Shown: positions 1 through 64,000 of the stretch, in pieces
Numbering within the stretch: position 1 is the first letter of the stretch
How the letters are laid out: every line of letters starts with the position of its first letter
Source of the DNA: Dehalococcoidia bacterium
Lineage (GTDB): Bacteria; Chloroflexota; Dehalococcoidia; Bin125
Assembly: GCA_963663235.2 (NCBI GenBank)
Contig: CAXXNO010000009.1
Coordinates: 84,580-148,579 of the forward strand
DNA: 64,000 bases
Direction of reading: 5' to 3'
Program-made: the position numbers and the translations under genes
The notes under the pieces: model-generated
What the model saw: the letters and a program-made list of their open reading frames with translations, nothing else
Told to the model about the DNA's origin: nothing
Databases searched by the model: none

Positions 1-1063
1 CCATGCTGGTGGCGGCAAGGCCGGAGATCCCGACGGGCGGCTGGGCCCAAACGATGGAGCCGCGCTTGGCCTTGATCTCGATGGTGCGCATGACGCCGGT
101 GTTCATCGGCATCGGCGGCAGCACGCCCCCGAGCCCGATGAACACGGCGGAGGTCGTGGCCGCGATGGTGCAGTTGATGGCCGACTCGGCGGCGGTGTCG
201 CTTTCGGTGAGGTCGAAGATCGCGTGATCGCCATCGACCGTGAGGGTCAGCCTGATCGCCTTGGGCTCGCCGGTGTGGACGTCCTGGTCGATCCAGTCTT
301 CCGACTGGTACTGACCGTCCGGCAGGCTGGTCCAGGAGGAACGGGCCAAGCGCTCGGAGTGGTTCTGGACCTCCTCCATGGTGTCCAAGACGGTCGGCAG
401 GCCGAACTTCTCTATGAGGGCGAGGATGCGCTCCGCCCCGGCCTTGACGGCGGCCGTCTGGGCGTTGAGGTCTCCGACGCGCTCCCACGACTGCCGCATG
501 TTGGCCAGGAGCACGGTCAGGATGTCTTGATTCAGGACGCCTTCGCGATAGATGTGGAGGGCCGGGATCCGCACGCCCTCCTCAAAGTGGGAGCGGGCGC
601 GGGCGTTGAGGGAGCCCGGGGCGACGCCGCCGACGTCCGACCAGTGCGCGGTGGAGGTGGTGAAGGCGATGAGCCGGCCGTCGTGGAAGACCGGGTTCAC
701 CAAGTGGATGTCGTTGCAGTGGGTGCTGGCGACGTAGGGGTCGTTGATCATGTAGATGTCGCCGGGCTTCATGTTCTCGAGGCCGATGGCCCGGACGACC
801 TCGGGCACGGTCAAGAGCGTCAGTCCCACGAAGGCCGGGAGGTCGAACTGGCCCTGGGAGACGAGCTTGCCGTGGCGGTCGTAGACGGAGCCGGAGAAGT
901 CCCGTCCCTCGTTCACGGGCGTGGAGTAGGCGGTCTTGGCGACCACCAAGGCCATCTCGTTGCTGACGGCCCCGAAGGCGTTGCGCAGCACTTCAAAGGT
1001 GATGGGATCGACCTTCAGATCCGCGGCGCCGGCAGGCGCCGCCTCCTGGCTCTGTTGCGACAT
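1..1063 (-). CDS. Hydantoinase B/oxoprolinase family protein (3' end runs off window)
   Basis: Manual translation MSQQSQEAAPAGAADLKVDPITFEVLRNAFGAVSNEMALVVAKTAYSTPVNEGRDFSG; close paralog of 42631-44391. Confidence 0.9.
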   Translation of the reverse strand, partial: MSQQSQEAAPAGAADLKVDPITFEVLRNAFGAVSNEMALVVAKTAYSTPVNEGRDFSGSVYDRHGKLVSQGQFDLPAFVGLTLLTVPEVVRAIGLENMKPGDIYMINDPYVASTHCNDIHLVNPVFHDGRLIAFTTSTAHWSDVGGVAPGSLNARARSHFEEGVRIPALHIYREGVLNQDILTVLLANMRQSWERVGDLNAQTAAVKAGAERILALIEKFGLPTVLDTMEEVQNHSERLARSSWTSLPDGQYQSEDWIDQDVHTGEPKAIRLTLTVDGDHAIFDLTESDTAAESAINCTIAATTSAVFIGLGGVLPPMPMNTGVMRTIEIKAKRGSIVWAQPPVGISGLAATSM

Positions 1064-1183
1064 GCATGCCCCTTCCCTCGATGCGCGGCTATCGGCGCCA
1101 GGCTAGCACCGGAGCCCGAGCGGGGCCACGCTCGTACCGGGTTGCGGGACGGGCTAGCATAGCGAGCGCGGAAAGGACGACCC

Positions 1184-2092
1184 ATGGCATCTCCCCAACT
1201 GCAAGAAATGGTCCAGAAGATGCGAGCCGCGCCCGTGCTGGACCCCAGCATGAGCGTGGCCGAGCTGCGCGCGGCCTACAACGCCGTCACCTACCCGATG
1301 CCGCCGAACACGACCCTGACGCCCGTGAACGTGAAGGGTGTCTCGGCCGAGTGGGCCGTGGCGGAGGGGGCCGACCCGACGCGCCGCGTGCTCTATTTTC
1401 ACGGCGGCGGCTACGTCATCGGCAACGTGGTGACGCACCGCGACCTGGCGGCCGCGATCTCCCACGCCAGCGGCTGCGCGGCGCTGAACGTGGACTACCG
1501 GCTGGGGCCCGAGCATCGGTTCCCGGCCGCCGTCGATGACGCTGTGGCCGCCTATCGCTGGATGCGCGCGAACGGACCCGACGGCGCCTCGCCGGCCGCC
1601 GCCACCTTCATCCTGGGAGACTCCGCGGGCGGCGGCCTGACGCTGGCCATGATGCTGGCCCTCCGCGACACGGGCGCTCCCCTGCCCGACGCGGCGGTCA
1701 CCATCTCCGCCTGGACCGACCTGGCCAACAGCGGCGACGCGATCAAAGGCCGCGCCGAGGCCGATCCTCGACTGAGCCTGGAGATGCTGGAATCGATGGC
1801 GTCGAACTACCTAGGCGACACGGACCCGAAGACGCCGCTGGCGTCGCCGCTGTACGCGGACGCGACCGGGCTGCCACCGCTCCTCATGCAGGTGGGCGAC
1901 GCGGAGATCGTGCTGGACGACACGACGCGGTTCGCGGCCAAGGCGCGCGCCGCCGGCGTCGACGTGACGGAAGAGGTGTGGCCGGAGATGTTCCACGTCT
2001 GGCAGCACCAGTGGGCGGCGCTGCCGGAAGGGCAGGAGGCGGTCGACCGGATCGGGGCGTACCTCAAGGAGCACGTGCCCGCGACGGGCTAG
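1184..2092 (+). CDS. Alpha/beta hydrolase, HSL-family esterase
   Basis: HGGG oxyanion motif, GDSAGG nucleophile elbow, MFHVW catalytic His. Confidence 0.9.
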   Translation: MASPQLQEMVQKMRAAPVLDPSMSVAELRAAYNAVTYPMPPNTTLTPVNVKGVSAEWAVAEGADPTRRVLYFHGGGYVIGNVVTHRDLAAAISHASGCAALNVDYRLGPEHRFPAAVDDAVAAYRWMRANGPDGASPAAATFILGDSAGGGLTLAMMLALRDTGAPLPDAAVTISAWTDLANSGDAIKGRAEADPRLSLEMLESMASNYLGDTDPKTPLASPLYADATGLPPLLMQVGDAEIVLDDTTRFAAKARAAGVDVTEEVWPEMFHVWQHQWAALPEGQEAVDRIGAYLKEHVPATG

Positions 2093-2118
2093 CCGCGCTG
2101 CGGCGGAAGGAGAGTCCC

Positions 2119-2697
2119 ATGTCAGAGCCTCGGCTTGTCCCCGGGGACGCCCTGCTGATCGTCGATATGCAGAACGACTTCTTACCCGGCGGCCTGTTGC
2201 CCCTGGAGAGCGGCCTGGAGGTGATCCCCGTCCTCAACCGCTGGATCGAAGCCGCCAGCAAGGCGGGTTACCCCATCTTCGCATCGCGCGACTGGCATGC
2301 GGCGAGCCACGTCAGCTTCGTGGAGCGCGGCGGGCCCTGGCCGGTGCACTGCCTGATGAACACGCCGGGCGCCGAGATCAGCCCGGACCTGAAGTTGCCG
2401 CCGGACGCAGTCATCATCGACAAGGGAAGCGAGCCGGACAAAGAGGCGTACTCGGCGTTCGACGGCACGGAGTTGGGCGAGCATCTGCGGCGCGGGGGCG
2501 TGAGGCGGCTGTGGGTTGGGGGGGTGGCGCTGGACTATTGCGTGCGCGCCAGCGTGCTGGACGGGGTGAAGTTGGGAGCCTTCGAGGTGCACCTCATCCT
2601 CGACGCCACCCGCGCGGCCGACGTGGAGCCGGGAGACGGCGAGCGTGCGGTGGAGGAGATGCGGACGGCCGGGGCGCTCATCGAGGAAGTGGCCTGA
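2119..2697 (+). CDS. pncA: Nicotinamidase
   Basis: IVDMQNDF, DWH, WPVHC and ALDYCV motifs; AAGGAG RBS; adjacent to pncB. Confidence 0.9.
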   Translation: MSEPRLVPGDALLIVDMQNDFLPGGLLPLESGLEVIPVLNRWIEAASKAGYPIFASRDWHAASHVSFVERGGPWPVHCLMNTPGAEISPDLKLPPDAVIIDKGSEPDKEAYSAFDGTELGEHLRRGGVRRLWVGGVALDYCVRASVLDGVKLGAFEVHLILDATRAADVEPGDGERAVEEMRTAGALIEEVA

Positions 2698-2699
2698 CG

Positions 2700-4079
2700 A
2701 TGAGCGAGGGCGTGTCGCCGCGCCGCGCGTGGGTCACGGACGCCAACGCCGCCCTCCTGACCGACCTCTACCAACTCAAGATGCTCCAGGCCTACCTGCG
2801 CGAGGGCCTGGTGGAGACCGCCGTCTTCGACCTGTTCGCGCGCCGGCTCCCGCGGCAGCGCAACTACCTGGTCGCGGCCGGGCTGGACGACGCCCTGCAC
2901 TACCTGGAGACGATGACGTTCTCCGCGGAAGCGCTGGAGTATATCGCCTCGCTGCCGCAGTTCTCGCGCGAGTTCGTCGATTACCTGGCCACGTTCCGCT
3001 TCCGCGGCGACGTGTACGCGGCGCCGGAGGGCACGGTGGTGTTCGCGGAGGAGCCCATCATCGAAGTCGTTGCACCCGTCCATGAGGCGCAACTGGTGGA
3101 GAGCTTCCTGCTCAACCAGATCCACTTCCAGACCGTGGTGGCCTCCAAGGCGGCCAGGGTAGTGAGCGCCGCCGGCGGCCGGCCCGTCATCGAGTTCGGC
3201 CTGCGGCGGCTGCACGGCACCGACGCCGGGATGAAGGCCGCGCGGGCCGCTTACATCGCCGGCGTCGCGGCCACATCCAACGTGCTGGCCGCGCAGGTCT
3301 ACGGCATCGAGCCCAGCGGCACCATGGCGCACTCCTACATCGAGGCGCACGAGGACGAATACAGCGCCTTCCGCGAGTACGTGGCCCTGTACCCGGAGAC
3401 CGTGCTCCTGGTCGACACCTACGACACGCTCCACAGCGTCCGCGAGGTGGTGCGACTGGCGCGCGAGCTGGGGCCGGAGTTCCGGGTGAGCGCGATCCGC
3501 CTCGACTCGGGGGACATCGCGACCCTGGCGAAGGATGCGCGCCAGATCCTGGACGAGGGCGGACTCCCGCAGGTGGAGATCTTCGTGAGCGGCAGCCTGG
3601 ACGAGTACATCGTGGCGGAGCTGCTGGAGAAAGGCGCGCCGATCGACGCCTTCGCCGTGGGCACGCACATGGGCATCTCCGCGGACGCGCCCTACGTCGA
3701 CAGCGCCTACAAGCTGGTCGCGTACGGCGGGCGCGGGCGGATGAAGCTCTCGACGGGCAAGACGATCTTGCCGGGACGGAAGCAAGTGTTTCGCACGGGC
3801 GAAGGCAGCGACGACGCGCACGACGTCATCGCGCTACACGAGGAAACGCTGCCGGGCCGTCCGCTGCTGCTGCCGGTGATGCGCGGGGGAAAGCGGCTCC
3901 CGGCGGGGCGGGCCACGCTATCCGAGGCGCGCGATTTCGCCCGCGACGAGCTGGCGCGCCTGCCCGCGCGGTTGCACAGCCTGGCGCCCGCGGATCCGGC
4001 CTATCGGGTCGAGATCAGTCCCGCTCTCGGCGCCGAGCGCGACCGCATCCGCCAGGACATCGAACGAGCGATAGGATAG
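2700..4079 (+). CDS. pncB: Nicotinate phosphoribosyltransferase
   Basis: LLTDLYQL, EFGLRR, GTMAHS, LVDTYD and IRLDSGD motifs. Confidence 0.95.
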   Translation: MSEGVSPRRAWVTDANAALLTDLYQLKMLQAYLREGLVETAVFDLFARRLPRQRNYLVAAGLDDALHYLETMTFSAEALEYIASLPQFSREFVDYLATFRFRGDVYAAPEGTVVFAEEPIIEVVAPVHEAQLVESFLLNQIHFQTVVASKAARVVSAAGGRPVIEFGLRRLHGTDAGMKAARAAYIAGVAATSNVLAAQVYGIEPSGTMAHSYIEAHEDEYSAFREYVALYPETVLLVDTYDTLHSVREVVRLARELGPEFRVSAIRLDSGDIATLAKDARQILDEGGLPQVEIFVSGSLDEYIVAELLEKGAPIDAFAVGTHMGISADAPYVDSAYKLVAYGGRGRMKLSTGKTILPGRKQVFRTGEGSDDAHDVIALHEETLPGRPLLLPVMRGGKRLPAGRATLSEARDFARDELARLPARLHSLAPADPAYRVEISPALGAERDRIRQDIERAIG

Positions 4080-4099
4080 CCGCCCAGCGCGCTCACGGA

Positions 4100-5167
4100 T
4101 CAGCTGAGGGCGCCCCCGCAGCTGGAGCCCGCCCCCGCGGTGCAGCCGAAGCAGTGCGGCCCCACCGTGATCCGCCGGGCCGCGGCGGCGGCGAGATCGA
4201 CGTCGAAAATTGTCTGGGGGGCGTCGTCCGCGCAAGCGATCTCCAGCATCTGGTTGAAGTCGCAGTCGTAGAGACGGCCGTCCCAGCCGACGGACAGCGT
4301 GGAGCGACACATCAAAGCGGGAACCGTGGCCGGATTGAACGACGCGACCAGGAGATGCAAGTAGTCCTCCAGGTTGCCGGAATCGTGGAGGTACTCCAGG
4401 AAGCGGCCGATCGGCATGTTGGTCAGCGTGTAGAGATCGTTGAAGGCGATGCCGTAGCGGCGATCCAACTCGCGCCGCCAGTCGCGCGCGGCCGCGGCCT
4501 GGTCCGGCGGGAGGAAGGCGCCCACCGGGTTGAGCACGAGATTCAGCACCAAGCCGCTGCCCTCGCGCCCGTACCCGAGCGCGTTCAGCCGTCGCAGGGC
4601 TGTGATACTGGCGTCGAAGACACCGGCGCCGCGCTGGGCGTCGGTCTGCTGTGCGAGGTAATACGGCAGCGAGGCCACCACCTCGACCTCTCGATCCGCC
4701 AGAAAGGCGGGGAGGTCGTCGTAGTTGGGCAACAGCAGAGCGGTGAGGTTGGCGCGATCGATGACGTGGCGCCCCAGGCCGCGCGCCCGCTCCACGATCT
4801 CCCGAAACTGCGGATGCAACTCCGGCGCCCCGCCGGTAATGTCCAGCGTCGGGATGTCGCTGCGGGCCAGGAGGTCCAAGCAGGCATCGACGACGTCGGA
4901 GGGCATCACCTCCGGCCGGTCCGGACCGGCATCGACATGGCAGTGACGGCAGGTCTGGTTACAGCGCTTGCCGACGTTGACCTGGAGCACGTCGATCGTC
5001 ACCGCGCGGAGCGGGCCGTCGCCCGCGCGCGCGACGGCCTGGGCAAACGACCCCGCGATCGGGATCGCGTCCAGCGCCCGGCGCTGCACCGCGACGTCCG
5101 CGAGAGCGTGGCCGCGCCTACGCAGCGATCCCGTCAGGGCCTGCGTGGCAGTGGGTGCGCCCGTCAC
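4100..5167 (-). CDS. arsS: Arsenosugar biosynthesis radical SAM protein ArsS-like
   Basis: QVNVGKRCNQTCRHCHVDAGP radical SAM motif; YDCDFNQML; C-terminal HCFGCTAGAGSSCGG. Confidence 0.85.
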   Translation of the reverse strand: MTGAPTATQALTGSLRRRGHALADVAVQRRALDAIPIAGSFAQAVARAGDGPLRAVTIDVLQVNVGKRCNQTCRHCHVDAGPDRPEVMPSDVVDACLDLLARSDIPTLDITGGAPELHPQFREIVERARGLGRHVIDRANLTALLLPNYDDLPAFLADREVEVVASLPYYLAQQTDAQRGAGVFDASITALRRLNALGYGREGSGLVLNLVLNPVGAFLPPDQAAAARDWRRELDRRYGIAFNDLYTLTNMPIGRFLEYLHDSGNLEDYLHLLVASFNPATVPALMCRSTLSVGWDGRLYDCDFNQMLEIACADDAPQTIFDVDLAAAAARRITVGPHCFGCTAGAGSSCGGALS

Positions 5168-5505
5168 ATCGACAGTTTCGCGACGTGGTCACGCATCTGG
5201 ACGCCGTGCACCAGCGTCGAGCCGCCGGTGATCGCGGAGGCGACGTGCACCGCCTCGGTCATCTGCGCGATGTTGGAGCCCTTCTCCAAGGACGCCTGAC
5301 TGTAAGCGTCGATGCAGTAGGGGCATTGCACCGCGTGCGCCACGCCCAAGGCGATGAGAGCCTTCTCGCGCGCGCTGAGAGCGCCCTCCTCGAACACGGC
5401 GCCGTACCAGGCGGAAAACTTTTCCCACAGATCGGGCGCCTCTTCCCCCATCTGCGCGAATTGCCCCAGCCCGTCCCGGCTGTAGTACGGGTGCTCGTTC
5501 GCCAT
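5164..5505 (-). CDS. Arsenosugar biosynthesis-associated peroxidase-like (CMD/AhpD) protein
   Basis: LSAREKALIALGVAHAVQCPYCIDAY; stop overlaps arsS start. Confidence 0.85.
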   Translation of the reverse strand: MANEHPYYSRDGLGQFAQMGEEAPDLWEKFSAWYGAVFEEGALSAREKALIALGVAHAVQCPYCIDAYSQASLEKGSNIAQMTEAVHVASAITGGSTLVHGVQMRDHVAKLSM

Positions 5506-5559
5506 CGCATGCCTCCTCCCAGCCACCGCCCGTGGATCGGCGCGGCCCGCCGGGAGATA

Positions 5560-6792
5560 TTACGCCTCAGCCTGCATGCCAGATCGCTGCGCCTCCCGGC
5601 CGCCGCCAGCGAGCGGCCAGGGCTCCACGGCCAGCGGATCCTCCGCCGCGGCGTCGCGCACGCGCAGGGCAACGCCCCCGCTGAGCGTCTTCTCCAGCAG
5701 ATCGCCGCACAACTCCGCGCGCCAGCCCTGCAGCAAGGAGGGCATCGCCTCCGTCTTGGCGTCCGCCAGGCGCCAGGCGACGAGATCGCGCAAGGCGTGC
5801 GCGCTGCCCACCAAACCGGCATCGACCTGCCGCTCGGCGCAAAGGGACTCCAGCACCGCCTCCAGCAAGAGCCCCAGCATGCGGCTCTGGGGCGGCGGCC
5901 GCCCGGGGCGGCGGCGGGCCGGCAGCTCCGACTCCGGCAGCCGCAGCGCCCGCTCGACGGCGGCCAGCAGGGCCTCCACGTCCCGGGCGCGGATACGCTC
6001 CGTGCCGCGCAGGCGTCGCAGATCCTCGGGCGCGCGGGGCAGGGCCTGGGCGATTGCCGTGATGAGGTGGTCCGGCAGCACCCAGCCGCGCGGCAGGTCT
6101 CGGCTCTGCGCCGTCGTTTCGCGCCACTCTCCAATCTCCCGCACCACCGCGAGCGCCCGACGGCCGAAACCCTGGCTGCCGCCGACTCGCTCCCAGCGTG
6201 GCGCGCTCAAGTCCTTCTGCACCGCTGCGAGGCGGCGCTCGGTCTCCTCCGTCAGCCAGCCGTCTCGCTTGAGCCGCGCAAGCCGCTCCCGCAGTCGCTC
6301 CCAGAGGGGGATGAGGTAGCGCACGTCTTCCAGGGCGTAAGACAGTTGCGCGTCCGCCAAGGGACGGCGCAGCCAATCGGTGCGCGCCTGCCCCTGCCGG
6401 GGACGGGCACGGACGACGCGCTCCACCAGGTTGGCGTAGGAAAGTGGATAGCGCTCACCAAGCAGGCCCGCGGCCAGTTGCACATCGAAGAGAGCGCCGG
6501 GCAGCGCGCCGGCGGCCGCCAGGCAGAAGCGGGTCTCCTGCTCACCGGCGTGCACCACGGTCGTGACCGTGGGATCGGCGACTAAGCGCCAGAGCGCGCT
6601 CAGGTCCGGCACGGCCAGCGGGTCGATGGCGACGATCCGCTCCGCGGTCGCCACCTGCACCAGGCCCAGTTGCGGGTGGTAGGTCCGCTCGGAGACGAAC
6701 TCCGTGTCCAGAGCGAACAACCCGGCGCGCGCGATGTCATCGCAGAGCCGGGAGACCGAGGCGGGATCGTCCAGGAGGGACAGATCGGTCAC
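5560..6792 (-). CDS. rnd: Ribonuclease D
   Basis: ALDTEF exonuclease motif, TDWLRRPL...YALEDV, HRDC-like C-terminal region. Confidence 0.9.
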   Translation of the reverse strand: MTDLSLLDDPASVSRLCDDIARAGLFALDTEFVSERTYHPQLGLVQVATAERIVAIDPLAVPDLSALWRLVADPTVTTVVHAGEQETRFCLAAAGALPGALFDVQLAAGLLGERYPLSYANLVERVVRARPRQGQARTDWLRRPLADAQLSYALEDVRYLIPLWERLRERLARLKRDGWLTEETERRLAAVQKDLSAPRWERVGGSQGFGRRALAVVREIGEWRETTAQSRDLPRGWVLPDHLITAIAQALPRAPEDLRRLRGTERIRARDVEALLAAVERALRLPESELPARRRPGRPPPQSRMLGLLLEAVLESLCAERQVDAGLVGSAHALRDLVAWRLADAKTEAMPSLLQGWRAELCGDLLEKTLSGGVALRVRDAAAEDPLAVEPWPLAGGGREAQRSGMQAEA

Positions 6793-6862
6793 ACGTCCAT
6801 GCTAGCGCCGGTTCATCCAGCGCACGACGCGTGTCGGCCCGGCGCATCCCCATCGACGGTTC

Positions 6863-7199
6863 CGGCGGCGGCTGTGTGGGGGAAACGACCTCACCCCCTC
6901 ACCCCCTCACCCCCTCTCCATCGGCAAGCGATGGAGAGGGGGGACCGGAATGCCTGCGCCCGCCGCTGGTCAAGCTGGAGAACGTGCTGTGACGGAGCGC
7001 CGACCCGGGGTGCTGCTTTTGGAGAACGGCGGCGGCTCTGTGGGGGAAACGACCTCACCCCCTCACCCCCTCTCCATCGGCAAGCGATGGAGAGGGGGGA
7101 CCGGAATGCCTGCGCCCGCCGCTGGCCAAGCTAGAGAACGTGCTGTGACGGAACGTCGACCCGGCGTGCTGCTTTTGGAGGACGGCGGCGGCTGTGTGG
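6863..7199. repeat. Tandem array of about 156-164 bp units (2 full plus a partial), each a GC hairpin plus a copy of the carA 5' region
   Basis: Units start at 6863, 7027 and 7183; contain CCCCCTCTCCATCG-GCAAG-CGATGGAGAGGGGG and GTGACGGAGCGCCGACCCGGGGTGCTGCTTTTGGAG, matching 15831-15935. Confidence 0.9.
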
Positions 7200-7231
7200 T
7201 ACGGTGAGAGCCGCTGCCGCCGGAGGGCAAG

Positions 7232-7348
7232 ATGAAAGTCCGTGCCTCGATCAAAAAGCGATCCAAGGACGACAAGATCGTCCGGCGTAAGGGTCGCGTG
7301 TACATCATCAACAAGAAGAATCCCCGCAACAAGCAGCGACAGGGCTAG
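7232..7348 (+). CDS. rpmJ: 50S ribosomal protein L36, Cys-free (zinc-independent) type
   Basis: Manual translation [38 protein letters not shown]; GGAGG RBS; too short for the ORF track. Confidence 0.95.
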
Positions 7349-7369
7349 CGTCCCAACGGCCGACAAGGG

Positions 7370-8308
7370 ATGAACCCAACCCGCCACGCCCTGCTCTGGC
7401 TCGCGGCCAAGCCGGCCGTCGGAAGCTGGCTGGAGCGGAGCCCGCTGTGCGAGCGGCTCATCCGCCGCTTCGTCGCCGGCCGAACCAGCGCCGAAGCCCT
7501 CGCCGCGGCCGCTCCCTTGGTCGCGCAGGGATACGGGGTCACCTTTTCCTACCTCGGTGAAGACGTAGCGACCGAGGCAGAGGCCGAGGAAGCGGTCGAG
7601 GAGTATCTGGCCCTGATCGCCGCGGTCGGCGCAGCCAGCGTCGCGAAGAGGACGAAGATCGCGGTGAAGCCGTCGCTGATCGGGCTCCAGCTCGCGCCGG
7701 CCGCCGCGTTGCGCAACCTCGAGCGCATCCTCGTGGCGACGGCCCAGCATGAAATGTCCGTGGAGCTGGACATGGAGCGCTCGGCCTTCGTGGATAGCAC
7801 GCTGACGTTGTACCGCGCCGCGCGCGAGCATCACGCGACCCTCGGTGTTGCGTTGCAGGCTTCCCTGCGCCGCACGGAGGCCGACCTGCAGGCGCTCCTG
7901 GACGAACAGATCGCGAACGTGCGCCTGGTCAAGGGGGCCTACGATGAGCCCGCGAGCGTGGCGTATCGCTCGCGGGCGGCGATCGAGCGGGCCTACCAGC
8001 GCCTCCTACGCGCCATGCTCTCGTCCCAAGGCACCTCGGCGGGGGCGTTCACGGCGGTCGCCACGCACGACCTGCGGCTCATCGCGACCGCGCGCACGCT
8101 CTCGTTTCGGCAGCGGATCGCGCCGGACCGCTGGGAGGTGCAGATGCTGTACGGCGTGCGGCGTCCGCTGCAAGAGCGCCTGCGGCGCGACGGCTACCCC
8201 ATGCGAGTCTACCTCCCCTACGGGGAGCGCTGGTACCCCTACTTCGTCCGCCGGTTGGCGGAGCGCCCCGCCAACCTCTGGTTCGCGCTGCGGCAGCTGT
8301 TGCCCTAG
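7370..8308 (+). CDS. Proline dehydrogenase (monofunctional)
   Basis: RRFVAG, LDME, VRLVKGAY, ATHD, QMLYGVR and YFVRRLAERPAN motifs. Confidence 0.9.
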   Translation: MNPTRHALLWLAAKPAVGSWLERSPLCERLIRRFVAGRTSAEALAAAAPLVAQGYGVTFSYLGEDVATEAEAEEAVEEYLALIAAVGAASVAKRTKIAVKPSLIGLQLAPAAALRNLERILVATAQHEMSVELDMERSAFVDSTLTLYRAAREHHATLGVALQASLRRTEADLQALLDEQIANVRLVKGAYDEPASVAYRSRAAIERAYQRLLRAMLSSQGTSAGAFTAVATHDLRLIATARTLSFRQRIAPDRWEVQMLYGVRRPLQERLRRDGYPMRVYLPYGERWYPYFVRRLAERPANLWFALRQLLP

Positions 8309-8551
8309 CGCCCTGCCATAACGCCCGGGACGCGCCCCGCCCTCAGGGAAATCCCGGAGACCGCAGGGGTCGTAGTGGAGCGTGGTCGCCGTGATGGGGC
8401 CATTTACCGATGCGCCGGCACCGCGTCCCGCACCTACGCTGAACTCCAGTGCAAGAGAACGGCGGCCCGCGCATCGCGAAGAGCGCGGGTCCCGGTCACG
8501 ACATCGAGTCCGGCCAGGCCGGCGGACCGGCAGCAGAAAAGGAGCAGTGGG

Positions 8552-9067
8552 ATGACCGACCTCAGCAGCGCGAACGAAGGCGAGCGCCACGACCCAGACG
8601 AGAGCGCCGGTACGGAACAGCTCGTCGTCATGCGGCTGGCGAACGAGGACTACGGCGTGGACATCACCACCGTCCGCGAGATCATCCGCATGCAGAAGAT
8701 CACCGACGTGCCGCAGGCGCCGACCTATGTGGAAGGCATCATTAACTTGCGGGGCTCGGTGATCCCCGTCGTGGATCTGCGCAAGCGCTTCGGGCTATCC
8801 GCCGCCGAGGAATCGGCCGATACGCGGATCGTGGTGGTGGACGTCAAGGATCACACCGTGGGGCTCGTGGTGGACGGCGTGTCCGAGGTAATCTCCGTAC
8901 CGGCGAACTCGATCGAGCCGGTGGGGAACTTCGCCGGCGGCTCCATGGCCAACGACCTGCGCGGCATCGTGAACCTGAGCGAGAAGATGATCATCCTGAT
9001 CAACCTGGAGACGATGCTCGACGCGATCGCCGGCACGGAACTGGAAGAGGCCGTTCGCGTCTCCTGA
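8552..9067 (+). CDS. cheW: Chemotaxis adaptor CheW
   Basis: YGVDITTVREI, VEGIINLRGSVIPVVDLRKRF, VGLVVDGVSEV. Confidence 0.9.
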   Translation: MTDLSSANEGERHDPDESAGTEQLVVMRLANEDYGVDITTVREIIRMQKITDVPQAPTYVEGIINLRGSVIPVVDLRKRFGLSAAEESADTRIVVVDVKDHTVGLVVDGVSEVISVPANSIEPVGNFAGGSMANDLRGIVNLSEKMIILINLETMLDAIAGTELEEAVRVS

Positions 9068-9159
9068 CAGCGACTGCCGGCCCGCGCCCCTTGGCCGCGC
9101 CTGCGCTATTCTGAGCCGCAGATTCACAGCCATCGGCGGCTCAGAGCAGGGAGAGGCGC

Positions 9160-9645
9160 GTGAGCGAAGCGGCCGCTGCGGACCGGGGTCCAGGCGTTAC
9201 CCCTAACGAGACCGGCGAGCCCGACTGGCTGGAGTCGCTGGAATACATTCGCCAGACCTACGAGTTCATCGCCGGGAAGGCGCTCTTCGGCGCACATCTG
9301 GACGCGGTGGAGCGGGGTCGCGCTGTTTTCAAGCTGCCGATCTCGCCCATGCTGGGCGGGGGCGTGGCCGGCGGGGTGCACGGCGGCGTGCTGTCCGCTC
9401 TGGCGGACATCGCCGTCGTTTCCGCGGTGCGCACGGTCTGCGTCCAGGGAGACGTGATGCGCGGCACCGCCGAACTGAACATCTCCTACCTGCGCCCGGC
9501 GATCGGGCGGGAGTTAACGGTGACCGGCAGCATTCTGAAGAAGGGCAGCAGCCTGGCGGTCGGCGATGCCGAGATCCACAACGACGAGGGCAAGCTGATC
9601 GCCAAGGCGCGCGTCACCTACGTGCTGGGGCAGGACGGAGGCTAG
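9160..9645 (+). CDS. PaaI family thioesterase
   Basis: GVHGGVLSALAD and ELNISYLRP hot-dog motifs. Confidence 0.85.
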   Translation: MSEAAAADRGPGVTPNETGEPDWLESLEYIRQTYEFIAGKALFGAHLDAVERGRAVFKLPISPMLGGGVAGGVHGGVLSALADIAVVSAVRTVCVQGDVMRGTAELNISYLRPAIGRELTVTGSILKKGSSLAVGDAEIHNDEGKLIAKARVTYVLGQDGG

Positions 9646-9655
9646 CGGCACCCCC

Positions 9656-10327
9656 TCACTGCACAGTCTGCGACGCCAGCGACTGCTTGGCGGCGAACAG
9701 TTGCAGATCCTGCGCTCCCCGCAGCCCAAGCTTCTTCACAATATTCGCCTTGTGCTGCGCCACTGTCTTGGGACTGATCACCAGTCCGCCGGCGATATCC
9801 CGCGTGCTCTGGCCCTCGCCGATCAACTGGATGACCTCCCGCTCGCGGCTGCTCAGCAGCGCCAGGTCATCCTGGCGGTCGAGATCGCTCCGCACCGCCA
9901 GCGACACCAGGAGCGGCCCCGCCAGTTCGGGACTGATGTAGGTCTCGCCCCGCGCCACAGCCCGGATCGCCCGTTCCAGCTCCGCCAGGTCGGCGGCCTT
10001 CGATACCAGGCCGACCGCGCCGGCCCGCAGGACATCGAACACGGTCTCCACCCGCGCCGCCGCGGTCAGCACCACAATGCGCGTCTGCGGGCATTCGCGC
10101 TGGATGCGCCGGGTCGCCTCCAGGCCGTCCAGCAGCGGCATCACGATGTCCATCAAGACAACGTCCGGCCGGATCTCAACGACGGCCTCCACCGCCTGGC
10201 GCCCGTTCGCCGCCTGGCCCGCTACCCGGACACCGTCCATGGACTCCAGCGCGATGGCCATGACGCCGCGCAAGAGGCCGTGATCATCGACGATGAAGAC
10301 CGAGATCTCTTCGGTGGCGGTGGTCAT
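9656..10327 (-). CDS. NarL/LuxR family response regulator
   Basis: IVDDH, PDVVLMDIVMP, LSSREREV...ISPKTV HTH. Confidence 0.9.
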   Translation of the reverse strand: MTTATEEISVFIVDDHGLLRGVMAIALESMDGVRVAGQAANGRQAVEAVVEIRPDVVLMDIVMPLLDGLEATRRIQRECPQTRIVVLTAAARVETVFDVLRAGAVGLVSKAADLAELERAIRAVARGETYISPELAGPLLVSLAVRSDLDRQDDLALLSSREREVIQLIGEGQSTRDIAGGLVISPKTVAQHKANIVKKLGLRGAQDLQLFAAKQSLASQTVQ

Positions 10328-10465
10328 GGGCAGCTCCCGCGGGGCCGGAGTTCCTAGGACACCGGCTGAACGAGCCTAGGACAGGGATCATCACCGCCAC
10401 GTCTTAGGACGGGGCGCGTCGATCACGGATCGATCACATGACGGCGGGGGCCGGCGACCCGGAGC

Positions 10466-11172
10466 CTAGGGCGTCCCGGCACCAAGGGTGTAGCCAACTC
10501 GGTTGACCGTGACCACGAAGCGGGCTCCTTGGGATTGGGCTCCAGCTTCCGCCGCAGCCGCCACACGGCCGTGCGCAGGAGGCCGAAGTCATCGACGTAG
10601 GCGGGCCCCCAGACGGCGCGAAGCAAATCGGCCGGCATCAGAACAGCGCCGGCATGCCGGATCAGCTCGGCCAGGAGCCCAAACTCCGTAGGCGTCAACA
10701 CAACCGGCCGGTTATCGACCAGCACACGATGCTTGGCGAAGTCAACGGTGAGGCCATCCAGCCGGAACGGCTGGGACGGCGGGGCCGGGTGGTCCGCCGC
10801 CCGGCGGAGATTGGCGCGCACGCGCGCGATCAATTCCCGCATGCCGAAGGGCTTGATGACGTAGTCATCGGCGCCGAGGTCCAGGCCGCGGACGCGGGAA
10901 TCTTCGCTGTCCCGCGCGGTCAGCATGATGATGGGGACGTCGGAGAACTCGCGCACCAGGTGCACCACGTCGAAGCCGTCGAGGTCCGGCAGCATGAGGT
11001 CCAGGAGCATGCAGTCCGGCGCGCTGTCGCGCGCGCGGGCGATGGCCTGGCCGCCGTCGGCCGCTTCCACCACCCGCCAGCCGATCCGTTCCATCTCCAT
11101 GCGCACGTACCGGCGGATGCGCGGCTGGTCATCCACGACGAGGATGGTGATGTCCTTGGCTGCGTTCACCAT
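10466..11172 (-). CDS. OmpR/KdpE family response regulator (1-nt frameshift near 10523)
   Basis: ILVVDD, LLDLMLPD, GADDYVIKPF, LTPTEFGLL; restoring one C gives the canonical EPRFVVTVNRVGY tail ending at TAG 10466. Confidence 0.8.
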
Positions 11173-11326
11173 GCAAGTCCCGCGAGCCGTGCTGGAAGGA
11201 GGCGACAACCGCGGATGGGTCCATCCGGCAGGCTCAGTTTGCCCCGTCCATCGCCGTCCCGGCGCCGATAGGCATCACCGGCCCCGACAGCCGTCCCGCA
11301 TCTATCCTGCGAGAAGCACGGTACCG

Positions 11327-11429
11327 TTTGCAAGGGCCGCTGTCGCGGCGGTTTTGCACGGGCCGCTGTCGCGGCGGTTTTGCACGGGCCGCTGTCGCGG
11401 CGGTTTTGCACGGGCCGCTGTCGCGGCGG
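11327..11429. repeat. 26-bp tandem repeat (about 3.7 copies) GGGCCGCTGTCGCGGCGGTTTTGCAC
   Basis: Copies at 11334, 11360, 11386 and a partial at 11412; no spacers. Confidence 0.95.
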
Positions 11430-11475
11430 GCAGCTCCCTGCTAGCCTGAGCGCCGATGCACGGAACGGACGAGCG

Positions 11476-11676
11476 ATGCAACGTGACCTAGTCGAGATTC
11501 TGGTCTGCCCCGTCACCAAAGAGCCGTTGGAGCTGGTGGTGGAAGAGACGGACGGCGACGAGATCATCCGCGGCCACCTCTACTCCCGCTCCATCGACTT
11601 CAAGTACCCGATAGAAGACGGGATCCCGAACCTCCTGCCGCCGGAGATGCAGAAGGCGCCCAGCGAGGACGACTAG
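11476..11676 (+). CDS. Trm112 family methyltransferase partner
   Basis: MQRDLVEILVCPVTKEPL...YPIEDGIPNLLP. Confidence 0.85.
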   Translation: MQRDLVEILVCPVTKEPLELVVEETDGDEIIRGHLYSRSIDFKYPIEDGIPNLLPPEMQKAPSEDD

Positions 11677-11685
11677 CGGCCGCGG

Positions 11686-12345
11686 CTATCCCTCCGCCGC
11701 GGCCTCCCGCTGATCGAACTCGATTGCGGCGTCCAGATCCGCCAGCAGCGCGTCCAGGTCCAACGGCTGCCGGAAATCGGGCGGCCGACGGTAGGTCACG
11801 AGGGCGATGATATCGCCCCGGAGCAGGGCGGCGGCCTCGGCGTCGTCGCCCTCCACCGTGAAAGCGTAGCGACGGGCGCTGTCTCCCAGGCCGCGGACCA
11901 CCCCGATCGATCGCACGCCACGGAAGTTGGGATTGTCCGCCAAGGTGTCGACGAAGGCCGTGAAGAACGGGCCGGGGTCGACGTCGGGCTCCAGCATGAG
12001 CACGTCCACGGAGAGCACTTCGTTCGTGATGGCGACCCGGTAGGTGGCGCGGGCGGCGCCGGTCACCAGGCCCAGGGAGAGGATCGGTTCGCGGTCGTCG
12101 CGGGCGACTTCCAGAAAGCGGTCCGGCAACTCCACGCTGTCGCGCAGCAGGTATCGCTCCAGGAAGGGATCGTTGACGAAGGGCGCCGATTCATCGACGG
12201 GCAGTTGGAACGCGGGCGGGAGCGGCTGGGGAGGCGGCGGCGGGGCCGTTTCCGCCTCCTCCTCGCCGTCGCCCGAGCAGGCGGCGCTCAGGACAATCAC
12301 GACGCCCGCCAGCGCCGCCGTGGGGATGAAGCCGCGTCGGATCAT
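11686..12345 (-). CDS. Hypothetical lipoprotein
   Basis: Signal peptide with lipobox LSAAC followed by a Pro-rich linker. Confidence 0.65.
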   Translation of the reverse strand: MIRRGFIPTAALAGVVIVLSAACSGDGEEEAETAPPPPPQPLPPAFQLPVDESAPFVNDPFLERYLLRDSVELPDRFLEVARDDREPILSLGLVTGAARATYRVAITNEVLSVDVLMLEPDVDPGPFFTAFVDTLADNPNFRGVRSIGVVRGLGDSARRYAFTVEGDDAEAAALLRGDIIALVTYRRPPDFRQPLDLDALLADLDAAIEFDQREAAAEG

Positions 12346-12465
12346 CGCAACGCCTGCAACCCGCCAGCCTGGTCGCCAGTGTATGGGGGTTGCCAGTGTA
12401 TGGAGAGCCCGGCGCGGCGCCCGAGCAGTCTGCGCGCGCCGACCATCGTTCTGGTCGCGAACGTC

Positions 12466-12528
12466 TGTGCTATGCTCGCTCGGACGGAAACGTTGGACTT
12501 TAATCCCGGTCCCGTGAGGCCGGAAAGG
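12466..12528 (+). promoter_or_regulatory. pyr operon promoter (extended -10) and PyrR-binding RNA loop
   Basis: TGTGcTATGCT at 12466-12476; CTTTAA...GGTCCCGTGAGGCC...AAGG at 12498-12528 fits the PyrR ARUCCNGNGAGGYU motif. Confidence 0.8.
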
Positions 12529-12601
12529 ACAACGGGGCGCAGCATGCGCGAAGGACACCCGAGAGCCGGGCGCCGCCCCCTACACGGGAGAGCGCGGCCC
12601 C

Positions 12602-13168
12602 GTGAGTAGCCCTCACCCGATCCCCACGACCGAGGTCCTCTCCGCCGCCGCGATCCGGCGCGCGCTGGTCCGGATCGCCCACGAGATCGTCGAGCGTCAC
12701 GACGACCCGGCCCGCTTGGTGCTGGTGGGCATGCGCACGCGCGGCGTCCCGCTGGCCGAGCGGATCGCGGGGGCGATCGAGCAATTCGAGGCGGTCCGCG
12801 TACCCGTCGGGGCACTGGACATCGGGCTGCACCGCGACGATCTGCCGCTGCGCGGCACCGCGCCACGGCTGCAACCCAGCAACCTCCCGGCCGCCATCGA
12901 CGAGCAGGTCGTGGTGCTCGTCGACGACGTCCTCTTCACAGGCCGCTCGATCCGGGCCGCGCTGGACGCACTGATCGACTACGGCCGTCCCGGCGCCATC
13001 GAACTGGCCGTGCTGATCGACCGCGGCCACCGCGAGTTGCCCATCCGGCCGGACTACGTAGGCAAGAACGTGCCCACGCAGCGAGCGGACGACGTGGTGG
13101 TGCGGCTGACGGAGACGGACGGGTGCGACGAGGTCATTCTGCGCTCCAGGGCGCCATCGCCCGCGTAG
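12602..13168 (+). CDS. pyrR: Pyrimidine operon regulator/uracil phosphoribosyltransferase
   Basis: [42 protein letters not shown]. Confidence 0.95.
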
Positions 13169-13181
13169 GAGAGGAGCAGCC

Positions 13182-14192
13182 ATGGTCACCAAGCCCCGGA
13201 CCGAAGCGGCCGCCGGCCGCGCGGCCGAACCCGCCGAAGAGGCCTCTGCGCAGCCGTGGCCGCACCGCCACCTCCTGGACGTGGACCAACTCACGGCCGC
13301 GGAGATCTTGCGTCTGATCGAGACCACCGAAGCCATGGAGGAGGTCCTGCACCGCCGCGTGCCGCGAACGCCCACCCTGCGCGGCGTCACTCTGTTCACG
13401 CTCTTCTACGAGGCCAGCACCCGCACGCGCGCCTCGTTCGAGCTAGCGGGCAAGGTGCTGGGCGCCGACGTCATCAACATCGCCGCGGGCAGTGCGAGCA
13501 TCGAGAAGGGGGAGTCGCTGCTCGATACCGTGCGCACGCTCCAGGCCATCGGCGCGGACATCATCGCGCTGCGCCACCCGCACGCCGGCGCGCCCTATCT
13601 CGCCGCCCGCCACGGCAGCGCGCACATCGTCAACGCGGGCGACGGCGCGCACGCCCACCCGACGCAGGCCCTGCTCGACGCCTACACGCTGCGCAAGGCG
13701 CTGGGAACCATTGAGGGCAAGCGAGTGTGCATCGTGGGGGACATCAAGCACTCGCGTGTAGCGCGATCAAACATCTGGGCGCTGACGAAGTTGGGGGCGC
13801 AGGTGACCCTGGTCGGCCCCAGCACCCTGATGCCCGCCGGGCTCAATGCGTCGCATCCGCTGGCGCTGCCATCGGTCACAACGGATGACGACTTGGACCG
13901 CGCGATCGCCGGAGCGGACGCAGTGATGACCCTGCGCCTGCAGCGGGAGCGCATGCAGAGCGCGTTGTTGCCGTCGGAGCGCGAGTACGCGCGTCGCTAC
14001 CAGATCACGCCCGCCCGCCTCGCGCGCGCCGCGCGCGGAGCGCCCGTCCTCCACCCCGGTCCGATGAACGAGGGGATCGAGATCGCGCCGGAGGTGGCGC
14101 ACGGCAGGCAAAGCGAGATCGAAAGACAGGTCGAGCACGGCGTAGCCGTGCGCATGGCCGTGCTCTACCTCTTGGGCCGGGGCACAGAATGA
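13182..14192 (+). CDS. pyrB: Aspartate carbamoyltransferase catalytic subunit
   Basis: FYEASTRTRASF, NAGDG..HPTQ, LRLQRER, HPGP. Confidence 0.95.
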   Translation: MVTKPRTEAAAGRAAEPAEEASAQPWPHRHLLDVDQLTAAEILRLIETTEAMEEVLHRRVPRTPTLRGVTLFTLFYEASTRTRASFELAGKVLGADVINIAAGSASIEKGESLLDTVRTLQAIGADIIALRHPHAGAPYLAARHGSAHIVNAGDGAHAHPTQALLDAYTLRKALGTIEGKRVCIVGDIKHSRVARSNIWALTKLGAQVTLVGPSTLMPAGLNASHPLALPSVTTDDDLDRAIAGADAVMTLRLQRERMQSALLPSEREYARRYQITPARLARAARGAPVLHPGPMNEGIEIAPEVAHGRQSEIERQVEHGVAVRMAVLYLLGRGTE

Positions 14193-14329
14193 CCGCCCTG
14201 CTGATCCGCGGGGGGCGGGTGATGGACCTCACCCCCCGGCCCCCTCTCCATCGTGACCGATGGAGAGGGGGAGAAAGAATGGGGACGGTGTTGAGCCGGG
14301 ATGCGGCGCACGAGGAGCCGGCGCGATGA
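14189..14329 (+). other. 46-codon ORF made of a duplicate pyrC start plus the hairpin element
   Basis: MTALLIRGGRVMD-LTPRPPLHRDRWRGG...EEPAR*; ATGA overlap with the pyrB stop and with the pyrC start. Confidence 0.6.
14226..14273. repeat. REP-like GC hairpin element (48 bp, identical to 17242-17289)
   Basis: ACCTCACCCCCCGG-CCCCCTCTCCATCG-TGAC-CGATGGAGAGGGGG-AG; perfect 14-bp stem. Confidence 0.9.
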
Positions 14330-15657
14330 CGGATCTGCTGATCCGCGGGGGGCGGGTGATAGACCCGGCGAACGGCGTGGATGCCCTCCTGGACGTGCTC
14401 GTGCAAGACGGGCGGATCGCGGCCGTCGGCGTCGACGCGCCGGTCGACGCGCCCGTGCTGGACGCCAGCGGGCTGGTCGTGGCGGCCGGCTTCGTCGACC
14501 TGCACACGCACCTGCGGGAGCCGGGCGAAGAGCACAAAGAGACCATCGCCAGCGGGACCGCCGCCGCCGCCCGTGGCGGCTTCACCACCGTCTGTGCCAT
14601 GCCGAACACGAGCCCAGCGATGGACAGCGCGGCCGTGGTGGCGCAGGTGCTGAACGCCGCCCGGGGAGCGCCGGCCCGGGTGCTGCCCGTCGGCGCGATC
14701 ACCAAGGGACGCGCCGGCAAAGAGCTGGCCGAGATGGAGGAGTTGCGCGCGGCCGGCGTCGTGGCGTTCAGCGACGACGGCGCCGGCGTCGCCGACGGCG
14801 GCGTAGCCCGCCGGGCCTGCGAGTACGCCGCCGACCTGGGCCTACCGATCAGCGAACACTGCGAGGACCCGGCCCTGGCCGAGGGCGGCCTGATGCACGA
14901 AGGCGCCATCGCAACGCGGCTCGGCCTGCCCGCACAGCCGGCCGAAGCCGAAGTGGCCATGGTCGAGCGCGACCTGCGCCTGGCGGAACGGACCGGCGTC
15001 CGCCTGCACCTGGCCCATATCAGCACGGCGGCGGCGTGCGCGGCGATCGCAAGCGCCAAGGCGCGCGGTCTCTTGGTGACCGCGGAAGTCACGCCCCATC
15101 ACCTCTTCCTCACCGACGCCGCCGTCGCCGGAGCCGCCGAGACGCCAGGCGCCCTCGCCTACGACACCAACGCCAAGGTCAACCCGCCGCTGCGCAGCGC
15201 GGACGACATCGCCGCCTGCATCGAGGCGCTGGCGGAGGGCGTGCTGGATGCCGTGGCCACGGACCACGCCCCACACGCGATCCCCGACAAGCTTTGCGAG
15301 TTCGACCGCGCCGCTTTCGGGATCAGTGGCTTGGAGACGGCCTTCGGCGTGCTGGGGACGCTGGTGGCGCGGGGCGCGTTTCCACTGGCGACTCCTCTGG
15401 CGACCGTGATCGAGCGGCTGACCATCGGGCCGGTGCGGGCGTGGGGGCTGGACCGGGGCGACTTGACCGGGCTGGGGACGTTGGGCATCGGCGCGCCCGC
15501 GGACGTGGCGATCATCGATCCGGACGCGGTGTGGACGGTGAAGCCTGAGAGGTTCGCATCGATGGGGAAGAACACGCCGCTGGCGGGGCGGGAGCTGACG
15601 GGCCGGGTGGTGGCGACGGTGTTCGGGGGTCGGGTGGTACACGAGGAACGGGAGTAG
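14326..15657 (+). CDS. pyrC: Dihydroorotase
   Basis: GFVDLHTHLREPG, MPNT, EVTPHHL, KVNPPLR, ATDHAPH. Confidence 0.95.
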   Translation: MTDLLIRGGRVIDPANGVDALLDVLVQDGRIAAVGVDAPVDAPVLDASGLVVAAGFVDLHTHLREPGEEHKETIASGTAAAARGGFTTVCAMPNTSPAMDSAAVVAQVLNAARGAPARVLPVGAITKGRAGKELAEMEELRAAGVVAFSDDGAGVADGGVARRACEYAADLGLPISEHCEDPALAEGGLMHEGAIATRLGLPAQPAEAEVAMVERDLRLAERTGVRLHLAHISTAAACAAIASAKARGLLVTAEVTPHHLFLTDAAVAGAAETPGALAYDTNAKVNPPLRSADDIAACIEALAEGVLDAVATDHAPHAIPDKLCEFDRAAFGISGLETAFGVLGTLVARGAFPLATPLATVIERLTIGPVRAWGLDRGDLTGLGTLGIGAPADVAIIDPDAVWTVKPERFASMGKNTPLAGRELTGRVVATVFGGRVVHEERE

Positions 15658-15889
15658 ATGAGCGAGCGGCAGCCGGCGGCGCTGGTGCTGGAGGACGGGG
15701 GCGTCTTCTGGGGGGAACGACCTCACCCCCTAACCCCCTCTCCATCGGCAAGCGATGGAGAGGGGGAACGCGCGAGGATACTCCCTGTTCGGGCGGGGCA
15801 GGCCGGCACGAGTGGATCCCAGGAGGGAAGGATGGAGAGGGGGGACCGGAATACCTGCGCCCGCCGATGGCCAAGCTGGAGAACGTGCT
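15658..15889 (+). repeat. Duplicate carA start (MSERQPAALVLEDGGVFWGE) followed by the hairpin element and an orphan second right arm
   Basis: Stem 15734-15747/15753-15766; extra GATGGAGAGGGGGG at 15831-15844; not in frame with carA. Confidence 0.85.
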
Positions 15890-17005
15890 GTGACGGAGCG
15901 CCGGCCCGGCGTGCTGGTTTTGGAGGACGGCGGTGTCCTGCGCGGCCATCGCATCGGCGCGGACGGCGAGGCGTGGGGCGAAGTGGTGTTCAACACATCG
16001 ATGACCGGCTACCAAGAGATGTTGACCGACCCCTCCTACGCCGGGCAGATCCTGGCGCTCACGTATCCGCTGATCGGCAACTACGGGCTGGAACCCCCGA
16101 TCGACGAGAGCGCGCGGGTGCAGGTGCGCGGCCTGGTGGTGCGCGAAGACTGCCAAGCGCCCAGCCATCCTCACGGCGGCGTCACGCTGCACGAGTACCT
16201 CCTGGCCGCCGGCATCCCCGGCCTGGCGGGGGTCGACACGCGCGCGCTCACGCGCCGGCTGCGGAAGCGGGGCGTGATGCAAGGGCTGATCGTCGAGCCC
16301 GCGGAGATCGAGCGCGCGCGCGCGCGCCTGGCGGACCTGCCCGCCTACGACAGCCAGGACTTCACGGGGTCGGTGAGCGCGGCGGCGGCGTACGACTGGG
16401 AGCGGGGGCCGGTCGATGTGGGATCGACGCGAGGCGGTCACCGCATCGTCGTGCTGGACGAAGGCTTGAAGTACAACATCCTGCGCAGCCTGCGGGCGCG
16501 CGACTGTCGAGTGACCGTCGTGCCGGCGCACACCCCGGCGGCGGAGGTGTTGGCGCTGGAGCCGGACGGGGTGGTGCTATCGCCGGGGCCCGGCGACCCG
16601 GCGCTGCGCGACGCGCAGGTGGAGACGACCAAGCGGCTGCTGGGTCGCGTGCCGCTGATGGGCATCTGCCTGGGGCACCAAATGATCGCGCGGGCGCTGG
16701 GGGCTGGCACGTTCAAGCTGAAGTTCGGCCACCGCGGCGGCAACCATCCGGTCAAGGAGCTGAGCACGGGGCGCGTTTCCATCACGGCGCAGAACCACGG
16801 CTACGCGGTCGACCCGGAGAGGCTGGAGGGGGGCGCGTCGGTGAGCCACATCAACCTGCACGACGGGACGGTCGAGGGGCTGACGCATCGCGAGTATCCA
16901 TTGGTGTCGATCCAGTACCACTCGGAGGCGTCGCCGGGGCCGCTGGACAACGGGTATTTGTTCGACCGGTTCTTGGAGATGGTGCGTGAGGCGAAGGGGG
17001 GCTGA
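15890..17005 (+). CDS. carA: Carbamoyl-phosphate synthase small subunit
   Basis: LVLEDG, GEVVFNTSMTGYQE, SPGPGDP, GICLGHQ, QYHSEASPGP; GTG start with GGAG RBS. Confidence 0.95.
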   Translation: MTERRPGVLVLEDGGVLRGHRIGADGEAWGEVVFNTSMTGYQEMLTDPSYAGQILALTYPLIGNYGLEPPIDESARVQVRGLVVREDCQAPSHPHGGVTLHEYLLAAGIPGLAGVDTRALTRRLRKRGVMQGLIVEPAEIERARARLADLPAYDSQDFTGSVSAAAAYDWERGPVDVGSTRGGHRIVVLDEGLKYNILRSLRARDCRVTVVPAHTPAAEVLALEPDGVVLSPGPGDPALRDAQVETTKRLLGRVPLMGICLGHQMIARALGAGTFKLKFGHRGGNHPVKELSTGRVSITAQNHGYAVDPERLEGGASVSHINLHDGTVEGLTHREYPLVSIQYHSEASPGPLDNGYLFDRFLEMVREAKGG

Positions 17006-17343
17006 TGGGCACACGGTTGCCGGGAACCGGCATGCTCCTGTTGCTCGCGGTAACGGCGGGAACCGTCGGGACCGTGTCGTTCGGGTTCGGGCTGGCGTGC
17101 TTCGCGAGCGGCGACGCGGGGGTTGACTGCGCGGTCCTCACGGTTGCCGTGCCGTTCGTCGCGTGGCCGTTGGGGATCGCGCTGGCGATCCTGGGAGCGG
17201 CGCGGCGGGGCTGGCTGGTGGCTTTCGAGGAGGAGGAGAGAACCTCACCCCCCGGCCCCCTCTCCATCGTGACCGATGGAGAGGGGGAGCAAGCATCGGC
17301 ATCGTCGAAGGCACGCTCGACGGCGGGGGAGAGGCGAGGATGA
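17005..17343 (+). CDS. Small membrane protein (about 2 TM) whose C-terminus is read through the hairpin element
   Basis: TGATG coupling to the carA stop; two hydrophobic segments; tail TSPPGPLSIVTDGEGE is encoded by the repeat. Confidence 0.5.
   Translation: MGTRLPGTGMLLLLAVTAGTVGTVSFGFGLACFASGDAGVDCAVLTVAVPFVAWPLGIALAILGAARRGWLVAFEEEERTSPPGPLSIVTDGEGEQASASSKARSTAGERRG
17242..17289. repeat. REP-like GC hairpin element
   Basis: 48/48 identical to 14226-14273. Confidence 0.9.
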
Positions 17344-17357
17344 ACGGGTGAGCAGCC

Positions 17358-20300
17358 GTGCATAAGCCTCGCAAGGTGCTGATCATCGGCAGCGGGCCGA
17401 TCGTCATCGGGCAGGCGGCCGAGTTCGACTACGCCGGCACGCAGGCCTGCAAGGCGATGCGCGAGGAGGGCGTGACCTCCGTCCTAGTGAACTCGAACCC
17501 GGCGACGATCATGACCGACGAGGACGTGGCGGACGTGGTCTACATCGAACCGCTGACCGTCGACGTGCTCACCCGCGTGATCGAGCGGGAGCGGCCGGAC
17601 GGCCTGCTGCCCACGCTGGGCGGGCAAACGGCGCTGAACCTGGCGGTGGAGCTGGCCGACGCGGGGGTGCTAGAGCGCCACAACGTGCGGCTGCTGGGCA
17701 CGCCGCTGGAGACGATCAAGAACGCCGAGGACCGCGAGCGCTTCAAAACCATGCTGCGAGCGATCGACGAGCCATCGCCGCCGAGCCGCACGGTTACCAC
17801 GGCGAAGGAAGCGGACCAAGCGCTCGCGGAGATCGGCCTGCCGGCGGTGATCCGCCCCGCGTACACCCTGGGAGGAACGGGCGGCGGCATCGCGCGGACG
17901 AGCGACGAGTTCGCCACGCTCGTCCGCGGCGGACTGGCGGCCAGCCCAATCACCCAAGTGTTAATCGAGCAGTCCCTGCTGGGCTGGAAGGAGATCGAGT
18001 ACGAGGTGATGCGGGACGCCGCCGACACCTGCATCACGGTCTGCAACATGGAAAACCTGGACCCGATGGGCGTGCACACGGGCGACTCGATCGTCGTCGC
18101 GCCCAGCCAGACGCTCTCCGACAAAGACTACCAGCGGCTGCGATCGGCGGCGCTCAAGATCATCCGGGCGCTGGGGATCGAAGGCGGCTGCAACATCCAG
18201 TTCGCGCTTGCGCCGCGTCCCGACATCGTGGAGTGGGGCCCTGCGCCGGACGACGGCTCCCTGCCCTACCACGTGATTGAGGTCAACCCGCGCGTCAGCC
18301 GATCATCGGCGCTGGCCAGCAAAGCGACCGGCTACCCGATCGCACGGGTGGCGGCGAAGATCGCCGCGGGGAAGCGGCTGGACGAAATCCCGAACGCGGT
18401 CACGAGCAAGACCAGCGCCGCGTTCGAGCCGGCGCTGGACTACGTCGTGGTCAAGATCCCGCGGTGGCCGTTCGACAAGTTCGGCGCCGGCGACCGTTCC
18501 CTGGGCACGCAGATGAAGGCCACCGGGGAAGTCATGGCTATCGAGCGCAGCTTCGGCGCTGCCTTGCAGAAGGCCGTGCGCTCGCTGGAGATCGGTGGCC
18601 GCACATTGCTGTGGGAGGAGCGCGGGGATCTGGATCCCTCGACCGCCGCGCAGACCGCCACGGACAACCGCCTCTGGCACCTCATGGCCGCGCTGCGTCG
18701 CGACGCGGATCCCATCGCCCTAGCCAAGCGGACGGGGATCGATCCGTGGTTCCTGGACCGACTGCTAGAGCTGGTCCGCATGGAGCAGCGGCTGCTGTCG
18801 GAGCCGCTGCTCCACGCCTTGCTCTACGAGGCCAAGCGCACGGGGTTCAGCGACGAACAGATCGCCAACCTGTCCGGCTCCGTCACCGAGAAAGTGCGCC
18901 AGCTGCGGATCGATCGGGGCATCCGACCCGTCTACAAGATGGTCGATACCTGCGCCGCCGAGTTCGACGCCGCCACGCCGTATTTCTACTCCACCTACGA
19001 GGAGGAGAATGAAGCGCTCCCCGACGCGACTCCCAGGGCGCTAGTCATCGGCAGCGGGCCGATCCGCATCGGCCAGGGGATCGAGTTCGACTACTGCTCG
19101 GTGAAAGCGGCGCAGGCGCTGCAGGCGGCCGGCTACGCGGCGATCATGGCCAACAGCAACCCGGAGACGGTCTCCACCGACTTCGACACCTCCAACCGCC
19201 TCTATTTTGAGCCGCTCGACGAAGAGGCCGTGCGCGACATCCTGGACAACGAACAAGGGCGCGACGGCGGCGCCCCCGTGGCCAGCATCCTGCAGTTCGG
19301 CGGCCAGACCGCGATCAACCTCGCCGAACCGCTCAGCGTCGCGGCGCAGCCCATCCTGGGCTCATCCGCGGAGGCCATCGATCGGGCCGAAGACCGCAAG
19401 CGCTTCGAGGCGTTCCTGGCGGACCTCGGCATCCCCCAGCCCCCCGGCACCACCGTCACCAACGTCGAGGATGCGGTGATCGCGGCGGAGACCATCGGCT
19501 ATCCGGTGGTGGTACGCCCGTCCTACGTGCTCGGCGGGCGGGCGATGGAGATCGTGCAGGATCCGAGCGAGGTGGCACGCTACATGAACGAAGCGCTGGA
19601 GTCGTCACCCGACCGGCCGGTGCTGATCGACAGGTACCTCGCCGGGCTGGAGGTGGAGGTCGACGCCATCTGCGACGGCCAGCAGGTGCTGATCCCCGGC
19701 ATCATGGAGCACATCGAGCGGGCTGGCGTCCACTCCGGCGACTCCATGGCCGTCTATCCCGCCCCCAGCCTGCGCCCCGAAGAGGTGGAGACGATCACCG
19801 CCTACACGCGGCAGATCGGCCTGGCGTTGGAGGTGCGCGGCCTGATGAACGCCCAGTACGTCGTGATGCGGCGCGGGGAGGAGAGCGACATCTTCGTCCT
19901 GGAGGTGAACCCCCGCGCCAGCCGCACCGTCCCCTTTCTCAGCAAAGTGACCACCGTGCCCATGGTCCACGTGGCCGATCAATGTGATGCTGGGTCGCAG
20001 CCTGGCGGATCAGGGCTACCCCGACGGTCTCTGGCCGGAGCGCGACCTCGTGGCGATCAAAGCGCCGGTGTTCAGCATGGCCAAGCTCACCGGCGTCGAC
20101 ACCTACCTGGGCCCCGAGATGAAATCCACCGGCGAAGTGATGGGCATCGACCGGACCCTGGAGCGCGCCCTGGCCAAGGCGCTGCTGGCCGCGGACGCAT
20201 CGCTGCCGCGCGACGGGACCGTGCTGCTGAGCATCGCCGACAGGGACAAGCCCAGCGCGATTCCCATGATCCGCAACCTGGGCGCCGCGGGCTACCGCAT

Positions 20301-20679
20301 CTTTGCCACGCCCGGCACCGCCGACCTCGTCCAAGGACTGGGGGTGAAGGTGACCATCGTGCCCAAGCGGCTGCATGAGGGTGATCCCACGGTGATCGAG
20401 CTGGTGCGCCAGCACACGGTCGATTTCGTGGTCAACACGCCGGAGGGACGCCGGGCGCCGCTGCGGGACGGGTTCGCCATCCGCCGCGCCGCCAGCGAGG
20501 AGGGCATCCCCTGCTTCACCAGCATCGACACCGCGGCTCAGGCGGTGGCGGCCATGGTCACACACAGCGGCGACTACAACGTGCTGCCGCTGAGCGACTA
20601 CACGGGGCGGGGGCAGTCAGCATCGCGCGCGCGGGCGCGCTCAAGCGAACCGGTGACCGAGCCGGAGCGTCCCGCGTGA
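17358..20679 (+). CDS. carB: Carbamoyl-phosphate synthase large subunit (one extra base near 19977, probably an assembly error)
   Basis: [54 protein letters not shown]; MGS domain in the second frame. Confidence 0.92.
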
Positions 20680-21449
20680 TCCCCCACGGCCCGGCGACCG
20701 TTCTCAGCAGCGAGGAGATCTATCCCGGCACGTTCGTCACCTGGTACGCGGGCAAGGAGTTCTGCCGCGCCGCCGAACCAGGCCAGTTCGTGATGGTGCA
20801 GCCGCGAGACGGGCTCGATCCGTTTCTGCCCCGCGCCTTCTCCTTCTATCGCTTCCGCGGGGAGGACGAGCAGCGCGAGTTCGCGCTGCTGTACAGCGTG
20901 ATCGGCGCCGCGACGGAGTTGATGGCGGCCCAGGAAGTGGGCGACACGATCATCGCGACCGGGCCGCTGGGCCACGGCTTCCAAGTGCGCCCGGGCGCCG
21001 GCAACCTCCTCCTGATCGGCGGCGGCGTGGGCATGGCGCCGCTGGTGGCGCTGGCCGAGCGGGAGGTGGCGGCGGGCCGGACGGTGGTGATGTGCTGCGG
21101 CGCGCGCACGGCGGCGTCGGTGTTTCCCGCCTCGCTGCTGCCGGCCGAGGTGGAGTACGCCGTGACGACGGAGGACGGATCGATGGGGCAGCAGGGGCTG
21201 GTCACCGACCTCTTCGCCCGCTACCTGCCCTGGGCGGACCAGACACTGGCCTGCGGTCCGGTGCCGATGTTTCGCAGCATGGCGGAGGTCGTGCGGCGGG
21301 ACGGGATGCGCCGGCCGGCGCAGATCCTGATGGAGACGGAGATGGCCTGCGGGACCGGCATCTGCTACGGCTGCGCCGTCTTCACCAAGAAGGGCGTCAA
21401 GCTGTGCTGCAAGGACGGTCCGCGCTTCGAGCTGTTGGACGTGTTCTAG
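20676..21449 (+). CDS. pyrK: Dihydroorotate dehydrogenase electron transfer subunit
   Basis: PGQFVMV, GPLGHGF, GGGVGMAP, MACGTGICYGC...CKDGP. Confidence 0.9.
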   Translation: MIPHGPATVLSSEEIYPGTFVTWYAGKEFCRAAEPGQFVMVQPRDGLDPFLPRAFSFYRFRGEDEQREFALLYSVIGAATELMAAQEVGDTIIATGPLGHGFQVRPGAGNLLLIGGGVGMAPLVALAEREVAAGRTVVMCCGARTAASVFPASLLPAEVEYAVTTEDGSMGQQGLVTDLFARYLPWADQTLACGPVPMFRSMAEVVRRDGMRRPAQILMETEMACGTGICYGCAVFTKKGVKLCCKDGPRFELLDVF

Positions 21450-22331
21450 GCCGACTCAGCGAAGCGCTTGACGATCGCTTCCGCAATCTCGTCGGGCGCG
21501 TCTTCCTGGATGTAGTGTTTCGCCTTGGGCAGCTCAACCAGCGTGTGATCAGGGAAGGTCTCCTGCCAGCGCGGCAGGAAGGCACCCGGCTTGAAGCCGA
21601 AGTCGCGCATGCCCCAGACGAGCAGCAGGGGTTTGTCTCCGAGCGCTTGCGGGACGCGCCTCTCGAGATCAGCCAACCACGGCCCGGCGCCGCGAATCTG
21701 CCGCGGAAACACCGCCACGCCGCGCCGCGCCGCCGGGCGTCGGCTGAACCGCCCGGTAGTGCTCCTTCTCCTCGTCCGTCAGCTTGGTCGCCATAGCCAT
21801 CGGCATCACGCGCTTGACAAAGAAGTTGCGCTTCAGGATCGACCACTGCACGGGCGGCGACGACATCACGATCCCGAAGGTATTCATCATGCGGGAGTCG
21901 GCCGGCCAGAACCAGGTGTTGCCCATGACAAGCCCGTGCACTCGATCAGGCGCAGCCGCGGCAACCGACATGCCGATGGGCCCTCCCCAGTCCTGCCCCA
22001 TGACGATGAAGCCGTCGAGCTCGAGATAGTCAACGAGCTCGGCAACAACCGTTGCGTGCTCGCCGGGCGTGTAGCCGTAACCGGCGGGCCGCACCGAGAG
22101 GCCGAAGCCCGGGTAGTCCAGGGCCACGCAGCGGAAGCGGTCGCGCAGGCGGCTCACGATCTTGCGGTAGAGGAAGCTCCAGGTCGGGTTTCCGTGGAGA
22201 AAAAGAATCGGCCGTCCGCTTCCCTCGTCGATGTAGTGCACACGACCCACCGAGCTATCGAACCACTGTGATGTGAAGGGGAACAGCGAAGGCGAGGGGG
22301 TGAAATCGACCTGGCCTTGCGTCGGCGTCAT
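21446..22331 (-). CDS. Alpha/beta hydrolase, haloalkane dehalogenase-like (frameshift near 21735)
   Basis: HYIDEG, LHGNPTWSFLYR, QDWGGP; second frame supplies AKHYIQEDAP. Confidence 0.8.
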
Positions 22332-22442
22332 CGGAGCCCCTTTCACGGAACGTGCGCGCGGTGCTGACATCGAGCAAGTCTAAGCGCGTCGTCAAGCAAC
22401 AGCGAGGGTGTATCGTCGTGACGCCGCGCATCAGGAGACGCC

Positions 22443-23337
22443 GTGTCCGTTCGCTACGAACTGCTTCAGGTCGACGCCTTCACCAGGCACGCCGCTGGAG
22501 GGGAACGCCTGCGCCGTCCTGCCCGACGCCCAAGGCCTGAGCGACGAGCGGATGCAAGCGATTGCGCGGGAGATGAACCTCTCGGAGACGACGTTCGTCT
22601 TCCCTTCCGACGTCGCGGACTTCCGCTGCCGCTACTTCACGCCGCTGGAGGAGATACCGCTGGCCGGGCATCCAACCATCGCGACCGTCCATGCCCTGGC
22701 GGAGATCGGGCGCATCGCCGCGGAGACCACCGCGGTCACCCTGGAGCTGGCCGTCGGCGTGATCGCGGTGGAGCGGCGACTCGATGGCAGCAGCGATCCA
22801 CTCATCGTGATGACGCAACTGGCGCCGACGTTCGGGCGGCGGATGAACCGCGGCGAGATCGCGGTGGCGCTGCGCGTCCCGGAGACGAGCGTGCGGGCGG
22901 ACCTGCCGGTGCAAGTCGTGAGCACCGGCACGCCGCAACTGATGGCGCCGCTGACGTCGCGAACGTCACTGGACAACGCCCGCGCCGACGCCGCGGCGCT
23001 GCGTGAGCTGCGCGAGAAGGGCGAGTTCTTCAGCGTCCACGCCTTCACGCTGGAAACGCTGGAGCCGGAGAGCACGACCCACAGCCGTCACTGGGGCTTC
23101 GCCGCGTCCGGGGTGTTCGAGGACCCGGTCACAGGATCGGCGTCGGGGGGGATGGTGGCCTATCTCCTCCAGTACGGGATGATCGAGCCGGGGGTGCACC
23201 GGCTGGAGCAAGGCGACCGCATGAAGCGGCCCGGTCGAGTGACGGCGGAGGTCGGCTACGCGGAGGACGGGAGCATCGCGCCGCCGAAGATCGGGGGACG
23301 GGCGGTGACGGTGATGCGGGGGACGATAACCAGCTGA
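22443..23337 (+). CDS. PhzF family isomerase (frameshift near 22485)
   Basis: QVDAFT then GNACAV, EMNLSET, AGHPT, EDPVTGSA. Confidence 0.85.
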
Positions 23338-23376
23338 GGCCTTCCCCCCCGATCGGCGACGTGATCAAATAGAGGC

Positions 23377-24163
23377 ATGGCGCGCGCTCCCCGACGCAAC
23401 AGCATCCTCCACGGCGACGCGCTGGAGGTGATGCGCGGCTGGCCCGACGGCTGCGTGGACCATTGCATCGCCGACCCGCCGTTCAACATGAGCAAGAAGA
23501 AGGGGCTGGGCTGGGCGTTCTCATCGCACGTCACGATGGAGGAGACGTGGGGACCGGTTCACGGAGGACGACTTCTTCCACTTCAACGTGGAGTGGCTGC
23601 GCGAAGTGTGCCGGGTGGTCAAGCCGAACGGGAACGTCATCGTGTTCGGGACGTACCACAACATCTACCAGCTGGGGTTCATCCTGCAGAGCGGGCTGAA
23701 CCGTCGGATCCTGAACTCCATCGTCTGGTACAAGCCCAACGCGCAGCCCAACATCACGGCACGCATGCTGACGGAGAGCACGGAGCACCTGATCTGGGCG
23801 GTGAACGGGGCGCCGGCGGGGAAGGATAAGGCGTCGAAGTGGACGTTCGACTACTGGGGGGCCAAGGAGCTGAACGGCGGCAAGCAGATGCGCAACCTGT
23901 GGGAGTTCCCCGTCACCCCGAAGAGCGAGCGACGGAACGGCAAGCATCCGTCGCAGAAGCCGCTGGGGGTGCTGGAGCGGCTGGTGCTCATCGCCACGCA
24001 GCCCGACGACCTGGTCCTGGACCCGTTCGGCGGCGCGGGGACGCTGGCGCTGGCGGCGGAACGGCAGGGGCGGAACTGGCTGCTGATTGAAACCGTGGAG
24101 GAATACGCTACCCTCGCCCGGACCCGGCTGCAGGCACAGCGCGAAGACCAGGCCGACGGGTAA
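23377..24163 (+). CDS. Orphan amino-DNA methyltransferase, beta class (extra G near 23550)
   Basis: IADPPF motif IV precedes HPSQKP and LDPFGGAGT motif I. Confidence 0.85.
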
Positions 24164-24180
24164 GGCCAGCGGAGGGCACG

Positions 24181-25026
24181 ATGAACCGATACGAAAAGTT
24201 CAGCGTGGGCAACGCGGAACTGATCCACATGCAAGACACGTGGATGGCGCTGCCCCCCACCGACCTATTCCCCACGTCCACGGCCAAGGACTGGGACGCC
24301 TACCGCGAATTCGTGGACGCCGAGGGCAACATCACGCTCAACACGGGCAGCTGGCTGGTGCGCAGCGGGGGCCAAACGATCCTGGTGGACACGGGCTTCG
24401 GCGACCGGCCGCCGGTGGATTTCCCCACCCGCGAGCAGCCCCACCTCCCCGACGTCATGGAGGCCGTGGGGCTGCGCGCCGAGGAGGTGGACATCGTCCT
24501 GTTCACCCACCTGCACTTCGACCACACGGGCTGGAACACCGTCGACGAGGGGGGCGCGATCACGCCGCGGTTCCGCAACGCCCGCCACATCGTGCAACAG
24601 AAGGACTGGGACTACTGGCGGAGCAGTGACGCGGAGCGGGAGTTCGCCAACTACGACTACTCCCTGGCGCCTCTCGAAGCGGCGGGGCTGCTGGACCTCG
24701 TGGACGGCGAGTACGTGGTGAACCAAGAGATCGTCACGGTCCCGACCCCCGGACACACGCCCGGGCATGTCGCCTTCGTGCTCACGAGCGGCGGCGAGCG
24801 GGTGTATCTCATCGGCGACGCGGCCCACCACCCGGCGCAGCTGAGCGCGACCGACTGGTGCCCCGACTTCGACGTGAACAAAGACGACGCCCGACGCAGC
24901 CGTCACGCCATCCTCGACCGCATCGAGAAGGAAGGGGCGATCATGGCCAGCGCGCACTTCCCCTTCCCGAGCATCGGTCGCGCCGAGCGGAGCGGGGGCC
25001 GGCGCATCTTCTCGCCGCTGTCCTGA
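24181..25026 (+). CDS. MBL-fold metallo-hydrolase
   Basis: LVDTG, THLHFDHTG, TPGHTPGH, GDAAH. Confidence 0.9.
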   Translation: MNRYEKFSVGNAELIHMQDTWMALPPTDLFPTSTAKDWDAYREFVDAEGNITLNTGSWLVRSGGQTILVDTGFGDRPPVDFPTREQPHLPDVMEAVGLRAEEVDIVLFTHLHFDHTGWNTVDEGGAITPRFRNARHIVQQKDWDYWRSSDAEREFANYDYSLAPLEAAGLLDLVDGEYVVNQEIVTVPTPGHTPGHVAFVLTSGGERVYLIGDAAHHPAQLSATDWCPDFDVNKDDARRSRHAILDRIEKEGAIMASAHFPFPSIGRAERSGGRRIFSPLS

Positions 25027-25046
25027 CCGTCAGCGCCGGAGCGATC

Positions 25047-25898
25047 GTGGGGAACTTCCAGAAGCGCAACGTCGGAGCCGTAGAGCTGATCACGCTCCAG
25101 GACAGTTGGGCGACGGCGCCCGCGACCGAGTTCTTCCCCAGCACCAACGCAAGCGACTGGGAGCCGTACCTCGAATTCCTGGACTTGGAGGGCAACTTCA
25201 CCCTCAACCTCAGCGTGTGGCTGGTGCGCAGCGGAGGCCGGACCATCCTGGTGGACACGGGCGTCGGTCCGCGCGACGAGCAGAAGCAGCGCCTCACGCT
25301 CCAGGCACCCACCGCGCTGCCGTCGGTGATGGAGGAAGCGGGGATCCGGCCGGAGGAGATCGAGATCGTCCTGCACACGCACCTGCACTTCGACCACACG
25401 GGCTGGAACACCATCGACCGGGACGGCGCGCCGGTTCCGCTCTTTGCGAACGCTCGACACATCATCCAGCGCCGCGAATGGGACTACTGGACCGAGACGG
25501 AGGAGCGCAAAGGGAACGCGCTCTACGACATGCTGCTGCGGCCCCTGGAAACAGAGGGGCGCATTGACCTGGTCGAGGGAGAGCACGTGCTCACCTCCGA
25601 GGTCGTGACCGTGCCGACGCCGGGGCACACGCCGGGGCACGTCTCCTTCGTCGTCGCCAGCGCGGGAGAGCGCGCCTACATCCTGGGCGACGCCGCGCAC
25701 TCGCCGGTGCAACTGACGCGGCCCGACTGGTCCTCGCGCGCAGACATCGACCCTGTGCAGTCTGCGTCCACCCGTCGCGCGCTGTTCGACCGGATCGAGC
25801 AAGAGGGGGCGCTGATCGCCAGCGGCCACTTCCCCTACCCGGGGCTCGGCCACGCAGTGCGGGTGAACGACACACAGGTCTTCCAGCCCGCGCCGTGA
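25047..25898 (+). CDS. MBL-fold metallo-hydrolase (tandem paralog)
   Basis: Same motifs as the upstream gene; start codon approximate. Confidence 0.85.
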   Translation: MGNFQKRNVGAVELITLQDSWATAPATEFFPSTNASDWEPYLEFLDLEGNFTLNLSVWLVRSGGRTILVDTGVGPRDEQKQRLTLQAPTALPSVMEEAGIRPEEIEIVLHTHLHFDHTGWNTIDRDGAPVPLFANARHIIQRREWDYWTETEERKGNALYDMLLRPLETEGRIDLVEGEHVLTSEVVTVPTPGHTPGHVSFVVASAGERAYILGDAAHSPVQLTRPDWSSRADIDPVQSASTRRALFDRIEQEGALIASGHFPYPGLGHAVRVNDTQVFQPAP

Positions 25899-25947
25899 CC
25901 AGGGCGCGGCGCGTCTCGACTGAGGGCTAGGGAAAGGAACGGCGAGC

Positions 25948-26544
25948 GTGGATATCGAGAAGGCCAGGACGGCGCTGCTGCTGATGGACTTTCAGAACGA
26001 CATCGTGGACCCCAAGGGCAAGTTCGGCTCGCAGGGGATGGCCGCAGAAGTCCAAGAGAAAGGCGCGATCGAAAACACGGCGCGCGCGTTGAAGGCGGCG
26101 CGGCGCGCCGGCCTGCGGGTGGTGCACGTCGCCGTCGCGTTCCGCCCCGGGCATCCCGACGTCAACCAACACTCGCCGCTGATGGGCGGCATCGGCAAGG
26201 CCGAGGCGCTGGTGGAGGGGACGTGGGGCGCGGAGTTCCACCCCGGCGTCAAGCCGACAGAAGGGGAGCTGGTTGTAGTGAAGCGCGGGGTCAGCGCGCT
26301 CGCTGGCACGGACCTGCCGCCGATCTTGCGGGCGCAGGGCATCGACACGCTGGTGCTGACGGGGATCGCCACGACGTTCGTGGTCGAAGGGACCGCGCGC
26401 GAGGCGCTCGACAACGGCTACCGGGTGATCGTGCTGCAGGATTGCTGCGCCAGCTTCAGCGAAGAGCAGCACCAGGCGTCGCTGGCGGTGCTGGGGCAAC
26501 TGGCGCTGCTGGGCAGCGCCGACGAGTTCGCGAAGGCGCTCTAG
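25948..26544 (+). CDS. Isochorismatase/cysteine hydrolase family protein
   Basis: LLLMDFQND, GTWGAE, KRGVSA; the usual catalytic Cys is replaced (GIATTFVV). Confidence 0.8.
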   Translation: MDIEKARTALLLMDFQNDIVDPKGKFGSQGMAAEVQEKGAIENTARALKAARRAGLRVVHVAVAFRPGHPDVNQHSPLMGGIGKAEALVEGTWGAEFHPGVKPTEGELVVVKRGVSALAGTDLPPILRAQGIDTLVLTGIATTFVVEGTAREALDNGYRVIVLQDCCASFSEEQHQASLAVLGQLALLGSADEFAKAL

Positions 26545-27542
26545 CGGCGGCCCGTCCCGGCGGTCTTCTTGTCCACGCTGAGCTGGGGCACATAGGCCGC
26601 GATGTCCACGTAGCGGTCGGCCACGGCGCGCAACTCAGCCGCCGTGCTCTGCCCGAAGGCGACGACCTCCACGCGCACCCCCCGGGAGGCCACGATCTCC
26701 ACCAAGCGGCGGAAGTCGCCGTCGCCGGAGACTAGCGCCACCACGTCCAAGCGGTCGGAGAGTATGAGGATATCGATCGCGAGCTCGACGTCGAAGTTGG
26801 CCTTGACCCCGCCGTCGCTGAAGCGCTTCAGCGGCTTAGTCACGATGCGATAACCGTGACCTAGGAAGGGGAGCACGAAGCGTTCGTTCTCCACGCGGGT
26901 GTTGGGGTCGTCCGAGATGGGGGCGTAGGCCATGGCCCGCACCACCGTGCGCCCGTCGCCGAGGAACTCCGCGACCTTGCCCCAATCGAGCTCCACGCCC
27001 GATCGCTCAGCGGCGTAGATGATGTTGGGCACGTCGACGAAGATTCCCAGCCTGGGGCGGAGCCCGACGCTCACCGGCATGGCGCCATCGCCGGGTGCGA
27101 GCGCGGGCGCGGGCGCGGCCGCCAGTTGCTCCATGAACTGGTTCTGGCGCTCTTGCGCGCCGGCGATCCACTCCAACACCGTGTTCTGCCGCTCGATCAG
27201 CTCGGTCTGGCGGGCCAGGATCGCGGGGAGGTCCGCCGGGCGGGGTTCCGGCGGGCGGGGTTCCGGCGGAGCCACCGGCTCCGGCTCCGGCTCCGCCGCG
27301 GGCCGCCGTCCCGTGCGCCGACGGGGGGCGGCGGTCGCTCCGTCTGTCGGCTCGGGCGACGTCGCGGCGGTCTTGCGGCTTCCGCTGGAGCGCGAGCGCC
27401 GTCGTCGTGGCGCCCTGCTGCGGGCCGCCGGCTCGCCGCTGTTGGGCGCCGGCTCGCTAGGCGTAGGCTGATGCTGGACCGGATCGTCGCTTTCGCCGCT
27501 CGTCGCGGGCGCGGCCGTCTTGCGTCGCAAGATTCTTGGCAT
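26541..27542 (-). CDS. NYN (LabA/DUF88) domain protein with disordered N-terminus
   Basis: IFVDVPN, KANFDVELAID, SGDGDF, ADRYVD. Confidence 0.85.
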   Translation of the reverse strand: MPRILRRKTAAPATSGESDDPVQHQPTPSEPAPNSGEPAARSRAPRRRRSRSSGSRKTAATSPEPTDGATAAPRRRTGRRPAAEPEPEPVAPPEPRPPEPRPADLPAILARQTELIERQNTVLEWIAGAQERQNQFMEQLAAAPAPALAPGDGAMPVSVGLRPRLGIFVDVPNIIYAAERSGVELDWGKVAEFLGDGRTVVRAMAYAPISDDPNTRVENERFVLPFLGHGYRIVTKPLKRFSDGGVKANFDVELAIDILILSDRLDVVALVSGDGDFRRLVEIVASRGVRVEVVAFGQSTAAELRAVADRYVDIAAYVPQLSVDKKTAGTGRR

Positions 27543-27551
27543 GGTTTTCGT

Positions 27552-28604
27552 CTATACCTGCATCAATGTGAGAACGCTCAGTTTCGCGGCCACGCGCTGC
27601 GCGACGTCCACGAACGCCTGGCTCGTGGGATGATCGGGATCGCTGTCCACGATGGGCACGCCGGTGTCACCGGCCACCCGCACCTCCGTGGCTAGGGGGA
27701 TTTCGCCCAGGAAGTCGATCCCCTGCTCATCGGCCGCCTCGCGCCCGCCGCCGTGGCCGAAGATCTCCAGCCGCTGCCCGGTGTCCGGGGTGATGAAATA
27801 CGACATGTTCTCCACGATCCCGAAGACCGGCACCTGGAGCTTCTCGAACATCGCCACCGCCTTGGCGGCGTCTTCCAGCGCCACCTTCTGGGGCGTGGTG
27901 ACGATCACCGCCCCGGCGATGGGCGCCTCCTGGGCCATGGACATGGGCGCGTCGCTGGTCCCGGGCGGGAGATCGATCAAGAGATAGTCCAGATCCCCCC
28001 AGGAGACGTCGTGCAGGAGTTGCCGCACCGCGGTGCCGACCATGGGGCCGCGCCAGACGACCGGCGCACCGCGCGGGATGATGAACCCGATCGAGACCAC
28101 CTTCACACCATAGCGCGAGATCGGATGCAGGCCTTGCTCGCTCTCGGCCTGGAAGGCCGCGGGCAGGCCGACCATCGTGGGGATGTTGGGGCCGGTGATA
28201 TCGGCGTCGATCAGGCCGACGCTCGCGCCCGCCCGCGCCAGCGCCACGGCTAGATTGACCGCCAGCGTGGTCTTGCCCACGCCGCCCTTGTTGGAAGCGA
28301 TGGCGACGATGTTCTTGACCCCGGCCACCTCCTTCGCGCCTCCGGGCTGCTTGAAGGTCGGCACCTTGGCGCCCCAGTCGATCGTGACGGCGCCGGCGCC
28401 CACCGCCTGGATGGCGGCGGTCACCTCGCTCTCGATCTGCGAGCGCAGGGGGCAGGCGGGGGTCGTCAGGATCACCTTGAGGGAGACGGCGTCGCCATCG
28501 ATGCGGATGTCTTGCACCATGTTGAGGCTGACGAGATCCTGGTGCAGTTCCGGATCTTGGACGGCGCTCAAGGCGCTCAGCACAGCGTCTTCGGTCACCG
28601 GCAT
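27552..28604 (-). CDS. apbC: Mrp/NBP35 (ApbC) Fe-S cluster carrier ATPase
   Basis: VQDPEL...LTTPACP N-terminal domain, SNKGGVGKT, VWRGPM, DLPPGTSD, GIVENMS. Confidence 0.88.
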   Translation of the reverse strand: MPVTEDAVLSALSAVQDPELHQDLVSLNMVQDIRIDGDAVSLKVILTTPACPLRSQIESEVTAAIQAVGAGAVTIDWGAKVPTFKQPGGAKEVAGVKNIVAIASNKGGVGKTTLAVNLAVALARAGASVGLIDADITGPNIPTMVGLPAAFQAESEQGLHPISRYGVKVVSIGFIIPRGAPVVWRGPMVGTAVRQLLHDVSWGDLDYLLIDLPPGTSDAPMSMAQEAPIAGAVIVTTPQKVALEDAAKAVAMFEKLQVPVFGIVENMSYFITPDTGQRLEIFGHGGGREAADEQGIDFLGEIPLATEVRVAGDTGVPIVDSDPDHPTSQAFVDVAQRVAAKLSVLTLMQV

Positions 28605-28662
28605 GCAATACTCCTCAACATGGGCTCGGCCCACGGAGCGCGCGGCCCCGGGACGTGTGTCT

Positions 28663-29301
28663 CTATAGCGTGACGCGGAAGCAGCAGGCTTCCGCCCCCG
28701 AAAACTGACAGGACGTGAGTTCGACGGGAGCACCCATCAGGCGGCCGGCGTAGGCCGTGTGAAAGGTGCACAGATCATCGTTTGATTGCGCCACGCGCCC
28801 GTAGATGCAGTTGTAGTCGCGCACCGCCAGCCCGTCCTCGCTGGACTCCACTTCGACGAAGCCGCTCTCTTCTTGCATGATCTCCGCAGCGGCCAGCGCA
28901 CGCTCTCGCCCGTCCATGCGCCGCAGCCGCTCCAGATAGGGGGCGGCGGCACGCTCGGCCATCCGCCGCATCACGAGCGTCCGCTTGTCCGCCTGCGAGA
29001 GGCCGGCGATGTCCCCGGCGTCGAGGGTGGTGACTTCTTGCAGGAGGAGCGCCGCCAGACGGTCGTAGGCTTTGGGGAACTGATCATCCCCGTTGGGCGT
29101 CAGGCTATAGACATGCGCAGGCCGCCCAGTGGGTCGACGCTCGGACTCGGCCACCAGCAGCCCTTCGCCCTGCATGCGGGCCAAGTGCTGGCGAATGGTC
29201 ATGGGCGCGAGGTTCAGGCTCTGGGCGAGCGCCTCGACATCCGTGCCGGGGCGCCGCTTGAGGTGGGCCAAGATGCGTTCACGACTGCTGTGGACGGTCA
29301 A
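28663..29301 (-). CDS. SufR-like winged-HTH metalloregulator
   Basis: IRQHL...GRPAHVYSLT..G...FPKAY; C-terminal NC..LC..C..CC ligands. Confidence 0.75.
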   Translation of the reverse strand: MTVHSSRERILAHLKRRPGTDVEALAQSLNLAPMTIRQHLARMQGEGLLVAESERRPTGRPAHVYSLTPNGDDQFPKAYDRLAALLLQEVTTLDAGDIAGLSQADKRTLVMRRMAERAAAPYLERLRRMDGRERALAAAEIMQEESGFVEVESSEDGLAVRDYNCIYGRVAQSNDDLCTFHTAYAGRLMGAPVELTSCQFSGAEACCFRVTL

Positions 29302-29375
29302 ATAGGGGCCCTCGCGGCTCGGCCCCGGGACGCATCCAGGGGCAGCCAGCGCACTGAATCCGCCGTTTCGCTCGG

Positions 29376-29471
29376 ATCGTATAGAGAAGCAGAGCGAGGT
29401 GTCAAGGATTACACGTTGTAAACGGTTTCAACGTTATTTTCCTTGACAGTGATCAGGCCCCTTCATATTGT
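29376..29471. promoter_or_regulatory. Back-to-back sigma70 promoters flanking a palindromic operator
   Basis: Minus: TTGACA (29400-29405) plus TACGAT; plus: TTGACA (29443-29448), 17 nt, TATTGT; ACGTTGtAAAC-G-GTTTCAACGT between them. Confidence 0.7.
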
Positions 29472-29537
29472 TGGAGAGGCGATTCCGGCGGAGCCGGGGC
29501 GCAGCGCGCTCCCGGAAGCGTCGGCACTGGAGGCGTC

Positions 29538-29828
29538 ATGGCGAGGCAGAGCATGAAGGAGCGAGCACCGCGCGGGAGTGTCGGCGTCCGGCATGGAGCC
29601 GGCCGGGTCGGCGCCTGCAACCACCACTGGATCATCGATCCGCCCAACGGCCCGACCAGTTCCGGAAACTGCAAGCTGTGCGGCCGCAAGCGGAAGTTCC
29701 CCAACTCCTCCGAAGACTCGATCTGGGACGGGGGGGAGGGGCGCTCACGCTGGAACGACATGAGGATCGCCCGCCGCCGACGGCCCGCGGATGAGCCGGT
29801 GGCCGAGGAGAACATCGTCGTCTTCTGA
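29538..29828 (+). CDS. Small Zn-ribbon-like hypothetical protein
   Basis: CNHHWIID..GPTSSGNCKLCG; GGAGG RBS; followed by a terminator. Confidence 0.7.
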   Translation: MARQSMKERAPRGSVGVRHGAGRVGACNHHWIIDPPNGPTSSGNCKLCGRKRKFPNSSEDSIWDGGEGRSRWNDMRIARRRRPADEPVAEENIVVF

Positions 29829-29913
29829 GGGTCTTCTGACGAGGTCTTCTGAGGTCTTCTGACGGGTCTTCTGACAGGGTCTTCTGACGAGGTCTTCTGA
29901 CGGGGTCTTCTGA
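29820..29913. repeat. 8 copies of GTCTTCTGA at 10-13 bp spacing
   Basis: Copies at 29820, 29831, 29844, 29854, 29866, 29879, 29892, 29905. Confidence 0.9.
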
Positions 29914-29934
29914 CGGGCACCCGTTGATCGCAAC

Positions 29935-29964
29935 GAAAACGCCGCCCTCCGGGGCGGCGTTTTT
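29935..29964 (+). terminator. Intrinsic terminator, possibly bidirectional
   Basis: GAAAACGCCGCCC-TCCG-GGGCGGCGTTTTT. Confidence 0.85.
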
Positions 29965-30020
29965 CGTCGCCGGGTGCCGAGCGCCGGGAGCGGGTAGAAT
30001 CGAAGCGGAGCGCGCCTATC

Positions 30021-30947
30021 GTGGACCTGTCGGTTGACCTCGCGCAGGACTCCAAGCGGGGGTTGCCGCTGCGGAACCCCGTGATGACCGCCTCGGGCAC
30101 GTTCTCGAACGGGCTGGAGTTCGCCAAGGTCTTCGACATCCAGCGGCTGGGCGGCATCGTCTCCAAGGGGCTGACGCTGCAGCCGCGTCGCGGCAACCCG
30201 AACCCGCGCATCGCAGAGACGCCGGCCGGGATGCTCAACAGCATCGGCTTCCAGAATGTGGGTCTGCGCCGGCTGGTGCGCGACGTCTGTCCCGTGTGGG
30301 CGACCTGGGAGACGCCGGTGATCGTGAACATCTTGGGCGACACCGTCGATGAGTTCGCCAGGTTGGCGCGCGCGTTGGACGCCGTGCCGGGCGTGGCTGG
30401 GCTAGAGGTAAACATCTCCTGCCCCAACCTGGACGTGGGGGGGATGGAGTTCGGGCAGGATCCCGAGCAGGCCGCCGCGGTGACGGCCGCCGTCGTCCGC
30501 TCCACGACGCTGCCGGTCATCGTGAAGCTCACGCCGAACGTCGCCCAGATCGCGCCCATCGCCCTGGCCGTCGAGGCGGCGGGGGCGCATGCTCTCTGCG
30601 TGTCGAACTCGTTTCTGGGAATGGCGATCGACGTGCGGACGCGGCGGCCGCGGACCTGCCGCCCCACCGCCGGGCTCACCGGCCCGGCGATCAAGCCGCT
30701 GGCGCTGCGCCTGGCCTACGAGACGGCCGCGGCGGTCTCGATTCCCGTCATCGGCTGCGGTGGGATCGAGAGCGGCCGCGACGCCGTGGAGTATCTGCTG
30801 GCGGGAGCGAGCGCGGTGCAGGTGGGCACGGCGACGTATCGCGACCCCTGCGCCCCGCTCCGGGTCTTGGAAGAGATCGAGGCGTTCTGCGCCGAGCAGG
30901 GAGTCGAGTCGCTCACGGAGTTGATCGGCGCGGCGCGGGAGTCGTGA
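30021..30947 (+). CDS. pyrD: Dihydroorotate dehydrogenase (family 1B)
   Basis: MTASGTF, MLNSIGFQN, EVNISCPN, VKLTPNV, VQVGTA. Confidence 0.92.
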   Translation: MDLSVDLAQDSKRGLPLRNPVMTASGTFSNGLEFAKVFDIQRLGGIVSKGLTLQPRRGNPNPRIAETPAGMLNSIGFQNVGLRRLVRDVCPVWATWETPVIVNILGDTVDEFARLARALDAVPGVAGLEVNISCPNLDVGGMEFGQDPEQAAAVTAAVVRSTTLPVIVKLTPNVAQIAPIALAVEAAGAHALCVSNSFLGMAIDVRTRRPRTCRPTAGLTGPAIKPLALRLAYETAAAVSIPVIGCGGIESGRDAVEYLLAGASAVQVGTATYRDPCAPLRVLEEIEAFCAEQGVESLTELIGAARES

Positions 30948-31038
30948 GGGCGTGGTGGTGAGGCTGGACGGGCAAACTCCGCGCCGGTTGCGGGCCGTCG
31001 ATCCGGGCCGTACGGTGACACTCCAAGAACCTTCGCAC

Positions 31039-31115
31039 CGGGGTGTAGCTCAGCCCGGCAGAGCGCGCGGTTTGGGGCCGTGAGGCCGGCGGTTCGAATC
31101 CGCCCACCCCGACCA
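31039..31115 (+). tRNA. tRNA-Pro(TGG)
   Basis: CGGGGTG acceptor, TAGCTCAG, anticodon loop TT-TGG-GG, GGTTCGAATCC, CCA end. Confidence 0.93.
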
Positions 31116-31295
31116 TCCTCCCCACCCGGCTGTTCCCCTCGATGACGCGTCCCGGCGTCCAGGGGACGCCGCGCTCGGTGTCCGAGTCGTGCGTCGGAGG
31201 GGGTGAGGGGCCGTGCTAGACTGCGGCCGTTTCTCCGGTACGGCGCGCGCGGCCATCTGGCCGCGCGCCGCACGGCGTGAGCGAAGGAGCACACC

Positions 31296-32435
31296 ATGGA
31301 CGTCGGCGTGACCTTGACATTCCAGAACTTCCACGACTGGGAGCGCTACAACGCGAAGTCCTCCGCGGCCCCGATCGTGCCGGACTCGCAGATCTACGAG
31401 GAGGACCTGCACCTGGGGAGCCTGGTGGAGCCGCTGGGCTTCGATTCGCTGTGGGCCGTCGACCACCACTTCTCGCCCTACGTCATGACCGGCGGCGCGA
31501 TGCAGAACCTGACCTACTTCGCCGGGCAGTCGAAGCGGCTGGACTTCGGCACGATGGTGATCGTGCTGCCGTGGTACGACCCGGTCGTGGTGGCGGAGCA
31601 GATCGCGGTGCTGGACAACATGCTGCAGGGACGCCGCTTCACGATCGGGCTGGGACGCGGCGCAGCGCAGCGGGAGTTCGACGCCTACCGGATTCCGCTG
31701 GGCGAATCGCGCGGCCGCTTCATGGAGTCGCTGGAGATCGTGCGCAAGGCGCTCACGCAAGAGTGGTTCTCCCACGAGGGCGAATTCTACACGATCCCGG
31801 AGACGACGATCCGGCCGCGGCCACGCACGCCGGACCTGGTGGACAGGATGAAGGTCGCTTGGGTGAGCCCGGAGACCCTGGGCATCGCCGCGAACGCCGG
31901 GCTGGGGATGCTGTTCGCGAACCAGAAGAGTTGGGACGCCTACCAGGATGACTACAAGGAGTTCAACGCCGTGCGGGCCGAGCACAACTGGGCGCCGGTC
32001 CAGCCGACGGTGGTGGTGAGCGTCGCGTGCGCCGAATCGGAGGAGGAGGCGTGGGAGACGATCCTCAAGCACACCACCGAGGCCATGGACAGCGTGGAGC
32101 ACCACTACCACTTCGGCGACAGCGCGCACTTCAAGCGGGCCGGAGGGTACGAGTTCTACGAAACCTTCGCGGAGACGCTGGAGTCAAAGAGTGCAAAGCA
32201 GATCGGGAAGTTCAACGCCAAGCCCCAGGCGTGGGGAACGCCCGCCCAGTGCCTGGAGAAGCTCCAGTACATCAAAGAGATGACGAGCGCCTCGGAGCTC
32301 GTGCTGGGGTTCCGCTACGGCGGGATGCCGGCCGAGGTCGCGGAGCGGAGCATGCGGCTGTTCGCCAAGGAGGTACTGCCCGCCGTGAAGGCGATGGATC
32401 CCGCTCCGCTCGCCGCGGCCGGGCGCGGCGGCTGA
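31296..32435 (+). CDS. LLM class flavin-dependent oxidoreductase
   Basis: GFDSLWAVDHHFS, VAEQIAVLD, GLGRG, SMRLFAKEVLP. Confidence 0.9.
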   Translation: MDVGVTLTFQNFHDWERYNAKSSAAPIVPDSQIYEEDLHLGSLVEPLGFDSLWAVDHHFSPYVMTGGAMQNLTYFAGQSKRLDFGTMVIVLPWYDPVVVAEQIAVLDNMLQGRRFTIGLGRGAAQREFDAYRIPLGESRGRFMESLEIVRKALTQEWFSHEGEFYTIPETTIRPRPRTPDLVDRMKVAWVSPETLGIAANAGLGMLFANQKSWDAYQDDYKEFNAVRAEHNWAPVQPTVVVSVACAESEEEAWETILKHTTEAMDSVEHHYHFGDSAHFKRAGGYEFYETFAETLESKSAKQIGKFNAKPQAWGTPAQCLEKLQYIKEMTSASELVLGFRYGGMPAEVAERSMRLFAKEVLPAVKAMDPAPLAAAGRGG

Positions 32436-32509
32436 CGCCGGCCGGTCGCGCGCGTGTGCGGCCGGGGAAGCGGCGGACGAGGCTCGCGCGAATCACGGCA
32501 CAGCCGTCG

Positions 32510-32628
32510 CAGGCAACGCGAGGCCATTCGAGTAAGGCATCGACATCACGCAGGGCCTCTGGCGGAACGCCCAGTTCCCGCGCCAGCGCCTCCTCGTCGC
32601 GGTACGTGAGGGTGTAGCGGGCACACAT
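32510..32628 (-). pseudogene. N-terminal remnant of an SRAP (YedK-like) protein
   Basis: MCARYTLTYRDEEALARELGV resembles the SRAP MCGRY/F start; the rest of the domain is not recognisable. Confidence 0.5.
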
Positions 32629-32680
32629 GGGCGAGTCTCCGATGCGGGCCTCCCGCCGTCCCCTATGGTACCTTTCCGCC

Positions 32681-34024
<1,344 letters not shown>

Positions 34025-34212
34025 CGCGACGGACTCACCGCCCAGGGAACGTGACGGCTGCCGCCGCTCCCATCTGGACGCTCATCACCTCGGCGATCGC
34101 TTGGATCGGCGACTGACGGCGCTGTCACTCCCTGCCGCGACAAAATGGTGGCAAGCATCCGACGAGGTCGTTCGGCCCTCCTCGCTCCCGGGAGGGGCTC
34201 CCCGCGGGCGGG

Positions 34213-34848
34213 TCAATCGTCGAGCCGCTGGTCGCCCCAGCGGTTCCAGTGGGTAACGGCGCGGGCGGGGACGCGCTTGGGTTCGCCCCAGCGCCCCTGC
34301 GGGTAGCCGACGGGGATGATGGCGATCGGGTTCACGTCCTCGGGCAGACCCAAGATCGTCTGCACCTCCCGGTGGCGACGCGTGAGCAGCGTCGTCAGGG
34401 TGGTGCCCAAGCCTCGCGCCCGCGCGGCGAGCATGAGGTTCTGGACCGCCGGAAAGATCGACCCGTAGTAGGCGGCGGCGCCCTCGGGCGATGTTGGAAG
34501 CGGACCGCGCATACAGGCGGCGATGATGGCGGGCGCCTCGCCGAGATGATCGACGAGGTGCATCGCGCCTTGGTAGACCTTGCGCTGATCGGGCGGCAGG
34601 TCCGGATCCGCCAGGACGGTGTCCCGGAACAGGGCGTTGCCCAGTTCCCGGTAGTGCTGGGCCAGCCGCCGGCGCAGCTCCGCGTCGGACACGATGACGA
34701 AGGCCCAGCTCTGCCGGTTGGCGCCGCTCGGCGCTTGCGTGGCCGCAGCGACGATGTCGCGCAGGTCCTCGTCGGGGACGGGGTCGGGCTTGAGCCGCCG
34801 CATGGCGCGCGTGGTCGTCATCACCTCGTCCATCGAGAGATCGGCCAT
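34213..34848 (-). CDS. Nitroreductase family protein
   Basis: TTRAMRR, APSGANRQSW, AVQNLMLAARARGLG, IPVGYP. Confidence 0.9.
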   Translation of the reverse strand: MADLSMDEVMTTTRAMRRLKPDPVPDEDLRDIVAAATQAPSGANRQSWAFVIVSDAELRRRLAQHYRELGNALFRDTVLADPDLPPDQRKVYQGAMHLVDHLGEAPAIIAACMRGPLPTSPEGAAAYYGSIFPAVQNLMLAARARGLGTTLTTLLTRRHREVQTILGLPEDVNPIAIIPVGYPQGRWGEPKRVPARAVTHWNRWGDQRLDD

Positions 34849-35015
34849 CCTCAATCCTCCATCGGCTGGGGGTGCAGGCTTCGTCCAGGCAAACCTTAGT
34901 GGCAGAGCTGAAGGAAGGCGATGCGGGGCCCGCCAGGATCTCCCACCCCCGTGCACGGAGCGGATCGCGGTACCCTGTGCCCCTGGCGGCGAGAGGCCTG
35001 CCGAAGGGAGCCACG

Positions 35016-35792
35016 ATGCCGACCCTGGCGACGAACGGAACCACCCTGCACTACGACGAGGCCGGGAGCGGGCCGGCACTGGTCCTCACGCACGGCTTCG
35101 GCGATTCCGGCCTTCTGTGGACCGCGCAGATCGAGCGCTTCCGGGATCGCTACCGCGTCGTCACGCACGACCTGCGCGGCCACGCGCGATCCGGCGCCCC
35201 TGAGGAGTTGTGGGCGTACACGCAGGATCTGATGGTGGAGGACCTGCGCGCGATCATGGACCATCTGGGCATCGAGCGCGCCGTCCTCGGAGGGCACTCC
35301 CTGGGCGGCTACACGTCGCTGCGGTTCTACCAACGCTACCCCGATCGCGTGCGAGCGCTGATCCTGTCCGGCACGGGTCCGGGCTACCGGCGGCAAGCGG
35401 GGGCGCGGGAGTGGACCGCGCGCGGCGAGGCCGCCGCCGCGGAATATGAGAAGCGCGGGCTGGATACGACCGTCGATGCGCGCGGCGAGGGCATCGGTCG
35501 GCACGGCGGCAGCGAATCGATCCAGCACACGTTGCGGGGCTTGGCGTTCGTGCGACGCGGGGTCATGCGTATGCCGCCGCTGGTGGACTGCACCGAGATC
35601 ACGACGCCGGCGATCGTGCTGGTGGGCGAGGAGGACACGCCGTTCCGCAACTCATCTGCGTACATGGCGGCCAAGATCCCGGAGGGGACGGGGCCGGTCG
35701 TGATCCCCGGCGCATCGCACTGGGCCAACTTCGACGACGCCCCGCGCTGGAACGAGGCCGTGGCAGCGTTCCTGGCAGCCCTGCCCACCTAG
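35016..35792 (+). CDS. Alpha/beta hydrolase
   Basis: LTHGFG, DLRGHARS, GHSLGG, VGEED, ASHWAN. Confidence 0.88.
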   Translation: MPTLATNGTTLHYDEAGSGPALVLTHGFGDSGLLWTAQIERFRDRYRVVTHDLRGHARSGAPEELWAYTQDLMVEDLRAIMDHLGIERAVLGGHSLGGYTSLRFYQRYPDRVRALILSGTGPGYRRQAGAREWTARGEAAAAEYEKRGLDTTVDARGEGIGRHGGSESIQHTLRGLAFVRRGVMRMPPLVDCTEITTPAIVLVGEEDTPFRNSSAYMAAKIPEGTGPVVIPGASHWANFDDAPRWNEAVAAFLAALPT

Positions 35793-35811
35793 GACAGGAG
35801 GAATCAGCCTC

Positions 35812-36900
35812 ATGGAGTTCGCGCTCTTCTTGAACACGCACGGTGTGGGCACTCGCGACGATCACGACTGGTGGCACCAGCCCATGAACCCGGCGGAGAT
35901 GCGGCCGGTGGAGTCGGCGCAACTGGCGGAGCGGCTGGGCTTCCACTCGGTCTTCATGGGGGACCATGTCGCAATGCCGGAGCAGTCGCCAGAGTCGGTC
36001 TCCCCGGGGCACTTGGAGGGCGCATCTGATCCCGAGGTGCGTCAGCGGGGAACGGCAGAAGACGACGTGGGCGGCAGCAAGCGGCATTACCCGCCGCGCC
36101 CCAGCATCCTGGATGGCGCCGTGGTGATGGGCGCCATCGCCACGCACACGAGTCGCATCAAGATGGGGCCCAGCGTGCTGATCGCGCCGTATCGCCACCC
36201 CCTCAGCGACGCCCGGCAGTTCGCCACGATCGATTACCTCTCCAACGGCCGGTTGATCATGGGAGTGGGCGCCGGCTGGATGAAGGAGGAGTTCGACGCG
36301 CTGGGGCAGCCGCACGCATCGCGATTACAGATGCTGGAGGAGTGCATCCAGGTCTACGACCGGTGCTGGACCGAGCCGCTGGCCTCCTTCCAGGGCGACT
36401 TCCACCGCTTCGAAAACATCGCCATGGATCCCAAGCCGGTGCGGAAGCCGCGCCCGCCGATCGTCGTGGGCGCCACGACTAAGGCGGGCGCCCGCGTGGC
36501 CGCTCGCCACAGCGACGGGCTGATGCCGATCTTGGCGCGGCCTCACGACCAGCCACAGCAGTGCGCCCCCCTCCAAGACGAGATCCGGCGCGAAGCAGCG
36601 AAGATCGGCCGCGACCCCAGCGAGATCGCCATGTTGGGCACCGTGTCGATGCGGATCACGGACGCCGGCGACCCCGAGGCGACGCGCAGGCCCCGGCGGT
36701 CCTGCGGCGGCACGGCCGAGCAGATCCTCAGTGACCTGGAGCGCTTCGCAGAGGCCGGGTACTCCCTTATATGGATCGCGCCCGACTGCCCGTCGCGGAC
36801 CTACGCCGAGTATCGAGAGCAGGTGGAACGGTTCGCGGCGGAGGTCATGCCGGAGGGCAAGAAGTTGCGGCCGCAAGGTGAGTGGCGCACGGACCTCTAA
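35812..36900 (+). CDS. LLM class oxidoreductase, possibly F420-dependent
   Basis: GFHSVFMGDH, PYRHPL, TIDYLSNGRL.MGVGAGW..EEF. Confidence 0.88.
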   Translation: MEFALFLNTHGVGTRDDHDWWHQPMNPAEMRPVESAQLAERLGFHSVFMGDHVAMPEQSPESVSPGHLEGASDPEVRQRGTAEDDVGGSKRHYPPRPSILDGAVVMGAIATHTSRIKMGPSVLIAPYRHPLSDARQFATIDYLSNGRLIMGVGAGWMKEEFDALGQPHASRLQMLEECIQVYDRCWTEPLASFQGDFHRFENIAMDPKPVRKPRPPIVVGATTKAGARVAARHSDGLMPILARPHDQPQQCAPLQDEIRREAAKIGRDPSEIAMLGTVSMRITDAGDPEATRRPRRSCGGTAEQILSDLERFAEAGYSLIWIAPDCPSRTYAEYREQVERFAAEVMPEGKKLRPQGEWRTDL

Positions 36901-37074
36901 TGGCGGCGCGGTACTCGGGAGAGGGGGGCGGATCCTGCGTGTGGCGCTACCTCGGCACGGGCGCGTCCAAGCCCATCTTCAGTCACATAGCCTCCGTGTC
37001 GAATACAGACCATGTATGTGGTTGCGTTAGGCTCGGGCTCCCCCGATCGACGCGCTGACAGGGTCTAGGAACCA

Positions 37075-39690
37075 ATGATCTCATCATCCGAGTTAGCAGG
37101 CCTCTTCGGACAGAGCCTGGACATGTATCTAGATAGCTGCATTGTCGTAGGTGACGACGGTACGATCTTGCTGGCGAACCAACGGGTGCGGCGCGACTTC
37201 GGGTACAAGCCGCACGAGCTCGTGGGAAAATCGATCGAGACCTTGGTGCCCGAGCGCTTCCTCGAGGCCCACAGGCGAGGTTTCGCGGGCTTCTGGGAGG
37301 AGCCCACTGTACTCCACATGGATCTCAGCAGAAATCTCGTCGGACGGCGCAAAGACGGCTCCGAGCTTCCACTGACTATCGGCCTCAGCCCGGCGCAGAC
37401 CGACAGCGGCCTGGTGGTGCTCGCCGAATTGCGCGATATGAGCGAACAGCGCCGCGCTGAGCAAGCGCTGCAACCCAGCGAACAGCGGCATCGCGCCCTC
37501 ATCGAGAGTGCCGCCGTGGCCATCGTGCAGCTCGATCGAGATCTGATGGTCGAGTACGCCAACCCGGCCTTGTGCGAGCTGCTCGAAGTGCCCGACCCAG
37601 GGGACCTCATCGGGACATCCTATCGCCGGTTCTATAAAGGCAAGAATCGGGCGCTCCTTGAACAGGCGTTCGCGCGGCGCCTTCAAGGCGACACGGGAGC
37701 CAACGAATGAGAGCTCACGACGCAGAAGGGACGAACGCGGACCGTGATCGCTGGGGGTGGGGCGGTCACGGACGCCGCCGGCGAACTCGTGGGTACGATC
37801 GGCACCCTCGTTGACATCACGGAGCGGAAACGTCTGGAAAAGACCGTCGCGGCAAGTGCGGCGCTACTGGCGCGGGCCGAGGCGATGGTCCACGTCGGAA
37901 CCTGGTCCTTGAATCTCACGAGTAACAAAGTGACCGCGTCCGAGGAAGTCTACCGGATGCATGGCTTGGATCCGAAAGGCGCCAACGAGGTCACGGACCC
38001 GCAAACATTCCTTGCCCTCGTGCAGCCGGACGACCGAGCCGTGCTGCAACAAAGGCAGTTGTCCCACAGCGCAGGAGGCGTGCAGGACGAAGTCGACTTC
38101 CGCGTCGTGCGACCGGACGGAAGCGAACGGGTTCTCCGCGCACGGCATGACGTAGTGTTCGACGAGGCTGGGGCGCCAGTCACCCTCGTGGGCGTAACCT
38201 GGGACGTCACCGAGCGGAAGCGTCTGGAAACGGCCACCAAGGAAAGTGCTGCGCTCCTCGCGGAGGCCGCGGCGCTCGCCCACGTGGGGAGCTGGTCCCT
38301 CAATATCGCCGCGACCGAGCTGAGTGTATCCGAGGAGTACTGCCGGATACATGGCTTGGACTCGGAGGACGTCAAGGGCACCTTGGATCTGTTAGCGATC
38401 CGTGCCTTCGTGCACGTCGACGACCGGGCCATGGTGGAACGAGCGCTGGAGAAGAGCCTCGAGGAAGACGTGCATGACGAACTCGAGGTCCGTATTGTGC
38501 GACCGGACGGGAGCGAGCGGGTCATACGTTCGCGGCGTACAGTAACTCGCGACGAGGCCGGGGCGCCGGTCCGGATGGTCGGCGTAGGCCAGGACATCAC
38601 GGAGCAGAAGCGTCTGGAAACGGCCGCCGCGGAAAGTGCGGCGCTACTCCTGAGGGCCGAGGCGATGGCGCACACGGGGGCCTGGTCCTTGGATCTGGCG
38701 ACGAACAAGGTGACCGCGTCCCGCGAGCTCTACCTCATTCATGGCTTGGATCCGAAGGGCGCCAACGAACGCACGGATCCGCAAACATTCAGGGCCCTCG
38801 TGCACCCGGACGACCGCGCCTTAGTGGATCGCGTGCAGGCGCCCAGCAGTGAAAGAGGCGTACACGACGCCATCGAGTTCCGCATCGAGCGAGAGGGTGG
38901 AGGCGAGAGGGTTCTCCGCTCGCGCCATGAGGTACTTTTCGACGAGACGGGGGCAGCGGTGGAGATGGTGGGCACAGCCCAGGACATCACCGGGCGCGAG
39001 AAGGATGAGATGGCACTCAAGCGACTCTATGGAGAGCGCAGTCATTTAGTTCAGCGCTTAGTGGAGGCGCAAGAGGGGGAGCGCCAACAGATCGCCTATG
39101 ACCTCCATGATGGAGTGGCCCAACATCTGACGGCCGCGGCCATGTTCCTGGACGTCTATGCGTTGGAGCGGGAGGACCGGCAAGGGGAGGCCGAGGGGTA
39201 TCTCAGGCGGGCGAAGCAATCGCTGGACATCGTGCTCCGGGAGACGCAGCGGATCATGTCCGGGCTGCGGCCGCCGGCCCTGGATGACCTCGGCCTTGCG
39301 GGCGCTTTGCAAGGCGCGCTTGAGGACCTGCGGGCGGTCAGCGATGGCAAGCTGGAGATTGACTCCGATCTGAGTAACGTGCGCTTGTCCGGGGATGTGG
39401 AGATCTTGCTGTTCCGCATTGCGCAGGAAGCCCTCAACAACGCGCTGAAGCATGCGTCGGCGACACACATCCAGGTCAGTCTGCACATGGAGGGATCCCG
39501 GTTGACGCTGGCCGTGCGCGACAACGGCGAGGGATTCGATCGACGTGCGGAGGCAGGACCCGGCAATCGTCCGCACATGGGGCTTGAAAGCATGCAGGAG
39601 CGGGCAAAGCTAATCGGCGCCACCTGCGAGGTGATCTCCACGCCGGGGCAGGGCACTACGGTGCGCGTCATGATGCCGGTGCCGGAATAG
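37075..39690 (+). pseudogene. Multi-PAS sensor histidine kinase (HisKA_3) with an in-frame TGA at 37708-37710
   Basis: The two track ORFs share one frame; the stop falls inside a PAS domain; ERQQIAYDLHD, QEALNNALKH, DNGEGF. Confidence 0.8.
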
Positions 39691-39729
39691 ACGCGAGGGA
39701 CCCACAAGGAAACGGGACTGAGATGCCCA

Positions 39730-40422
39730 GTGGCTGAGGCACAGCGAGACGACGCAGATTCAGGCGGCGGCGGGATCCGGGTGCTGATTGTGGACGATCA
39801 TCGCGCCATGCGCGAGGGGCTGCGGGCGCTGCTCGACGTGCCGGAAATTCACGTGGTCGGCGAAGCCGCATCCGGCCGCGAAGCGGTCGCGTGCGTTCGC
39901 GAAGCGCAGCCCGACATCATTCTCCTCGACGTGCGCATGCCAGACATGGACGGGCTGACGGCGATCCCGCTGATCAAAGAGGAGTTGCCGTCCGTCGCGG
40001 TGATCATATTGACGAGCTTCGAGAGTTCCACATACGTGGCAGAGGCTCTTGCCGCCAGCGCCGCCGGGTATGTGCTGAAGGGTGTCGGGCGGGTCGCCCT
40101 GGTGAGGGCCGCCCAGACCGTGCACGAAGGCGGGGCCACTTTCGACCCGGTGGCTCTCGGGGGTTTAATTCGCAGCGTGAGATCTTCAGCAGGGCCTCTA
40201 CCCGACAGCGCGGGCCATGACTTGGTATCGCTGAGCGCAGGGGAGCAAGAAACGCTCAAGCTCGTGGCGAGCGGCCGGACCGACCAGCAGATCGCAGAGC
40301 AGATCCATTCCAGCGTCGCCACGGTCGAGAACACCGTGCAGAGCATCATCGAAAAGCTGGGCGCTCCAGACCGGATCTAGGCTGCCGTGCTCACCGGCTG
40401 CGCAGGATTCGCCATCGGTTAG
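39730..40422 (+). pseudogene. NarL family response regulator with a premature TAG at 40378-40380
   Basis: LIVDDH, LLDVRMPD; ends DRI*AAV where DRxQAAV is typical. Confidence 0.7.
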
Positions 40423-40577
40423 GCAGCGGCGTGGGGATCGAGACGGCTCAGAGCCCTGCGACGGCCATGCGGCCCGGCCTGGGAAACCGATCCAGGTGCA
40501 GCGACGAGAAGCGGAAGAGGCCGGCGAGGCGACGAAGGAACCGTCGGCGGGGTCAGTGCCGCGCATCAGCCTTGGTC

Positions 40578-41515
40578 TCAATGCATGATCGACGAGGGGC
40601 TGCCGCCGGCGACGACTGCGTTGATCGGGGCGGGCAGCACGTGCATCGATTGCCACGGGCCCCCGGCGCTCTGGGCTCGGAACAGCGCGCCGGCGTCGGT
40701 GCCGATCCAGGCGCCGTTCTCGGCGAAGAACGGAACCGGCGCGCGCGCATGGCGTCCCGGAAGGACCGAGTCGGTTAGCTCGATCCAGGTCTGGCCGGCG
40801 TCCAGCGAGTGGTAGAGGCGACCGTTCATGCCGGGCGGGCGGTCGCCGGCCGCGACCAGCACCTCGCCCGCGCGGTCCGGATTGATCCCGAGGCCCACGG
40901 TATAGCCGTTGTCCATCCCCGCCATGCGACGCTCCCAGCTTCCGCCCGCGTCCTCACTTGCGTAGAAGCCCGACCCGGTGACGGCCAGCAAGCGCCCCGG
41001 CTGAGACGGGTCGGGCCGGACGGAGTGGACATCGACGTAGAGGCCGGCGTTGCGTTCGACCCAGGTCTCGCCCCGGTCCGGCGAGAGGATGACGCCGCCC
41101 ACCTCCACGCCCGCGAGCAGGGCGGCAGGGTCCTCGGGAAGGAAATCGATGGAGAGCACGTGCGGCTCGTGGGGCGGCGGCGGGAAGGTCCATTCGGCGC
41201 GGGTGGGCAGCGCGTCGATGGGGTCAAGGCGGCGCCAGGTGTCGCCGCCGTCGTCGCTGCGATAGCTCATCGCCGGCTCGACGCCGGCGATGAGCGCGCC
41301 GTCCGGTCCAATCGCGCAGGAGCGGGCATCGCCCTCCCACAAGAGCCGCTCGCCCTCCGGGGTGACCGGTAGATCCCCGTCCGCGCGACCGCCGCCAGTA
41401 CCCGATCGCCGCGGCTCGCCACGTGGTTGATCCTCACGCCGGCTAGCGCCAGGCGCCGGCAGCCGTCCGCCTGGACGGTCCAGACCCCGTCATCGGTGCC
41501 GACGATAAGCGCTAT
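40578..41515 (-). pseudogene. BNR/YVTN beta-propeller protein with disrupted 5' end
   Basis: SDDGGDTW, SPDRGETW, SEDAGGSW and SLDAGQTW Asp-boxes; ATA in the start position behind GGAGGGAG; frameshift near 41370. Confidence 0.65.
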
Positions 41516-41677
41516 GCGCCACTCCCTCCACAGGTCGCGTGTGCGAACCCGTCAGCCTTCGCCGATCGACTATCTCTGATCGGAGCGGGCGCGTCGAGAC
41601 GGCCGGTGCGGCGTCCCGCCGAAGCCGGGAGCCGTCCGCATCTCCGAGCGTCTCCCGGCTTCGGCTATGATGCCGGC

Positions 41678-42583
41678 ATGTCGCCCGCGGAGACGGTGTC
41701 CACGGACGGGCCGGTGCTGCCTTCGGATCTCGTGGGGCAGTACACCATTGCGCAGAGCTACGAGCTGACGCCGCGCAAGTGCATGGCGTTCGCGGCCGGC
41801 GTGCACGATTACAAGGCGTGCTACTTCGACGACACGCGCCCCGAGGAGCTGGTGGGGCACCCGGGACTGGCGTTCGCGTTCCAGTGGAACAGCCACTACA
41901 CGGCGGGGCGCCCCTACGACGTGCGCGCGCCGATGTGGCGGCACCTGCTGCACGCGGGGTCGGACGTGCGCTACGCGCGGCCGTTCCGCATCGGCGACCA
42001 GATCACCTGCCAGGGGCGGACGGTCAGGCTGCGCCCGATCAAGCCGGGCCTGCTGTGGGAGCAGCGCTACACGATGGTCGACGCGAGCGGGGCGACGGTG
42101 GTGGAGCTGGACCACAGCGCCATTGTGCGGAACGCGCGGCTGGAGGGGCCGCCGCGGGAGATCGACGAGTCGCCGCCGCTGCCGCAGCCGGCCGGGCCTG
42201 TGGACGAGCCACTGTGGACGGCGTCGGTCCCGATTGCACCGGAAGCGCCGCACGTCTACAGCGAGTGCGCGGACATCTGGAACCCGATCCACACGGAGCG
42301 CGCCGCGGCGCTGGCGGCGGGGCTGCCGGACATCGTGCTGCACGGCACGGCGACGTTGACCATCGCCGCCCGCGAGTTGATCGACCGTGAGGTTGACGGC
42401 GACCCCAGGCGGCTGAGTCGCATCGCCGGTCAATACCGGGCGATGGTCTTCCCCGGGCATCCTCTGACGGTCCGGCTCCTGGAGCGCCGGAGGCTGGACG
42501 ACGGCTCCACCGCGATCTTCTTCGACGCGCTGAACCACGAAGGGCAAGCGGCCGTGAAGAGCGGCGTGCTGGTAAGCCGCTGA
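41678..42583 (+). CDS. MaoC-type double hot-dog dehydratase
   Basis: HLLHAGSD; IWNPIH...AGLPDIVLHG. Confidence 0.85.
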   Translation: MSPAETVSTDGPVLPSDLVGQYTIAQSYELTPRKCMAFAAGVHDYKACYFDDTRPEELVGHPGLAFAFQWNSHYTAGRPYDVRAPMWRHLLHAGSDVRYARPFRIGDQITCQGRTVRLRPIKPGLLWEQRYTMVDASGATVVELDHSAIVRNARLEGPPREIDESPPLPQPAGPVDEPLWTASVPIAPEAPHVYSECADIWNPIHTERAAALAAGLPDIVLHGTATLTIAARELIDREVDGDPRRLSRIAGQYRAMVFPGHPLTVRLLERRRLDDGSTAIFFDALNHEGQAAVKSGVLVSR

Positions 42584-42630
42584 GGCCGGTTCCGGCGCCC
42601 TCCTCCACAACGGCGCGATCACGGACGGCG

Positions 42631-44391
42631 CTGGACCCGATCACCCTGGAAGTCGTGCGCGCAGGGCTGACGGCCGTCTGCAACGAGATGGCGCTGGTGG
42701 TCGCCAAGACGGCCTACTCGACGCCGGTCAACGAGGGCATGGACTTCGCCGGCACCGTCTACGACGCGGGCGGCGAGCTGGTGGCGCAGGGGGAGTTCGA
42801 CCTGCCGGCATTCGTCGGGCTCACGCACCTCACGGTGCCGGAGATCATCCGCGCCGTCGGGCGGGAGAACATGGCGCCGGGCGACGTCTACCTGATCAAC
42901 GACCCCTACACGGCCAACACGCACTGCAACGACATCCACTTCATCAAGCCGATCTTCCACGACGGGCGGCTGGTGGCGTTTACCTCGTCGACGGCGCACT
43001 GGGCGGACGTGGGCGGGGCGGCGGCGGGATCGATGAACTGCCGGGCCCGCACGCATTTCGAGGAGGGGATGCGGATCCCCGCCGTCGCGCTGTACAAGCG
43101 GGGGGTCATCAACCAAGACATCCTCTCGCTGCTGCTCATCAACATGCGCCAGTCGTGGGAGCGGCTGGGCGACCTCAACGCTCAGGTCGCCGCCGTACGG
43201 GCCGGGGACGCCCGCATGCAGCTCCTCATCGAGAAGCACGGCCTGGAGACCGTGCTCGCGGGGATGGACGAGGTGAAGGACTACACGGAGCGCTTGGCCC
43301 GCGCCGCCTGGGCGCGTCTGCCAGACGGCGGATATGAGGTGGAGGATCGGGTCGATCAGGACGTGCTCAGCGGCGAGCCGAAGACGGTGCGGCTCACGCT
43401 GACGATCGCCGGCGACCAGGCGGTGTTCGACCTCAGCGAGACGGACGGCGCCGCCGAGTCCGCCATCAACTGCACCATCGCGGCGACGACGTCGGCGATC
43501 TTCATCGCGCTGGCCTCGATCCTGCCGCCGATGCCGATGAACGCGGGGGTCATGCGGACGATCGAGATCAAGGCGCGGCGCGGCTCGCTCGTGTGGGCGC
43601 AGCCGCCGGTGGCGGTCTCGGGATTGGCGGCGACCACGATGGACGCGGTCATCGGGGCGGTGATGCTGGCGCTGGGCCGGGCTCTCCCCGAGCGGGCCGT
43701 GGGGCTGCCGGCGGCGGTGGTGAACTCCACGTTCGCCGGCCACGACACCCGCCCGGGCTTCGATGCGCCGTATATCAATTTCGTCTGGGCCTTCGGGGGG
43801 ATGGGAGCGACCAAGCACCACGATGGCGCCAACGACACGGCGCCGCCGTACGGCGCCAGTACGCAGAATATCCCGTGCGAACTGCAGGAGCGCCGCTATC
43901 CGATGCTGCACCTCCGGCACATGCTCCTGCGCGACTCCGGCGGGCCGGGATCGACGCGCGGTGGGCTCGGCGTCGACCAGTTGGTGGAGCAGCGCCACGC
44001 AGGCCCGGTATCGACCATCGGCCATCGCGAGCGGTTCGGCCCCTCCGGCATCCTAGGCGGCGGGCCGGGACAACGGTCGCGGGTAGTCGTCAACGCCGGG
44101 ACGGAGCAGGAGCGGAACATCGGAGTACTCAGCGTGAACGTTCCCGTCGCGCAAGGTGAGCTGCTTTCGATCTGGACGGCGGGCGGCGGGGGCTACGGCG
44201 AGCCGCAGGAGCGGCCGGTGGAGCAGGTCATCGAAGACATCAAGGATGACTACGTGTCCATCGCGGCGGCCGAGGCGAGCTACGGGGTCGCGCTGCGCGA
44301 GATCGACCGGCGGGCCCTGCGCTGCGAGGTGGACGAGGCGGCGACCCGCCGCCTCCGCGAGCGGCTGCGTGGGGAGCGAGCGCGCGGATGA
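42631..44391 (+). CDS. Hydantoinase B/oxoprolinase family protein (start uncertain)
   Basis: DPITLEV, NDPY..THCND, AHWADVGG, FEEGMRIP, GGGGYG. Confidence 0.88.
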   Translation: MDPITLEVVRAGLTAVCNEMALVVAKTAYSTPVNEGMDFAGTVYDAGGELVAQGEFDLPAFVGLTHLTVPEIIRAVGRENMAPGDVYLINDPYTANTHCNDIHFIKPIFHDGRLVAFTSSTAHWADVGGAAAGSMNCRARTHFEEGMRIPAVALYKRGVINQDILSLLLINMRQSWERLGDLNAQVAAVRAGDARMQLLIEKHGLETVLAGMDEVKDYTERLARAAWARLPDGGYEVEDRVDQDVLSGEPKTVRLTLTIAGDQAVFDLSETDGAAESAINCTIAATTSAIFIALASILPPMPMNAGVMRTIEIKARRGSLVWAQPPVAVSGLAATTMDAVIGAVMLALGRALPERAVGLPAAVVNSTFAGHDTRPGFDAPYINFVWAFGGMGATKHHDGANDTAPPYGASTQNIPCELQERRYPMLHLRHMLLRDSGGPGSTRGGLGVDQLVEQRHAGPVSTIGHRERFGPSGILGGGPGQRSRVVVNAGTEQERNIGVLSVNVPVAQGELLSIWTAGGGGYGEPQERPVEQVIEDIKDDYVSIAAAEASYGVALREIDRRALRCEVDEAATRRLRERLRGERARG

Positions 44392-44518
44392 TGGGTCGGG
44401 CGGCCGGGATGGACGGATGTCCGCGTCGCCCCACTACAATCGCATGGCCAGCGAACGAGGGACGCCCTTGCGAGAGGGCGGCGAGGGGCCGCGGCGGCGG
44501 CCGGAAAGAGGAGGCACC

Positions 44519-45661
44519 ATGGGCCCGCTCTCAGGGATTCGCATCATCGAGATTGCCGGCATCGGGCCCGGTCCGTTCTGCGGCTTGCTGCTGTCCGACT
44601 TAGGAGCGGACGTCATCCGCGTCGACCGCGCCTACGAGGTGAACGGCGGCGACCCGGCGGAGCCGCCAATGAATGTCCTCAATCGCGGGCGCCGCTCGAT
44701 CGGCGTCGACTTGAAGAACCCCGAGGGCGTGGAGACGGTGCTGCGGTTCGTCGATTCGGCGGACGCCCTGTTCGAAGGGTTCCGGCCCGGCGTGATGGAG
44801 CGGCTGGGGCTCAGCCCGGAGGTCTGTCTGGCCCGCAATCCCAAGCTGGTCTACGGGCGCATGACGGGGTGGGGCCAGGAGGGTCCCTACGCGCAAATGG
44901 CCGGGCACGACATCAACTACATCGCGCTGGCCGGGGCGCTGGACAGCATCGGCCGCCGGGGGCAGCCGCCCACACCCCCGCTGAACTTGGTGGGGGATTT
45001 CGGCGGGGGCGGGCTGGTGCTGGCCTATGGCCTGGTGTGCGGCCTGCTGGAGACGCAGCGATCCGGGAAGGGCCAGGTCATCGACTCGGCCATGGTGGAT
45101 GGGGCCGCGATCCTGATGACCATGTTCTACGGCATGCACGCGGCAGGCACCTGGTCTGCAGAGCGGGGCATGAACCGCCTCGACTCCGGCTCGCACTGGT
45201 ACGACGCGTACGAGACGGCGGACGGCAAGTACGTTGCGATTGGGTCGGTGGAGGACAAGTTCTACGAGGAGATGCTCCGAAACACCGGAGTGAGCGGTGC
45301 GGAGCTGCCGGACCGGCAGGATCCGACCTACTGGCCCGAACTCAAGGAGCGGATGGGCGCCATCTTTCGCAGCAAGACCCGCGACGAGTGGTGCACCATC
45401 ATGGAGGGCACCGATTCCTGCTTCGCTCCGGTGCTCTCCCTGGAGGAGGCGCCCGATCATCCGCACAACAAGTTCCGCGACTCGTTCACGGAGGTGGCAG
45501 GGGTCCGCCAGCCGGCGCCCACGCCGCGGTTCGACCGCACGCCGGGCGAGATCCAGCGGCCGCCGCCGCACCCGGGCCAGCACAGCGACGAAATCTTGAG
45601 CGAAGGGGGCTACTCCGCCACAGAGATCAAGGCGCTGCGCGCCAGCGGCGCGGTGGCCTGA
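44519..45661 (+). CDS. CaiB/BaiF CoA-transferase, alpha-methylacyl-CoA racemase-like
   Basis: GIGPGPF, EGFRPGVMERLGL, GHDINY, GDFGGG. Confidence 0.9.
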   Translation: MGPLSGIRIIEIAGIGPGPFCGLLLSDLGADVIRVDRAYEVNGGDPAEPPMNVLNRGRRSIGVDLKNPEGVETVLRFVDSADALFEGFRPGVMERLGLSPEVCLARNPKLVYGRMTGWGQEGPYAQMAGHDINYIALAGALDSIGRRGQPPTPPLNLVGDFGGGGLVLAYGLVCGLLETQRSGKGQVIDSAMVDGAAILMTMFYGMHAAGTWSAERGMNRLDSGSHWYDAYETADGKYVAIGSVEDKFYEEMLRNTGVSGAELPDRQDPTYWPELKERMGAIFRSKTRDEWCTIMEGTDSCFAPVLSLEEAPDHPHNKFRDSFTEVAGVRQPAPTPRFDRTPGEIQRPPPHPGQHSDEILSEGGYSATEIKALRASGAVA

Positions 45662-45686
45662 GCGCCACTCGCGCGGGAAGCAGGCG

Positions 45687-46619
45687 ATGGCCGCACTCTC
45701 CGTCGGCGCCGTGATCCGGGCTTGGGACAGCCGCGCCGGGGCGTCGGCGGCCATGACGCTGGACGCCGCCCGGCGCGCGGAAGCGCTGGGTCTGGACAGC
45801 GTCTGCGTGGGCGACCACGTCACCTTTTATGGTCACGGCACCGACGGCTTGATCACGCTGACCGCCATCGCTGCGGTCACGAGCCGGATCCAGCTGAAGA
45901 CCAGCGTGTACCTCCTACCGCTGCGGCACCCAGTGCCGGTGGCGCTGCAAGCGGCGCAGCTGGACCAGCTGAGCGAAGGGCGCTTCGTCCTGGGCGTGGG
46001 TGTGGGCGGCGAGGACCCGCACGAGTTCCTCAGCTGCGGTGTGGACCCGCACACGCGCGGGGCACGGACCAACGAAGCGCTGCAGATCGTCGCGCGGCTC
46101 TGGCGCGAGGACCACGTCAGCTTTGAGGGCGAGCACTTCCAGATCGAGGACGTGACCATTGAGCCCAAGCCGGCGCGCCCGATCCCGATCTTCATCGGCG
46201 GCCGCAGCAAGGCGGCGCTGGTGCGGACGGGCCGCTACGGCGACGGCTACACGGGGATCTGGCAAACGCCGGACCGCCTGCGGCAAGCGCGGGAGACAAT
46301 CGCGGAGGCCGCCGAAGCCGCCGGCCGCGACCCGGCGGCGATCGAGATCGGCATGCAGTACTGGACCAGCGTCGCGGCCGAGAAGACGGCCGCCCGCGAG
46401 GCCGTCGCGGAGCGGATGGAAAAGAGCTACCGCATCCCGTTCGAGCGCTTCGAGCGCTACACGCCGTACGGTACGGCGGCCGAAGTGGCGGCAGTCATCG
46501 CGCCGTACTTAGAGGTCGGCGTCAAGCACATCAATCTCATCACAGTGCAAGCGACGCCGGAAGAGTCGATCGAGCGGAGCGCGGAGATCCAGGGGGAGTT
46601 GGCGGCGCTTGGGCGCTGA
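45687..46619 (+). CDS. LLM class oxidoreductase
   Basis: GLDSVCVGDH, PLRHP, LDQLSEGRF.LGVG. Confidence 0.88.
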   Translation: MAALSVGAVIRAWDSRAGASAAMTLDAARRAEALGLDSVCVGDHVTFYGHGTDGLITLTAIAAVTSRIQLKTSVYLLPLRHPVPVALQAAQLDQLSEGRFVLGVGVGGEDPHEFLSCGVDPHTRGARTNEALQIVARLWREDHVSFEGEHFQIEDVTIEPKPARPIPIFIGGRSKAALVRTGRYGDGYTGIWQTPDRLRQARETIAEAAEAAGRDPAAIEIGMQYWTSVAAEKTAAREAVAERMEKSYRIPFERFERYTPYGTAAEVAAVIAPYLEVGVKHINLITVQATPEESIERSAEIQGELAALGR

Positions 46620-47547
46620 AGGCTACGGCCTAGCCTACGTCGCGATCGTCGTCGAGGACGTCGAGGCGGTCGCCGCTACGTTCGAAGATGGGTTCGGGCT
46701 ACGCCGCAGCGACTGTTCCGTCGCCGGCGACCGGCGCGTGCCGCTCTTCAGCGTGGGCGCGTCCGCGCTGGCGCTGTTCGCTCCCGCGGACCCCTTCCTG
46801 GACGAACCGACAAAGCCCGGCGTTCATCACATCGCGCTGGCCGCGGCCGAACCGGAGACGGCGGCGCGCGCCCACCGCCTGCCCGTCGTTCCCGAGAGCG
46901 CGGCGATCGGACTCGACGGCGCCCGCCAGGTGATCCTCGACCCGGTCGCAACCGGCGGCGTGCGGACCCGCCTCTGCCAGCGGCCGTCGCTGGAGCCCTT
47001 TACGCCCGGGCCGGTGGAGCGGATCGACCATCTCGGCGTCGCCAGCGCCGACAACGAGCGCGCGATCGCGGTCTTCTCCGACCGGCTCGGCTGTCCCGTC
47101 GAAAGCCGGCAGACGGACATGGAAGTGCAGCTCCCCGTGGAGAGCTTCACGTCGGACAAGTACGGCGTCGTATACCACAGCCGCCCGCCGGTCCCGTTGG
47201 GCGGCTTCCGTGTGGCCTTCGTCACCGTGGGCGATTGCGAATTGGAACTCCTCCAGCCGATCGATCCGTCGCCGGCCGGCGGCGGCGTCCAGCGCGGCGG
47301 TCCCGGGACCACCCGGCAGGATCGAGGCGCCGTCGGCCGGTTCATCGAGCGACGCGGCCCAGGGCTGCACCACCTCGCGCTGAAAACCGGCGACATCAAC
47401 GCCACCCTCGCGAGGCTGGAGGCGGGCGGGCTGTCGCTGATCGATACCACCGGCCGCCCCGGCTCACGGCGCGCGCTGATCGGCTTCATCCACCCGAGCG
47501 CGCTGGGGGGACTGCTGGTCCACCTGGTGCAGCGCGACGAACTCTGA
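46609..47547 (+). CDS. Two-domain VOC protein (methylmalonyl-CoA epimerase-like)
   Basis: IDHLGVA, ELELLQP, RGPGLHHLAL, FIHPSALGGLLVHL. Confidence 0.8.
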   Translation: MGAEGYGLAYVAIVVEDVEAVAATFEDGFGLRRSDCSVAGDRRVPLFSVGASALALFAPADPFLDEPTKPGVHHIALAAAEPETAARAHRLPVVPESAAIGLDGARQVILDPVATGGVRTRLCQRPSLEPFTPGPVERIDHLGVASADNERAIAVFSDRLGCPVESRQTDMEVQLPVESFTSDKYGVVYHSRPPVPLGGFRVAFVTVGDCELELLQPIDPSPAGGGVQRGGPGTTRQDRGAVGRFIERRGPGLHHLALKTGDINATLARLEAGGLSLIDTTGRPGSRRALIGFIHPSALGGLLVHLVQRDEL

Positions 47548-47623
47548 CGCTCGGCGCCAGCCCTACAATCGGAGCAGGCGGCGTCGAGCCGCGTGAGGTC
47601 GAGTCGCGCGACGAGGGTTCTCC

Positions 47624-49099
47624 ATGCCCGATTACCTGAACGTGATCGCCGGTGAGCCGGTGGCGGCCCAATCGGGCCGCGAGTTCGCGAACCGCAACCC
47701 GGCCACCGGGGCCGTCCTGCACACGTTCCCCAACTCCGACGCGAGCGACATTGCAGCCGCCGTCGCCGCGGCGCGAGGCGCCCAGCGCGAATGGGCCCGC
47801 ACGCCCGCACCCCAGCGCGGCGAGATCCTCTACCGCGCCGCGGAGTCGATGCGGCGACGCAAGGAGGAGTTGGCGCTGGATCTCGTCGAGGAGATGGGCA
47901 AGGTGCTCCCGGAGGCGCGCGGGGACGTGCAAGAGGGCATCGACATGACCTACTTCATGGCGGCGGAGGGCCGGCGCCTGGTGGGGCAGACCGTGCCGGC
48001 CGAGTCGCGCATGAAGTTCGCCATGTCGGTGCGGGCGCCGATCGGCGTCGTCGGCGCGATCACGCCCTGGAACTTCCCCTTCGCCATCCCCACGTGGAAG
48101 CTGATGCCGGCGCTGATCGCCGGGAACAGCGTGGTGTTCAAGCCCTCAGAGTTCGCTCCCAAGACGGCTTGGAACGTGGTGCAGATCTTGATCGACGCGG
48201 GCCTGCCGCCGGGGGTGCTCAACCTGGTAGCAGGCGAGGGAGCGGAGCCGGGCGCGGCACTTGTGGAGCACCCGGACATCGACCTGATCTCGTTCACGGG
48301 CTCCAACGCCGTCGGGACGCAGGTCAGCGTGCGCTGCGCCGAAGTGGGCAAGCAAGTGTCGCTGGAGATGGGCGGGAAGAACGCCATCATCATCCTGCCG
48401 GATGCAGACCTGGACCTGGCGCTGCAAGGCGTGCTCTGGAGCGCCTACGGCACCTCGGGGCAGCGCTGCACGGCGGCCAGCCGGGTGATCACCCAACGAT
48501 CGATGGCGCAGGAGTTCGGCGAGCGGTTGGTGGAAGCGGCGCAGGGGCTGCGGCTGGGGCCCGGGACCGACCTCGGCACGGACATCGGCCCGATCATCAA
48601 TCCGCGGCAACTCGAAAAGATCGCGGGCTACATGGAGATCGGAGCGGGCGAAGGCGCGACCCTGGCCACGGGCGGCCGGGTGGCGACGGTGGCGGGGCAC
48701 GAGGAGGGCTACTGGTTTGAGCCCACGGTTTTCGTCGACGCGGCCCCGGGGATGCGCATCGCGCAGGAGGAGATCTTCGGGCCGGTGACGGCGGTGATCC
48801 CGGTGGATGACCTGGAGGCAGCGATCGAGGTAGCGAACAACGTGCCCTACGGGCTCTCGACATCGGTCTACACCACCAACGTGAACGCCGCCTTTCGCGC
48901 CATGGAGGAGCTGCGGACCGGCTTGGTGTACATCAACGCCGGCACCACCGGCGCGGAGATCCAGTTACCGTTCGGCGGCACGAGGGGAACCGGAAACGGT
49001 CACCGGGAGGCGGGCACGGCGGCGCTGGACACTTACACCGAGTGGAAGACGATCTACGTCGACTTTTCCGGACAGTTGCAGCGCGCACAGATCGATTGA
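47624..49099 (+). CDS. Aldehyde dehydrogenase
   Basis: ITPWNFP, FTGS, LEMGGKN, GQRCTA, EEIFGP. Confidence 0.95.
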   Translation: MPDYLNVIAGEPVAAQSGREFANRNPATGAVLHTFPNSDASDIAAAVAAARGAQREWARTPAPQRGEILYRAAESMRRRKEELALDLVEEMGKVLPEARGDVQEGIDMTYFMAAEGRRLVGQTVPAESRMKFAMSVRAPIGVVGAITPWNFPFAIPTWKLMPALIAGNSVVFKPSEFAPKTAWNVVQILIDAGLPPGVLNLVAGEGAEPGAALVEHPDIDLISFTGSNAVGTQVSVRCAEVGKQVSLEMGGKNAIIILPDADLDLALQGVLWSAYGTSGQRCTAASRVITQRSMAQEFGERLVEAAQGLRLGPGTDLGTDIGPIINPRQLEKIAGYMEIGAGEGATLATGGRVATVAGHEEGYWFEPTVFVDAAPGMRIAQEEIFGPVTAVIPVDDLEAAIEVANNVPYGLSTSVYTTNVNAAFRAMEELRTGLVYINAGTTGAEIQLPFGGTRGTGNGHREAGTAALDTYTEWKTIYVDFSGQLQRAQID

Positions 49100-49151
49100 G
49101 TCCCGCCGCCGTTGTTGGAGAGGGCCGGCGATGTTACGCTCGCCGACGGCC

Positions 49152-49367
49152 GTGTCGATTCAGCAACCCCAGATCCCGGTCATGGCGGTCGTCGTGCGGG
49201 TCGTGTCGATCCTGGGGATGGGGCTGTCCGCCGGTGCGTTGGTGCTCTTGCTCATCGCGGCGGAGTGGCTCTGGGCCGGGGTCTCAGCGGTGGTCTTGGT
49301 CCCCTTCGTGGCGCTGATGTGGGTGGTGGAGCGACTTCTCCCCGATCCGCCCCAACGAACACCGTAA
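49152..49367 (+). CDS. Small membrane protein
   Basis: Two hydrophobic helices in a short ORF filling the intergenic gap. Confidence 0.45.
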   Translation: MSIQQPQIPVMAVVVRVVSILGMGLSAGALVLLLIAAEWLWAGVSAVVLVPFVALMWVVERLLPDPPQRTP

Positions 49368-49392
49368 CCGCCCGCTCTGAAGGGGCACGGTC

Positions 49393-50247
49393 TCACTCGC
49401 CGTCGGCAGTCGCCGGTGCGGTCTGCTCGGCCTCTTCGATCTCCGGGGCCGAGGCGGGCTCTTCAGCAGCGGCCGCGCCATCCGGTTCCAGCACCTCGAT
49501 ACTGATCCGGCGGATGCGGCCGCCCGCCGCCGGCACCGGCACCAACTGGGGATTCCGCTCCGGGAGAGCCAAGACGAACTCCATCCCCTCGACCACACGG
49601 CCGAAGGCCGTGAACCCGCCACTGTCCAGTTGCGGCTGCGGCGTGAGCGTGATGAAGAACTGGGAGGAGAACGCCCCCTCCTGTGGCGAGCGCATCATGG
49701 CGAGGATGCCCACGCCATCCAGCGTGAGCGCCGCCGCGTTCTCACCCACGTCATCGTCCGGCAGGAAGTAGCCGGCGCTCCCCGTCAAGGTGGCGTCCGG
49801 AGCGCCGGTCTGCGCAACGAAATCCGCGACCACCCGGTGGAAGGTGAGGTTATCGTAGAAGCCCTGGTCCACCAGGAAGATAAAATTGTTGACGTGGATC
49901 GGCGCTTCGTCGTCGAACAGCTCGATCCGCACCACCCCGTTCTCCAACTCCACCACCGCGACGTACTCCTGACCGACGTCCAGCGTGAGGAGCGGTGGGG
50001 CGTCGAAGGTGGGCTTGCCTTCCACAGCGCCGGTCTCCCCGAGCACCTCGGACTCCAGCCGCCGCAGCGGCGCCTCGCCGTCCGGCGTGGTCGTGCTGCC
50101 CCCGCCCAGGAGGAAGACGGGCAGGAGGCCGCCCAAGAGCCCGACGACGCCGACGACGTAGAACATCTTGGCGTAGCGCGAGCGGAAGATGGAGCGCCGG
50201 CCGCCCCCGCGGTCGAAGCCGCGGCCGCCGCTGCGCCGCTGCGCCAA
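49393..50247 (-). CDS. Membrane-anchored cyclophilin-type peptidyl-prolyl isomerase
   Basis: APIHVNNF...GFYDNLTFHRVV, SQFFIT, TAFGRVVEG; N-terminal TM; true start may be about 45 nt upstream. Confidence 0.85.
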   Translation of the reverse strand: MAQRRSGGRGFDRGGGRRSIFRSRYAKMFYVVGVVGLLGGLLPVFLLGGGSTTTPDGEAPLRRLESEVLGETGAVEGKPTFDAPPLLTLDVGQEYVAVVELENGVVRIELFDDEAPIHVNNFIFLVDQGFYDNLTFHRVVADFVAQTGAPDATLTGSAGYFLPDDDVGENAAALTLDGVGILAMMRSPQEGAFSSQFFITLTPQPQLDSGGFTAFGRVVEGMEFVLALPERNPQLVPVPAAGGRIRRISIEVLEPDGAAAAEEPASAPEIEEAEQTAPATADGE

Positions 50248-50346
50248 GCGCTGCGCACGCTGCTGCCGAGTGAGTCGCTGTCGCGACGGCAGGGCAGTGC
50301 CTCCCTCGCCTTTACGCTCGGCCCCTGAGCGCGGATGTCCCGGCGC

Positions 50347-50422
50347 TGGTACCCCCGGCAGGACTCGAACCCGCGCTTCCGGCTCCGGAGGCCGGCGCTC
50401 TATCCAGCTGAGCTACGGGGGC
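50347..50422 (-). tRNA. tRNA-Arg(CCG)
   Basis: GCCCCCGTAGCTCAGCTGGATAGAGCGCCGGCCT-CCG-GAGCCGGAAGCGCGGGTTCGAGTCCTGCCGGGGGTACCA. Confidence 0.93.
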
Positions 50423-50501
50423 GTGCGCCAGATGGCGGGCGCGCCAATGTAGCCAAGGTGTAGCCACCGTACCGGTATCAGGCGTCGGACGGGAGGGTCC
50501 G

Positions 50502-50590
50502 ATGCGACGGCGAGGACACGGCGAAGGCAGTCTGTATCAGCGGGCGGACGGGCGCTGGTGCGCCAGCATGCGCCTCCCCGGCGGCAAGCG
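50502..50590 (+). pseudogene. N-terminal fragment of a tyrosine integrase, cut by the IS
   Basis: MRRRGHGEGSLYQRADGRWCASMRLPGGK resembles MSRRARGEGSVFKRSDGRW at 56139; GGAGG RBS. Confidence 0.75.
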
Positions 50591-51834
50591 TGACCTGCCC
50601 CCGATCGTTGTACCAGTCGTTAAGTGAGTCCGATCGCCGGGACGAGCGTCATGGGACGTTCCCGGGGTTGCTGCGTTTCCGGGGCGGGGGGGCGGTAGCC
50701 GAGGGCACGGTGGGGGCGGATCTGGTTGTCCTCCCGCCGCCAGCCCGCGATGAGGATCTGGGCTTCCAGCAGGGTGTCGAAGCGCTCGCGATTGAGGCAC
50801 GCGTCGCGCAGCTTGCCGTTGAACGATTCCCCAGAGCCGTTCGCCCAAGGCCTGCCCGGTTCGATGAAGCGGGTCGTGCCCCCGACCCGGTGCAGCCAGT
50901 CCCGCACCGCGGTGGCGGTGCACGCCGGGCCGTTGGCGGACCGCAGAAACGGCGGCGGCCCGCGCTCGACGAACAGCTGGGCCAACCGCGCCAGGCCGTC
51001 GTCGCTGCGCCGTCGGCGGGCGACGTCGAGACGCAGGCCCTCGCGGGTGGTCCTCATCCACGATGGCGAGGATCCGCACCGGGCGCCCCTCGGCGGTGCG
51101 GTCGAAGCCGAAGGCGTCGGACCAGCCGTGGGACGGCCGCTCGGCCCGCCGCCGCACCAGCGCGCCGGCCGCGAGCCAGAGGCGGCCCCGTTGGGGGTGC
51201 TTCCCGGGGACCCGCCAGCCTTCCTGACGCCAGAGCCGCTCGACCCGCTTGGGGTTCACCCGCCAGCCCGCCTGGCGCAGCCGGGCCGGGATGCGACGGG
51301 AGCCGTAGCGGCCGCAGCGGGTGGCCAGCGCGACGCTGCGCGCGATCAGCGCCGGCTCATCCGGGGACGGCCGGGGCACGTAGCGCGGTGTCGCCCGCGC
51401 CTGGCCGGTGACCTGGCAGGCCCGCCGCTCCGACACCGCGTACGGGTCCGTGCGGTAGGATGTCGCCCGGCGCCGCTGGGCCGGGCGCAGAAGTTTCCCG
51501 CTGCGACGTCCCCCAACATCGCGTTGGCCCGCGCCTGATCGGCCACCACCCGCTTCAGCCGACTGTTCTCGCGCTCCCGTTCTTTCAGCCGCTTGGCCCC
51601 TGGTCGACCCGCAGCCCCCCGTACTCCCGCCGCCAGCGGTAATACGTTGGCTCGGCCACGCCGAGGCGGCGCGCGACCGGCGCGACCGATTCCCCCTGCG
51701 CGAGCACCACCTCCGCCTCCCGCAGTTTGCCGATGATCTCCTCGGCCGCGTACCGCTTGCGTGCCATGCCGACTCCCTTCGCACCGGCCCGAATCCTCGC
51801 ACAGGATCTGGACCGGTTCTGGGGGGGCAGGTCA
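50591..51834 (-). mobile_element. IS3-family insertion sequence (IS407-like ends), 1244 bp, transposase inactivated
   Basis: Inverted ends TGACCTGCCCCC; orfA YYRWRREYGG; orfB VSERRAC, ESFNGKLRD, LGYRPPAP; no target-site duplication. Confidence 0.92.
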
Positions 51835-51909
51835 ATGCAAACGGTCGACATGAGCCTCGAACTGGACGCCTTGCCGCTGGAGCGCGCTGAGGAGGCCGAC
51901 GGCGGTCAT
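51835..51909 (-). pseudogene. 5' fragment of a small gene cut by the IS (TubC N-terminal-like)
   Basis: MTAVGLLSALQRQGVQFEAHVDRLH; ATGA-coupled to the primase stop. Confidence 0.5.
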
Positions 51910-54515
51910 AAGGGAAGATCAAACTCCTCACCTACCCCACCCTCCAGAAAAGGGCTGTGATCTTGCGACGCTTGCGATTCTTGCGACGCTCCATCTGGAG
52001 CGCTCACTTCACGTTGCGACGCTGTTGGCCCCTCTTGCGACGCTCCTAGAGTCGTTGCGACGCTGTCCTCCAGATGGGGGGCAGCCTCAGCGTCGCTAGC
52101 GACGCAAGATCCGCGCTCTTTTCTAATGGCGATGACCTTGCGGGAGCGAGAGTCAGGTTCTTGGTCGAAATTGATGGTGACCCCGGCTGCGCGTAAGGCG
52201 GGAGCGAAGCTCCGGAGCCGGCCTGACAGCACGCGAGCGTTTCCGGGCCACTCTTTGGCCTTGCGCTGTTCGTCGGTGATTTGGGCTTCCAGGAGATCCA
52301 GCAATTCAGTCGCTGTCCCCTGCAACTCGTCCCGCTCATCGAGTACTGCGATGACCGTTGCGGCCAGCAGCGATCCTTCCAGTACGGCCGTTTGCGCTTC
52401 TTGCTGGATGCCCGCATAGGCCGCTAGAAACGCCCCGTCCGGCCAGCCAGCCGCTTGCTCCACCGCGACGCCCCACGTTGCGAAATCAGCCATTCTTGGT
52501 ACTGCGGGGAGATGCACCGTTGGCAGGATCCGGTTTGCGGCGGCAACGAGATCGAGGAGAGCGCCGAGAAGGCGCGGTCGCGCTTCCTCATAGGCCGCCC
52601 AGAACGTCGCGTCCGGGATGCGTTGCTCATCCGTGAGTCGTGGGAGATCGAACGGGATCACCCGGCTTTGGAGATCGGGCCGGTTCACCAACTCCTCGAT
52701 GCCGCTCACAATCACTGGCCGGCGCTCATCGAAAATGACTTCTTCCTCGTCCGCGAAAAGTTGGCGAGTTCCAAACCCTCCGCCCGTCGCGATGCGGCAG
52801 AGCGCGTTGGAAAGCCACTCGGGCAGATTGGACAAATTGTCGAAAGCAAGAACCCAAGAGTTCCGCGCCGCGATCGCGAGATCGCGTTCACCGCGCGGCG
52901 CCGACCGGACCATCGACTCATGCGGATCAATGAGTCCCCGAAACACCTGCGTCGTAGTGGTTTTGGATGAGTCCTGCTCCCCACGGCAGTTCACGATCGG
53001 ATACTGGCGTGCGTCGCGAAGGGCCTGCGTTAGCCATACGGTGGCAACCAGACGGTCGCGCTCCTTCGTCACGTTCGCAAACCGCCAGAGTTCTTCGACG
53101 GTCCCGCCAGGAACCGGATACGGAAGCGGGAGCATCCCTCGCGCGCGCCGAAACTTCACAGGCGGATCGGTGATCACGCGCCAGCCATCCGGGCTGATCT
53201 CGATCACCTCCCAACGGTCATTTACGAGGTCCAGATACATGCAATCGCCATGACTGGCGACGCGGAAGTGAACCCGATGAACCTCGCCCTCGAAGCGGGC
53301 ACGGCCACTCAGGATCGCCTTGGCATCCGCGACAGCCTGTGCGCTTGGGGCACGCTGCTGATCTTCCCAAAACCGGAGCGCGAGATAATCATGGAATGGC
53401 TCGGACCGAAGCGGCCACGTCTGACGCATCCCTTTGATCTTCGCGGTGACAAAGGGAAGCCCAGCGGAACTCAAGAAGTATTCTTCCCCACCGGCGAGAT
53501 CCGCAAGGATGGTCGCTTGTGAAGGGTTCCCGCCCTTCTTGTCTGTGTCGTCGCTGGGCTGCGCGGGTACGTGGTCGAGCGTCGCGATCGCTTGCCGGAT
53601 CGCCTGTGCGCCATCGCGGACCAACACATCGTTGAAATCATCCCCGCTGCGCTCGGGCACGAGGAGCGCAGATCGGCGACTTCCAGTTCGCAGCCGCTCG
53701 ACCGCTTTGGTAGCGGACTCCAGGCCATCTTGATCGTTGTCGGCGACGATGATGACTTCTTTGACACTGGAAGGCACATCCGCCGTCCCAAAACCAGAGG
53801 CTGAGCCCACGACCCACACGGGAACGCCGGCCGCTTGTCGCAGCGCCAGTCCTGTTTCGATGCCTTCACAGAGGAAGAGGCGTTCCCCAGGATCACTCAG
53901 ATGGATCGCGGAGCCCGCGACGGGTCCCAGCATCGCTTTCGCTGGTTGGATGTCTGCCTTGCCTGGTCCGTCGACGCTCAGATATGTGCGGTGGATGCCG
54001 GTGATCTCCCCAGCACACGTCTCGAACGGCGCGACGATGCCAGGGAAGGTGTCGCCGTCTGGATGTTTGAGATGCGGGGAGAAGCGGAAGGACTGCGGGA
54101 TCACGCTTGCGTCGATACCGCGAGAAGCGAAGTATCTTCGGCCGCGTTCGCCGATCGGCTCTGCATCCTCGTACAACTCCCGCGCGCGTTTCTTGTTCGC
54201 GGGGATCAGAGTGGGCGCGTGTTGCCCATCACCAAGTCCACTACGTTGCCCGTTACCGGATCGTGATGGGACAGCCAATCCGTCGCGATGATCTGTGCCG
54301 CATCGACAGGGACCACCCAGCCAATGGGCGAAGGTGTGCGCATCATCTTGTTCAATCGGGCCGGCGAGTTCTGTTCGGGTGCAGTGTTCATAGTCCCCAT
54401 CGTCGCTCACCAAGCCATAGCATCGCTCGCCTTTGCCGTGCGGTAGAGCGTCGTGTCCACCGCAGATCTGACACGGGCTAATAGGGCGATGCCGTTGTTG
54501 CGCGTTCACAGTCAT
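51906..54515 (-). CDS. Primase-helicase/replication protein (Zn-binding, Toprim, ATPase-like)
   Basis: CQICGG, GIHRTYL, LCEGIETGL, ADND, DFND, GEQDSSKTT, FDNLS, RQLFAD. Confidence 0.82.
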   Translation of the reverse strand: MTVNAQQRHRPISPCQICGGHDALPHGKGERCYGLVSDDGDYEHCTRTELAGPIEQDDAHTFAHWLGGPCRCGTDHRDGLAVPSRSGNGQRSGLGDGQHAPTLIPANKKRARELYEDAEPIGERGRRYFASRGIDASVIPQSFRFSPHLKHPDGDTFPGIVAPFETCAGEITGIHRTYLSVDGPGKADIQPAKAMLGPVAGSAIHLSDPGERLFLCEGIETGLALRQAAGVPVWVVGSASGFGTADVPSSVKEVIIVADNDQDGLESATKAVERLRTGSRRSALLVPERSGDDFNDVLVRDGAQAIRQAIATLDHVPAQPSDDTDKKGGNPSQATILADLAGGEEYFLSSAGLPFVTAKIKGMRQTWPLRSEPFHDYLALRFWEDQQRAPSAQAVADAKAILSGRARFEGEVHRVHFRVASHGDCMYLDLVNDRWEVIEISPDGWRVITDPPVKFRRARGMLPLPYPVPGGTVEELWRFANVTKERDRLVATVWLTQALRDARQYPIVNCRGEQDSSKTTTTQVFRGLIDPHESMVRSAPRGERDLAIAARNSWVLAFDNLSNLPEWLSNALCRIATGGGFGTRQLFADEEEVIFDERRPVIVSGIEELVNRPDLQSRVIPFDLPRLTDEQRIPDATFWAAYEEARPRLLGALLDLVAAANRILPTVHLPAVPRMADFATWGVAVEQAAGWPDGAFLAAYAGIQQEAQTAVLEGSLLAATVIAVLDERDELQGTATELLDLLEAQITDEQRKAKEWPGNARVLSGRLRSFAPALRAAGVTINFDQEPDSRSRKVIAIRKERGSCVASDAEAAPHLEDSVATTLGASQEGPTASQREVSAPDGASQESQASQDHSPFLEGGVGEEFDLPL
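51963..52106. repeat. Iteron-like TTGCGACGCT repeats (5 direct) plus an inverted pair; putative origin
   Basis: Copies at 51963, 51981, 52014, 52035, 52055; AGCGTCGCTAGCGACGC near 52089. Confidence 0.7.
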
Positions 54516-54799
54516 GGCGTCGGCTGCGCGTAGAGGATGGCGACGCGCTCCCCGCCGTCATTACGAAGGCAGCGGATGGTGAAGTGCAGTCCTACAAGGC
54601 GGAGACGGTCCTGAGGATCATCCAGGAGCGATAGCGTGCGCACGAATTGCTGGTATCGAGGATCGAGTGTGGCATCCAAAGGGAAATCCAAAGGGAACCC
54701 GAGAGTTACCTGACAGATCGCGGTGGCCGTCACTGGTGGGACAACTCGCTCAACGTCTATGAGGTCGGTGTTACAATTTTCGTGTTCGAGCACGATCAT
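54512..54799 (-). CDS. Hypothetical protein
   Basis: GGGAG RBS; stop overlaps the primase start. Confidence 0.5.
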   Translation of the reverse strand: MIVLEHENCNTDLIDVERVVPPVTATAICQVTLGFPLDFPLDATLDPRYQQFVRTLSLLDDPQDRLRLVGLHFTIRCLRNDGGERVAILYAQPTP

Positions 54800-54855
54800 C
54801 GCGTGCTCCCTTCGCCGAGGCGCCGCCCAACACCGGGCGGCGCTCTCATATCCGA

Positions 54856-55062
54856 CTACCGTCCGGCGGCAGTAGCCAACTCGGTTTTCTCCGCGATCCA
54901 CTTCTCAAGTGCCACGCGGGACACGCGCCGCTGCCCGCCAACTTTCATGCTGGGCAACGTCCCATCCATGATCAGTGGCCACGTCGCGGACTCGCTCCGA
55001 TTGATCAACTTGGCAACGTCGGAGACTCGGAGCAGGAGTGGTTCCACAACTTTTCCCTTCAT
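54856..55062 (-). CDS. Excisionase-like HTH DNA-binding protein
   Basis: LLRVSDVAKLI...GTLPSMKVGGQRRVSRVALEKWI. Confidence 0.8.
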   Translation of the reverse strand: MKGKVVEPLLLRVSDVAKLINRSESATWPLIMDGTLPSMKVGGQRRVSRVALEKWIAEKTELATAAGR

Positions 55063-55149
55063 CGAAACCTATCCGCCTCTCGATCAGTCTTGTATGCTTC
55101 GCCTGGGCCGTCCAACGCTCTTGTGACGTATCAGCGTTACGGAGGGGAC

Positions 55150-56142
55150 ATGGCAGTAGTATCCGACACCATCGAGGTGATCGAAACCGTCGTCCCCTCG
55201 CGACTTGTCGAGGTGCGGGATGGATACGTCTATGTGCAAGACCCAAAGATGATTCTCACGAAGGACGAACTGAAGAAGATTGAGGACGCGTCCGACCATG
55301 TCTTCCAATTTCGACGCAGCCCCGAGAACGTCATCATCGAGTTCGTCGATCTCGAAGAAGGTGACGACGATCGGCTGGCCCAATTCGTCCGCCGATTCGG
55401 CCTTCTCGGCTTGTGCCAACACGGGAAGCGCCACAATCACCTCCCAGGTTGTGGGGCAGAGCGGGTGTCCTGGATCGAAGGCGAGGAAGACACGCCATCG
55501 CTCTGGAAGGCTCCACGGAGCCGTACAGAAGTTGGTATTCGCGAGCGTGTTGAAGCGTGGTACCGCTATCGCGACCGGGCTGAAGCGCTCCTCACGATTG
55601 CGGTGTTTCTCAGAGGCAAGGTAGATGCGCGTCGAGGGAGAGTTCGGGGGGCATGGCGCACATTGATCGACGATGGGGGTGCCGACCAGTACCCCACGAT
55701 CCCGACGCTGATGAGAAACCGCGTCGCAGCCATCACAATGCACTCAGAGAACCTGAACGACTGGCTTCAAACCGCGGCACTGGCACTCTCGCAGGCTTGG
55801 GATCCGAATGAGGAACGCGGAAGAACGGAGTTGACCGGAACGCTGTTGGGCAATCTGGGGTATCAAATTCTGGCCGCGACGAACGGGTCAACGCTCCTGG
55901 CGTATTGTGACAACTGCGCTCGGCTCTTCGAACCGAACCCGCGTGTCCCCGAAGATCGCGGTAAGTACTGCAAGCTATGTCGCTCGAAGAACGTGAGCGG
56001 TCGAGTCCGCCAGCAGCGATTCCGTGAGCGGCAGCAGGAGATCCGCCGGTTAAACGCGGACGGTGTACCCATCCGCGAAATCGCGACGCGCATGGACGCC
56101 AAGCCAGAGAAGATTCGTAAGTGGTTAGGAGTCAAAAGATGA
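55150..56142 (+). CDS. Putative regulator with C-terminal Cys cluster and HTH
   Basis: CDNC...YCKLC..RQQRFR, then GVPIREIATRMD..KIRKWL; divergent from xis, coupled to the integrase. Confidence 0.6.
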   Translation: MAVVSDTIEVIETVVPSRLVEVRDGYVYVQDPKMILTKDELKKIEDASDHVFQFRRSPENVIIEFVDLEEGDDDRLAQFVRRFGLLGLCQHGKRHNHLPGCGAERVSWIEGEEDTPSLWKAPRSRTEVGIRERVEAWYRYRDRAEALLTIAVFLRGKVDARRGRVRGAWRTLIDDGGADQYPTIPTLMRNRVAAITMHSENLNDWLQTAALALSQAWDPNEERGRTELTGTLLGNLGYQILAATNGSTLLAYCDNCARLFEPNPRVPEDRGKYCKLCRSKNVSGRVRQQRFRERQQEIRRLNADGVPIREIATRMDAKPEKIRKWLGVKR

Positions 56143-57274
56143 GCCGACGTGCCCGCGGTGAGGGCTCCGTTTTCAAGAGGTCCGACGGGAGATGGGCCGG
56201 CGAGTTGGTGTTGGGCTGGAAGGATGGGAGACGCGTTCGTAAGTCATTTACGGACGCTCCCAGGCTGAGGCTCTGCGGAAGCTCAGGGCCGCACAGAGAG
56301 CACAGGACGACGGACTGCCTCAGCCGTCCGAGCGAGAGACGGTCGGGGGTTTCCTGCGCGTCTGGATCGAGGAATCGGCACAGGTCCGCCTCCGCCCTTC
56401 CACGCTTCAGTCGTACACATCTATCGCCTACGGGAATTTAATTCCGGCCTTTGAAAAGACGCGGCTCGCGAAACTCAGCCCCACAGACGTCGAGGCCTAC
56501 GTCGCCGAGAAGTCGCGAGTGGGGCTATCGGGGTACTCCGTCCGTAATCACGTCGCCCTCCTCCGCAGAGCCTTGAACGACGCAGTCCGCTGGGGCCTCG
56601 TGCCCCGCAATGTCGCCGCCGGCGTGAGGCCACCCCGGCTGCGCGACGCGAGCAGCCGCCCCTTCGACGAGGCGGAAGCCCAGCAGTTCCTTGCCCATGT
56701 ACAAGGCGACCGCCTTGAGGCTCTCTTCGCTCTCGCGCTCGGCTTGGGCCTGAGACAGTCGGAATTATTGGGGCTCACGCATGATGCCGTCGATCTGAAT
56801 CGCAGGCGTCTGCAAGTTCAGGCTCAGCTCCGGCGTCATCACGGTCGCTTCTGGCTGGAGGAACCGAAGACGGCGCGCAGCCGCCGCACCATGTCGCTTG
56901 AACTCCCGCTCGTCGAAGTCGTTCGGCGCCGTCGTGTCCTTCAGAAGGAAGAACAACTCGCTGCCGGCCCAGCGTGGCAGGGGAATGAGCTTGGCCTGCT
57001 GTTCAACACGGAGCTGGGAGGTCCCATCTCAGCCGCCACACTGAGCCGGCGCTTCCACGCCCTCTGTGAGGGAGCCGGTCTTCGCCGCGTGCGGTTCCAC
57101 GACCTTCGCCACACATACGGGAGCCTCTTGGCGGAGAAAGGTGTCCCGATGCGGACGGCGATGGATCTCATGGGCCACACGCAGATCTCGACCACCGCCC
57201 AGGTCTACCAACACGTCTCCGAGGAGTCGATGCAGGACGCTGCCGCGCGGGTGGCAAGGGCTCTTTGGCGCTGA
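56139..57274 (+). CDS. Tyrosine integrase (1-nt deletion in a T-run near 56248)
   Basis: GLRQSELLGL, KT, RFHDLRHT, MGHTQ, VYQH catalytic set. Confidence 0.88.
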
Positions 57275-57427
57275 CTCTGCTTCGGGTGACTACGCCATCG
57301 TTTGACAGGCATTCTGACAGGCACAGGACTGGACGTGGGCGGAGGGAATTGGACGTGGTTGGAGTCTCACTATCGAGTGAACCTGGTGCTTGGAGGACGC
57401 CGGTCTGCCTGAGAGGGCTCGCCTTGA

Positions 57428-57472
57428 TTTCCTAAACCATGTGCGCAGGTTCGACTCCTGCCGGGGGGACCA
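57428..57472 (+). mobile_element. att site: 3' half of tRNA-Arg(CCT)
   Basis: TTTCCTAAACC...GCAGGTTCGACTCCTGCCGGGGGGACCA without a 5' half; TGACAGGCA arm-like repeats at 57303 and 57315. Confidence 0.75.
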
Positions 57473-57564
57473 TATCGCACGTGGGGTACTCCGGCCCGCT
57501 CTCCCGACTAACACCTACCCCTCGCGACGATAGCTTCGCGGATGGGGTTTTGAGCCACCACAGG

Positions 57565-57594
57565 TTGACAGATAAGAACATGTGTTCGTATCTT
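57565..57594 (+). promoter_or_regulatory. sigma70 promoter with a LexA box
   Basis: TTGACA (57565-57570), GAAC-ATGT-GTTC (57576-57587), TATCTT (57589-57594). Confidence 0.85.
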
Positions 57595-57649
57595 GCTGAT
57601 CCTGCCGGGGTATCTAGGGCCGCTCTTGGGCTGCCGGTGGGGACCGGGG

Positions 57650-58915
57650 GTGAACGCCATCGCTCCGAGCGTCGCAGCTTCCAGGTGGACCGCCGCTGTA
57701 CGCATCCCGCACTTCGCCTTGGCATTGGCGCAAGCCGCCAGAGGGTGTCTCCTGCGCCACCGCGGTCCGCCGCTGGTGCTCTGCGACGCCCATAGCGCCC
57801 CGGCGCGTGTGCTCGACGCCTGCGACCAAGCAACACGGTTCGGCGTTCGCGCCGGGATGCCCGTGCGGGACGCCCTCGCCTGCTGCCCCACGGCCGAATT
57901 CCTCTCGGCCGATCCCCTCCAGGCGCCGCGGGAGCGGGAGCGCTGGCTCGACGCGCTGGAGGCTGTCAGCCCGACCGTCGAGCCCGACACGCAGGATATC
58001 GGCACCGTGCTCGTGGATCTGGAAGGGCTCGATCAGCTGCACGGCGGAGACCTCGGCGTGGTCAAGGCCCTCGCGGCCACGACGAAACAGGCACTCGGGC
58101 TGGAGCCGTGCATCGGCGTGGCGGACGGGCCATTCGCCGCCCGCGCGGCGGCCGTCAGCGCGATTCCTTCAGCGCCGGCGATCGTGCCGCGGGGTCAAGC
58201 GCCCCGCTATCTCACCGCGCTGGGAGTGGAGCAGTTGCCGCTCGGCAGGGATGTCACCCACCGGCTGCGCACACGGTTCGGCATCCGCACGATCGGGGAG
58301 TTCGCGGCGCTCCCGCTGGGGGCGGTGCAAGCACAGTTCGGACTAGCGGGCCGCGAGGCGTGGCACCTGGCACACGGCCGCGACCGGCGACGGCTGCGGC
58401 CGCGGGTCCACGCCGCGCACCTAGGCGAACGACTGCAGTTCCCCTCGCCCACCGCCAGCGGCGAAGCGCTCCTGACCGCCGCACGCCATCTGGTGACGCG
58501 GCTCTTGCAACGGCCCGAGCTGGAGCAGCGCGCCGTGCGGCGGGTGACTGTCTGGATCCAGGTCGCCGACGGTCCCAACTGGGAGCGGAGCGTGACGTTG
58601 CAGGAGGCGTCGCGCGACGCGCAGCGGCTGCGGATCGTGATTCGGCGCGAGTTGGAGCGGTTGTGGGCGGCCGGGCAGACAACGCTCCCCGGTCCCGTGG
58701 CCGAGATCGGGCTGGAGTTCGCCGACCTCTGCACGGAAAGCGGCAAGCAGGCCGCGCTGTGGACCGGGAACGGCCGGCGCACCAAGCAGTTGGACGACGC
58801 GGTGCGCCAGCTCCGGGCGCGCTATAGCGAGCCCACGCTTTTCCGCGTCGTGGAGGTGGAGCCGTGGTCGCGCTTTCCCGAGCGGCAGGCGGCGCTGATC
58901 GCCTACGACCCCTGA
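57650..58915 (+). CDS. imuB: ImuB-like inactive Y-family polymerase
   Basis: GVRAGMP..DAL..CP, SPTVE, IGVADGPFAA, GIRTIGEFAAL; upstream of dnaE2. Confidence 0.8.
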   Translation: MNAIAPSVAASRWTAAVRIPHFALALAQAARGCLLRHRGPPLVLCDAHSAPARVLDACDQATRFGVRAGMPVRDALACCPTAEFLSADPLQAPRERERWLDALEAVSPTVEPDTQDIGTVLVDLEGLDQLHGGDLGVVKALAATTKQALGLEPCIGVADGPFAARAAAVSAIPSAPAIVPRGQAPRYLTALGVEQLPLGRDVTHRLRTRFGIRTIGEFAALPLGAVQAQFGLAGREAWHLAHGRDRRRLRPRVHAAHLGERLQFPSPTASGEALLTAARHLVTRLLQRPELEQRAVRRVTVWIQVADGPNWERSVTLQEASRDAQRLRIVIRRELERLWAAGQTTLPGPVAEIGLEFADLCTESGKQAALWTGNGRRTKQLDDAVRQLRARYSEPTLFRVVEVEPWSRFPERQAALIAYDP

Positions 58916-59163
58916 GACGGCCGCGGCCCCTGGGGGTCGAGGTCTCCGCACAGGGGATGCCGGCGGCGGTCCGCACCGCGGCGGGCTGGGTGGAGGTCGT
59001 CGCCGTGCTCGACCATTGGCGGCTCGACGACGAGTGGTGGCGCGAGCGGCCGGAGCAGCGCTGGTACTACCGGCTCGCGCTCGCCGGCGGGCGCACGCTG
59101 ACCGTGTTCCACGACCGCGCCAGCGGCGCGTGGCTCGCCCAGGAGTACGGACGGGCGGGCTGA
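58864..59163 (+). CDS. Small protein resembling the ImuB C-terminal region (DUF6504-like)
   Basis: RPLRRPRP...WRLDDEWW...RWYY...VFHD...W; start uncertain. Confidence 0.65.
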   Translation: MVALSRAAGGADRLRPLRRPRPLGVEVSAQGMPAAVRTAAGWVEVVAVLDHWRLDDEWWRERPEQRWYYRLALAGGRTLTVFHDRASGAWLAQEYGRAG

Positions 59164-59164
59164 G

Positions 59165-62100
59165 ATGGCCTACGTCGAGCTGCACTGCCACAGCGGCTAC
59201 TCGTTCCTAGACGGCGCTTCCACGCCGAACGAGCTGGCGCACTACGCCCACGCCCTCGGCCATTCGGCGCTCGCGCTCACGGACACCGACGGGCTCTACG
59301 GCGCGATGGAGTTCGCGAAGGCGGCGAGCGCCTGGGGGGTCCGGCCGATTATTGGCGCGGAGGTCACGCTGGCAGGGCCCGACGGGTCGCGGCCACGCAT
59401 GGATCGCCCGGCCGAAGGCTATCAGCTGCTTTTGCTCGTCGAGAACGCCCACGGCTACGCCAACCTCTGCCGCCTGATCACGGCCGCGCACCTCGCCCAC
59501 GAGAAGGGCGAACCGGCGCTCGACCCGGCGCTGCTGGCGACACATGCGAACGGCCTGATCTGCCTGACCGGCTCGCCAGATCACGGCGAGGTGGCGCGCC
59601 TCGCGTCGGCCGGCGACCTCGACGGTGCACGCGCCGCCCTCGCGCGACTCGTCGAGTGGTTCGGGCATTCCCGGATCTACGTCGAACTCCAGCACCACTA
59701 CGCCCCCGGCGACCGCAACAGGAACGAGCGGTTGGTGGCGCTGGCCCGCGACTGCGGCCTGGCAGTGGTGGCGACGAACGACGTGCACTACCACGCGCCG
59801 GACCGGCGTCGTCTGCAGGATGTGTTGGTCGCGATCCGCACGCACCAACCGCTCGACGCCTGCCACCGCGAGCGCTTCCCCAACGGCGAGTATTACCTGA
59901 AGTCCGAGGCGGAGATACGGGCCGCCTTCGCCGACTGGCCCGAGGCGATCGAGCACACGGGCGAGGTAGCGGAGCGCTGCCGCTTCGACATCGAGTCCCA
60001 GCTCACCTACCGCTTCCCCGATTACCCCACGCCCCAGGGCGAGCCGCCCGACGCCTATCTCCGCGCCGTCTGCGAGGCCACGATACGCGACCGCTACAGC
60101 ACCGTCACCGGCGCGGTCCCTCCGAACGTGCAAGCGCGGCTTGAGGAGGAGCTGCGACTGATCGCCCGGCATAGACTCGCGGGTTTCTTTCTCATCTACC
60201 GCGACCTGATCGAGGAGGGGAAACAAGTGCTGGCGGAGCTGCGGGCCGAGCGCGGCGACCCCACGCCCGTGACCCACCCGCCGGGACGGGGGCGCGGCTC
60301 CTCGGTCGGATCGCTGGTCTGCTACCTGATCGGGCTCTCCCACATCGACCCGATCGCCAACGACCTCTTCCTGGGACGCTTCCTCAACGAGGAGATGGCA
60401 GCCGTTCCCGACATCGATCTGGACTTCTCACGGGAGGTGCGGGAGCGGATGATCGCGCGCGTCTACGAGCGCTGGGGGCGGGATCATGTCGCGCTGACCT
60501 GCACGTTCCCGACCTACCGCACGCGCGGGGCGATCCGGGAAGTGGGGAAGGCGCTCGGGCTTCCCGCACCGGCCCTGGACAAGCTCGCCAAGCTCGCCGC
60601 CCGGACCGGCGTGGAGGACCTGCCGCAGGAGATGGCGCGGCTGCCCGAGTTCCGCGACCAGACCCGCACCCCGATGTGGCGGCACTTCTTCCGCCTCGTG
60701 CAGGAGATCCACGGGCTGCCGCGGCACGTCAGCCAGCACGTGGGCGGCATGATCATCTCCTCCACTCCCCTCGTGAAGTGCGTGCCGCTGGAGAACAGCC
60801 GGATGCCGGGGCGAGTGGTCTGCCAGTGGGACAAGGACAGCATCGACGACGCCCGCTTCATCAAGATCGACTTCCTGGCCCTGGGGATGCTCTCAGCGGT
60901 GGACGAGTGCCTAGACCGGATCCGCGCGCGCACGGGCAAGAGCGTGGATTTGTCGCGCATCGACTTCGCCGACCCGCGCGTCTACGCGGCGATCCAGGCC
61001 GGCGACACGGTGGGCACGTTCCAGGTCGAGAGCCGCGCACAGATCCAGAGCATCATCCGCACGCGGCCCGAGAACCTGGAAGACCTGACGGTCCAGGTGG
61101 CGATCATCCGGCCGGGCCCCATCGTCGGCGGCGCGGTGAACCCGTACATCAATCGGCGGATGGGGCGGGAGCTCGTGACCTACGACCACCCGCTCTTGGA
61201 GCCCGCCCTGAAAGAGACGCTGGGGGTGGTGCTCTATCAGGAGCAGGTGATCGAGGTCGTGATGGCGATCGGCGGGTTCTCGCCCGGACAGGCGGACCAG
61301 ATGCGCCGGGCGATGCGCCGCAAGCGGTCGTTCGAGGCGATGGCGGAGTTCTGGGAGGCCTTTCGGGCCGGCGCAGCCGAGCGAGGCATTGCCCGTGATT
61401 TGGCGGAGACGATCTTTCGCAAGCTGCTGGGGTTCGCCGAGTTCGGCTTCCCCAAGAGCCACGCCGCCGCCTTCGGGCTACTGGCCTATCAGTCGAACTG
61501 GCTGCGGGTCCATTACCCGGCGGAGTACCTGGCGGCGTTGCTCAATGCGCAGCCAATGGGCTTCTATTCGCCCGAAGTCCTGGTCGGCGACGCGAAACGC
61601 CACGAGGTGCCCCTCCTCGCGCCCGATATCAACCGCAGCACGGACCTCTGCGCGCCGGAAGGCGAGGGCGTACGTCTGGGTCTCGCGATGGTCCGGTCGA
61701 TCGGTGAGACGCCGGCGAAAACGATCGTCCAGGAACGGGATCGCTACGGCGCCTACGGCTCGCTGTTCGATCTCTACCGGCGCGTGCCGTTGCGGCGGGA
61801 GGGGATCGAGGCGCTGATCGAAGCGTGCGCCTTCGACTGGACGGGGCTGGAACGGCGGGAACTCCTCTGGCAGGTGGGATTGTTCTACCAGCCTGTCGCG
61901 CAGCCGGCCGGTGAGGCGGCCCGAACGGCGCCGCGTCCCCGGCAGTTACCGTTGGCGCTCCCGACGGTGCAGGACCAGCCGCCGCTGCGGCCGATGAGCC
62001 GCTGGAAACGGCTGGTGGCCGACTACCGGGCCCTCGGCCTTTCCACCGTCGATCACCCGATGGCGGCGCTGCGAAACTGGCTGGATCAATTGCACGAAGG

Positions 62101-62422
62101 CGTAGTGCGGGTGGCCGGGCTGGAGGAGATGGCCGCGGATGGCCCGGTGACCATCGCGGGCCTCGTGGTCTGCCGCCAACAACCGGAAACGGCCAAAGGG
62201 TTCATCTTCCTGCTACTGGAGGACGAGACGGGGCTGGCCAACATCGTCGTCAGTCCACAGGTGCACAAGCAGTTCCAGGAGCTGGTGCGGCTAGAGCCGT
62301 TCGTCGTGGTGCACGGCGACTTGGAGCGCAAAGACGGCGTGACCAATGTGATAGGCCGGTCGCTGGAGCGGCTCGAGGTGCCGCCGGAGATGGTCGCGCC
62401 GGAGGCGCACAGCTTTCACTAG
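59165..62422 (+). CDS. dnaE2: Error-prone DNA polymerase DnaE2
   Basis: YVELHCHSGYSFLDGAS, GRGSS, PDIDLDF, PRHVSQHVGG, GFPKSHA, C-terminal AHSFH. Confidence 0.93.
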   Translation: MAYVELHCHSGYSFLDGASTPNELAHYAHALGHSALALTDTDGLYGAMEFAKAASAWGVRPIIGAEVTLAGPDGSRPRMDRPAEGYQLLLLVENAHGYANLCRLITAAHLAHEKGEPALDPALLATHANGLICLTGSPDHGEVARLASAGDLDGARAALARLVEWFGHSRIYVELQHHYAPGDRNRNERLVALARDCGLAVVATNDVHYHAPDRRRLQDVLVAIRTHQPLDACHRERFPNGEYYLKSEAEIRAAFADWPEAIEHTGEVAERCRFDIESQLTYRFPDYPTPQGEPPDAYLRAVCEATIRDRYSTVTGAVPPNVQARLEEELRLIARHRLAGFFLIYRDLIEEGKQVLAELRAERGDPTPVTHPPGRGRGSSVGSLVCYLIGLSHIDPIANDLFLGRFLNEEMAAVPDIDLDFSREVRERMIARVYERWGRDHVALTCTFPTYRTRGAIREVGKALGLPAPALDKLAKLAARTGVEDLPQEMARLPEFRDQTRTPMWRHFFRLVQEIHGLPRHVSQHVGGMIISSTPLVKCVPLENSRMPGRVVCQWDKDSIDDARFIKIDFLALGMLSAVDECLDRIRARTGKSVDLSRIDFADPRVYAAIQAGDTVGTFQVESRAQIQSIIRTRPENLEDLTVQVAIIRPGPIVGGAVNPYINRRMGRELVTYDHPLLEPALKETLGVVLYQEQVIEVVMAIGGFSPGQADQMRRAMRRKRSFEAMAEFWEAFRAGAAERGIARDLAETIFRKLLGFAEFGFPKSHAAAFGLLAYQSNWLRVHYPAEYLAALLNAQPMGFYSPEVLVGDAKRHEVPLLAPDINRSTDLCAPEGEGVRLGLAMVRSIGETPAKTIVQERDRYGAYGSLFDLYRRVPLRREGIEALIEACAFDWTGLERRELLWQVGLFYQPVAQPAGEAARTAPRPRQLPLALPTVQDQPPLRPMSRWKRLVADYRALGLSTVDHPMAALRNWLDQLHEGVVRVAGLEEMAADGPVTIAGLVVCRQQPETAKGFIFLLLEDETGLANIVVSPQVHKQFQELVRLEPFVVVHGDLERKDGVTNVIGRSLERLEVPPEMVAPEAHSFH

Positions 62423-62900
62423 GTCTGGAAGATCAGGAGGAATGCACCATCGAAGGTCGCCGATTCGCCTGGATCGGTGTAAGACGAGCGGACGATCAAG
62501 CAGTCGGTCAACCGCTCAAACCGGCTCAGCCCCTTTTCCTATCTGGTAGTGCAGGCCAGATGAGGTTGGGCACCCGTGGGACCACAACATGCCGTCCGAC
62601 GGCCCGCCGAGCGCTCAGATCTACCGGGAATCGTCGGCGATCCGAGTTTTGTGGTCCCACAGGTGCCGCTGCGCGGAGTGGAGAGCCGGTCGACGTGAGC
62701 GGCCGGCAGATCGGGCATCGGATGCTGATCGTGCACTGAGGTGGGGTGGAAGACACGTCGTACGGCCGCGTCATGGAATCGCGCGATAGATCCCGCACGT
62801 CGCCGGATCGCGACGCCCGCGGGCCGGTAGACTGCCGCCTATCGAGCAGCGCGCGATCTGGCGCGGCCGCCGCCGGCCGTGCCGGGCGAGAAAGGATGCG

Positions 62901-63675
62901 ATGGCGATGTATGAGACCGATCAGTACGAGGGCATGCTGGCCGAGACGATCACCGTGCGCGGCGCCGGCGGCGAATCTGATCCACGCGTACTTCGCGCGG
63001 CCGTTGGGGGCCGGGCCATTCCCCGGCGTCGTGCTCTTTCACCATATGCCGGGCTGGGACGAGTGGTACAAAGAGACGACTCGGCGCTACGCGCATCACG
63101 GCTACGCGACGATCAGCCCCGACCTCTACTGCCGTGCAGGACATGGTGCGCCGGACGACGTGACGGCCAAGATCCGGGCCGAGGGCGGTGTGGCGGACGA
63201 TCAGGTCGTGGCCGACGCGGAAGGGTGCATGGCGTATCTGCGCTCCTTGCCGATCCTGAACGGCAAGAACGGCCTGATGGGCACCTGTTCAGGCGGGCGG
63301 TATTCGTACCTGACCGGCTGCCGCTCAGACGGAGTCGACGCCGTGGTGGACTGCTGGGGAAGGGGCGTGGGTGATGGCCGACGACCGGCCTGACGCCGCA
63401 GCGTCCGGTCGCGCCGATCCGATCTCACCGAGTCCCTTCGCGCGCCCCTGCTGGGGTTATTCGGCGAGGACGATCAGAGCCCCACGCCCGATCAGGTGGC
63501 GCAACACGAAGAGGCGCTCAAGCAGCATGGCAAGCACTACGAGTTCCACATGTACCCCAATGCGGGGCACGGATTCTTCTACTACGACCGGCCGGCGGCC
63601 TACCGGGCCGGGCCGGCTGTGGACGGCTGGGAGAAGAACTGGGACTTCTTCGGCCGCACCTTGCAGTCGGCCTGA
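62901..63675 (+). CDS. Dienelactone hydrolase family protein (several frameshifts)
   Basis: YFARP...HHMPGWD, GTCSGGR, GLFGEDD, YPNAGHGFF spread over different frames. Confidence 0.75.
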
Positions 63676-63705
63676 GCGCGAGACGGGAACAAGGAGGCTA
63701 GGCCC

Positions 63706-63981
63706 ATGTGCACGATGATTGCTGAGCGCCTGACGGTGCAGGGGAGCGGGAAGGGCCGCGAGGGCTGGTTCCCCCTAACTCAGGCATACGTCTCATACGA
63801 CCACCCGATCTACGCGCCTTTGGATCACGCGCTGAACCTCGACTTCGTCAATGATGCGTCGGGGTTGGGGGCGCGTGTGGCGGTCGAGTTGGACGCGGCG
63901 TCCGCCGAGCAGTTGGCTCGGGCGATCCTGGAGGTGCTGGAGCAGGCCAAGTCCGAGCACCTGACCGATGGCGACCTGTGA
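63706..63981 (+). CDS. DUF6295-like protein
   Basis: MCTMI..GSGKG..GWF...YDHP...HALNLDF...RVAVEL; AAGGAGG RBS. Confidence 0.7.
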   Translation: MCTMIAERLTVQGSGKGREGWFPLTQAYVSYDHPIYAPLDHALNLDFVNDASGLGARVAVELDAASAEQLARAILEVLEQAKSEHLTDGDL

Positions 63982-64000
63982 AGGCTCGAAAATCCATCCG

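Follow-up and report, generated by a model that had tools for sequence, protein, structure and literature searches.

The pyrB-pyrC junction

In the 64,000-nucleotide stretch of Dehalococcoidia DNA analysed here (the window), pyrB (13182..14192; aspartate carbamoyltransferase, NCBIfam NF002032, E 2.5e-113) ends on the TGA at 14190-14192 and is followed by pyrC (14326..15657; dihydroorotase, NCBIfam TIGR00857, 404.5 bits against a cut-off of 279.05); all genes, repeat copies, elements and spacers located below lie on the forward strand. Between these genes the start of pyrC is duplicated around a hairpin repeat, and we could confirm that this duplication is real: the order is pyrC nucleotides 1-40, a 48-nt hairpin repeat, a 52-nt spacer and again pyrC nucleotides 1-40, now continuing into the remaining gene. 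The upstream copy (14189..14228) occupies the ancestral position, where its ATG (14189-14191) overlaps the pyrB stop as ATGA, and is detached from pyrC. The core of the repeat element (14226..14273, with a 14-bp stem formed by arms at 14240-14253 and 14258-14271 around a 4-nt loop) has the bases ACC in common with the end of this copy and is identical at 48/48 positions to a sister copy at 17242-17289. The unique spacer (14274..14325) carries GAGGAG at 14312-14317, 8 nt upstream of the pyrC ATG, and leads into the downstream copy (14326..14365), which is the working gene start. The insert between the repeat copies thus measures 97 nt (period 137 nt) and lies after codon 13 plus one base of pyrC. 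Comparison of the two 40-nt copies gives 36 equal bases, with mismatches at positions 6, 8, 9 and 35, and a local alignment score of 60, as against 17.1 +/- 2.5 (maximum 26) in 300 shuffles. NCBIfam dihydroorotase profiles other than TIGR00857 align from residue 1-4 of the downstream product, identifying it as the functional start. This shows a division of labour between the copies: the upstream one keeps the pyrB stop, the downstream one serves as the pyrC start behind the GAGGAG of the spacer.

In order to place this arrangement we compared the junction with that of relatives, drawn from a set of 40 genomes, none of the same genus; a scan of metagenome contigs for closer relatives gave a best amino-acid identity of 66%. 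In 17 of the 19 pyrB loci of relatives pyrB overlaps an uninterrupted pyrC by ATGA or GTGA, in the remaining two carA comes after pyrB, and the element is absent from all 19. The site is hence empty in 17/17 loci with adjacent pyrB and pyrC, and this comparison shows the ancestral state to be a 4-base pyrB/pyrC overlap. Neither 40-nt copy is nearer to the relatives (summed matches 518 and 502). The initial annotation had described a repeated pyrC start flanking a hairpin that begins where the upstream copy ends, entry of the element near codon 13 and a regenerated start with the gene left intact, and had remarked that a diverged duplication of about 40 bp is not the usual footprint of a transposase; on all of these points our analysis agrees with it.

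The same annotation had noted a doubly overlapping 46-codon ORF (14189..14329), which is present as described: its start overlaps the pyrB stop, its TGA (14327-14329) overlaps the pyrC ATG (14326-14328), and it is the sole ORF of the insert, built in part from the first 13 codons of pyrC itself. It matches no protein family, and no recombinase is found in the insert. Ribosomes leaving pyrB probably restart at the old ATG, translate across the hairpin and terminate at the ATGA where the real pyrC begins, and such a relay would hand them on to pyrC. If the mini-ORF does relay ribosomes in this way, it would be a natural counterpart to the bicistronic designs of expression engineering. The further claim that translational coupling is preserved agrees with the frame layout, but this is a reading of frames only: a doubly coupled layout is expected by chance in about 0.2 of such inserts and is absent at the second duplicated gene start, that of carA. 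Scanning of positions 13000-17600 gave zero promoter-like sites and a single terminator-like site, at chance level. A PyrR attenuator was considered for the pyrC hairpin and rejected, as the hairpin is a genome-wide repeat.

The 52-nt spacer has no second match in the genome, and neither the genome nor the relatives yielded a donor. Exact 11-14-mers of the spacer occur at chance level with no nearby excess, and its resemblance to the 3' end of pyrB, the sister copy's flank and the carA spacer was reached by shuffles in 0.53, 0.67 and 0.23 of trials, respectively. Microhomology is not visible at the junction of spacer and start codon.

The hairpin element and its other loci

The genome contains 42 such hairpins by pattern and 41 full profile matches, nearly all intergenic; in the window the arm motif is found 13 times when up to 2 mismatches are allowed, with 1.57 occurrences expected, and an exact 27-nt motif is present at 127 or more places across genomes from several phyla. 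The conserved tag CCTCACCCCC is present on one side only. Copies often lie directly 3' of a stop codon, are mixed with other repeat modules into mosaics and form direct arrays, not inverted pairs. Some copies in other genomes have an inverted partner of the 5' tag near the core, before or after it; at the pyrC locus, G-rich codons of pyrC itself provide the partner that pairs with the 5' tag. The element belongs to a non-autonomous REP/MITE-like family that is normally intergenic and normally without long flanking duplication. A CRISPR array was rejected as a reading of the repeats, since neither the mosaic modules nor the periods of 114-165 nt suit one; no Rfam family matched the element, the sole row being a CRISPR-repeat hit below threshold at 16570-16607. 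Viral contigs gave 0 matches to the element motif, and the literature searched returned no account of this hairpin family or of regenerated bacterial gene ends.

Two points raised by the initial annotation did not find support. Placement between duplicated gene starts is not the rule for the hairpin, being seen for 2 of about 40 copies in the genome, and the linked RAYT-type transposase it had suggested looking for was found neither in the genome nor in family relatives: the Y1 transposase profile (PF01797) gave 0 matches in the genome (92% complete) and in 0/24 family relatives, with the control matching 6/14 known genomes. Reverse transcriptase and Ku were likewise not found in the same 92% complete genome.

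The second duplicated start belongs to carA. Directly 3' of the pyrC stop lies an orphaned ancestral carA start (15658..15708), followed by an element copy (15720..15766), a 123-nt spacer (15767..15889) that contains one half of a variant hairpin (15830-15843) as well as a 46-nt leader, in which GGAG stands 8 nt ahead of the GTG, and carA itself (15890..17005; NCBIfam TIGR01368, E 1.2e-132, from residue 8), which now works from a diverged second gene-start copy (15890-15940). As at pyrC, the new start thus has an SD-like motif in the spacer 8 nt upstream. The working and orphaned copies differ at 15/51 bases, 6 of these differences being synonymous, and the orphaned copy is nearer to 17/18 relatives, with one tie (in the genome G003, 45/51 matches compared to 36/51 for the working copy). 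Since the copies are diverged and the orphan resembles the relatives, exchange between diverged alleles is a better fit than faithful duplication of a target. The carA start module was found in this genome alone among 201 of its class, so that the 200 others sampled yielded no foreign source. Sliding protein and nucleotide identity to four relatives displayed no clear break that would mark a foreign tract after the new starts, in a test that is underpowered because the relatives are too distant, third-position identity being 45-75% everywhere.

A long flanking repeat accompanies 14/41 copies in this genome, 5/25 in relatives and 2/98 in other genomes, and only 6 copies at 4 loci of this genome duplicate unique sequence: pyrC, carA, the region upstream of rpmJ and a convergent gene pair. 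Upstream of rpmJ, two tandem 156-nt units (6863..7199), each with element, leader and carA-like start, are bounded by a 16-17-nt direct repeat that restores the region beside the rpmJ -10 box; these units are absent from the relatives. At the convergent pair the repeat restores a gene 3' end, and in relatives the stop of that gene overlaps its neighbour's. In all of these unique-sequence cases the repeat restores something needed, be it the pyrC start, the carA start, a promoter edge or a gene 3' end. A distant relative from another family has 172 nt of the 3' end of a STAS-domain gene duplicated at about 85% identity. The sister copy at 17242-17289 behaves differently: it occupies 48 nt (16 codons) in frame in the tail of a small conserved membrane-protein ORF between carA and carB (17005..17343), with no flanking duplication. 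As this copy is identical to that at pyrC and lies in the same operon, insertion of the element needs no duplication.

Origin of the duplicated starts

Overlapping operon genes are usually regarded as closed to mobile DNA. The explanation that we favour, tentatively and with somewhat less than even confidence, is a rare recombinational duplication-insertion at the 5' edge of the element, whose product would have been retained for lack of any neutral insertion site in two overlapping biosynthetic genes. The duplication would not stem from the staggered cut of a transposase but from an uncommon error of recombination or replication at this edge, such as template switching, unequal exchange or homeologous exchange. 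One junction would lie at the element edge, where ACC is shared, and the start codon would mark the other. At pyrC, carA and the convergent pair alike, the repeat has its left edge precisely on a gene boundary, which counts against a random breakpoint; the only accounts we can offer for this coincidence are selection on SD spacing and an allele whose upstream context differed. The failure to find a spacer donor, the lack of visible microhomology at the start codon and the lack of a foreign source for the carA start module in the sampled genomes also speak against this explanation.

The 5' end of the element abuts the upstream repeat copy in every case, which hints at an element-driven step. 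It is conceivable, although we consider it unlikely, that insertion of the element itself sometimes makes long target duplications of variable length, from 16 to 172 nt, which might come about via widely staggered nicks or via target-primed copying of the element together with its downstream flank. The geometry of upstream copy, element 5' end, spacer and downstream copy does recur at the four loci of this genome and also at the STAS-domain gene of the other family, and the carA-start module has moved with the element to the rpmJ locus. However, the repeat is absent in 96/98 copies elsewhere and in 20/25 in relatives, there is none at the in-frame copy 3 kb away, and neither a REP-type transposase nor a reverse transcriptase or Ku was found in the genome. 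Moreover, the copies of a fresh target duplication should be identical, but the carA copies differ at 15/51 positions and the orphan matches the relatives.

Of similarly low probability is a stepwise route, in which element and spacer entered the ATGA overlap with harmless duplication of a few bases, the unit of element, spacer and gene start was then duplicated in tandem and the first element-spacer was later lost. This would account for a repeat that begins exactly at the start codon and accords with the 2-10 bp duplications that MITEs usually make, as stated in a passage of PMC11602168; tandem unit arrays also exist in this genome or in relatives, namely upstream of rpmJ (period 156), at the convergent pair, on contig 12 at 368 kb and at the loci L234 and L255. 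On the other hand, three events are required, one of them a precise loss, the intermediate is not seen (the nearest comparison having 66% amino-acid identity and none being of the same genus), and the synonymous divergence of the carA copies is left unexplained.

We regard with equal doubt a more general proposal, according to which the 45-48-nt element spreads without a known transposase through hairpin- or homology-driven copying that takes adjacent host sequence along. Units of gene end, element and spacer would then behave as small mobile cassettes that could settle in spacerless gene junctions by regenerating the displaced start, stop or promoter edge, and the carA-start unit with its two tandem copies before rpmJ would be such a cassette caught after its move.

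Finally, a false duplication produced by a collapsed or chimeric repeat in the assembly can be dismissed as having next to no probability: while the draft genome has 14 contigs and graphs built from short reads break at the hairpin, contigs of different studies agree through the upstream copy, element, spacer and downstream copy, so that the layout is reproduced and is not an artefact. One Logan contig (X19 record 12) spans 14198-15001 with zero differences, two others (X3 records 25 and 26) span 13009-14255 and 14226-15188, and X3 record 25 and X10 record 2 extend from pyrB into the hairpin; 20 runs from 8 studies are listed as containing the stretch, none of them an RNA run. Among the 15 joints listed (of 15 + 91) none skips the 137-nt period, which carries no weight either way.

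Taken on its own, the pyrB-pyrC locus shows that a small repeat can sit between two overlapping biosynthetic genes with the displaced start duplicated behind it. It also lends itself to the study of how tight gene junctions are remodelled by hairpin repeats, since the layout recurs at the start of a second operon gene, at the edge of a promoter and at the 3' ends of genes, a unit has been copied elsewhere and no matching transposase was found. The occurrence of a near-identical element in distant phyla raises the question of what conserves and moves it.

Comparison with known repeat systems

A close match in layout is with MIRUs (mycobacterial interspersed repetitive units), short intra-operon repeats whose ORF has a 4-base overlap with its neighbour, which is thought to permit insertion with little effect on expression (as summarised in a passage of PMC12548453, citing Supply et al. 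1997). The ORF at 14189-14329, with an ATGA overlap at both ends and a position between operon cistrons, resembles this arrangement at pyrC only and by layout alone. Unlike MIRUs, the coupled ORF is in part a duplicate of the first 13 codons of the host gene, and the carA case lacks the double coupling.

As a short, GC-rich and mostly intergenic palindrome in tens of copies that forms mosaics, the element resembles REP, BIME and REPIN sequences, which RAYT transposases move. It differs from REPs and REPINs in its tag, CCTCACCCCC in place of the GTAG or CGTC found at one end of REPs (according to a section of PMC3733652), in that a Y1 (RAYT) transposase was not found in the genome or in 24 family relatives, and in its direct arrays; inspection of aligned copies by eye revealed neither GTAG nor CGTC at the element ends. 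With MITEs such as Correia and ERIC it shares its small size and non-coding nature, and the inverted partner of the 5' tag in some genomes might correspond to terminal inverted repeats, but the flanking repeats are 16-172 nt long and diverged, unlike the short target duplications given for MITEs in the passage of PMC11602168 mentioned above.

The in-frame copy at 17242-17289 is comparable to Rickettsia palindromic elements and to intragenic REPs, the latter being reported in the abstract of PMC3733652. In contrast to both, the copies at pyrC and carA are not accommodated in frame but bypassed by a regenerated start. A further parallel is offered by integrating elements that carry a spare gene end, such as prophage e14 in icd: here, too, the inserted DNA is flanked by a diverged copy of a gene terminus, which keeps the gene whole. 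The insert at pyrC is however only about 100 nt long and encodes no recombinase, and spacers and duplicated ends differ by locus.

Duplicated pyrC start and its ancestral state

The pyrimidine operon in the window comprises pyrR (12602-13168), pyrB (13182-14192), pyrC (14326-15657), carA (15890-17005), a small ORF (17005-17343) and carB (from 17358). At the pyrB/pyrC junction an ATG at 14189 overlaps the pyrB stop, and the 40 bases starting there recur at 14326-14365 with an identity of 36/40. Alignment of the upstream repeat (copy 1) with the downstream repeat (copy 2) gave a score of 60, compared to 17.1 ± 2.5 (highest value 26) for shuffles (n = 300): the duplicated pyrC start with a hairpin between its copies, as noticed in the initial annotation, is real and beyond chance. 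The element itself (14226-14273; 48 nt) opens with a C-rich tag, after which comes a hairpin (14-bp stem, 4-nt loop), and is directly followed by a 52-nt spacer (14274-14325) for which no source was detectable. Gene and element share ACC at the left junction, while spacer and ATG have no bases in common at the right junction. The ORF opened at 14189 (mini-ORF, 14189-14329) runs for 46 codons and its terminal TGA overlaps the second ATG. Dihydroorotase profiles align to the protein starting at 14326 from residues 1-4, and therefore 14326 is the working pyrC start; the first 13 codons from this position fall inside the family model, and an SD-like GAGGAG (14312-14317) in the spacer lies 8 nt ahead of the new start.

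The pyrB 3' junction was compared in 19 loci of relatives, all from other genera. In 17 of these, pyrB and pyrC overlap by ATGA or GTGA and pyrC is uninterrupted, whilst in the other two carA is the next gene after pyrB; neither the element hairpin nor its tag was found at this junction in any of the 19 loci, and thus the 137-nt period is an addition in the lineage of the genome under study (G000). Copy 1 occupies the ancestral position of the pyrC start. The empty site called for by the initial annotation was found, and together with the profile alignments it bears out the proposal that the insertion took place after pyrC codon 13 and that the gene start was regenerated.

Further loci with and without flanking repeats

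A comparable arrangement is present at carA: the pyrC stop is immediately followed by the ancestral start (15658-15708), and this in turn by an element copy, a 123-nt spacer and a second start (GTG, 15890), which is the working one and has an SD-like GGAG (15878-15881) 8 nt ahead of it. The carA leader also contains an 8-codon ORF (15867-15893) whose TGA overlaps the GTG start, and a terminator-like site (15898-15922; 6-pair stem and T run) falls within the opening codons of the working copy of carA; a single site of this kind per 4.6 kb is the chance level in shuffles. Upstream of rpmJ we observed two tandem 156-nt units, in each of which an element is joined to the carA leader and to a carA-like start, with 92-95% identity to the carA locus. 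The 8-codon ORF is not kept in these two leader copies. About 310 nt of this DNA is missing from relatives, and a 16-17-nt repeat flanks the units and stops just short of a conserved extended -10 box. This TG-extended -10-like box, some 30-40 nt before rpmJ, is common to relatives (window 7183-7210; L277-L285); the inserted units reach precisely to the upstream edge of the box, so that the DNA further upstream is now repeat-derived.

Gene ends are affected as well. On contig 4, the stops of a convergent gene pair overlap in CTAG in the relatives G009 and G015; in G000 the two genes are kept apart by a pair of units in which the element is joined to another repeat module, and the terminal 16-27 nt of one gene are present three times. 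The relative G003 has two element copies at the same junction (contig 2, L289), one of which shares its unusual arm variant with G000, and the insertion may predate the G000/G003 genus split. In G030, a member of another family, a STAS-domain gene has its final 172 nt duplicated (~85% identity) around an element and ~90 nt, with frameshifts in the second copy. All cases with unique sequence have a common geometry: the 5' end of the element directly adjoins the upstream copy of the repeat, and its 3' end is parted from the downstream copy by a spacer. The left limit of the repeat is the exact start codon at pyrC and carA and the exact overlapping stops at the convergent pair.

A counter-example is provided by the element copy at 17242-17289, which is 48/48 identical to the pyrC copy and the only other one with a TGAC loop: it contributes 16 codons, in frame, to the tail of the small membrane-protein ORF (17005-17343) and has no flanking repeat. 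This ORF between carA and carB is also present in G004, G009 and G020, and matched no Pfam or NCBIfam family. In the carB ORF that follows (17358-20378; 1006 codons), residues 5-880 align with positions 8-864 of a profile that has 1058 positions, and the last 126 residues lie outside the best profile stretch.

The frequency of flanking repeats was assessed by aligning 60-70 nt upstream of each element copy to 400 nt downstream, with a cut-off score of 36. The cut-off was reached by 14/41 copies in G000, where controls at random genomic positions had mean scores of 16-20 and rarely as much as 52, by 5/25 in family and class relatives (four of them in two arrays) and by 2/98 in other genomes (both in one tandem array), this last set being 98 of 130 motif matches after removal of 26 in which the pattern missed the second arm and of 6 whose flanks were short. 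For eight of the 14 copies in G000 the repeated piece is other repeat modules, assigned from copies elsewhere in the genome (five) or from reading the sequence (three); for the other six, at four loci, it is unique sequence. The arrangement at pyrC can thus not be generalised: the hairpin does not usually lie between duplicated sequences, and for this element duplication is the exception.

Element family and origin of the duplications

The 2.75-Mb draft contains 42 element hairpins by pattern search and 41 full matches by profile (one locus counted on both strands). Copies cluster in few regions and are nearly all intergenic, often 13-75 nt past a stop codon. The element is intermixed with other repeat modules opening with the same tag, giving mosaics and tandem arrays. 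Mosaic arrays in G000 lie on contig 4 (167200-168800, L287) and contig 12 (366400-368560 and 374250-374700); their modules all open with this tag and include a longer-palindrome variant, and some carry a recurring 'TTCGAC...CTCAGG' motif. In the contig 4 array a ~35-nt piece recurs after each element and resembles, by eye, the 3' portion of the adjacent reverse-strand gene. The exact 27-nt motif of tag and first arm is present in 9/41 relatives and in at least 127 places of a species-representative genome collection (L021-L147), where the record titles among the matches listed include several Chloroflexota classes, Acidobacteriota, Myxococcota and Armatimonadota. Across these phyla the 45-nt element core is near letter-identical with sharp edges, whilst loop variants are lineage-specific; in many of these copies a conserved A in one arm breaks a stem pair. 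Rfam holds no family for the element, it was not found in viral contigs, and a literature search largely outside subscription journals returned no paper on this family or on bacterial repeats flanked by regenerated gene ends. The aspects most worth pursuing are the recurrence at tight junctions and the cross-phylum conservation of the element.

Our tentative preference is for a rare recombinational duplication-insertion at the 5' edge of the element, filtered by selection. It could have arisen by template switch or by unequal or homeologous exchange, and in overlapping genes survivors would be limited to products with the displaced start again behind the insert at a working SD distance. We infer every step of this origin; the structures and their distribution are what was observed. 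This reading accounts for why the repeats are rare, why they vary in length (16-172 nt) and why features are restored; it does not explain the source of the spacer or the constant geometry. The carA copies differ at 15/51 positions, six being synonymous changes in conserved codons, and the orphaned copy outmatches the working copy in 17/18 relatives, with one tie (38 matches each, L016); matches to G003 are 45/51 and 36/51, respectively. Such a pattern would be predicted by exchange with a diverged allele, not by recent faithful duplication. For pyrC, whose copies differ at 4/40 bases, comparison with relatives does not discriminate copy 1 from copy 2. At equal rates, zero changes in the 48 bases of the element have a probability of about 0.006 by our arithmetic: either the sister copy (17242-17289) is younger or element cores are homogenised.

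An element-driven mechanism with long target duplications appears unlikely: the linked RAYT-type transposase that the initial annotation had envisaged was not found, with no Y1 (RAYT/IS200) transposase in G000 (92% complete) or in 24 family relatives, and neither reverse transcriptase nor Ku was found in G000. Similarly doubtful is a stepwise route, in which the element inserted at the overlap, the unit was then duplicated in tandem and its first copy was lost. An assembly artefact is scarcely credible, as the pyrB/pyrC stretch is present in at least 20 public runs from 8 studies and independent contigs from four runs of three studies gave the same layout: one spans 14198-15001 with zero differences, others run from pyrB into the hairpin or from the tag into pyrC, ending at the hairpin as expected of a repeat.

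Possible present-day role and known systems

The reading frames would permit a ribosome relay, with a stop at pyrB, restart at 14189, passage of 46 codons through the hairpin and a stop on the pyrC ATGA. This layout requires a matching phase (1 in 3) and a run of 32 codons free of stops (0.60 at the genome's stop frequency), and therefore ~0.2 of such inserts would show it by chance. At carA the frame from the orphaned ATG continues out of frame to 16989, and coupling through a mini-ORF is therefore not a rule; GAGGAG may serve pyrC alone. The hairpin is predicted to form as RNA and the G-rich codons 8-11 of copy 1 to pair with the C-rich tag (predicted fold of the 166-nt stretch: -86.7 kcal/mol, z = -3.9); a G-rich run lies at the same place in most element copies of G000. 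REP elements act as barriers to RNA decay, and by analogy the hairpin could do so too.

In its make-up the element is similar to REP/BIME repeats and MITEs, but neither the end tag of REPs, on reading the aligned copies by eye, nor their transposase was found, and the short duplication of MITEs is not seen at the pyrC locus. The in-frame copy at 17242-17289 resembles intragenic REPs and the palindromic elements of Rickettsia. The duplicated gene end is reminiscent of integrating elements that bring a spare gene end with them, whereas here no recombinase is present and the insert measures ~100 nt. The closest functional parallel to the pyrC arrangement is the MIRU, which is described to insert at start codons in such a way that a 4-base overlap couples its own ORF to the gene (PMC12548453).

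What the first reader, a model, noticed from the sequence alone, without database searches (positions are those of the whole stretch)
15658..15950. Second case: carA has a false start, a hairpin, then a real start
Seen: immediately after the pyrC stop comes MSERQPAALVLEDGGVFWGE, then the hairpin (loop GCAAG), about 65 bp of filler, an orphan right arm, a new GGAG RBS and GTG-TERRPGVLVLEDGGVLRG. The two starts are homologous but clearly diverged at DNA and protein level. Inference: this is the same mechanism as at pyrC. The divergence suggests either an old event or a replacement start imported from a relative, as some homing elements do.
Basis: partly seen in the sequence, partly recalled or inferred. 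Interest (0 to 1): 0.7.

Follow-up and report, generated by a model that had tools for sequence, protein, structure and literature searches.

The report
Repeat hairpin split carA's start
A small repeated hairpin element has landed inside the first codons of the pyrimidine gene carA, leaving the old start as a dead stub and a second, diverged copy of the start to make the enzyme, which shows how such repeats can enter tightly packed operons without killing genes.

Summary
Right after the pyrC stop lies ATG 15658 with 19 carA-like codons. Then come a perfect 14-bp-stem hairpin (15734-15766), 63 nt of unique filler, the right half of a second hairpin variant, a 45-nt leader with GGAG, and GTG 15890, which opens a complete CarA.

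The two starts match at 39 of 57 nt (0 of 2000 shuffles reach this). The upstream one is out of frame with carA. It is the ancestral start: 49 of 57 nt match the nearest relative, and it keeps the native stop-start junction. All 11 relatives examined have one start and no hairpin.

The hairpin belongs to a REP/MITE-like family: 37 strict copies here and tens in some related genera. I found no RAYT, no IS4-type transposase and no parent IS.

The same layout (orphan gene end beside the element's CCTCACC box, working gene end on the other side) occurs at pyrC, purS, a fourth gene, and a fresh insertion in a related genus whose sister species keeps the empty site.

The element also copied itself, with 89 nt of carA leader and start, to a site upstream of rpmJ.

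How the downstream start became so diverged is unresolved. I favour import from a diverged template over divergence in place.

The parts
15655..15657 (+). pyrC stop codon (TAG), directly abutting the orphan carA ATG
   Evidence: Pfam amidohydrolase/DHOase on 14326-15657
15658..15714 (+). Orphan (ancestral) carA start A', 19 codons, cut off from the gene. Its reading frame is out of frame with carA and stays open to 16989.
   Evidence: 49 of 57 nt identical to the single carA start of relative G003; native TAG-ATG junction; frame
15715..15766 (+). Hairpin element copy 1: left end GAACGA, CCTCACC box (15721-15727), left arm 15734-15747, loop GCAAG, right arm 15753-15766
15767..15815 (+). Filler, unique in the genome, origin unknown
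   Evidence: blastn-short of 15767-15829 finds only itself
15816..15844 (+).
   Evidence: complete variants CCCCCTCTCCATCCTTCCCAGGAGGGAAGGATGGAGAGGGGG seen at other loci
15845..15889 (+). Leader: element right end ACCGGAA, then unique sequence with GGAG (15878-15881) 8 nt before the GTG
   Evidence: found only here and twice upstream of rpmJ; ACCGGA follows the right arm in most G009 copies
15890..17005 (+). carA as now used (GTG start, 371 aa); first 57 nt are the diverged second copy A
   Evidence: Pfam CPSase_sm_chain profile 1-126 matches residues 9-134, plus GATase; N-terminal length agrees with relatives
14189..14228 (+). Orphan pyrC start (ATGA overlap with the pyrB stop). It opens a 46-codon ORF that runs through the hairpin and stops at TGA 14327-14329, overlapping the real ATG.
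   Evidence: 36 of 40 identical to 14326-14365
14227..14325 (+). Hairpin element (box 14227-14233, stem-loop 14240-14271, loop TGAC) plus unique filler with GAGGAG before the real pyrC ATG 14326
   Evidence: an 804-nt contig of run X20 spans 14198-15001 with 0 differences
17243..17299 (+). Third copy of the element (same TGAC-loop subfamily, 55 of 58 identical to the pyrC copy) in the variable carA-carB spacer, inside the tail of a small ORF 17005-17343; no flanking duplication
6863..7199 (+). Two tandem 156-nt units upstream of rpmJ. Each is the hairpin element plus the carA leader plus carA nt 1-44 (93% identical to 15831-15933). They are separated and flanked by three copies of a 17-nt native target CGGCGGCGGCTGTGTGG.
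   Evidence: relatives show the promoter-like target without an insert

Best explanation
**Shown (about 0.85).** A member of a genome-wide family of short palindromic repeats has been inserted after codon 18-19 of carA. The element has a CCTCACCCCC box followed by a 14-bp-stem hairpin and is REP/MITE-like. ATG 15658, which still abuts the pyrC stop, is the original carA start. It is now a 57-nt orphan and is out of frame with the gene. CarA is made from GTG 15890, a second copy of the first 19 codons that has its own GGAG. The gene survived because the event left a complete start on the far side of the insert.

The same layout recurs at five sites. In each, the orphan gene end sits beside the CCTCACC side and next to the native outside flank, and the working gene end sits on the variable side. 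The sites are pyrC, carA, purS, a fourth gene, and a fresh insertion in genus g10.

**Inferred mechanism (about 0.45 for the whole chain; this is the confidence given for this explanation).** The element is not cut and pasted by a classical transposase. It is copied in together with a variable stretch of whatever lies to its right. The junctions form at 4-6 nt microhomologies, and 14-57 nt of target is re-copied, as in replicative template switching. The rpmJ copies show this directly: hairpin plus 89 nt of carA flank, a 17-nt target duplication, and CGGCGG at the right joint.

For carA, I infer that the template was DNA of a diverged relative that carried the hairpin in the spacer upstream of its own carA. 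On that reading, hairpin, leader and a xenologous start came in together and synthesis rejoined the resident gene in the conserved block after codon 20.

**Consequences (inferred).** carA lost translational coupling to pyrC and now depends on its own ribosome-binding site. A very stable RNA hairpin without a U tract now sits between the cistrons. As with REPs elsewhere, it may protect upstream mRNA rather than terminate transcription.
For: **Repeat family.**
- 13 arm matches in the window against 1.57 expected.
- 37 strict hairpins in G000, and about 60 when one mismatch per arm is allowed.
- 36 copies in G009 and 29 in G015.
- Many extra matches in 6 of 30 relatives.

**One start in relatives.** 11 of 11 carA junctions and 8 of 8 readable pyrC junctions have a single start and no hairpin.

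**A' is ancestral.** It keeps the TAG-ATG junction and matches G003 at 49 of 57 nt, against 40 of 57 for A.

**Working start.** The Pfam CarA domain begins at residue 9 of the GTG-15890 protein.

**Recurrent layout.**
- pyrC: 36 of 40 nt duplicated.
- purS: 22 of 23 nt duplicated. The orphan tail is in the native context seen in relative G008.
- Gene at contig C4 about 656 kb: two orphan tails and a shared CTAG stop with the convergent gene.
- G009 C1:452315: the empty site is preserved in G015, with a 14-nt exact duplication.
- G009 C1:907545: a 50-of-51 duplication around a roughly 345-nt insert with the hairpin at its left end.

**Flank co-copying.** Leader plus start occur at exactly three places in the genome. 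The rpmJ target is native in relatives.

**A looks foreign.** 12 changes lie on A's branch against 3 on A' (p = 0.035). Only 5 of the 12 codons that encode the same residue in A and A' are identical codons (my count from the sequences), against a between-genera baseline of 0.60-0.65.

**Not an assembly artefact at the junctions.** Contigs of runs from different studies reproduce A'-hairpin (X1, X18, X19), truncated hairpin-leader-A (X1, X18, X19) and the whole pyrC insert (X20).

**No classical partner.** No Y1/RAYT in G000 or in 18 family relatives. No DDE_Tnp_1 in G000. No longer element bounded by the arms.
Against: **No donor found.** The leader-start junction pattern has 0 hits in genome contigs and in metagenome contigs. 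The A-type peptide pattern has 0 hits in genome contigs. The closest CarA in the metagenome scan is only 66% identical.

**Fillers unexplained.** The fillers at pyrC and carA have no second copy in the genome. So the 'copied flank of another hairpin locus' idea is documented only for the rpmJ event.

**Duplications are rare.** Most hairpin copies have none: 2 of 27 box-plus-hairpin matches in G009, and only a few in G000. The duplication may therefore be a rare outcome kept by selection rather than the rule.

**Weak statistics.** The relative-rate test rests on 15 sites. A' being 86% identical to G003 is not by itself unusual for a conserved coding stretch: 12 of 15 identical codons against a baseline of about 0.63, roughly p = 0.13 by my arithmetic.

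**No phylogenetic discordance.** carA downstream of the start shows none.

**One link not shown.** No listed contig spans 15746-15817, so the physical link across the filler rests on the assembly and on bin depth only.

**No expression data.** No RNA run was listed.
Confidence: 0.45

Rival explanations
1. Ordinary in-place target duplication followed by divergence. An unknown enzyme that makes long staggered cuts inserted the element and duplicated about 57 nt of carA. The two copies then drifted apart, and the working copy changed fast while adapting to a new initiation context (GTG, rarer codons GTT/TTG/GGT).
For: Near-identical duplications of 14, 17, 23, 40 and 51 nt at the other sites show that duplication in place does happen with this element. 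57 nt is within reach of that range. No donor for an imported start was found.
Against: The unconstrained orphan should change at least as fast as the working copy, but the split is 3 against 12. Synonymous differences between A and A' (7 of 12 codons for the same residue) are as numerous as between genera. Many are G/C swaps (my reading of the sequences), and G/C swaps were also the commonest change among contigs laid on this stretch. I read that as long-term divergence rather than a fresh burst of mutation. The orphan still looks like an intact coding start.
Confidence: 0.3
2. Scar of a larger integrative element (phage or island type) that carried a replacement 5' end for carA, as some elements do for tRNA genes or icd, and later lost its interior.
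For: Displaced native fragment plus a diverged replacement end is the hallmark of such integrations (recalled, not from a call). The two copies differ mainly at synonymous sites.
Against: Only 232 nt lie between the starts, and there is no integrase remnant. The same layout occurs at two adjacent genes and at three other sites, always with the same 50-60-nt repeat. The fresh G009 insertion is only about 96 nt. The longest identical run between the two starts is 10 nt, so no clear core exists.
Confidence: 0.07
3. A programmed regulatory device. The short upstream ORF and the hairpins act as a leader peptide or attenuator, or as a PyrR target controlling carA.
For: There are three hairpins within 3.1 kb of one operon. 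At pyrC the orphan ORF ends exactly on the real start codon, so coupling could be relayed.
Against: The hairpin is a genome-wide repeat, found mostly after unrelated genes. It does not match the PyrR site model; the only PyrR-like hit is weak and lies upstream of pyrR at 12498-12527. There is no U tract after the stems. Relatives lack the structure. At carA the orphan ORF does not stop near the real start.
Confidence: 0.05
4. Assembly chimera: two strains or species were joined at the shared repeat, so the two starts never sit on one molecule.
For: Contigs of public runs break at the hairpins, and none listed bridges 15746-15817. The assembly carries a frameshift in carB.
Against: The A'-hairpin joint itself cannot come from an organism with an intact carA, and it is seen in runs of three studies. 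The pyrC counterpart is bridged whole by one contig with 0 differences. The filler bin has depth in all four runs.
Confidence: 0.03

Closest known systems
REP/BIME elements of proteobacteria (RAYT-associated; GTAG- or CGTC-tagged REPs, PMC3733652, passages read)
   Same: Short GC-rich perfect palindrome, tens of copies, mosaic clusters with other repeats. By eye, at least nine of the copies printed for G009 follow a possible stop codon within about 25 nt; frames were not checked. Likely to act as an RNA stem-loop. That paper also notes REPs at predicted N-termini that are probably extragenic because translation starts further downstream.
   Different: No GTAG or CGTC tag. No Y1/RAYT gene in G000 or in 18 family relatives. 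Some insertions carry 14-57-nt duplications of the target and co-copied flank. The word 'duplication' does not occur in that paper.
Bacterial MITEs (Correia/NEMIS, ERIC, RUP, Nezha; recalled and listed in PMC3733652)
   Same: Non-autonomous small element whose arms form terminal inverted repeats. Insertions are flanked by direct repeats. It can change gene ends and operon expression.
   Different: MITE duplications are short and of fixed length. Here they are long and variable. No parent IS with the same ends was found. One end (the CCTCACC side) is constant and the other is variable.
IS elements that make long, variable direct repeats (IS1634/IS1549 group, IS1182; recalled from memory, no paper read)
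   Same: Precedent for target duplications of tens to hundreds of bases with variable length.
   Different: Those are full IS elements with IS4-type transposases. No DDE_Tnp_1 match was found in G000, and the control rang in 9 of 14 genomes.
Integrative elements that bring a replacement gene end (tRNA-gene islands; phage 21/e14 in icd; recalled)
   Same: A displaced native gene fragment lies next to an element-borne, synonymously diverged replacement that keeps the gene intact.
   Different: No recombinase, an insert of only 232 nt, a multi-copy repeat, and the 5' end rather than the 3' end.
Rickettsia palindromic elements inside genes (recalled; cited in PMC3733652)
   Same: A palindromic repeat tolerated within an annotated coding region.
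   Different: RPEs are read through in frame as extra peptide. Here the insert is not in frame, and the gene is rescued by a second start.

Membership tests
REP/RAYT system | Short (20-40 nt) GC-rich palindrome in many copies, mostly extragenic | tested here: met
   14-bp perfect stem with a 4-5 nt loop. 37 strict copies in G000; 36 in G009 and 29 in G015. By eye, at least nine of the G009 copies follow a possible stop codon within about 25 nt (frames not checked).
REP/RAYT system | Conserved GTAG or CGTC tetranucleotide at one end of the palindrome (PMC3733652) | tested here: not met
   The copies listed carry a CCTCACCCCC box plus a 3-4 nt spacer on one side, and often ACCGGA on the other. 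No GTAG or CGTC adjoins the stem.
REP/RAYT system | A Y1 (IS200-like) RAYT transposase gene in the genome | tested here: not met
   PF01797 gives 0 matches in G000 (91.9% complete) and 0 in 18 of 18 family relatives, including hairpin-rich G003, G005, G009 and G015. The control rang in 6 of 14 genomes.
MITE | Terminal inverted repeats | tested here: met
   The two 14-nt arms are perfect inverted repeats. Some copies also have the CCTCACC box on both sides.
MITE | Short target duplication of fixed length | tested here: not met
   Duplications seen: 14, 17, 23, 40, 51, about 57. Most copies have none detectable.
MITE | A parent IS with the same ends | tested here: not met
   In the listing, nearly all 150 unpaired arm-like matches lie in what reads as ordinary coding sequence (by eye), a few being relics of hairpin copies, and none bounds a longer element. 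No DDE_Tnp_1 in G000. The Y2_Tnp search was uninformative because its control rang nowhere.
Integrative element with replacement gene end | Recombinase gene inside the element | tested here: not met
   Only 232 nt separate the starts. Every reading frame listed there continues into carA or into the out-of-frame ORF 15658-16989, so no separate gene fits.
Integrative element with replacement gene end | Displaced native fragment plus diverged replacement end | tested here: met
   A' against A: 39 of 57 nt. A' matches relative G003 at 49 of 57 nt.
In-frame palindromic insertion (RPE-like) | The insert is read through in frame as part of the protein | tested here: not met
   ATG 15658 and GTG 15890 are 232 nt apart, which is not a multiple of 3.
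PyrR-binding attenuator (RF00515) | Match to the PyrR binding-loop model | tested here: not met
   The hairpins give no PyrR hit. The only hit is 12498-12527 upstream of pyrR: 25.6 bits, below the gathering score of 54.

The most novel reading that the evidence does not exclude
The CCTCACC-box hairpins are the fixed end of an undescribed, transposase-independent copy-in process. Through microhomology-guided template switching, it drags along neighbouring DNA and re-copies 14-57 nt of target. This lets the repeats enter overlapping gene junctions by regenerating starts and tails. At carA the process used DNA of another lineage as template, so a housekeeping gene now runs on a xenologous start delivered by a repeat.
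Probability: 0.25. Interest if true: 0.75.

Novelty: new variant of a known kind. Interest (0 to 1): 0.5.

Why it matters
REP-type repeats are usually described as strictly extragenic, and how they move is largely unknown outside RAYT-bearing proteobacteria.

This case is different. A repeat entered the coding 5' ends of two consecutive essential genes of a translationally coupled operon. The genes were kept alive by duplicated starts.

Three features make the mechanism testable:
- an empty site preserved in a sister species;
- a second event that carried gene flank along;
- no known transposase in the genomes searched.

For annotation, it warns that the first in-context ATG after a stop codon can be a fossil. 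Automatic callers would either extend carA wrongly or call a 443-codon junk ORF.

For evolution, it shows one way an overlapping gene junction can acquire a spacer, a new ribosome-binding site and a stable mRNA hairpin in a single step.

Tried and rejected
**Donor hunt.**
- A degenerate pattern for the leader-to-start junction found nothing in genome contigs or metagenome contigs.
- A degenerate pattern for the A-type peptide found nothing in genome contigs.
- The CarA scan of metagenome contigs returned only distant relatives, at most 66% identical.
- Records of the window's own genome, or of one very near it, may be left out of these scans.

**Leader as a relic of a donor gene's 3' end.** The leader frame reads ...PEYLRPPMAKLENVL* with TGA overlapping the GTG. 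No gene in G000 ends like this except the three copies themselves. It does not resemble the PyrC tails of relatives. Part of it (ACCGGAA) belongs to the element. I rejected this as unsupported.

**A' plus the pyrC tail imported from a G003-like lineage.** Windows there reach 87-92% identity to G003. That is within what conserved coding windows reach elsewhere, and the codon test is not significant. I did not adopt this reading.

**Other negatives.**
- No carA paralogue in G000 that could have supplied A.
- Homology between the pyrC filler and the carB-upstream flank stops after the 58-nt core.
- A genome-wide scan for local duplications around repeats added no further genic case.
- Three of the four G009 loci searched against G015 were looked at further. 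Two were aligned and one was judged from its search table. None gave a clean empty site, because paralogous ABC operons and neighbouring repeats obscure the comparison.
- The promoter scan found none in 12300-17500.
- No RNA holder was listed among sequencing runs, so nothing can be said about expression.
- Joints in the laid contigs that skip parts of the stretch come from other organisms at 85% likeness. I did not use them as evidence of excision.
- Literature searches and passages of PMC3733652 gave no description of gene-start duplication by REPs. This is not proof that none is in print.

Full report
**What is there.**

Reading 13900-16400 and the ORF list gives the operon pyrR (12602-13168), pyrB (13182-14192), pyrC (14326-15657), carA (15890-17005) and carB (from 17358). 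All are confirmed by Pfam.

Directly after the pyrC stop (TAG 15655-15657) stands ATG 15658 with 19 CarA-like codons (MSERQPAALVLEDGGVFWG). After that come, in order:
- a CCTCACC box (15721-15727);
- a perfect 14-bp-stem hairpin (15734-15766, loop GCAAG);
- unique filler;
- the right half of a long-loop variant of the same hairpin (15816-15844);
- a 45-nt leader with GGAG, 8 nt before GTG 15890.

GTG 15890 opens VTERRPGVLVLEDGGVLRG and the full CarA. The Pfam small-chain domain starts at residue 9 of this protein.

The two starts align without gaps at 39 of 57 nt. None of 2000 nucleotide shuffles or 2000 codon shuffles reaches that. The two starts are 232 nt apart, so the upstream one is out of frame. 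Its frame happens to stay open to 16989.

**The hairpin is a repeat family.**

The arm occurs 13 times in the window against 1.57 expected. There are five complete hairpins (6910-6942, 7066-7098, 14240-14271, 15734-15766, 17256-17287) and the orphan arm.

The whole assembly (14 contigs, 2.75 Mb, 91.9% complete) holds 37 strict copies, or about 60 if one mismatch per arm is allowed. They are often in mosaic clusters with other repeat families.

Among 30 relatives searched with the region, six had many extra matches to the hairpin part: G003, G005, G009, G015, G019 and G024. An exact pattern found 36 copies in G009 and 29 in G015.

As RNA the stems fold at about -31 to -37 kcal/mol (z about -4) and are not followed by a U tract. 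Rfam has no family for them. The only PyrR-like hit is weak and lies upstream of pyrR.

**Relatives.**

All 11 relatives whose carA junction I read have one start and no hairpin. All 8 whose pyrB-pyrC junction was readable have one pyrC start; three further loci had too little flank.

The upstream carA copy (A') matches the single start of G003 at 49 of 57 nt. The working copy (A) matches it at 40 of 57. With the native TAG-ATG junction, this makes A' the ancestral start.

**The same layout elsewhere.**

- **pyrC.** ATG 14189 overlaps the pyrB stop, and 40 nt are duplicated at 36 of 40. The orphan ORF of 46 codons runs through the hairpin and stops on TGA 14327-14329, overlapping the real ATG. 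Translational coupling could therefore be relayed; this is inference.
- **purS (contig C6).** 22 of 23 nt are duplicated. The orphan tail ...YTVAAVAESPTS* is directly followed by the end of the convergent gene, as in relative G008. The tail in use runs into inserted DNA.
- **A gene on contig C4.** Two orphan tails are each followed by a hairpin variant. The outermost shares its CTAG stop with the convergent methylase-like gene.
- **Genus g10.** G009 and G015 are collinear and about 94-95% identical. At G009 C1:452315 a hairpin lies in the last codons of a gene, while G015 keeps the empty site. 14 nt are duplicated exactly, and the orphan lies on the CCTCACC side next to the native downstream flank.
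- **A further G009 copy.** It has a 50-of-51 duplication around a roughly 345-nt insert with the hairpin at its left end.

In all five genic cases the orphan is on the CCTCACC side.

Such duplications are the exception. Only 2 of 27 box-plus-hairpin matches (25 hairpins) in G009 show one, and only a few in G000 do.

**The element carries flank along.**

Upstream of rpmJ (6863-7199) are two 156-nt units. Each consists of the hairpin element, the carA leader and carA nt 1-44, and is 93% identical to 15831-15933. The units are separated and flanked by three copies of a 17-nt sequence. In relatives this sequence is part of a conserved promoter-like stretch without any insert.

So the hairpin was copied from the carA locus together with 89 nt of its right flank. 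The event came with a 17-nt target duplication and a CGGCGG overlap at the right joint.

The left joints at carA (TGGGG), pyrC (GACC) and purS (CCTCGA) also show a few shared bases with the element's left end (my reading).

No Y1/RAYT gene was found in G000 or in 18 family relatives; the control rang in 6 of 14 genomes. G000 has no DDE_Tnp_1 and no longer element bounded by the arms.

One fixed end, a variable other end, microhomology and variable duplications fit replicative template switching better than a classical transposase. This is inference.

**Why is the carA duplicate so diverged?**

The other duplications are 90-100% identical. The carA one is 68%.

Using G003 as outgroup, 12 changes lie on the branch of the working copy and 3 on the orphan (p = 0.035). 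This is the opposite of what a decaying orphan and a constrained gene would give.

Among the 12 residues shared by A and A', only 5 use the same codon. That is my count from the sequences. The between-genera baseline is 0.60-0.65.

A also shares the V-T-x-x-R-P-x-G beginning of the g10 and g6 starts. I therefore favour a start that evolved for a long time in another lineage and came in with the hairpin and leader.

Against this:
- no donor was found;
- the test rests on 15 sites;
- downstream carA shows no discordant affinity.

Divergence in place remains a serious rival at 0.3.

**Is it real DNA?**

20 rows from 8 studies hold the stretch. Contigs laid from four runs reproduce three junctions:
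- A'-hairpin (X1, X18, X19);
- truncated hairpin-leader-A (X1, X18, X19);
- in X20, the whole pyrC insert, 14198-15001 with 0 differences.

No listed contig bridges 15746-15817. That link rests on the assembly and on depth in that bin.

**Comparison and verdict.**

The element works like a REP or MITE, but it fails defining tests of both. It has no GTAG/CGTC tag and no RAYT. It has no fixed short duplication and no parent IS.

The orphan-plus-replacement layout resembles integrative elements that bring a spare gene end, but no recombinase is present.

I rate it a new variant of a known kind. The insertion mechanism and the origin of the second start remain open.

Noticed in passing
window 19955-19980: carB is split by a frameshift. 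The frame of 17358 reads ...[24 protein letters not shown] and then junk. The CarB sequence ([13 protein letters not shown]..., MGS-like domain) continues in the next frame to 20679. This could be an assembly error or a real lesion.
   Followed up: partly
window 6863-7199: Tandem pair of hairpin plus carA leader plus carA nt 1-44, inserted into a promoter-like stretch upstream of rpmJ, with three copies of a 17-nt target.
   Followed up: yes
L002 (G003:C1 about 691400-691465): Relative G003 has a different repeat (GAGCCGTTCGTCCTTCGACGGGCTCAGGACGAACGG type) between pyrC and carA. Its pyrC stop region looks like a remnant of an ATGAGC... start, and the working start is TTG. This may be an independent hit of the same junction with start regeneration.
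   Followed up: partly
window 12498-12527: Weak PyrR-binding-site match (25.6 bits, below the gathering score of 54) upstream of pyrR. It is the likely true regulatory site of the operon.
   Followed up: no
window 17005-17343: Small hydrophobic ORF (112 aa, no Pfam match) between carA and carB. Its tail is encoded by the third hairpin copy. The carA-carB spacer varies from about 90 to over 500 nt among relatives.
   Followed up: partly
L036 10393-11058 (G015:C3 about 2205400-2206060); L039 about 10117-11243: In G009 and G015 the hairpins often sit at the borders of segments present in one species only. One such segment, between two hairpins, encodes a PIN-domain protein.
   Followed up: partly
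G000 contigs C4, C6, C9, C12 (for example C4:167300-168800, C9:1900-5300): At least two further abundant repeat families form mosaics with the hairpin: CCTCACCCTTCCGCTGTGCGAAGGGCGCAAGCGCCCCCTGGCC and CCTTCGAC(A/T)...GCTCAGGACAGGC.
   Followed up: no
L156 (G003:C1:1083900-1083970): G003 carries a hairpin of another loop subtype directly after its purS stop. This is the same intergenic spot as in G000, but without an orphan tail, so it is probably an independent insertion.
   Followed up: partly

Follow-up and report, generated by a model that had tools for sequence, protein, structure and literature searches.

What kind of process changes a bacterial insertion sequence almost only by A:T>C:G transversions, and is it confined to the element? 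The question is raised by an IS3-family copy in the window, i.e., the whole 64,000-nucleotide stretch of DNA that was analyzed, which belongs to the genome of a sponge-associated Dehalococcoidia bacterium (G000) recovered as a bin of 14 contigs from a long-read metagenome. A preliminary description of the locus had estimated some 35–40 single A>C or T>G changes in this copy and proposed that a process confined to IS DNA had rewritten it.

A Transposase-Dead IS3-Family Element

IS3-family elements carry two frames, orfA and orfB, joined by a -1 frameshift, encode a DDE transposase, and move by a copy-out-paste-in route. We assigned the copy in the window to this family based on its 75–96% DNA identity to relatives matching IS3 transposase models. 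In G000, the OrfB of an intact relative (L019:1437-2318:-) reaches 257.5 bits against NF033516 (IS3 family transposase, cut-off 160) and also matches rve (82.2 bits). The window copy is absent from the 11 rve matches obtained at E ≤ 1e-5, among which the dead family is represented by the copy on contig C10 and by no other. TGACCTGCCCCC forms both termini of the element, in the TG...CA form, and identical 12-base ends are found in 14 G000 copies as well as at 10 of 11 other loci, where the ends were located by a fixed 10-base motif. The element is thus a non-autonomous, transposase-dead IS3-family IS that retains its terminal repeats and heptamer and carries frameshifts (Table 1). One of these is a 2-nt GG insertion at 51599-51600, seen in the alignment to the G003 copy described below; another, the extra C that splits orfB, is present in 11 of the 12 family copies, in both relatives of 85% identity and in the G003 copies, and is missing at the equivalent position in the C10 copy, the C14 copy, and one G005 copy (G005_a). 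The TGA stop of orfA reads TGC owing to an A>C change at 51487, as had been described. The orfA product ends in ...AAGNF, and a -1 shift at G GGA AAC leads into the orfB frame, which begins with GKLL...; judged from its sequence, the heptamer would act as the -1 frameshift site.

Table 1. Features of the element and its surroundings (positions in the window).
Feature	Position	Strand	Remarks
IS3-family copy, transposase-dead, 1244 bp, 73.8% G+C	50591..51834	minus	Dehalococcoidia genome (G000)
Left terminal inverted repeat TGACCTGCCCCC	51823..51834	minus	12 bp, 5'-TG end
Right terminal inverted repeat	50591..50602	minus	...GGGGGCAGGTCA on minus strand
orfA remnant (MARKRY...)	51487..51767	minus	GG insertion breaks frame; 8 residue changes vs G003
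G GGA AAC heptamer, orfA/orfB overlap	51493..51499	minus	X XXY YYZ pattern, -1 frameshift type
orfB, first part	51047..51499	minus	
YGSRRIPARL	51278-51307	minus	orfB first part
VNPKR	51245-51259	minus	orfB first part
HGWSDAFG	51107-51130	minus	First catalytic Asp gone, D>A at 51114
Extra C	51050	minus	Splits orfB between IVDE and YTRE
orfB, second part	50620..51051	minus	
RSANGPAC	50920-50943	minus	Second catalytic Asp gone, D>A at 50936
GRPWANGSGESF	50821-50856	minus	Glu of ESF retained
RDACLN	50791-50808	minus	orfB second part
REDNQIRPHR	50707-50736	minus	orfB second part
30-codon ORF start (MRRRGHGEGSLYQRADGRW...)	50502..50590	plus	Runs directly into the element
tRNA-Arg (CCG)	50347..50422	minus	

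The ORF start that runs into the element may correspond to the N-terminus of a tyrosine integrase, and no continuation of it was found beyond the element. The nearby tRNA-Arg gene is likely the attachment site of a lower-G+C island that starts past the element. No target-site duplication was found at any of the 12 family copies, the window copy included, nor at five identical sister IS copies in G003, while GAGTC flanks both 85% relatives. Absent duplications were considered as a sign of recombination, an idea that was dropped since the young, identical sister copies lack them as well.

Nearly Pure A:T>C:G Changes on Both Strands

The main comparator was G003:C1:930202-931443 (G003_930k), the nearest relative that retains its motifs. 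The window copy differs from it by 51 substitutions (19 A>C, 23 T>G, 6 C>A, 2 G>T, and 1 C>G), i.e., 42 A:T>C:G changes, 8 in the reverse direction, and no transition. The aligned count therefore comes out slightly above the original estimate, and the almost pure spectrum on both strands, nearly devoid of transitions, is borne out against the nearest relative, where a mixed spectrum could have appeared. At the residue level (48 changes, with 9 to Ala, 7 to Gly, 9 to Arg, and 6 to Pro), the same alignment recovers the motif readings made earlier from IS3 family motifs: HVWSYDFV became HGWSDAFG through V125G (GTC>GGC), Y128D (TAC>GAC), D129A (GAC>GCC), and V131G (GTC>GGC); RSDNGPEF became RSANGPAC (D39A, E43A, F44C); GSPWENGYVESF became GRPWANGSGESF (S67R, E70A, Y73S, V74G); RDECLN became RDACLN (E84A), REYN..RPHS became REDN..RPHR (Y108D, S115R), VNHKR became VNPKR (H83P), and KELER became KERER (L63R). 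The claimed loss of both DDE aspartates is likewise found. For YGYRRITALL, read as YGSRRIPARL, the step from ITALL to IPARL (T71P, L73R) holds, but YGY>YGS is older, as the G003 copies also carry YGS.

Across the element lineage as a whole, nearly all change consists of A:T>C:G transversions, on both strands. All 56 differences between the family consensus and G003_930k are A<>C or G<>T (AC/GT), without a single transition, 49 of them being A/T in G003_930k and C/G in the family and 7 the reverse. Among the G000 copies, 44 of 58 polarized polymorphisms are A:T>C:G; 12 of the 13 differences between the two G003 copies are AC/GT; and in an independent lineage, the G005 copy G005_b, sites that were ancestrally A/T have undergone 56 changes, 52 of them A:T>C:G. 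With the 85% relatives as reference, 44/209 A sites and 35/164 T sites are changed. Private (singleton) changes are less biased (6 A>C, 6 C>T, 5 C>A, 3 A>G, and 2 C>G), and some of the C>A cases are probably unchanged ancestral A. The 85% relatives were also tried as the parent, which gave a mixed spectrum (58/177 A>C/T>G); they belong to a sister lineage, and it is the G003 copies that serve as the appropriate reference.

Shared Changes Among Copies and Movement Between Hosts

The family comprises 12 full-length copies in G000 and five pieces at contig ends. Among 65 genomes of the bacterial family, full-length copies are found only in G000, in G003, a genome of a sister genus (two full and three partial copies, with motifs retained), and in a third genome, G005 (two full copies). 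Where the 85% relatives have A/T, the transversion is found in all 12 copies at 35 sites, and in some of the copies at 44 more. Most changes are thus common to the family copies, and the window copy was not rewritten alone, so that the initial proposal stands for the confinement of the load, which is absent from flanks and other repeats (see below), and not for the rewriting of this one copy. The element is less changed in G003, which belongs to another genus. Between genomes, it is 96% identical whereas other shared genes of those genomes are 68–72% identical; hence the element moves between hosts, and part of the load could stem from an unsampled mutator host. No non-IS DNA common to G000 and G003 was found as a control of the same age, the best matches being 68–72% identical. 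An exact-pattern scan of metagenome_contigs gave no further copies, and a scan of genome_contigs returned only protein relatives of 64–73% identity from many phyla, near relatives not being among them. G003 also carries an intact sister IS in five copies, with no substitution among them.

Controls Outside the Element

Three duplicated flanks (3.1, 3.5, and 9.3 kb, 15.9 kb in total) carry 53 substitutions, of which 35 are transitions, 11 AC/GT, 4 AT, and 3 CG, as compared to 56/56 AC/GT for the consensus of the element (Fisher p=2.7e-20). These duplicates, located in part at contig ends, could represent strain variation and would even then serve as a control for the host spectrum. Mean pairwise divergence amounts to 1.286% (AC/GT) and 0.149% (transitions) for the copies versus 0.069% and 0.220%, respectively, for the flanks (Fisher p=1.2e-10), meaning that AC/GT changes per site are 19 times rarer in the flanks at equal or greater transition divergence. 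In the 174 other repeat pairs of the genome, AC/GT changes make up 3198/17623 differences (18%), and the 17 sites that separate the two 85% relatives of this genome show a mixed spectrum. Flank DNA and other repeats therefore changed in the ordinary manner, by transitions together with G<>C changes. A composite duplicate in G003 displays three differences, all T<>G/C<>A and all within its family part (827 bp), and none in the adjoining sister IS (1241 bp). Of the fourfold sites, 17% have remained A/T (83% G/C, versus 76% at two-fold sites), a composition far from the equilibrium expected from the rates of the element. The absence of the A:T>C:G load from flanks and other repeats, where its presence would have indicated a global mutator, makes a steady genome-wide mutator unlikely. 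The genes at 37–41 kb, described earlier as decaying, turned out to be long open frames of 648 and 216 aa, and are therefore unusable as a pseudogene control.

Support From Independent Reads

Whether reads carry these bases had been raised as a further check, and Logan contigs from four public runs (three studies) contain the same A/C and G/T variation: the variant places are A/C or G/T in 10/10, 18/18, 19/20, and 25/27 cases. Both junctions of the element are covered without differences in contigs of three runs, which enter the element by only 25 and 30 letters, the bridging criterion being 31 letters. The A:T>C:G pattern is no assembly artefact.

Position, Context, and Exchange Between Copies

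Changed A/T sites are rarer at the ends of the element (21/157) than in its center (54/189, p=6e-4). They mostly have G/C neighbors, with 53 of 183 (G/C)A(G/C) sites changed, and an A preceded by A is changed in 3/60 cases versus 76/310 otherwise. A preference for 5'G and/or 3'C was not reproduced (51/79 changed vs 178/294 unchanged sites). We also considered T>G changes after G runs, as reported in a preprint (bioRxiv 10.1101/2022.10.28.514265), and rejected them, finding no dependence on run length (43/228, 22/83, 3/36, 4/13), as well as dislocation-type errors, in which a neighboring base is copied: a neighboring C is no commoner at changed than at unchanged sites. The same sites were changed in separate lineages more often than expected (21 shared vs 10.3, p=1.5e-4). 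The family copies exchange sequence, since 243 of the 595 informative-site pairs fail the four-gamete test, including two of six pairs of non-AC sites.

Possible Origin of the Changes

The element-confined spectrum suggests mutagenesis that is either directed at a mobile element or trapped within it. The reading we prefer, to which we give somewhat less than an even chance, is error-prone synthesis with oxidized dGTP, confined to the element during gene conversion between dead copies, the changes being a by-product of repair. A low-fidelity polymerase would repeatedly re-synthesize element DNA as copies convert one another, placing oxidized dGTP opposite A. The changes would stop at the ends of the element because conversion synthesis cannot pass the shared homology, and nothing would purge them from dead copies. 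The outcome would be RIP-like in effect and probably a repair by-product rather than a defence. The genome encodes two candidates for such a polymerase, a DinB-type Pol IV (G000:C6:243629-244066, PF00817 with 171.2 bits) and an ImuB/DnaE2 pair (an ImuB-like gene and DnaE2 at 57593-62422 in the window). Pol IV together with oxidized guanine nucleotides causes regional A>C changes that spare A/T-flanked sites and favor Glu>Ala, according to a study on this polymerase (PMC12318082).

Several observations stand as counterpoints to the repair-synthesis reading. The proposed 8-oxo-dGTP chemistry derives from the spectrum, and the polymerases named above are candidates. The two-copy duplicates of 3–9 kb can recombine too and yet are spared the load; homology alone would thus be insufficient, and either the number of copies or the activity of a transposase has to play a part. 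The signature occurs in G003 (two full and three partial copies) and G005 (two full copies) despite their low present copy number. Singleton changes are less biased than shared ones, and the 5'G/3'C preference reported for Pol IV is not seen here.

A:T>C:G transversions are the signature of mutT loss, in which 8-oxo-dGTP is not cleared. A genome-wide MutT-type mutator, steady or episodic, in the present or an earlier host, might therefore have produced the spectrum, the dead element merely keeping the hits visible. The absence of a mutT equivalog above cut-off in 5/5 genomes of the bacterial family would fit such a mutator, but this test is weak, as no more than 3 of the 14 genomes used as controls reach the cut-off (the best TIGR00586 match in G000 has 34.6 bits, cut-off 97.9). 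The mobility of the element between hosts, some of them possibly unsampled, and the occurrence of the signature in three genomes that belong to a single bacterial family are compatible with it as well; the 19-fold lower AC/GT load of the flanks, the mixed spectrum at the 17 sites separating the 85% relatives, the 18% AC/GT of other repeats, and fourfold sites at 17% A/T, far from the element-rate equilibrium, argue against it, and we consider it unlikely. The confinement of the load, its recurrence in independent lineages and three genomes, the excess of shared hit sites (21 vs 10.3 expected, p=1.5e-4), and the loss of both catalytic aspartates are also what one would expect from a dedicated transposon- or repeat-directed mutator, a counterpart of RIP by which the host recognizes ends, transcripts, or copy number and disables the element. 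Yet no candidate gene was found for it, we know of no enzyme chemistry that converts A directly into C, sequence context alone can yield shared hot sites, and the five identical, intact sister IS copies in G003 are untouched, though these are perhaps just young. As the 3–9 kb duplicates are spared, the trigger would not be repetition as such. We regard a directed mutator of this kind as decidedly unlikely; the data do not speak for a dedicated RIP-like defence, though they leave it a small probability. That this sponge-associated bacterial family possesses an element-directed A:T>C:G hypermutation that disables ISs in several host genera, recognizing them by ends, transcripts, or copy number, appears improbable.

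Confinement would equally follow if transposition itself were mutagenic, since IS3 copy-out synthesis is limited to the element: with error-prone replication, each mobilization would leave further A:T>C:G changes in the new copy as well as in the re-synthesized donor. The copies retain the ends for mobilization in trans, the genome contains an intact relative whose 12-bp ends are identical to theirs, and the ends are less changed. However, the five sister IS copies in G003 went through at least four transpositions without acquiring a substitution, just 6 private A>C changes are found among 14 members, and the mosaic pattern additionally requires exchange between copies, which makes this origin quite improbable. 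Such exchange, together with polymorphisms that are far more biased when shared than when private, is in line with biased mismatch repair alone, in which a MutY-type glycosylase turns heteroduplex A·G into C·G and rare A:T>C:G changes are spread preferentially. A MutY-like gene is present (205.7 bits, below the 286.5-bit cut-off), but 12–17 copies allow at most an approximately copy-number-fold rise in fixation, against an observed excess over transitions of 56 to 0, and the two G003 copies, in which raw rather than driven mutations should dominate, differ by AC/GT at 12 of 13 sites; biased repair as sole cause is thus very unlikely. A sequencing or assembly artefact of the long-read bin seems extremely unlikely: the genome does consist of 14 contigs, with some contig ends inside copies and nine gap positions in one end copy, but the changed states recur across 12 copies, whereas in the 85% relatives the original letters are retained within an identical local context; the A/C and G/T variants reappear at depth in contigs of four runs (three studies), and G003 and G005 carry the same signature.

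Significance

A full-text search of the available literature revealed no bacterial process of point mutation that is restricted to mobile DNA. If the changes are a by-product of repair synthesis, ectopic gene conversion would be a strong and specific source of mutation in nature, and dead ISs would record the polymerase and the damaged nucleotide used, so that repair history could be read from the genomes of uncultured bacteria. If they are directed, they would represent a novel form of genome defence. In both cases, paralogous copies with A<>C/G<>T differences and without transitions offer a scan statistic for long-read metagenome bins, which could be correlated with dinB, imuB/dnaE2, mutT, and mutY content.

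Comparison With Known Systems

With its 1.24 kb, 5'-TG...CA-3' repeats, HTH-like orfA start, and orfB overlapping via G GGA AAC, the element resembles other members of the IS3 family, from which it departs in that the window copy and its 11 siblings lack both catalytic aspartates and carry frameshifts, and in that the target-site duplication (3–5 bp in IS3) is absent at the window copy. The near-exclusive A:T>C:G changes on both strands recall MutT deficiency, the known effect of which is genome-wide, whereas here it is not observed in flanking duplicates, other repeats, or fourfold sites. Regional Pol IV mutagenesis in Pseudomonas aeruginosa (PMC12318082) shares with our case the regional A>C changes, the sparing of A/T-flanked sites, the replacements by Ala and Gly with frequent Glu>Ala, and a DinB-type gene, which is encoded here; it differs in targeting regions near the terminus and rRNA operons, while here a mobile element is hit wherever it lies, and in its 5'G/3'C preference. 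As in diversity-generating retroelements, changes are concentrated at A. These systems rely on a reverse transcriptase and change the A of one strand to any base, whereas a given strand of the element is changed at A and at T to an equal extent (44/209 and 35/164), and only to C/G. Fungal RIP introduces C>T transitions at CpA into any duplicate above a few hundred base pairs; the element, in contrast, shows no transition among 56 differences, the change being A:T>C:G, and duplicates of 3.1, 3.5, and 9.3 kb are spared (11/53 AC/GT, transitions dominant). Yet as in RIP, a single class of point mutation riddles repeated mobile DNA, whose coding capacity is lost, and leaves unique DNA untouched.

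The element and its relatives in the genome

The element at window positions 50591-51834 belongs to the IS3 family by descent, but is dead. This copy has a tRNA-Arg(CCG) as its neighbor and interrupts a 30-codon ORF start, which is putatively integrase-like. The genome carrying the window (G000, a 2.75-Mb bin with 92% completeness, in 14 contigs) holds 12 full-length copies of this family (97.3-99.5% alike, 73.7-74.9% G+C) as well as five contig-end pieces. Two relatives in the same genome (85-86% alike, 69% G+C) have kept the motifs HVWSYDFV, RSDNGPEF and PWENGYVESF, and a single intact-looking relative on contig C14 (75% alike) passes the NCBIfam IS3 transposase model (257.5 bits, cut-off 160) and Pfam rve. 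Both catalytic aspartates are gone in all 12 family copies and orfB is split by a one-base insertion common to 11 of them; the copies are therefore non-autonomous. The 12 terminal bases are identical in the 14 G000 copies whose ends were retrieved, and the same ends, located by a fixed 10-base motif, are found in the relatives, which makes mobilization in trans plausible. The copy without the one-base insertion (G000:C10:3697-4937) keeps a single open frame of 402 aa and is the sole family copy still matching rve (42.9 bits). A separate IS of ∼955 bp with a 278-aa frame occurs at G000:C4:38855-39813 and six other places, six copies being 99.7-100% alike (0-3 mismatches) and the seventh 97% alike, with 7 gap positions and mostly transitions.

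Features of the window and duplicated segments used for comparison (plain coordinates are window positions; C, contig of G000 unless prefixed)
Feature	Location	Strand	Details
IS3-family element, 1244 bp	50591-51834	-	12-bp inverted repeats TGACCTGCCCCC at both borders
orfA frame, IS3-family	within 50591-51834	-	reads MARKRYAAEEIIG… (frame reading)
G GGA AAC heptamer	51493-51499	-	predicted route from orfA into overlapping orfB frame (sequence and frames)
Lower-G+C island (58-64%), beyond element	51906-57274		composition
DUF7146+Toprim primase-like gene, 869 aa	51906-54515	-	in lower-G+C island
Phage-integrase-family gene	56519-57274		in lower-G+C island
ImuB-like Y-family gene	57593-58915		IMS and IMS_C domains; under Pol IV cut-offs
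DnaE2 error-prone polymerase	59165-62422		adjoins ImuB-like gene; NF004225, 1025.6 bits, cut-off 939
Flanking duplicate, 3.5 kb	C10:2-3540 vs C12:467335-470873		transitions 9, A<>C/G<>T 0, A<>T 0, C<>G 2
Flanking duplicate, 3.1 kb	C12:49801-52926 vs C6:1-3125		transitions 11, A<>C/G<>T 6, A<>T 0, C<>G 0
Flanking duplicate, 9.3 kb	C12:54203-63477 vs C9:139299-148579		transitions 15, A<>C/G<>T 5, A<>T 4, C<>G 1
Three flanking duplicates, 15.9 kb			53 substitutions: transitions 35, A<>C/G<>T 11, A<>T 4, C<>G 3
Composite copy L052	G003:C1:1649500-1652200
Composite copy L053	G003:C1:1191100-1193800

Spectrum and context of the substitutions

Compared with the 85% relatives, the family shows 177 differences that look mixed (A>C 32, T>G 26, G<>C 53, transitions 59, others 7). 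Polarized with the 75% relative, A:T>C:G changes make up 40 of the 93 on the family branch versus 1 of 62 on the other. Among 41 related genomes searched, G003, which belongs to another genus within this bacterial family, yielded copies that are 95-96% alike; they have 71% G+C and keep all motifs named in the preliminary description, save the Y of YGY, which is already S. The nearest of them (G003_930k, G003:C1:930202-931443) differs from the family consensus at 56 sites, 49 being A/T in G003 and C/G in the family and 7 the reverse, with no transition and no G<>C change; polarization with three outgroups assigns 42 derived changes to the family and 5 to G003. The window copy itself carries 51 substitutions relative to G003_930k (A>C 19, T>G 23, C>A 6, G>T 2, C>G 1; no transitions) and a GG insertion at 51599-51600. 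This confirms as a whole the earlier observation of an element saturated with A:T>C:G transversions, and the alignment bears out all codon changes listed at that time but one, Y>S in YGY, an older change.

The substitutions of the window copy fall mostly on codon position 2 (31; position 1 has 15, position 3 has 4), the pattern in which a G+C-rich gene retains its A/T. As only 1 of 49 changed codons is synonymous, selection for protein function was absent during the process; the 48 residue replacements lead to Ala in 9 cases, Gly in 7, Arg in 9 and Pro in 6. Both strands are hit equally (44 of 209 A and 35 of 164 T changed on the same strand), which speaks against a process based on transcription or reverse transcription. 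An A that comes after another A is spared (3/60 versus 76/310), A between G/C on both sides is changed most (53/183), and the element ends are poorer in changes than the center (21/157 versus 54/189 A/T sites, p=6e-4). We looked for a dependence on G runs at the element's sites and for an excess of neighboring C at changed sites, and saw neither.

Recurrent change, exchange and transfer

The process is still at work, and it recurs. A:T>C:G accounts for 44 of 58 polarized polymorphisms among the 12 G000 copies and also predominates in the closest copy pairs (e.g., 4 of 5 and 9 of 12 substitutions), and two G003 copies differ from each other at 13 sites, 12 of them A<>C/G<>T. G005_b, a changed copy from a third genome (G005) that represents a lineage of its own (80% alike, 74% G+C), has undergone 52 A:T>C:G changes, 3 transitions and 1 T>A among 284 conserved sites with ancestral A/T, and has 21 changed sites in common with the G000 family versus 10.3 expected (p=1.5e-4). 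Private changes show a weaker bias (A>C 6, C>T 6, C>A 5, A>G 3, C>G 2). The copies are mosaic, as 243 of 595 informative-site pairs fail the four-gamete test, and failures persist below 50 bp (13 of 47 pairs); since pairs of non-AC sites fail similarly to AC pairs (2/6 and 191/465), there is exchange between copies beyond recurrent mutation alone. At G005:C1:578532-581016 (L058), two element copies lie head to tail, 4 bp apart with two terminal repeats abutting, the second being the heavily changed one.

The element is 95-96% alike between G000 and G003, other shared genes only 68-72%. It therefore moves horizontally, and, although dead, it has passed between these genera recently.

Artefact, mutator or local process

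A sequencing or assembly artefact is unlikely. The runs matching the stretch in a run search are sponge metagenomes and runs labeled with two organisms. Logan contigs from four runs of three studies were aligned onto window 50200-52300, and their variant places are of the A<>C/G<>T type in 10/10, 18/18, 19/20 and 25/27 cases per run; both junctions are covered with 0 differences by contigs of three runs, which extend inside the element by just 25 and 30 letters, slightly less than we counted as bridging. The changed letters are common to the 12 copies and the 85% relatives retain the original letters in identical local context, which argues against a context-specific base-calling error. A steady genome-wide mutator is unlikely as well. 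In the three flanking duplicates, which all directly adjoin family copies, per-site divergence is 0.069% for A<>C/G<>T and 0.220% for transitions, versus 1.286% and 0.149% in the copies, i.e., ∼19 times more A<>C/G<>T in the element at a similar transition "clock" (Fisher p=1.2e-10). The three codon phases are evenly represented among the differences in such duplicates, so selection is unlikely to mask this 27-fold ratio shift. A<>C/G<>T makes up 3198 of 17623 (18%) in 174 other repeat pairs of the genome. The two 85% relatives share their insertion site and flanks, thus representing a segmental duplication, and their 17 differing sites have a mixed spectrum. Across 1180 long ORFs, A/T persists at 17% of fourfold sites and the G/C share is 76% at two-fold versus 83% at fourfold sites; the element's own rates would push neutral sites past 93% G+C. 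The four controls cover the period of copy divergence, and a past mutator episode in some unsampled host is conceivable. Window 37075-40380, previously taken for decaying genes, reads as long open frames (211, 648 and 216 aa) that contain internal repeats.

Nearly exclusive A:T>C:G change is the known signature of 8-oxo-dGTP incorporation opposite A. Reading the chemistry from the spectrum, we favor repeated low-fidelity DNA synthesis during gene conversion between copies, confined by homology, which would account for the sharp borders, poorer ends, mosaic and strand symmetry. Against it, two-copy duplicates can recombine too, yet are spared, and the signature also occurs in G003 and G005, whose copy numbers are low today. 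Transposition is not in itself mutagenic, since five sister-IS copies in G003 show 0 substitutions among them. A composite, in which an intact sister IS is inserted near position 420 of a family copy, is present twice in G003; its 3 differences, a small number, are all within the family part, the adjoining sister IS having none.

G000 encodes a DinB-type polymerase, and a second instance of the 9.3-kb block with the ImuB-like and DnaE2 genes lies at G000:C12:54203-63477, where it directly adjoins another family copy. G000 and G003 have the ImuB-like gene, but it was not seen in G005, where the signature occurs, and thus does not track it. The best MutY-like match in G000 is a 256-aa frame under the family cut-off; the G003 gene (G003:C1:1561626-1562239) matches in two adjoining pieces and may be frameshifted.

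Comparison with known systems

A study on Pseudomonas aeruginosa (PMC12318082) describes a Pol IV that inserts oxidized guanine nucleotides, with A>C changes clustered in certain regions, A/T-flanked sites spared, and replacements leading to Ala and Gly, Glu>Ala foremost; the 5'G/3'C preference reported there is absent from the element. Full-text searching of the literature turned up no description of point mutations accumulating specifically in bacterial insertion sequences. The preliminary description had proposed a transposon-targeted analogue of RIP, an interpretation that is supported in part. The element-confined A:T>C:G spectrum holds up against the flank controls, and the outcome in the element resembles RIP, but two defining features of RIP, its mutation class and its action on any duplicate, are missed here, and we consider an element-directed defense improbable. 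Loss of mutT produces a spectrum like that of the element, but its genome-wide action is not matched. We would rather rate the process as local mutagenesis with oxidized nucleotides, in this case linked to a mobile element.
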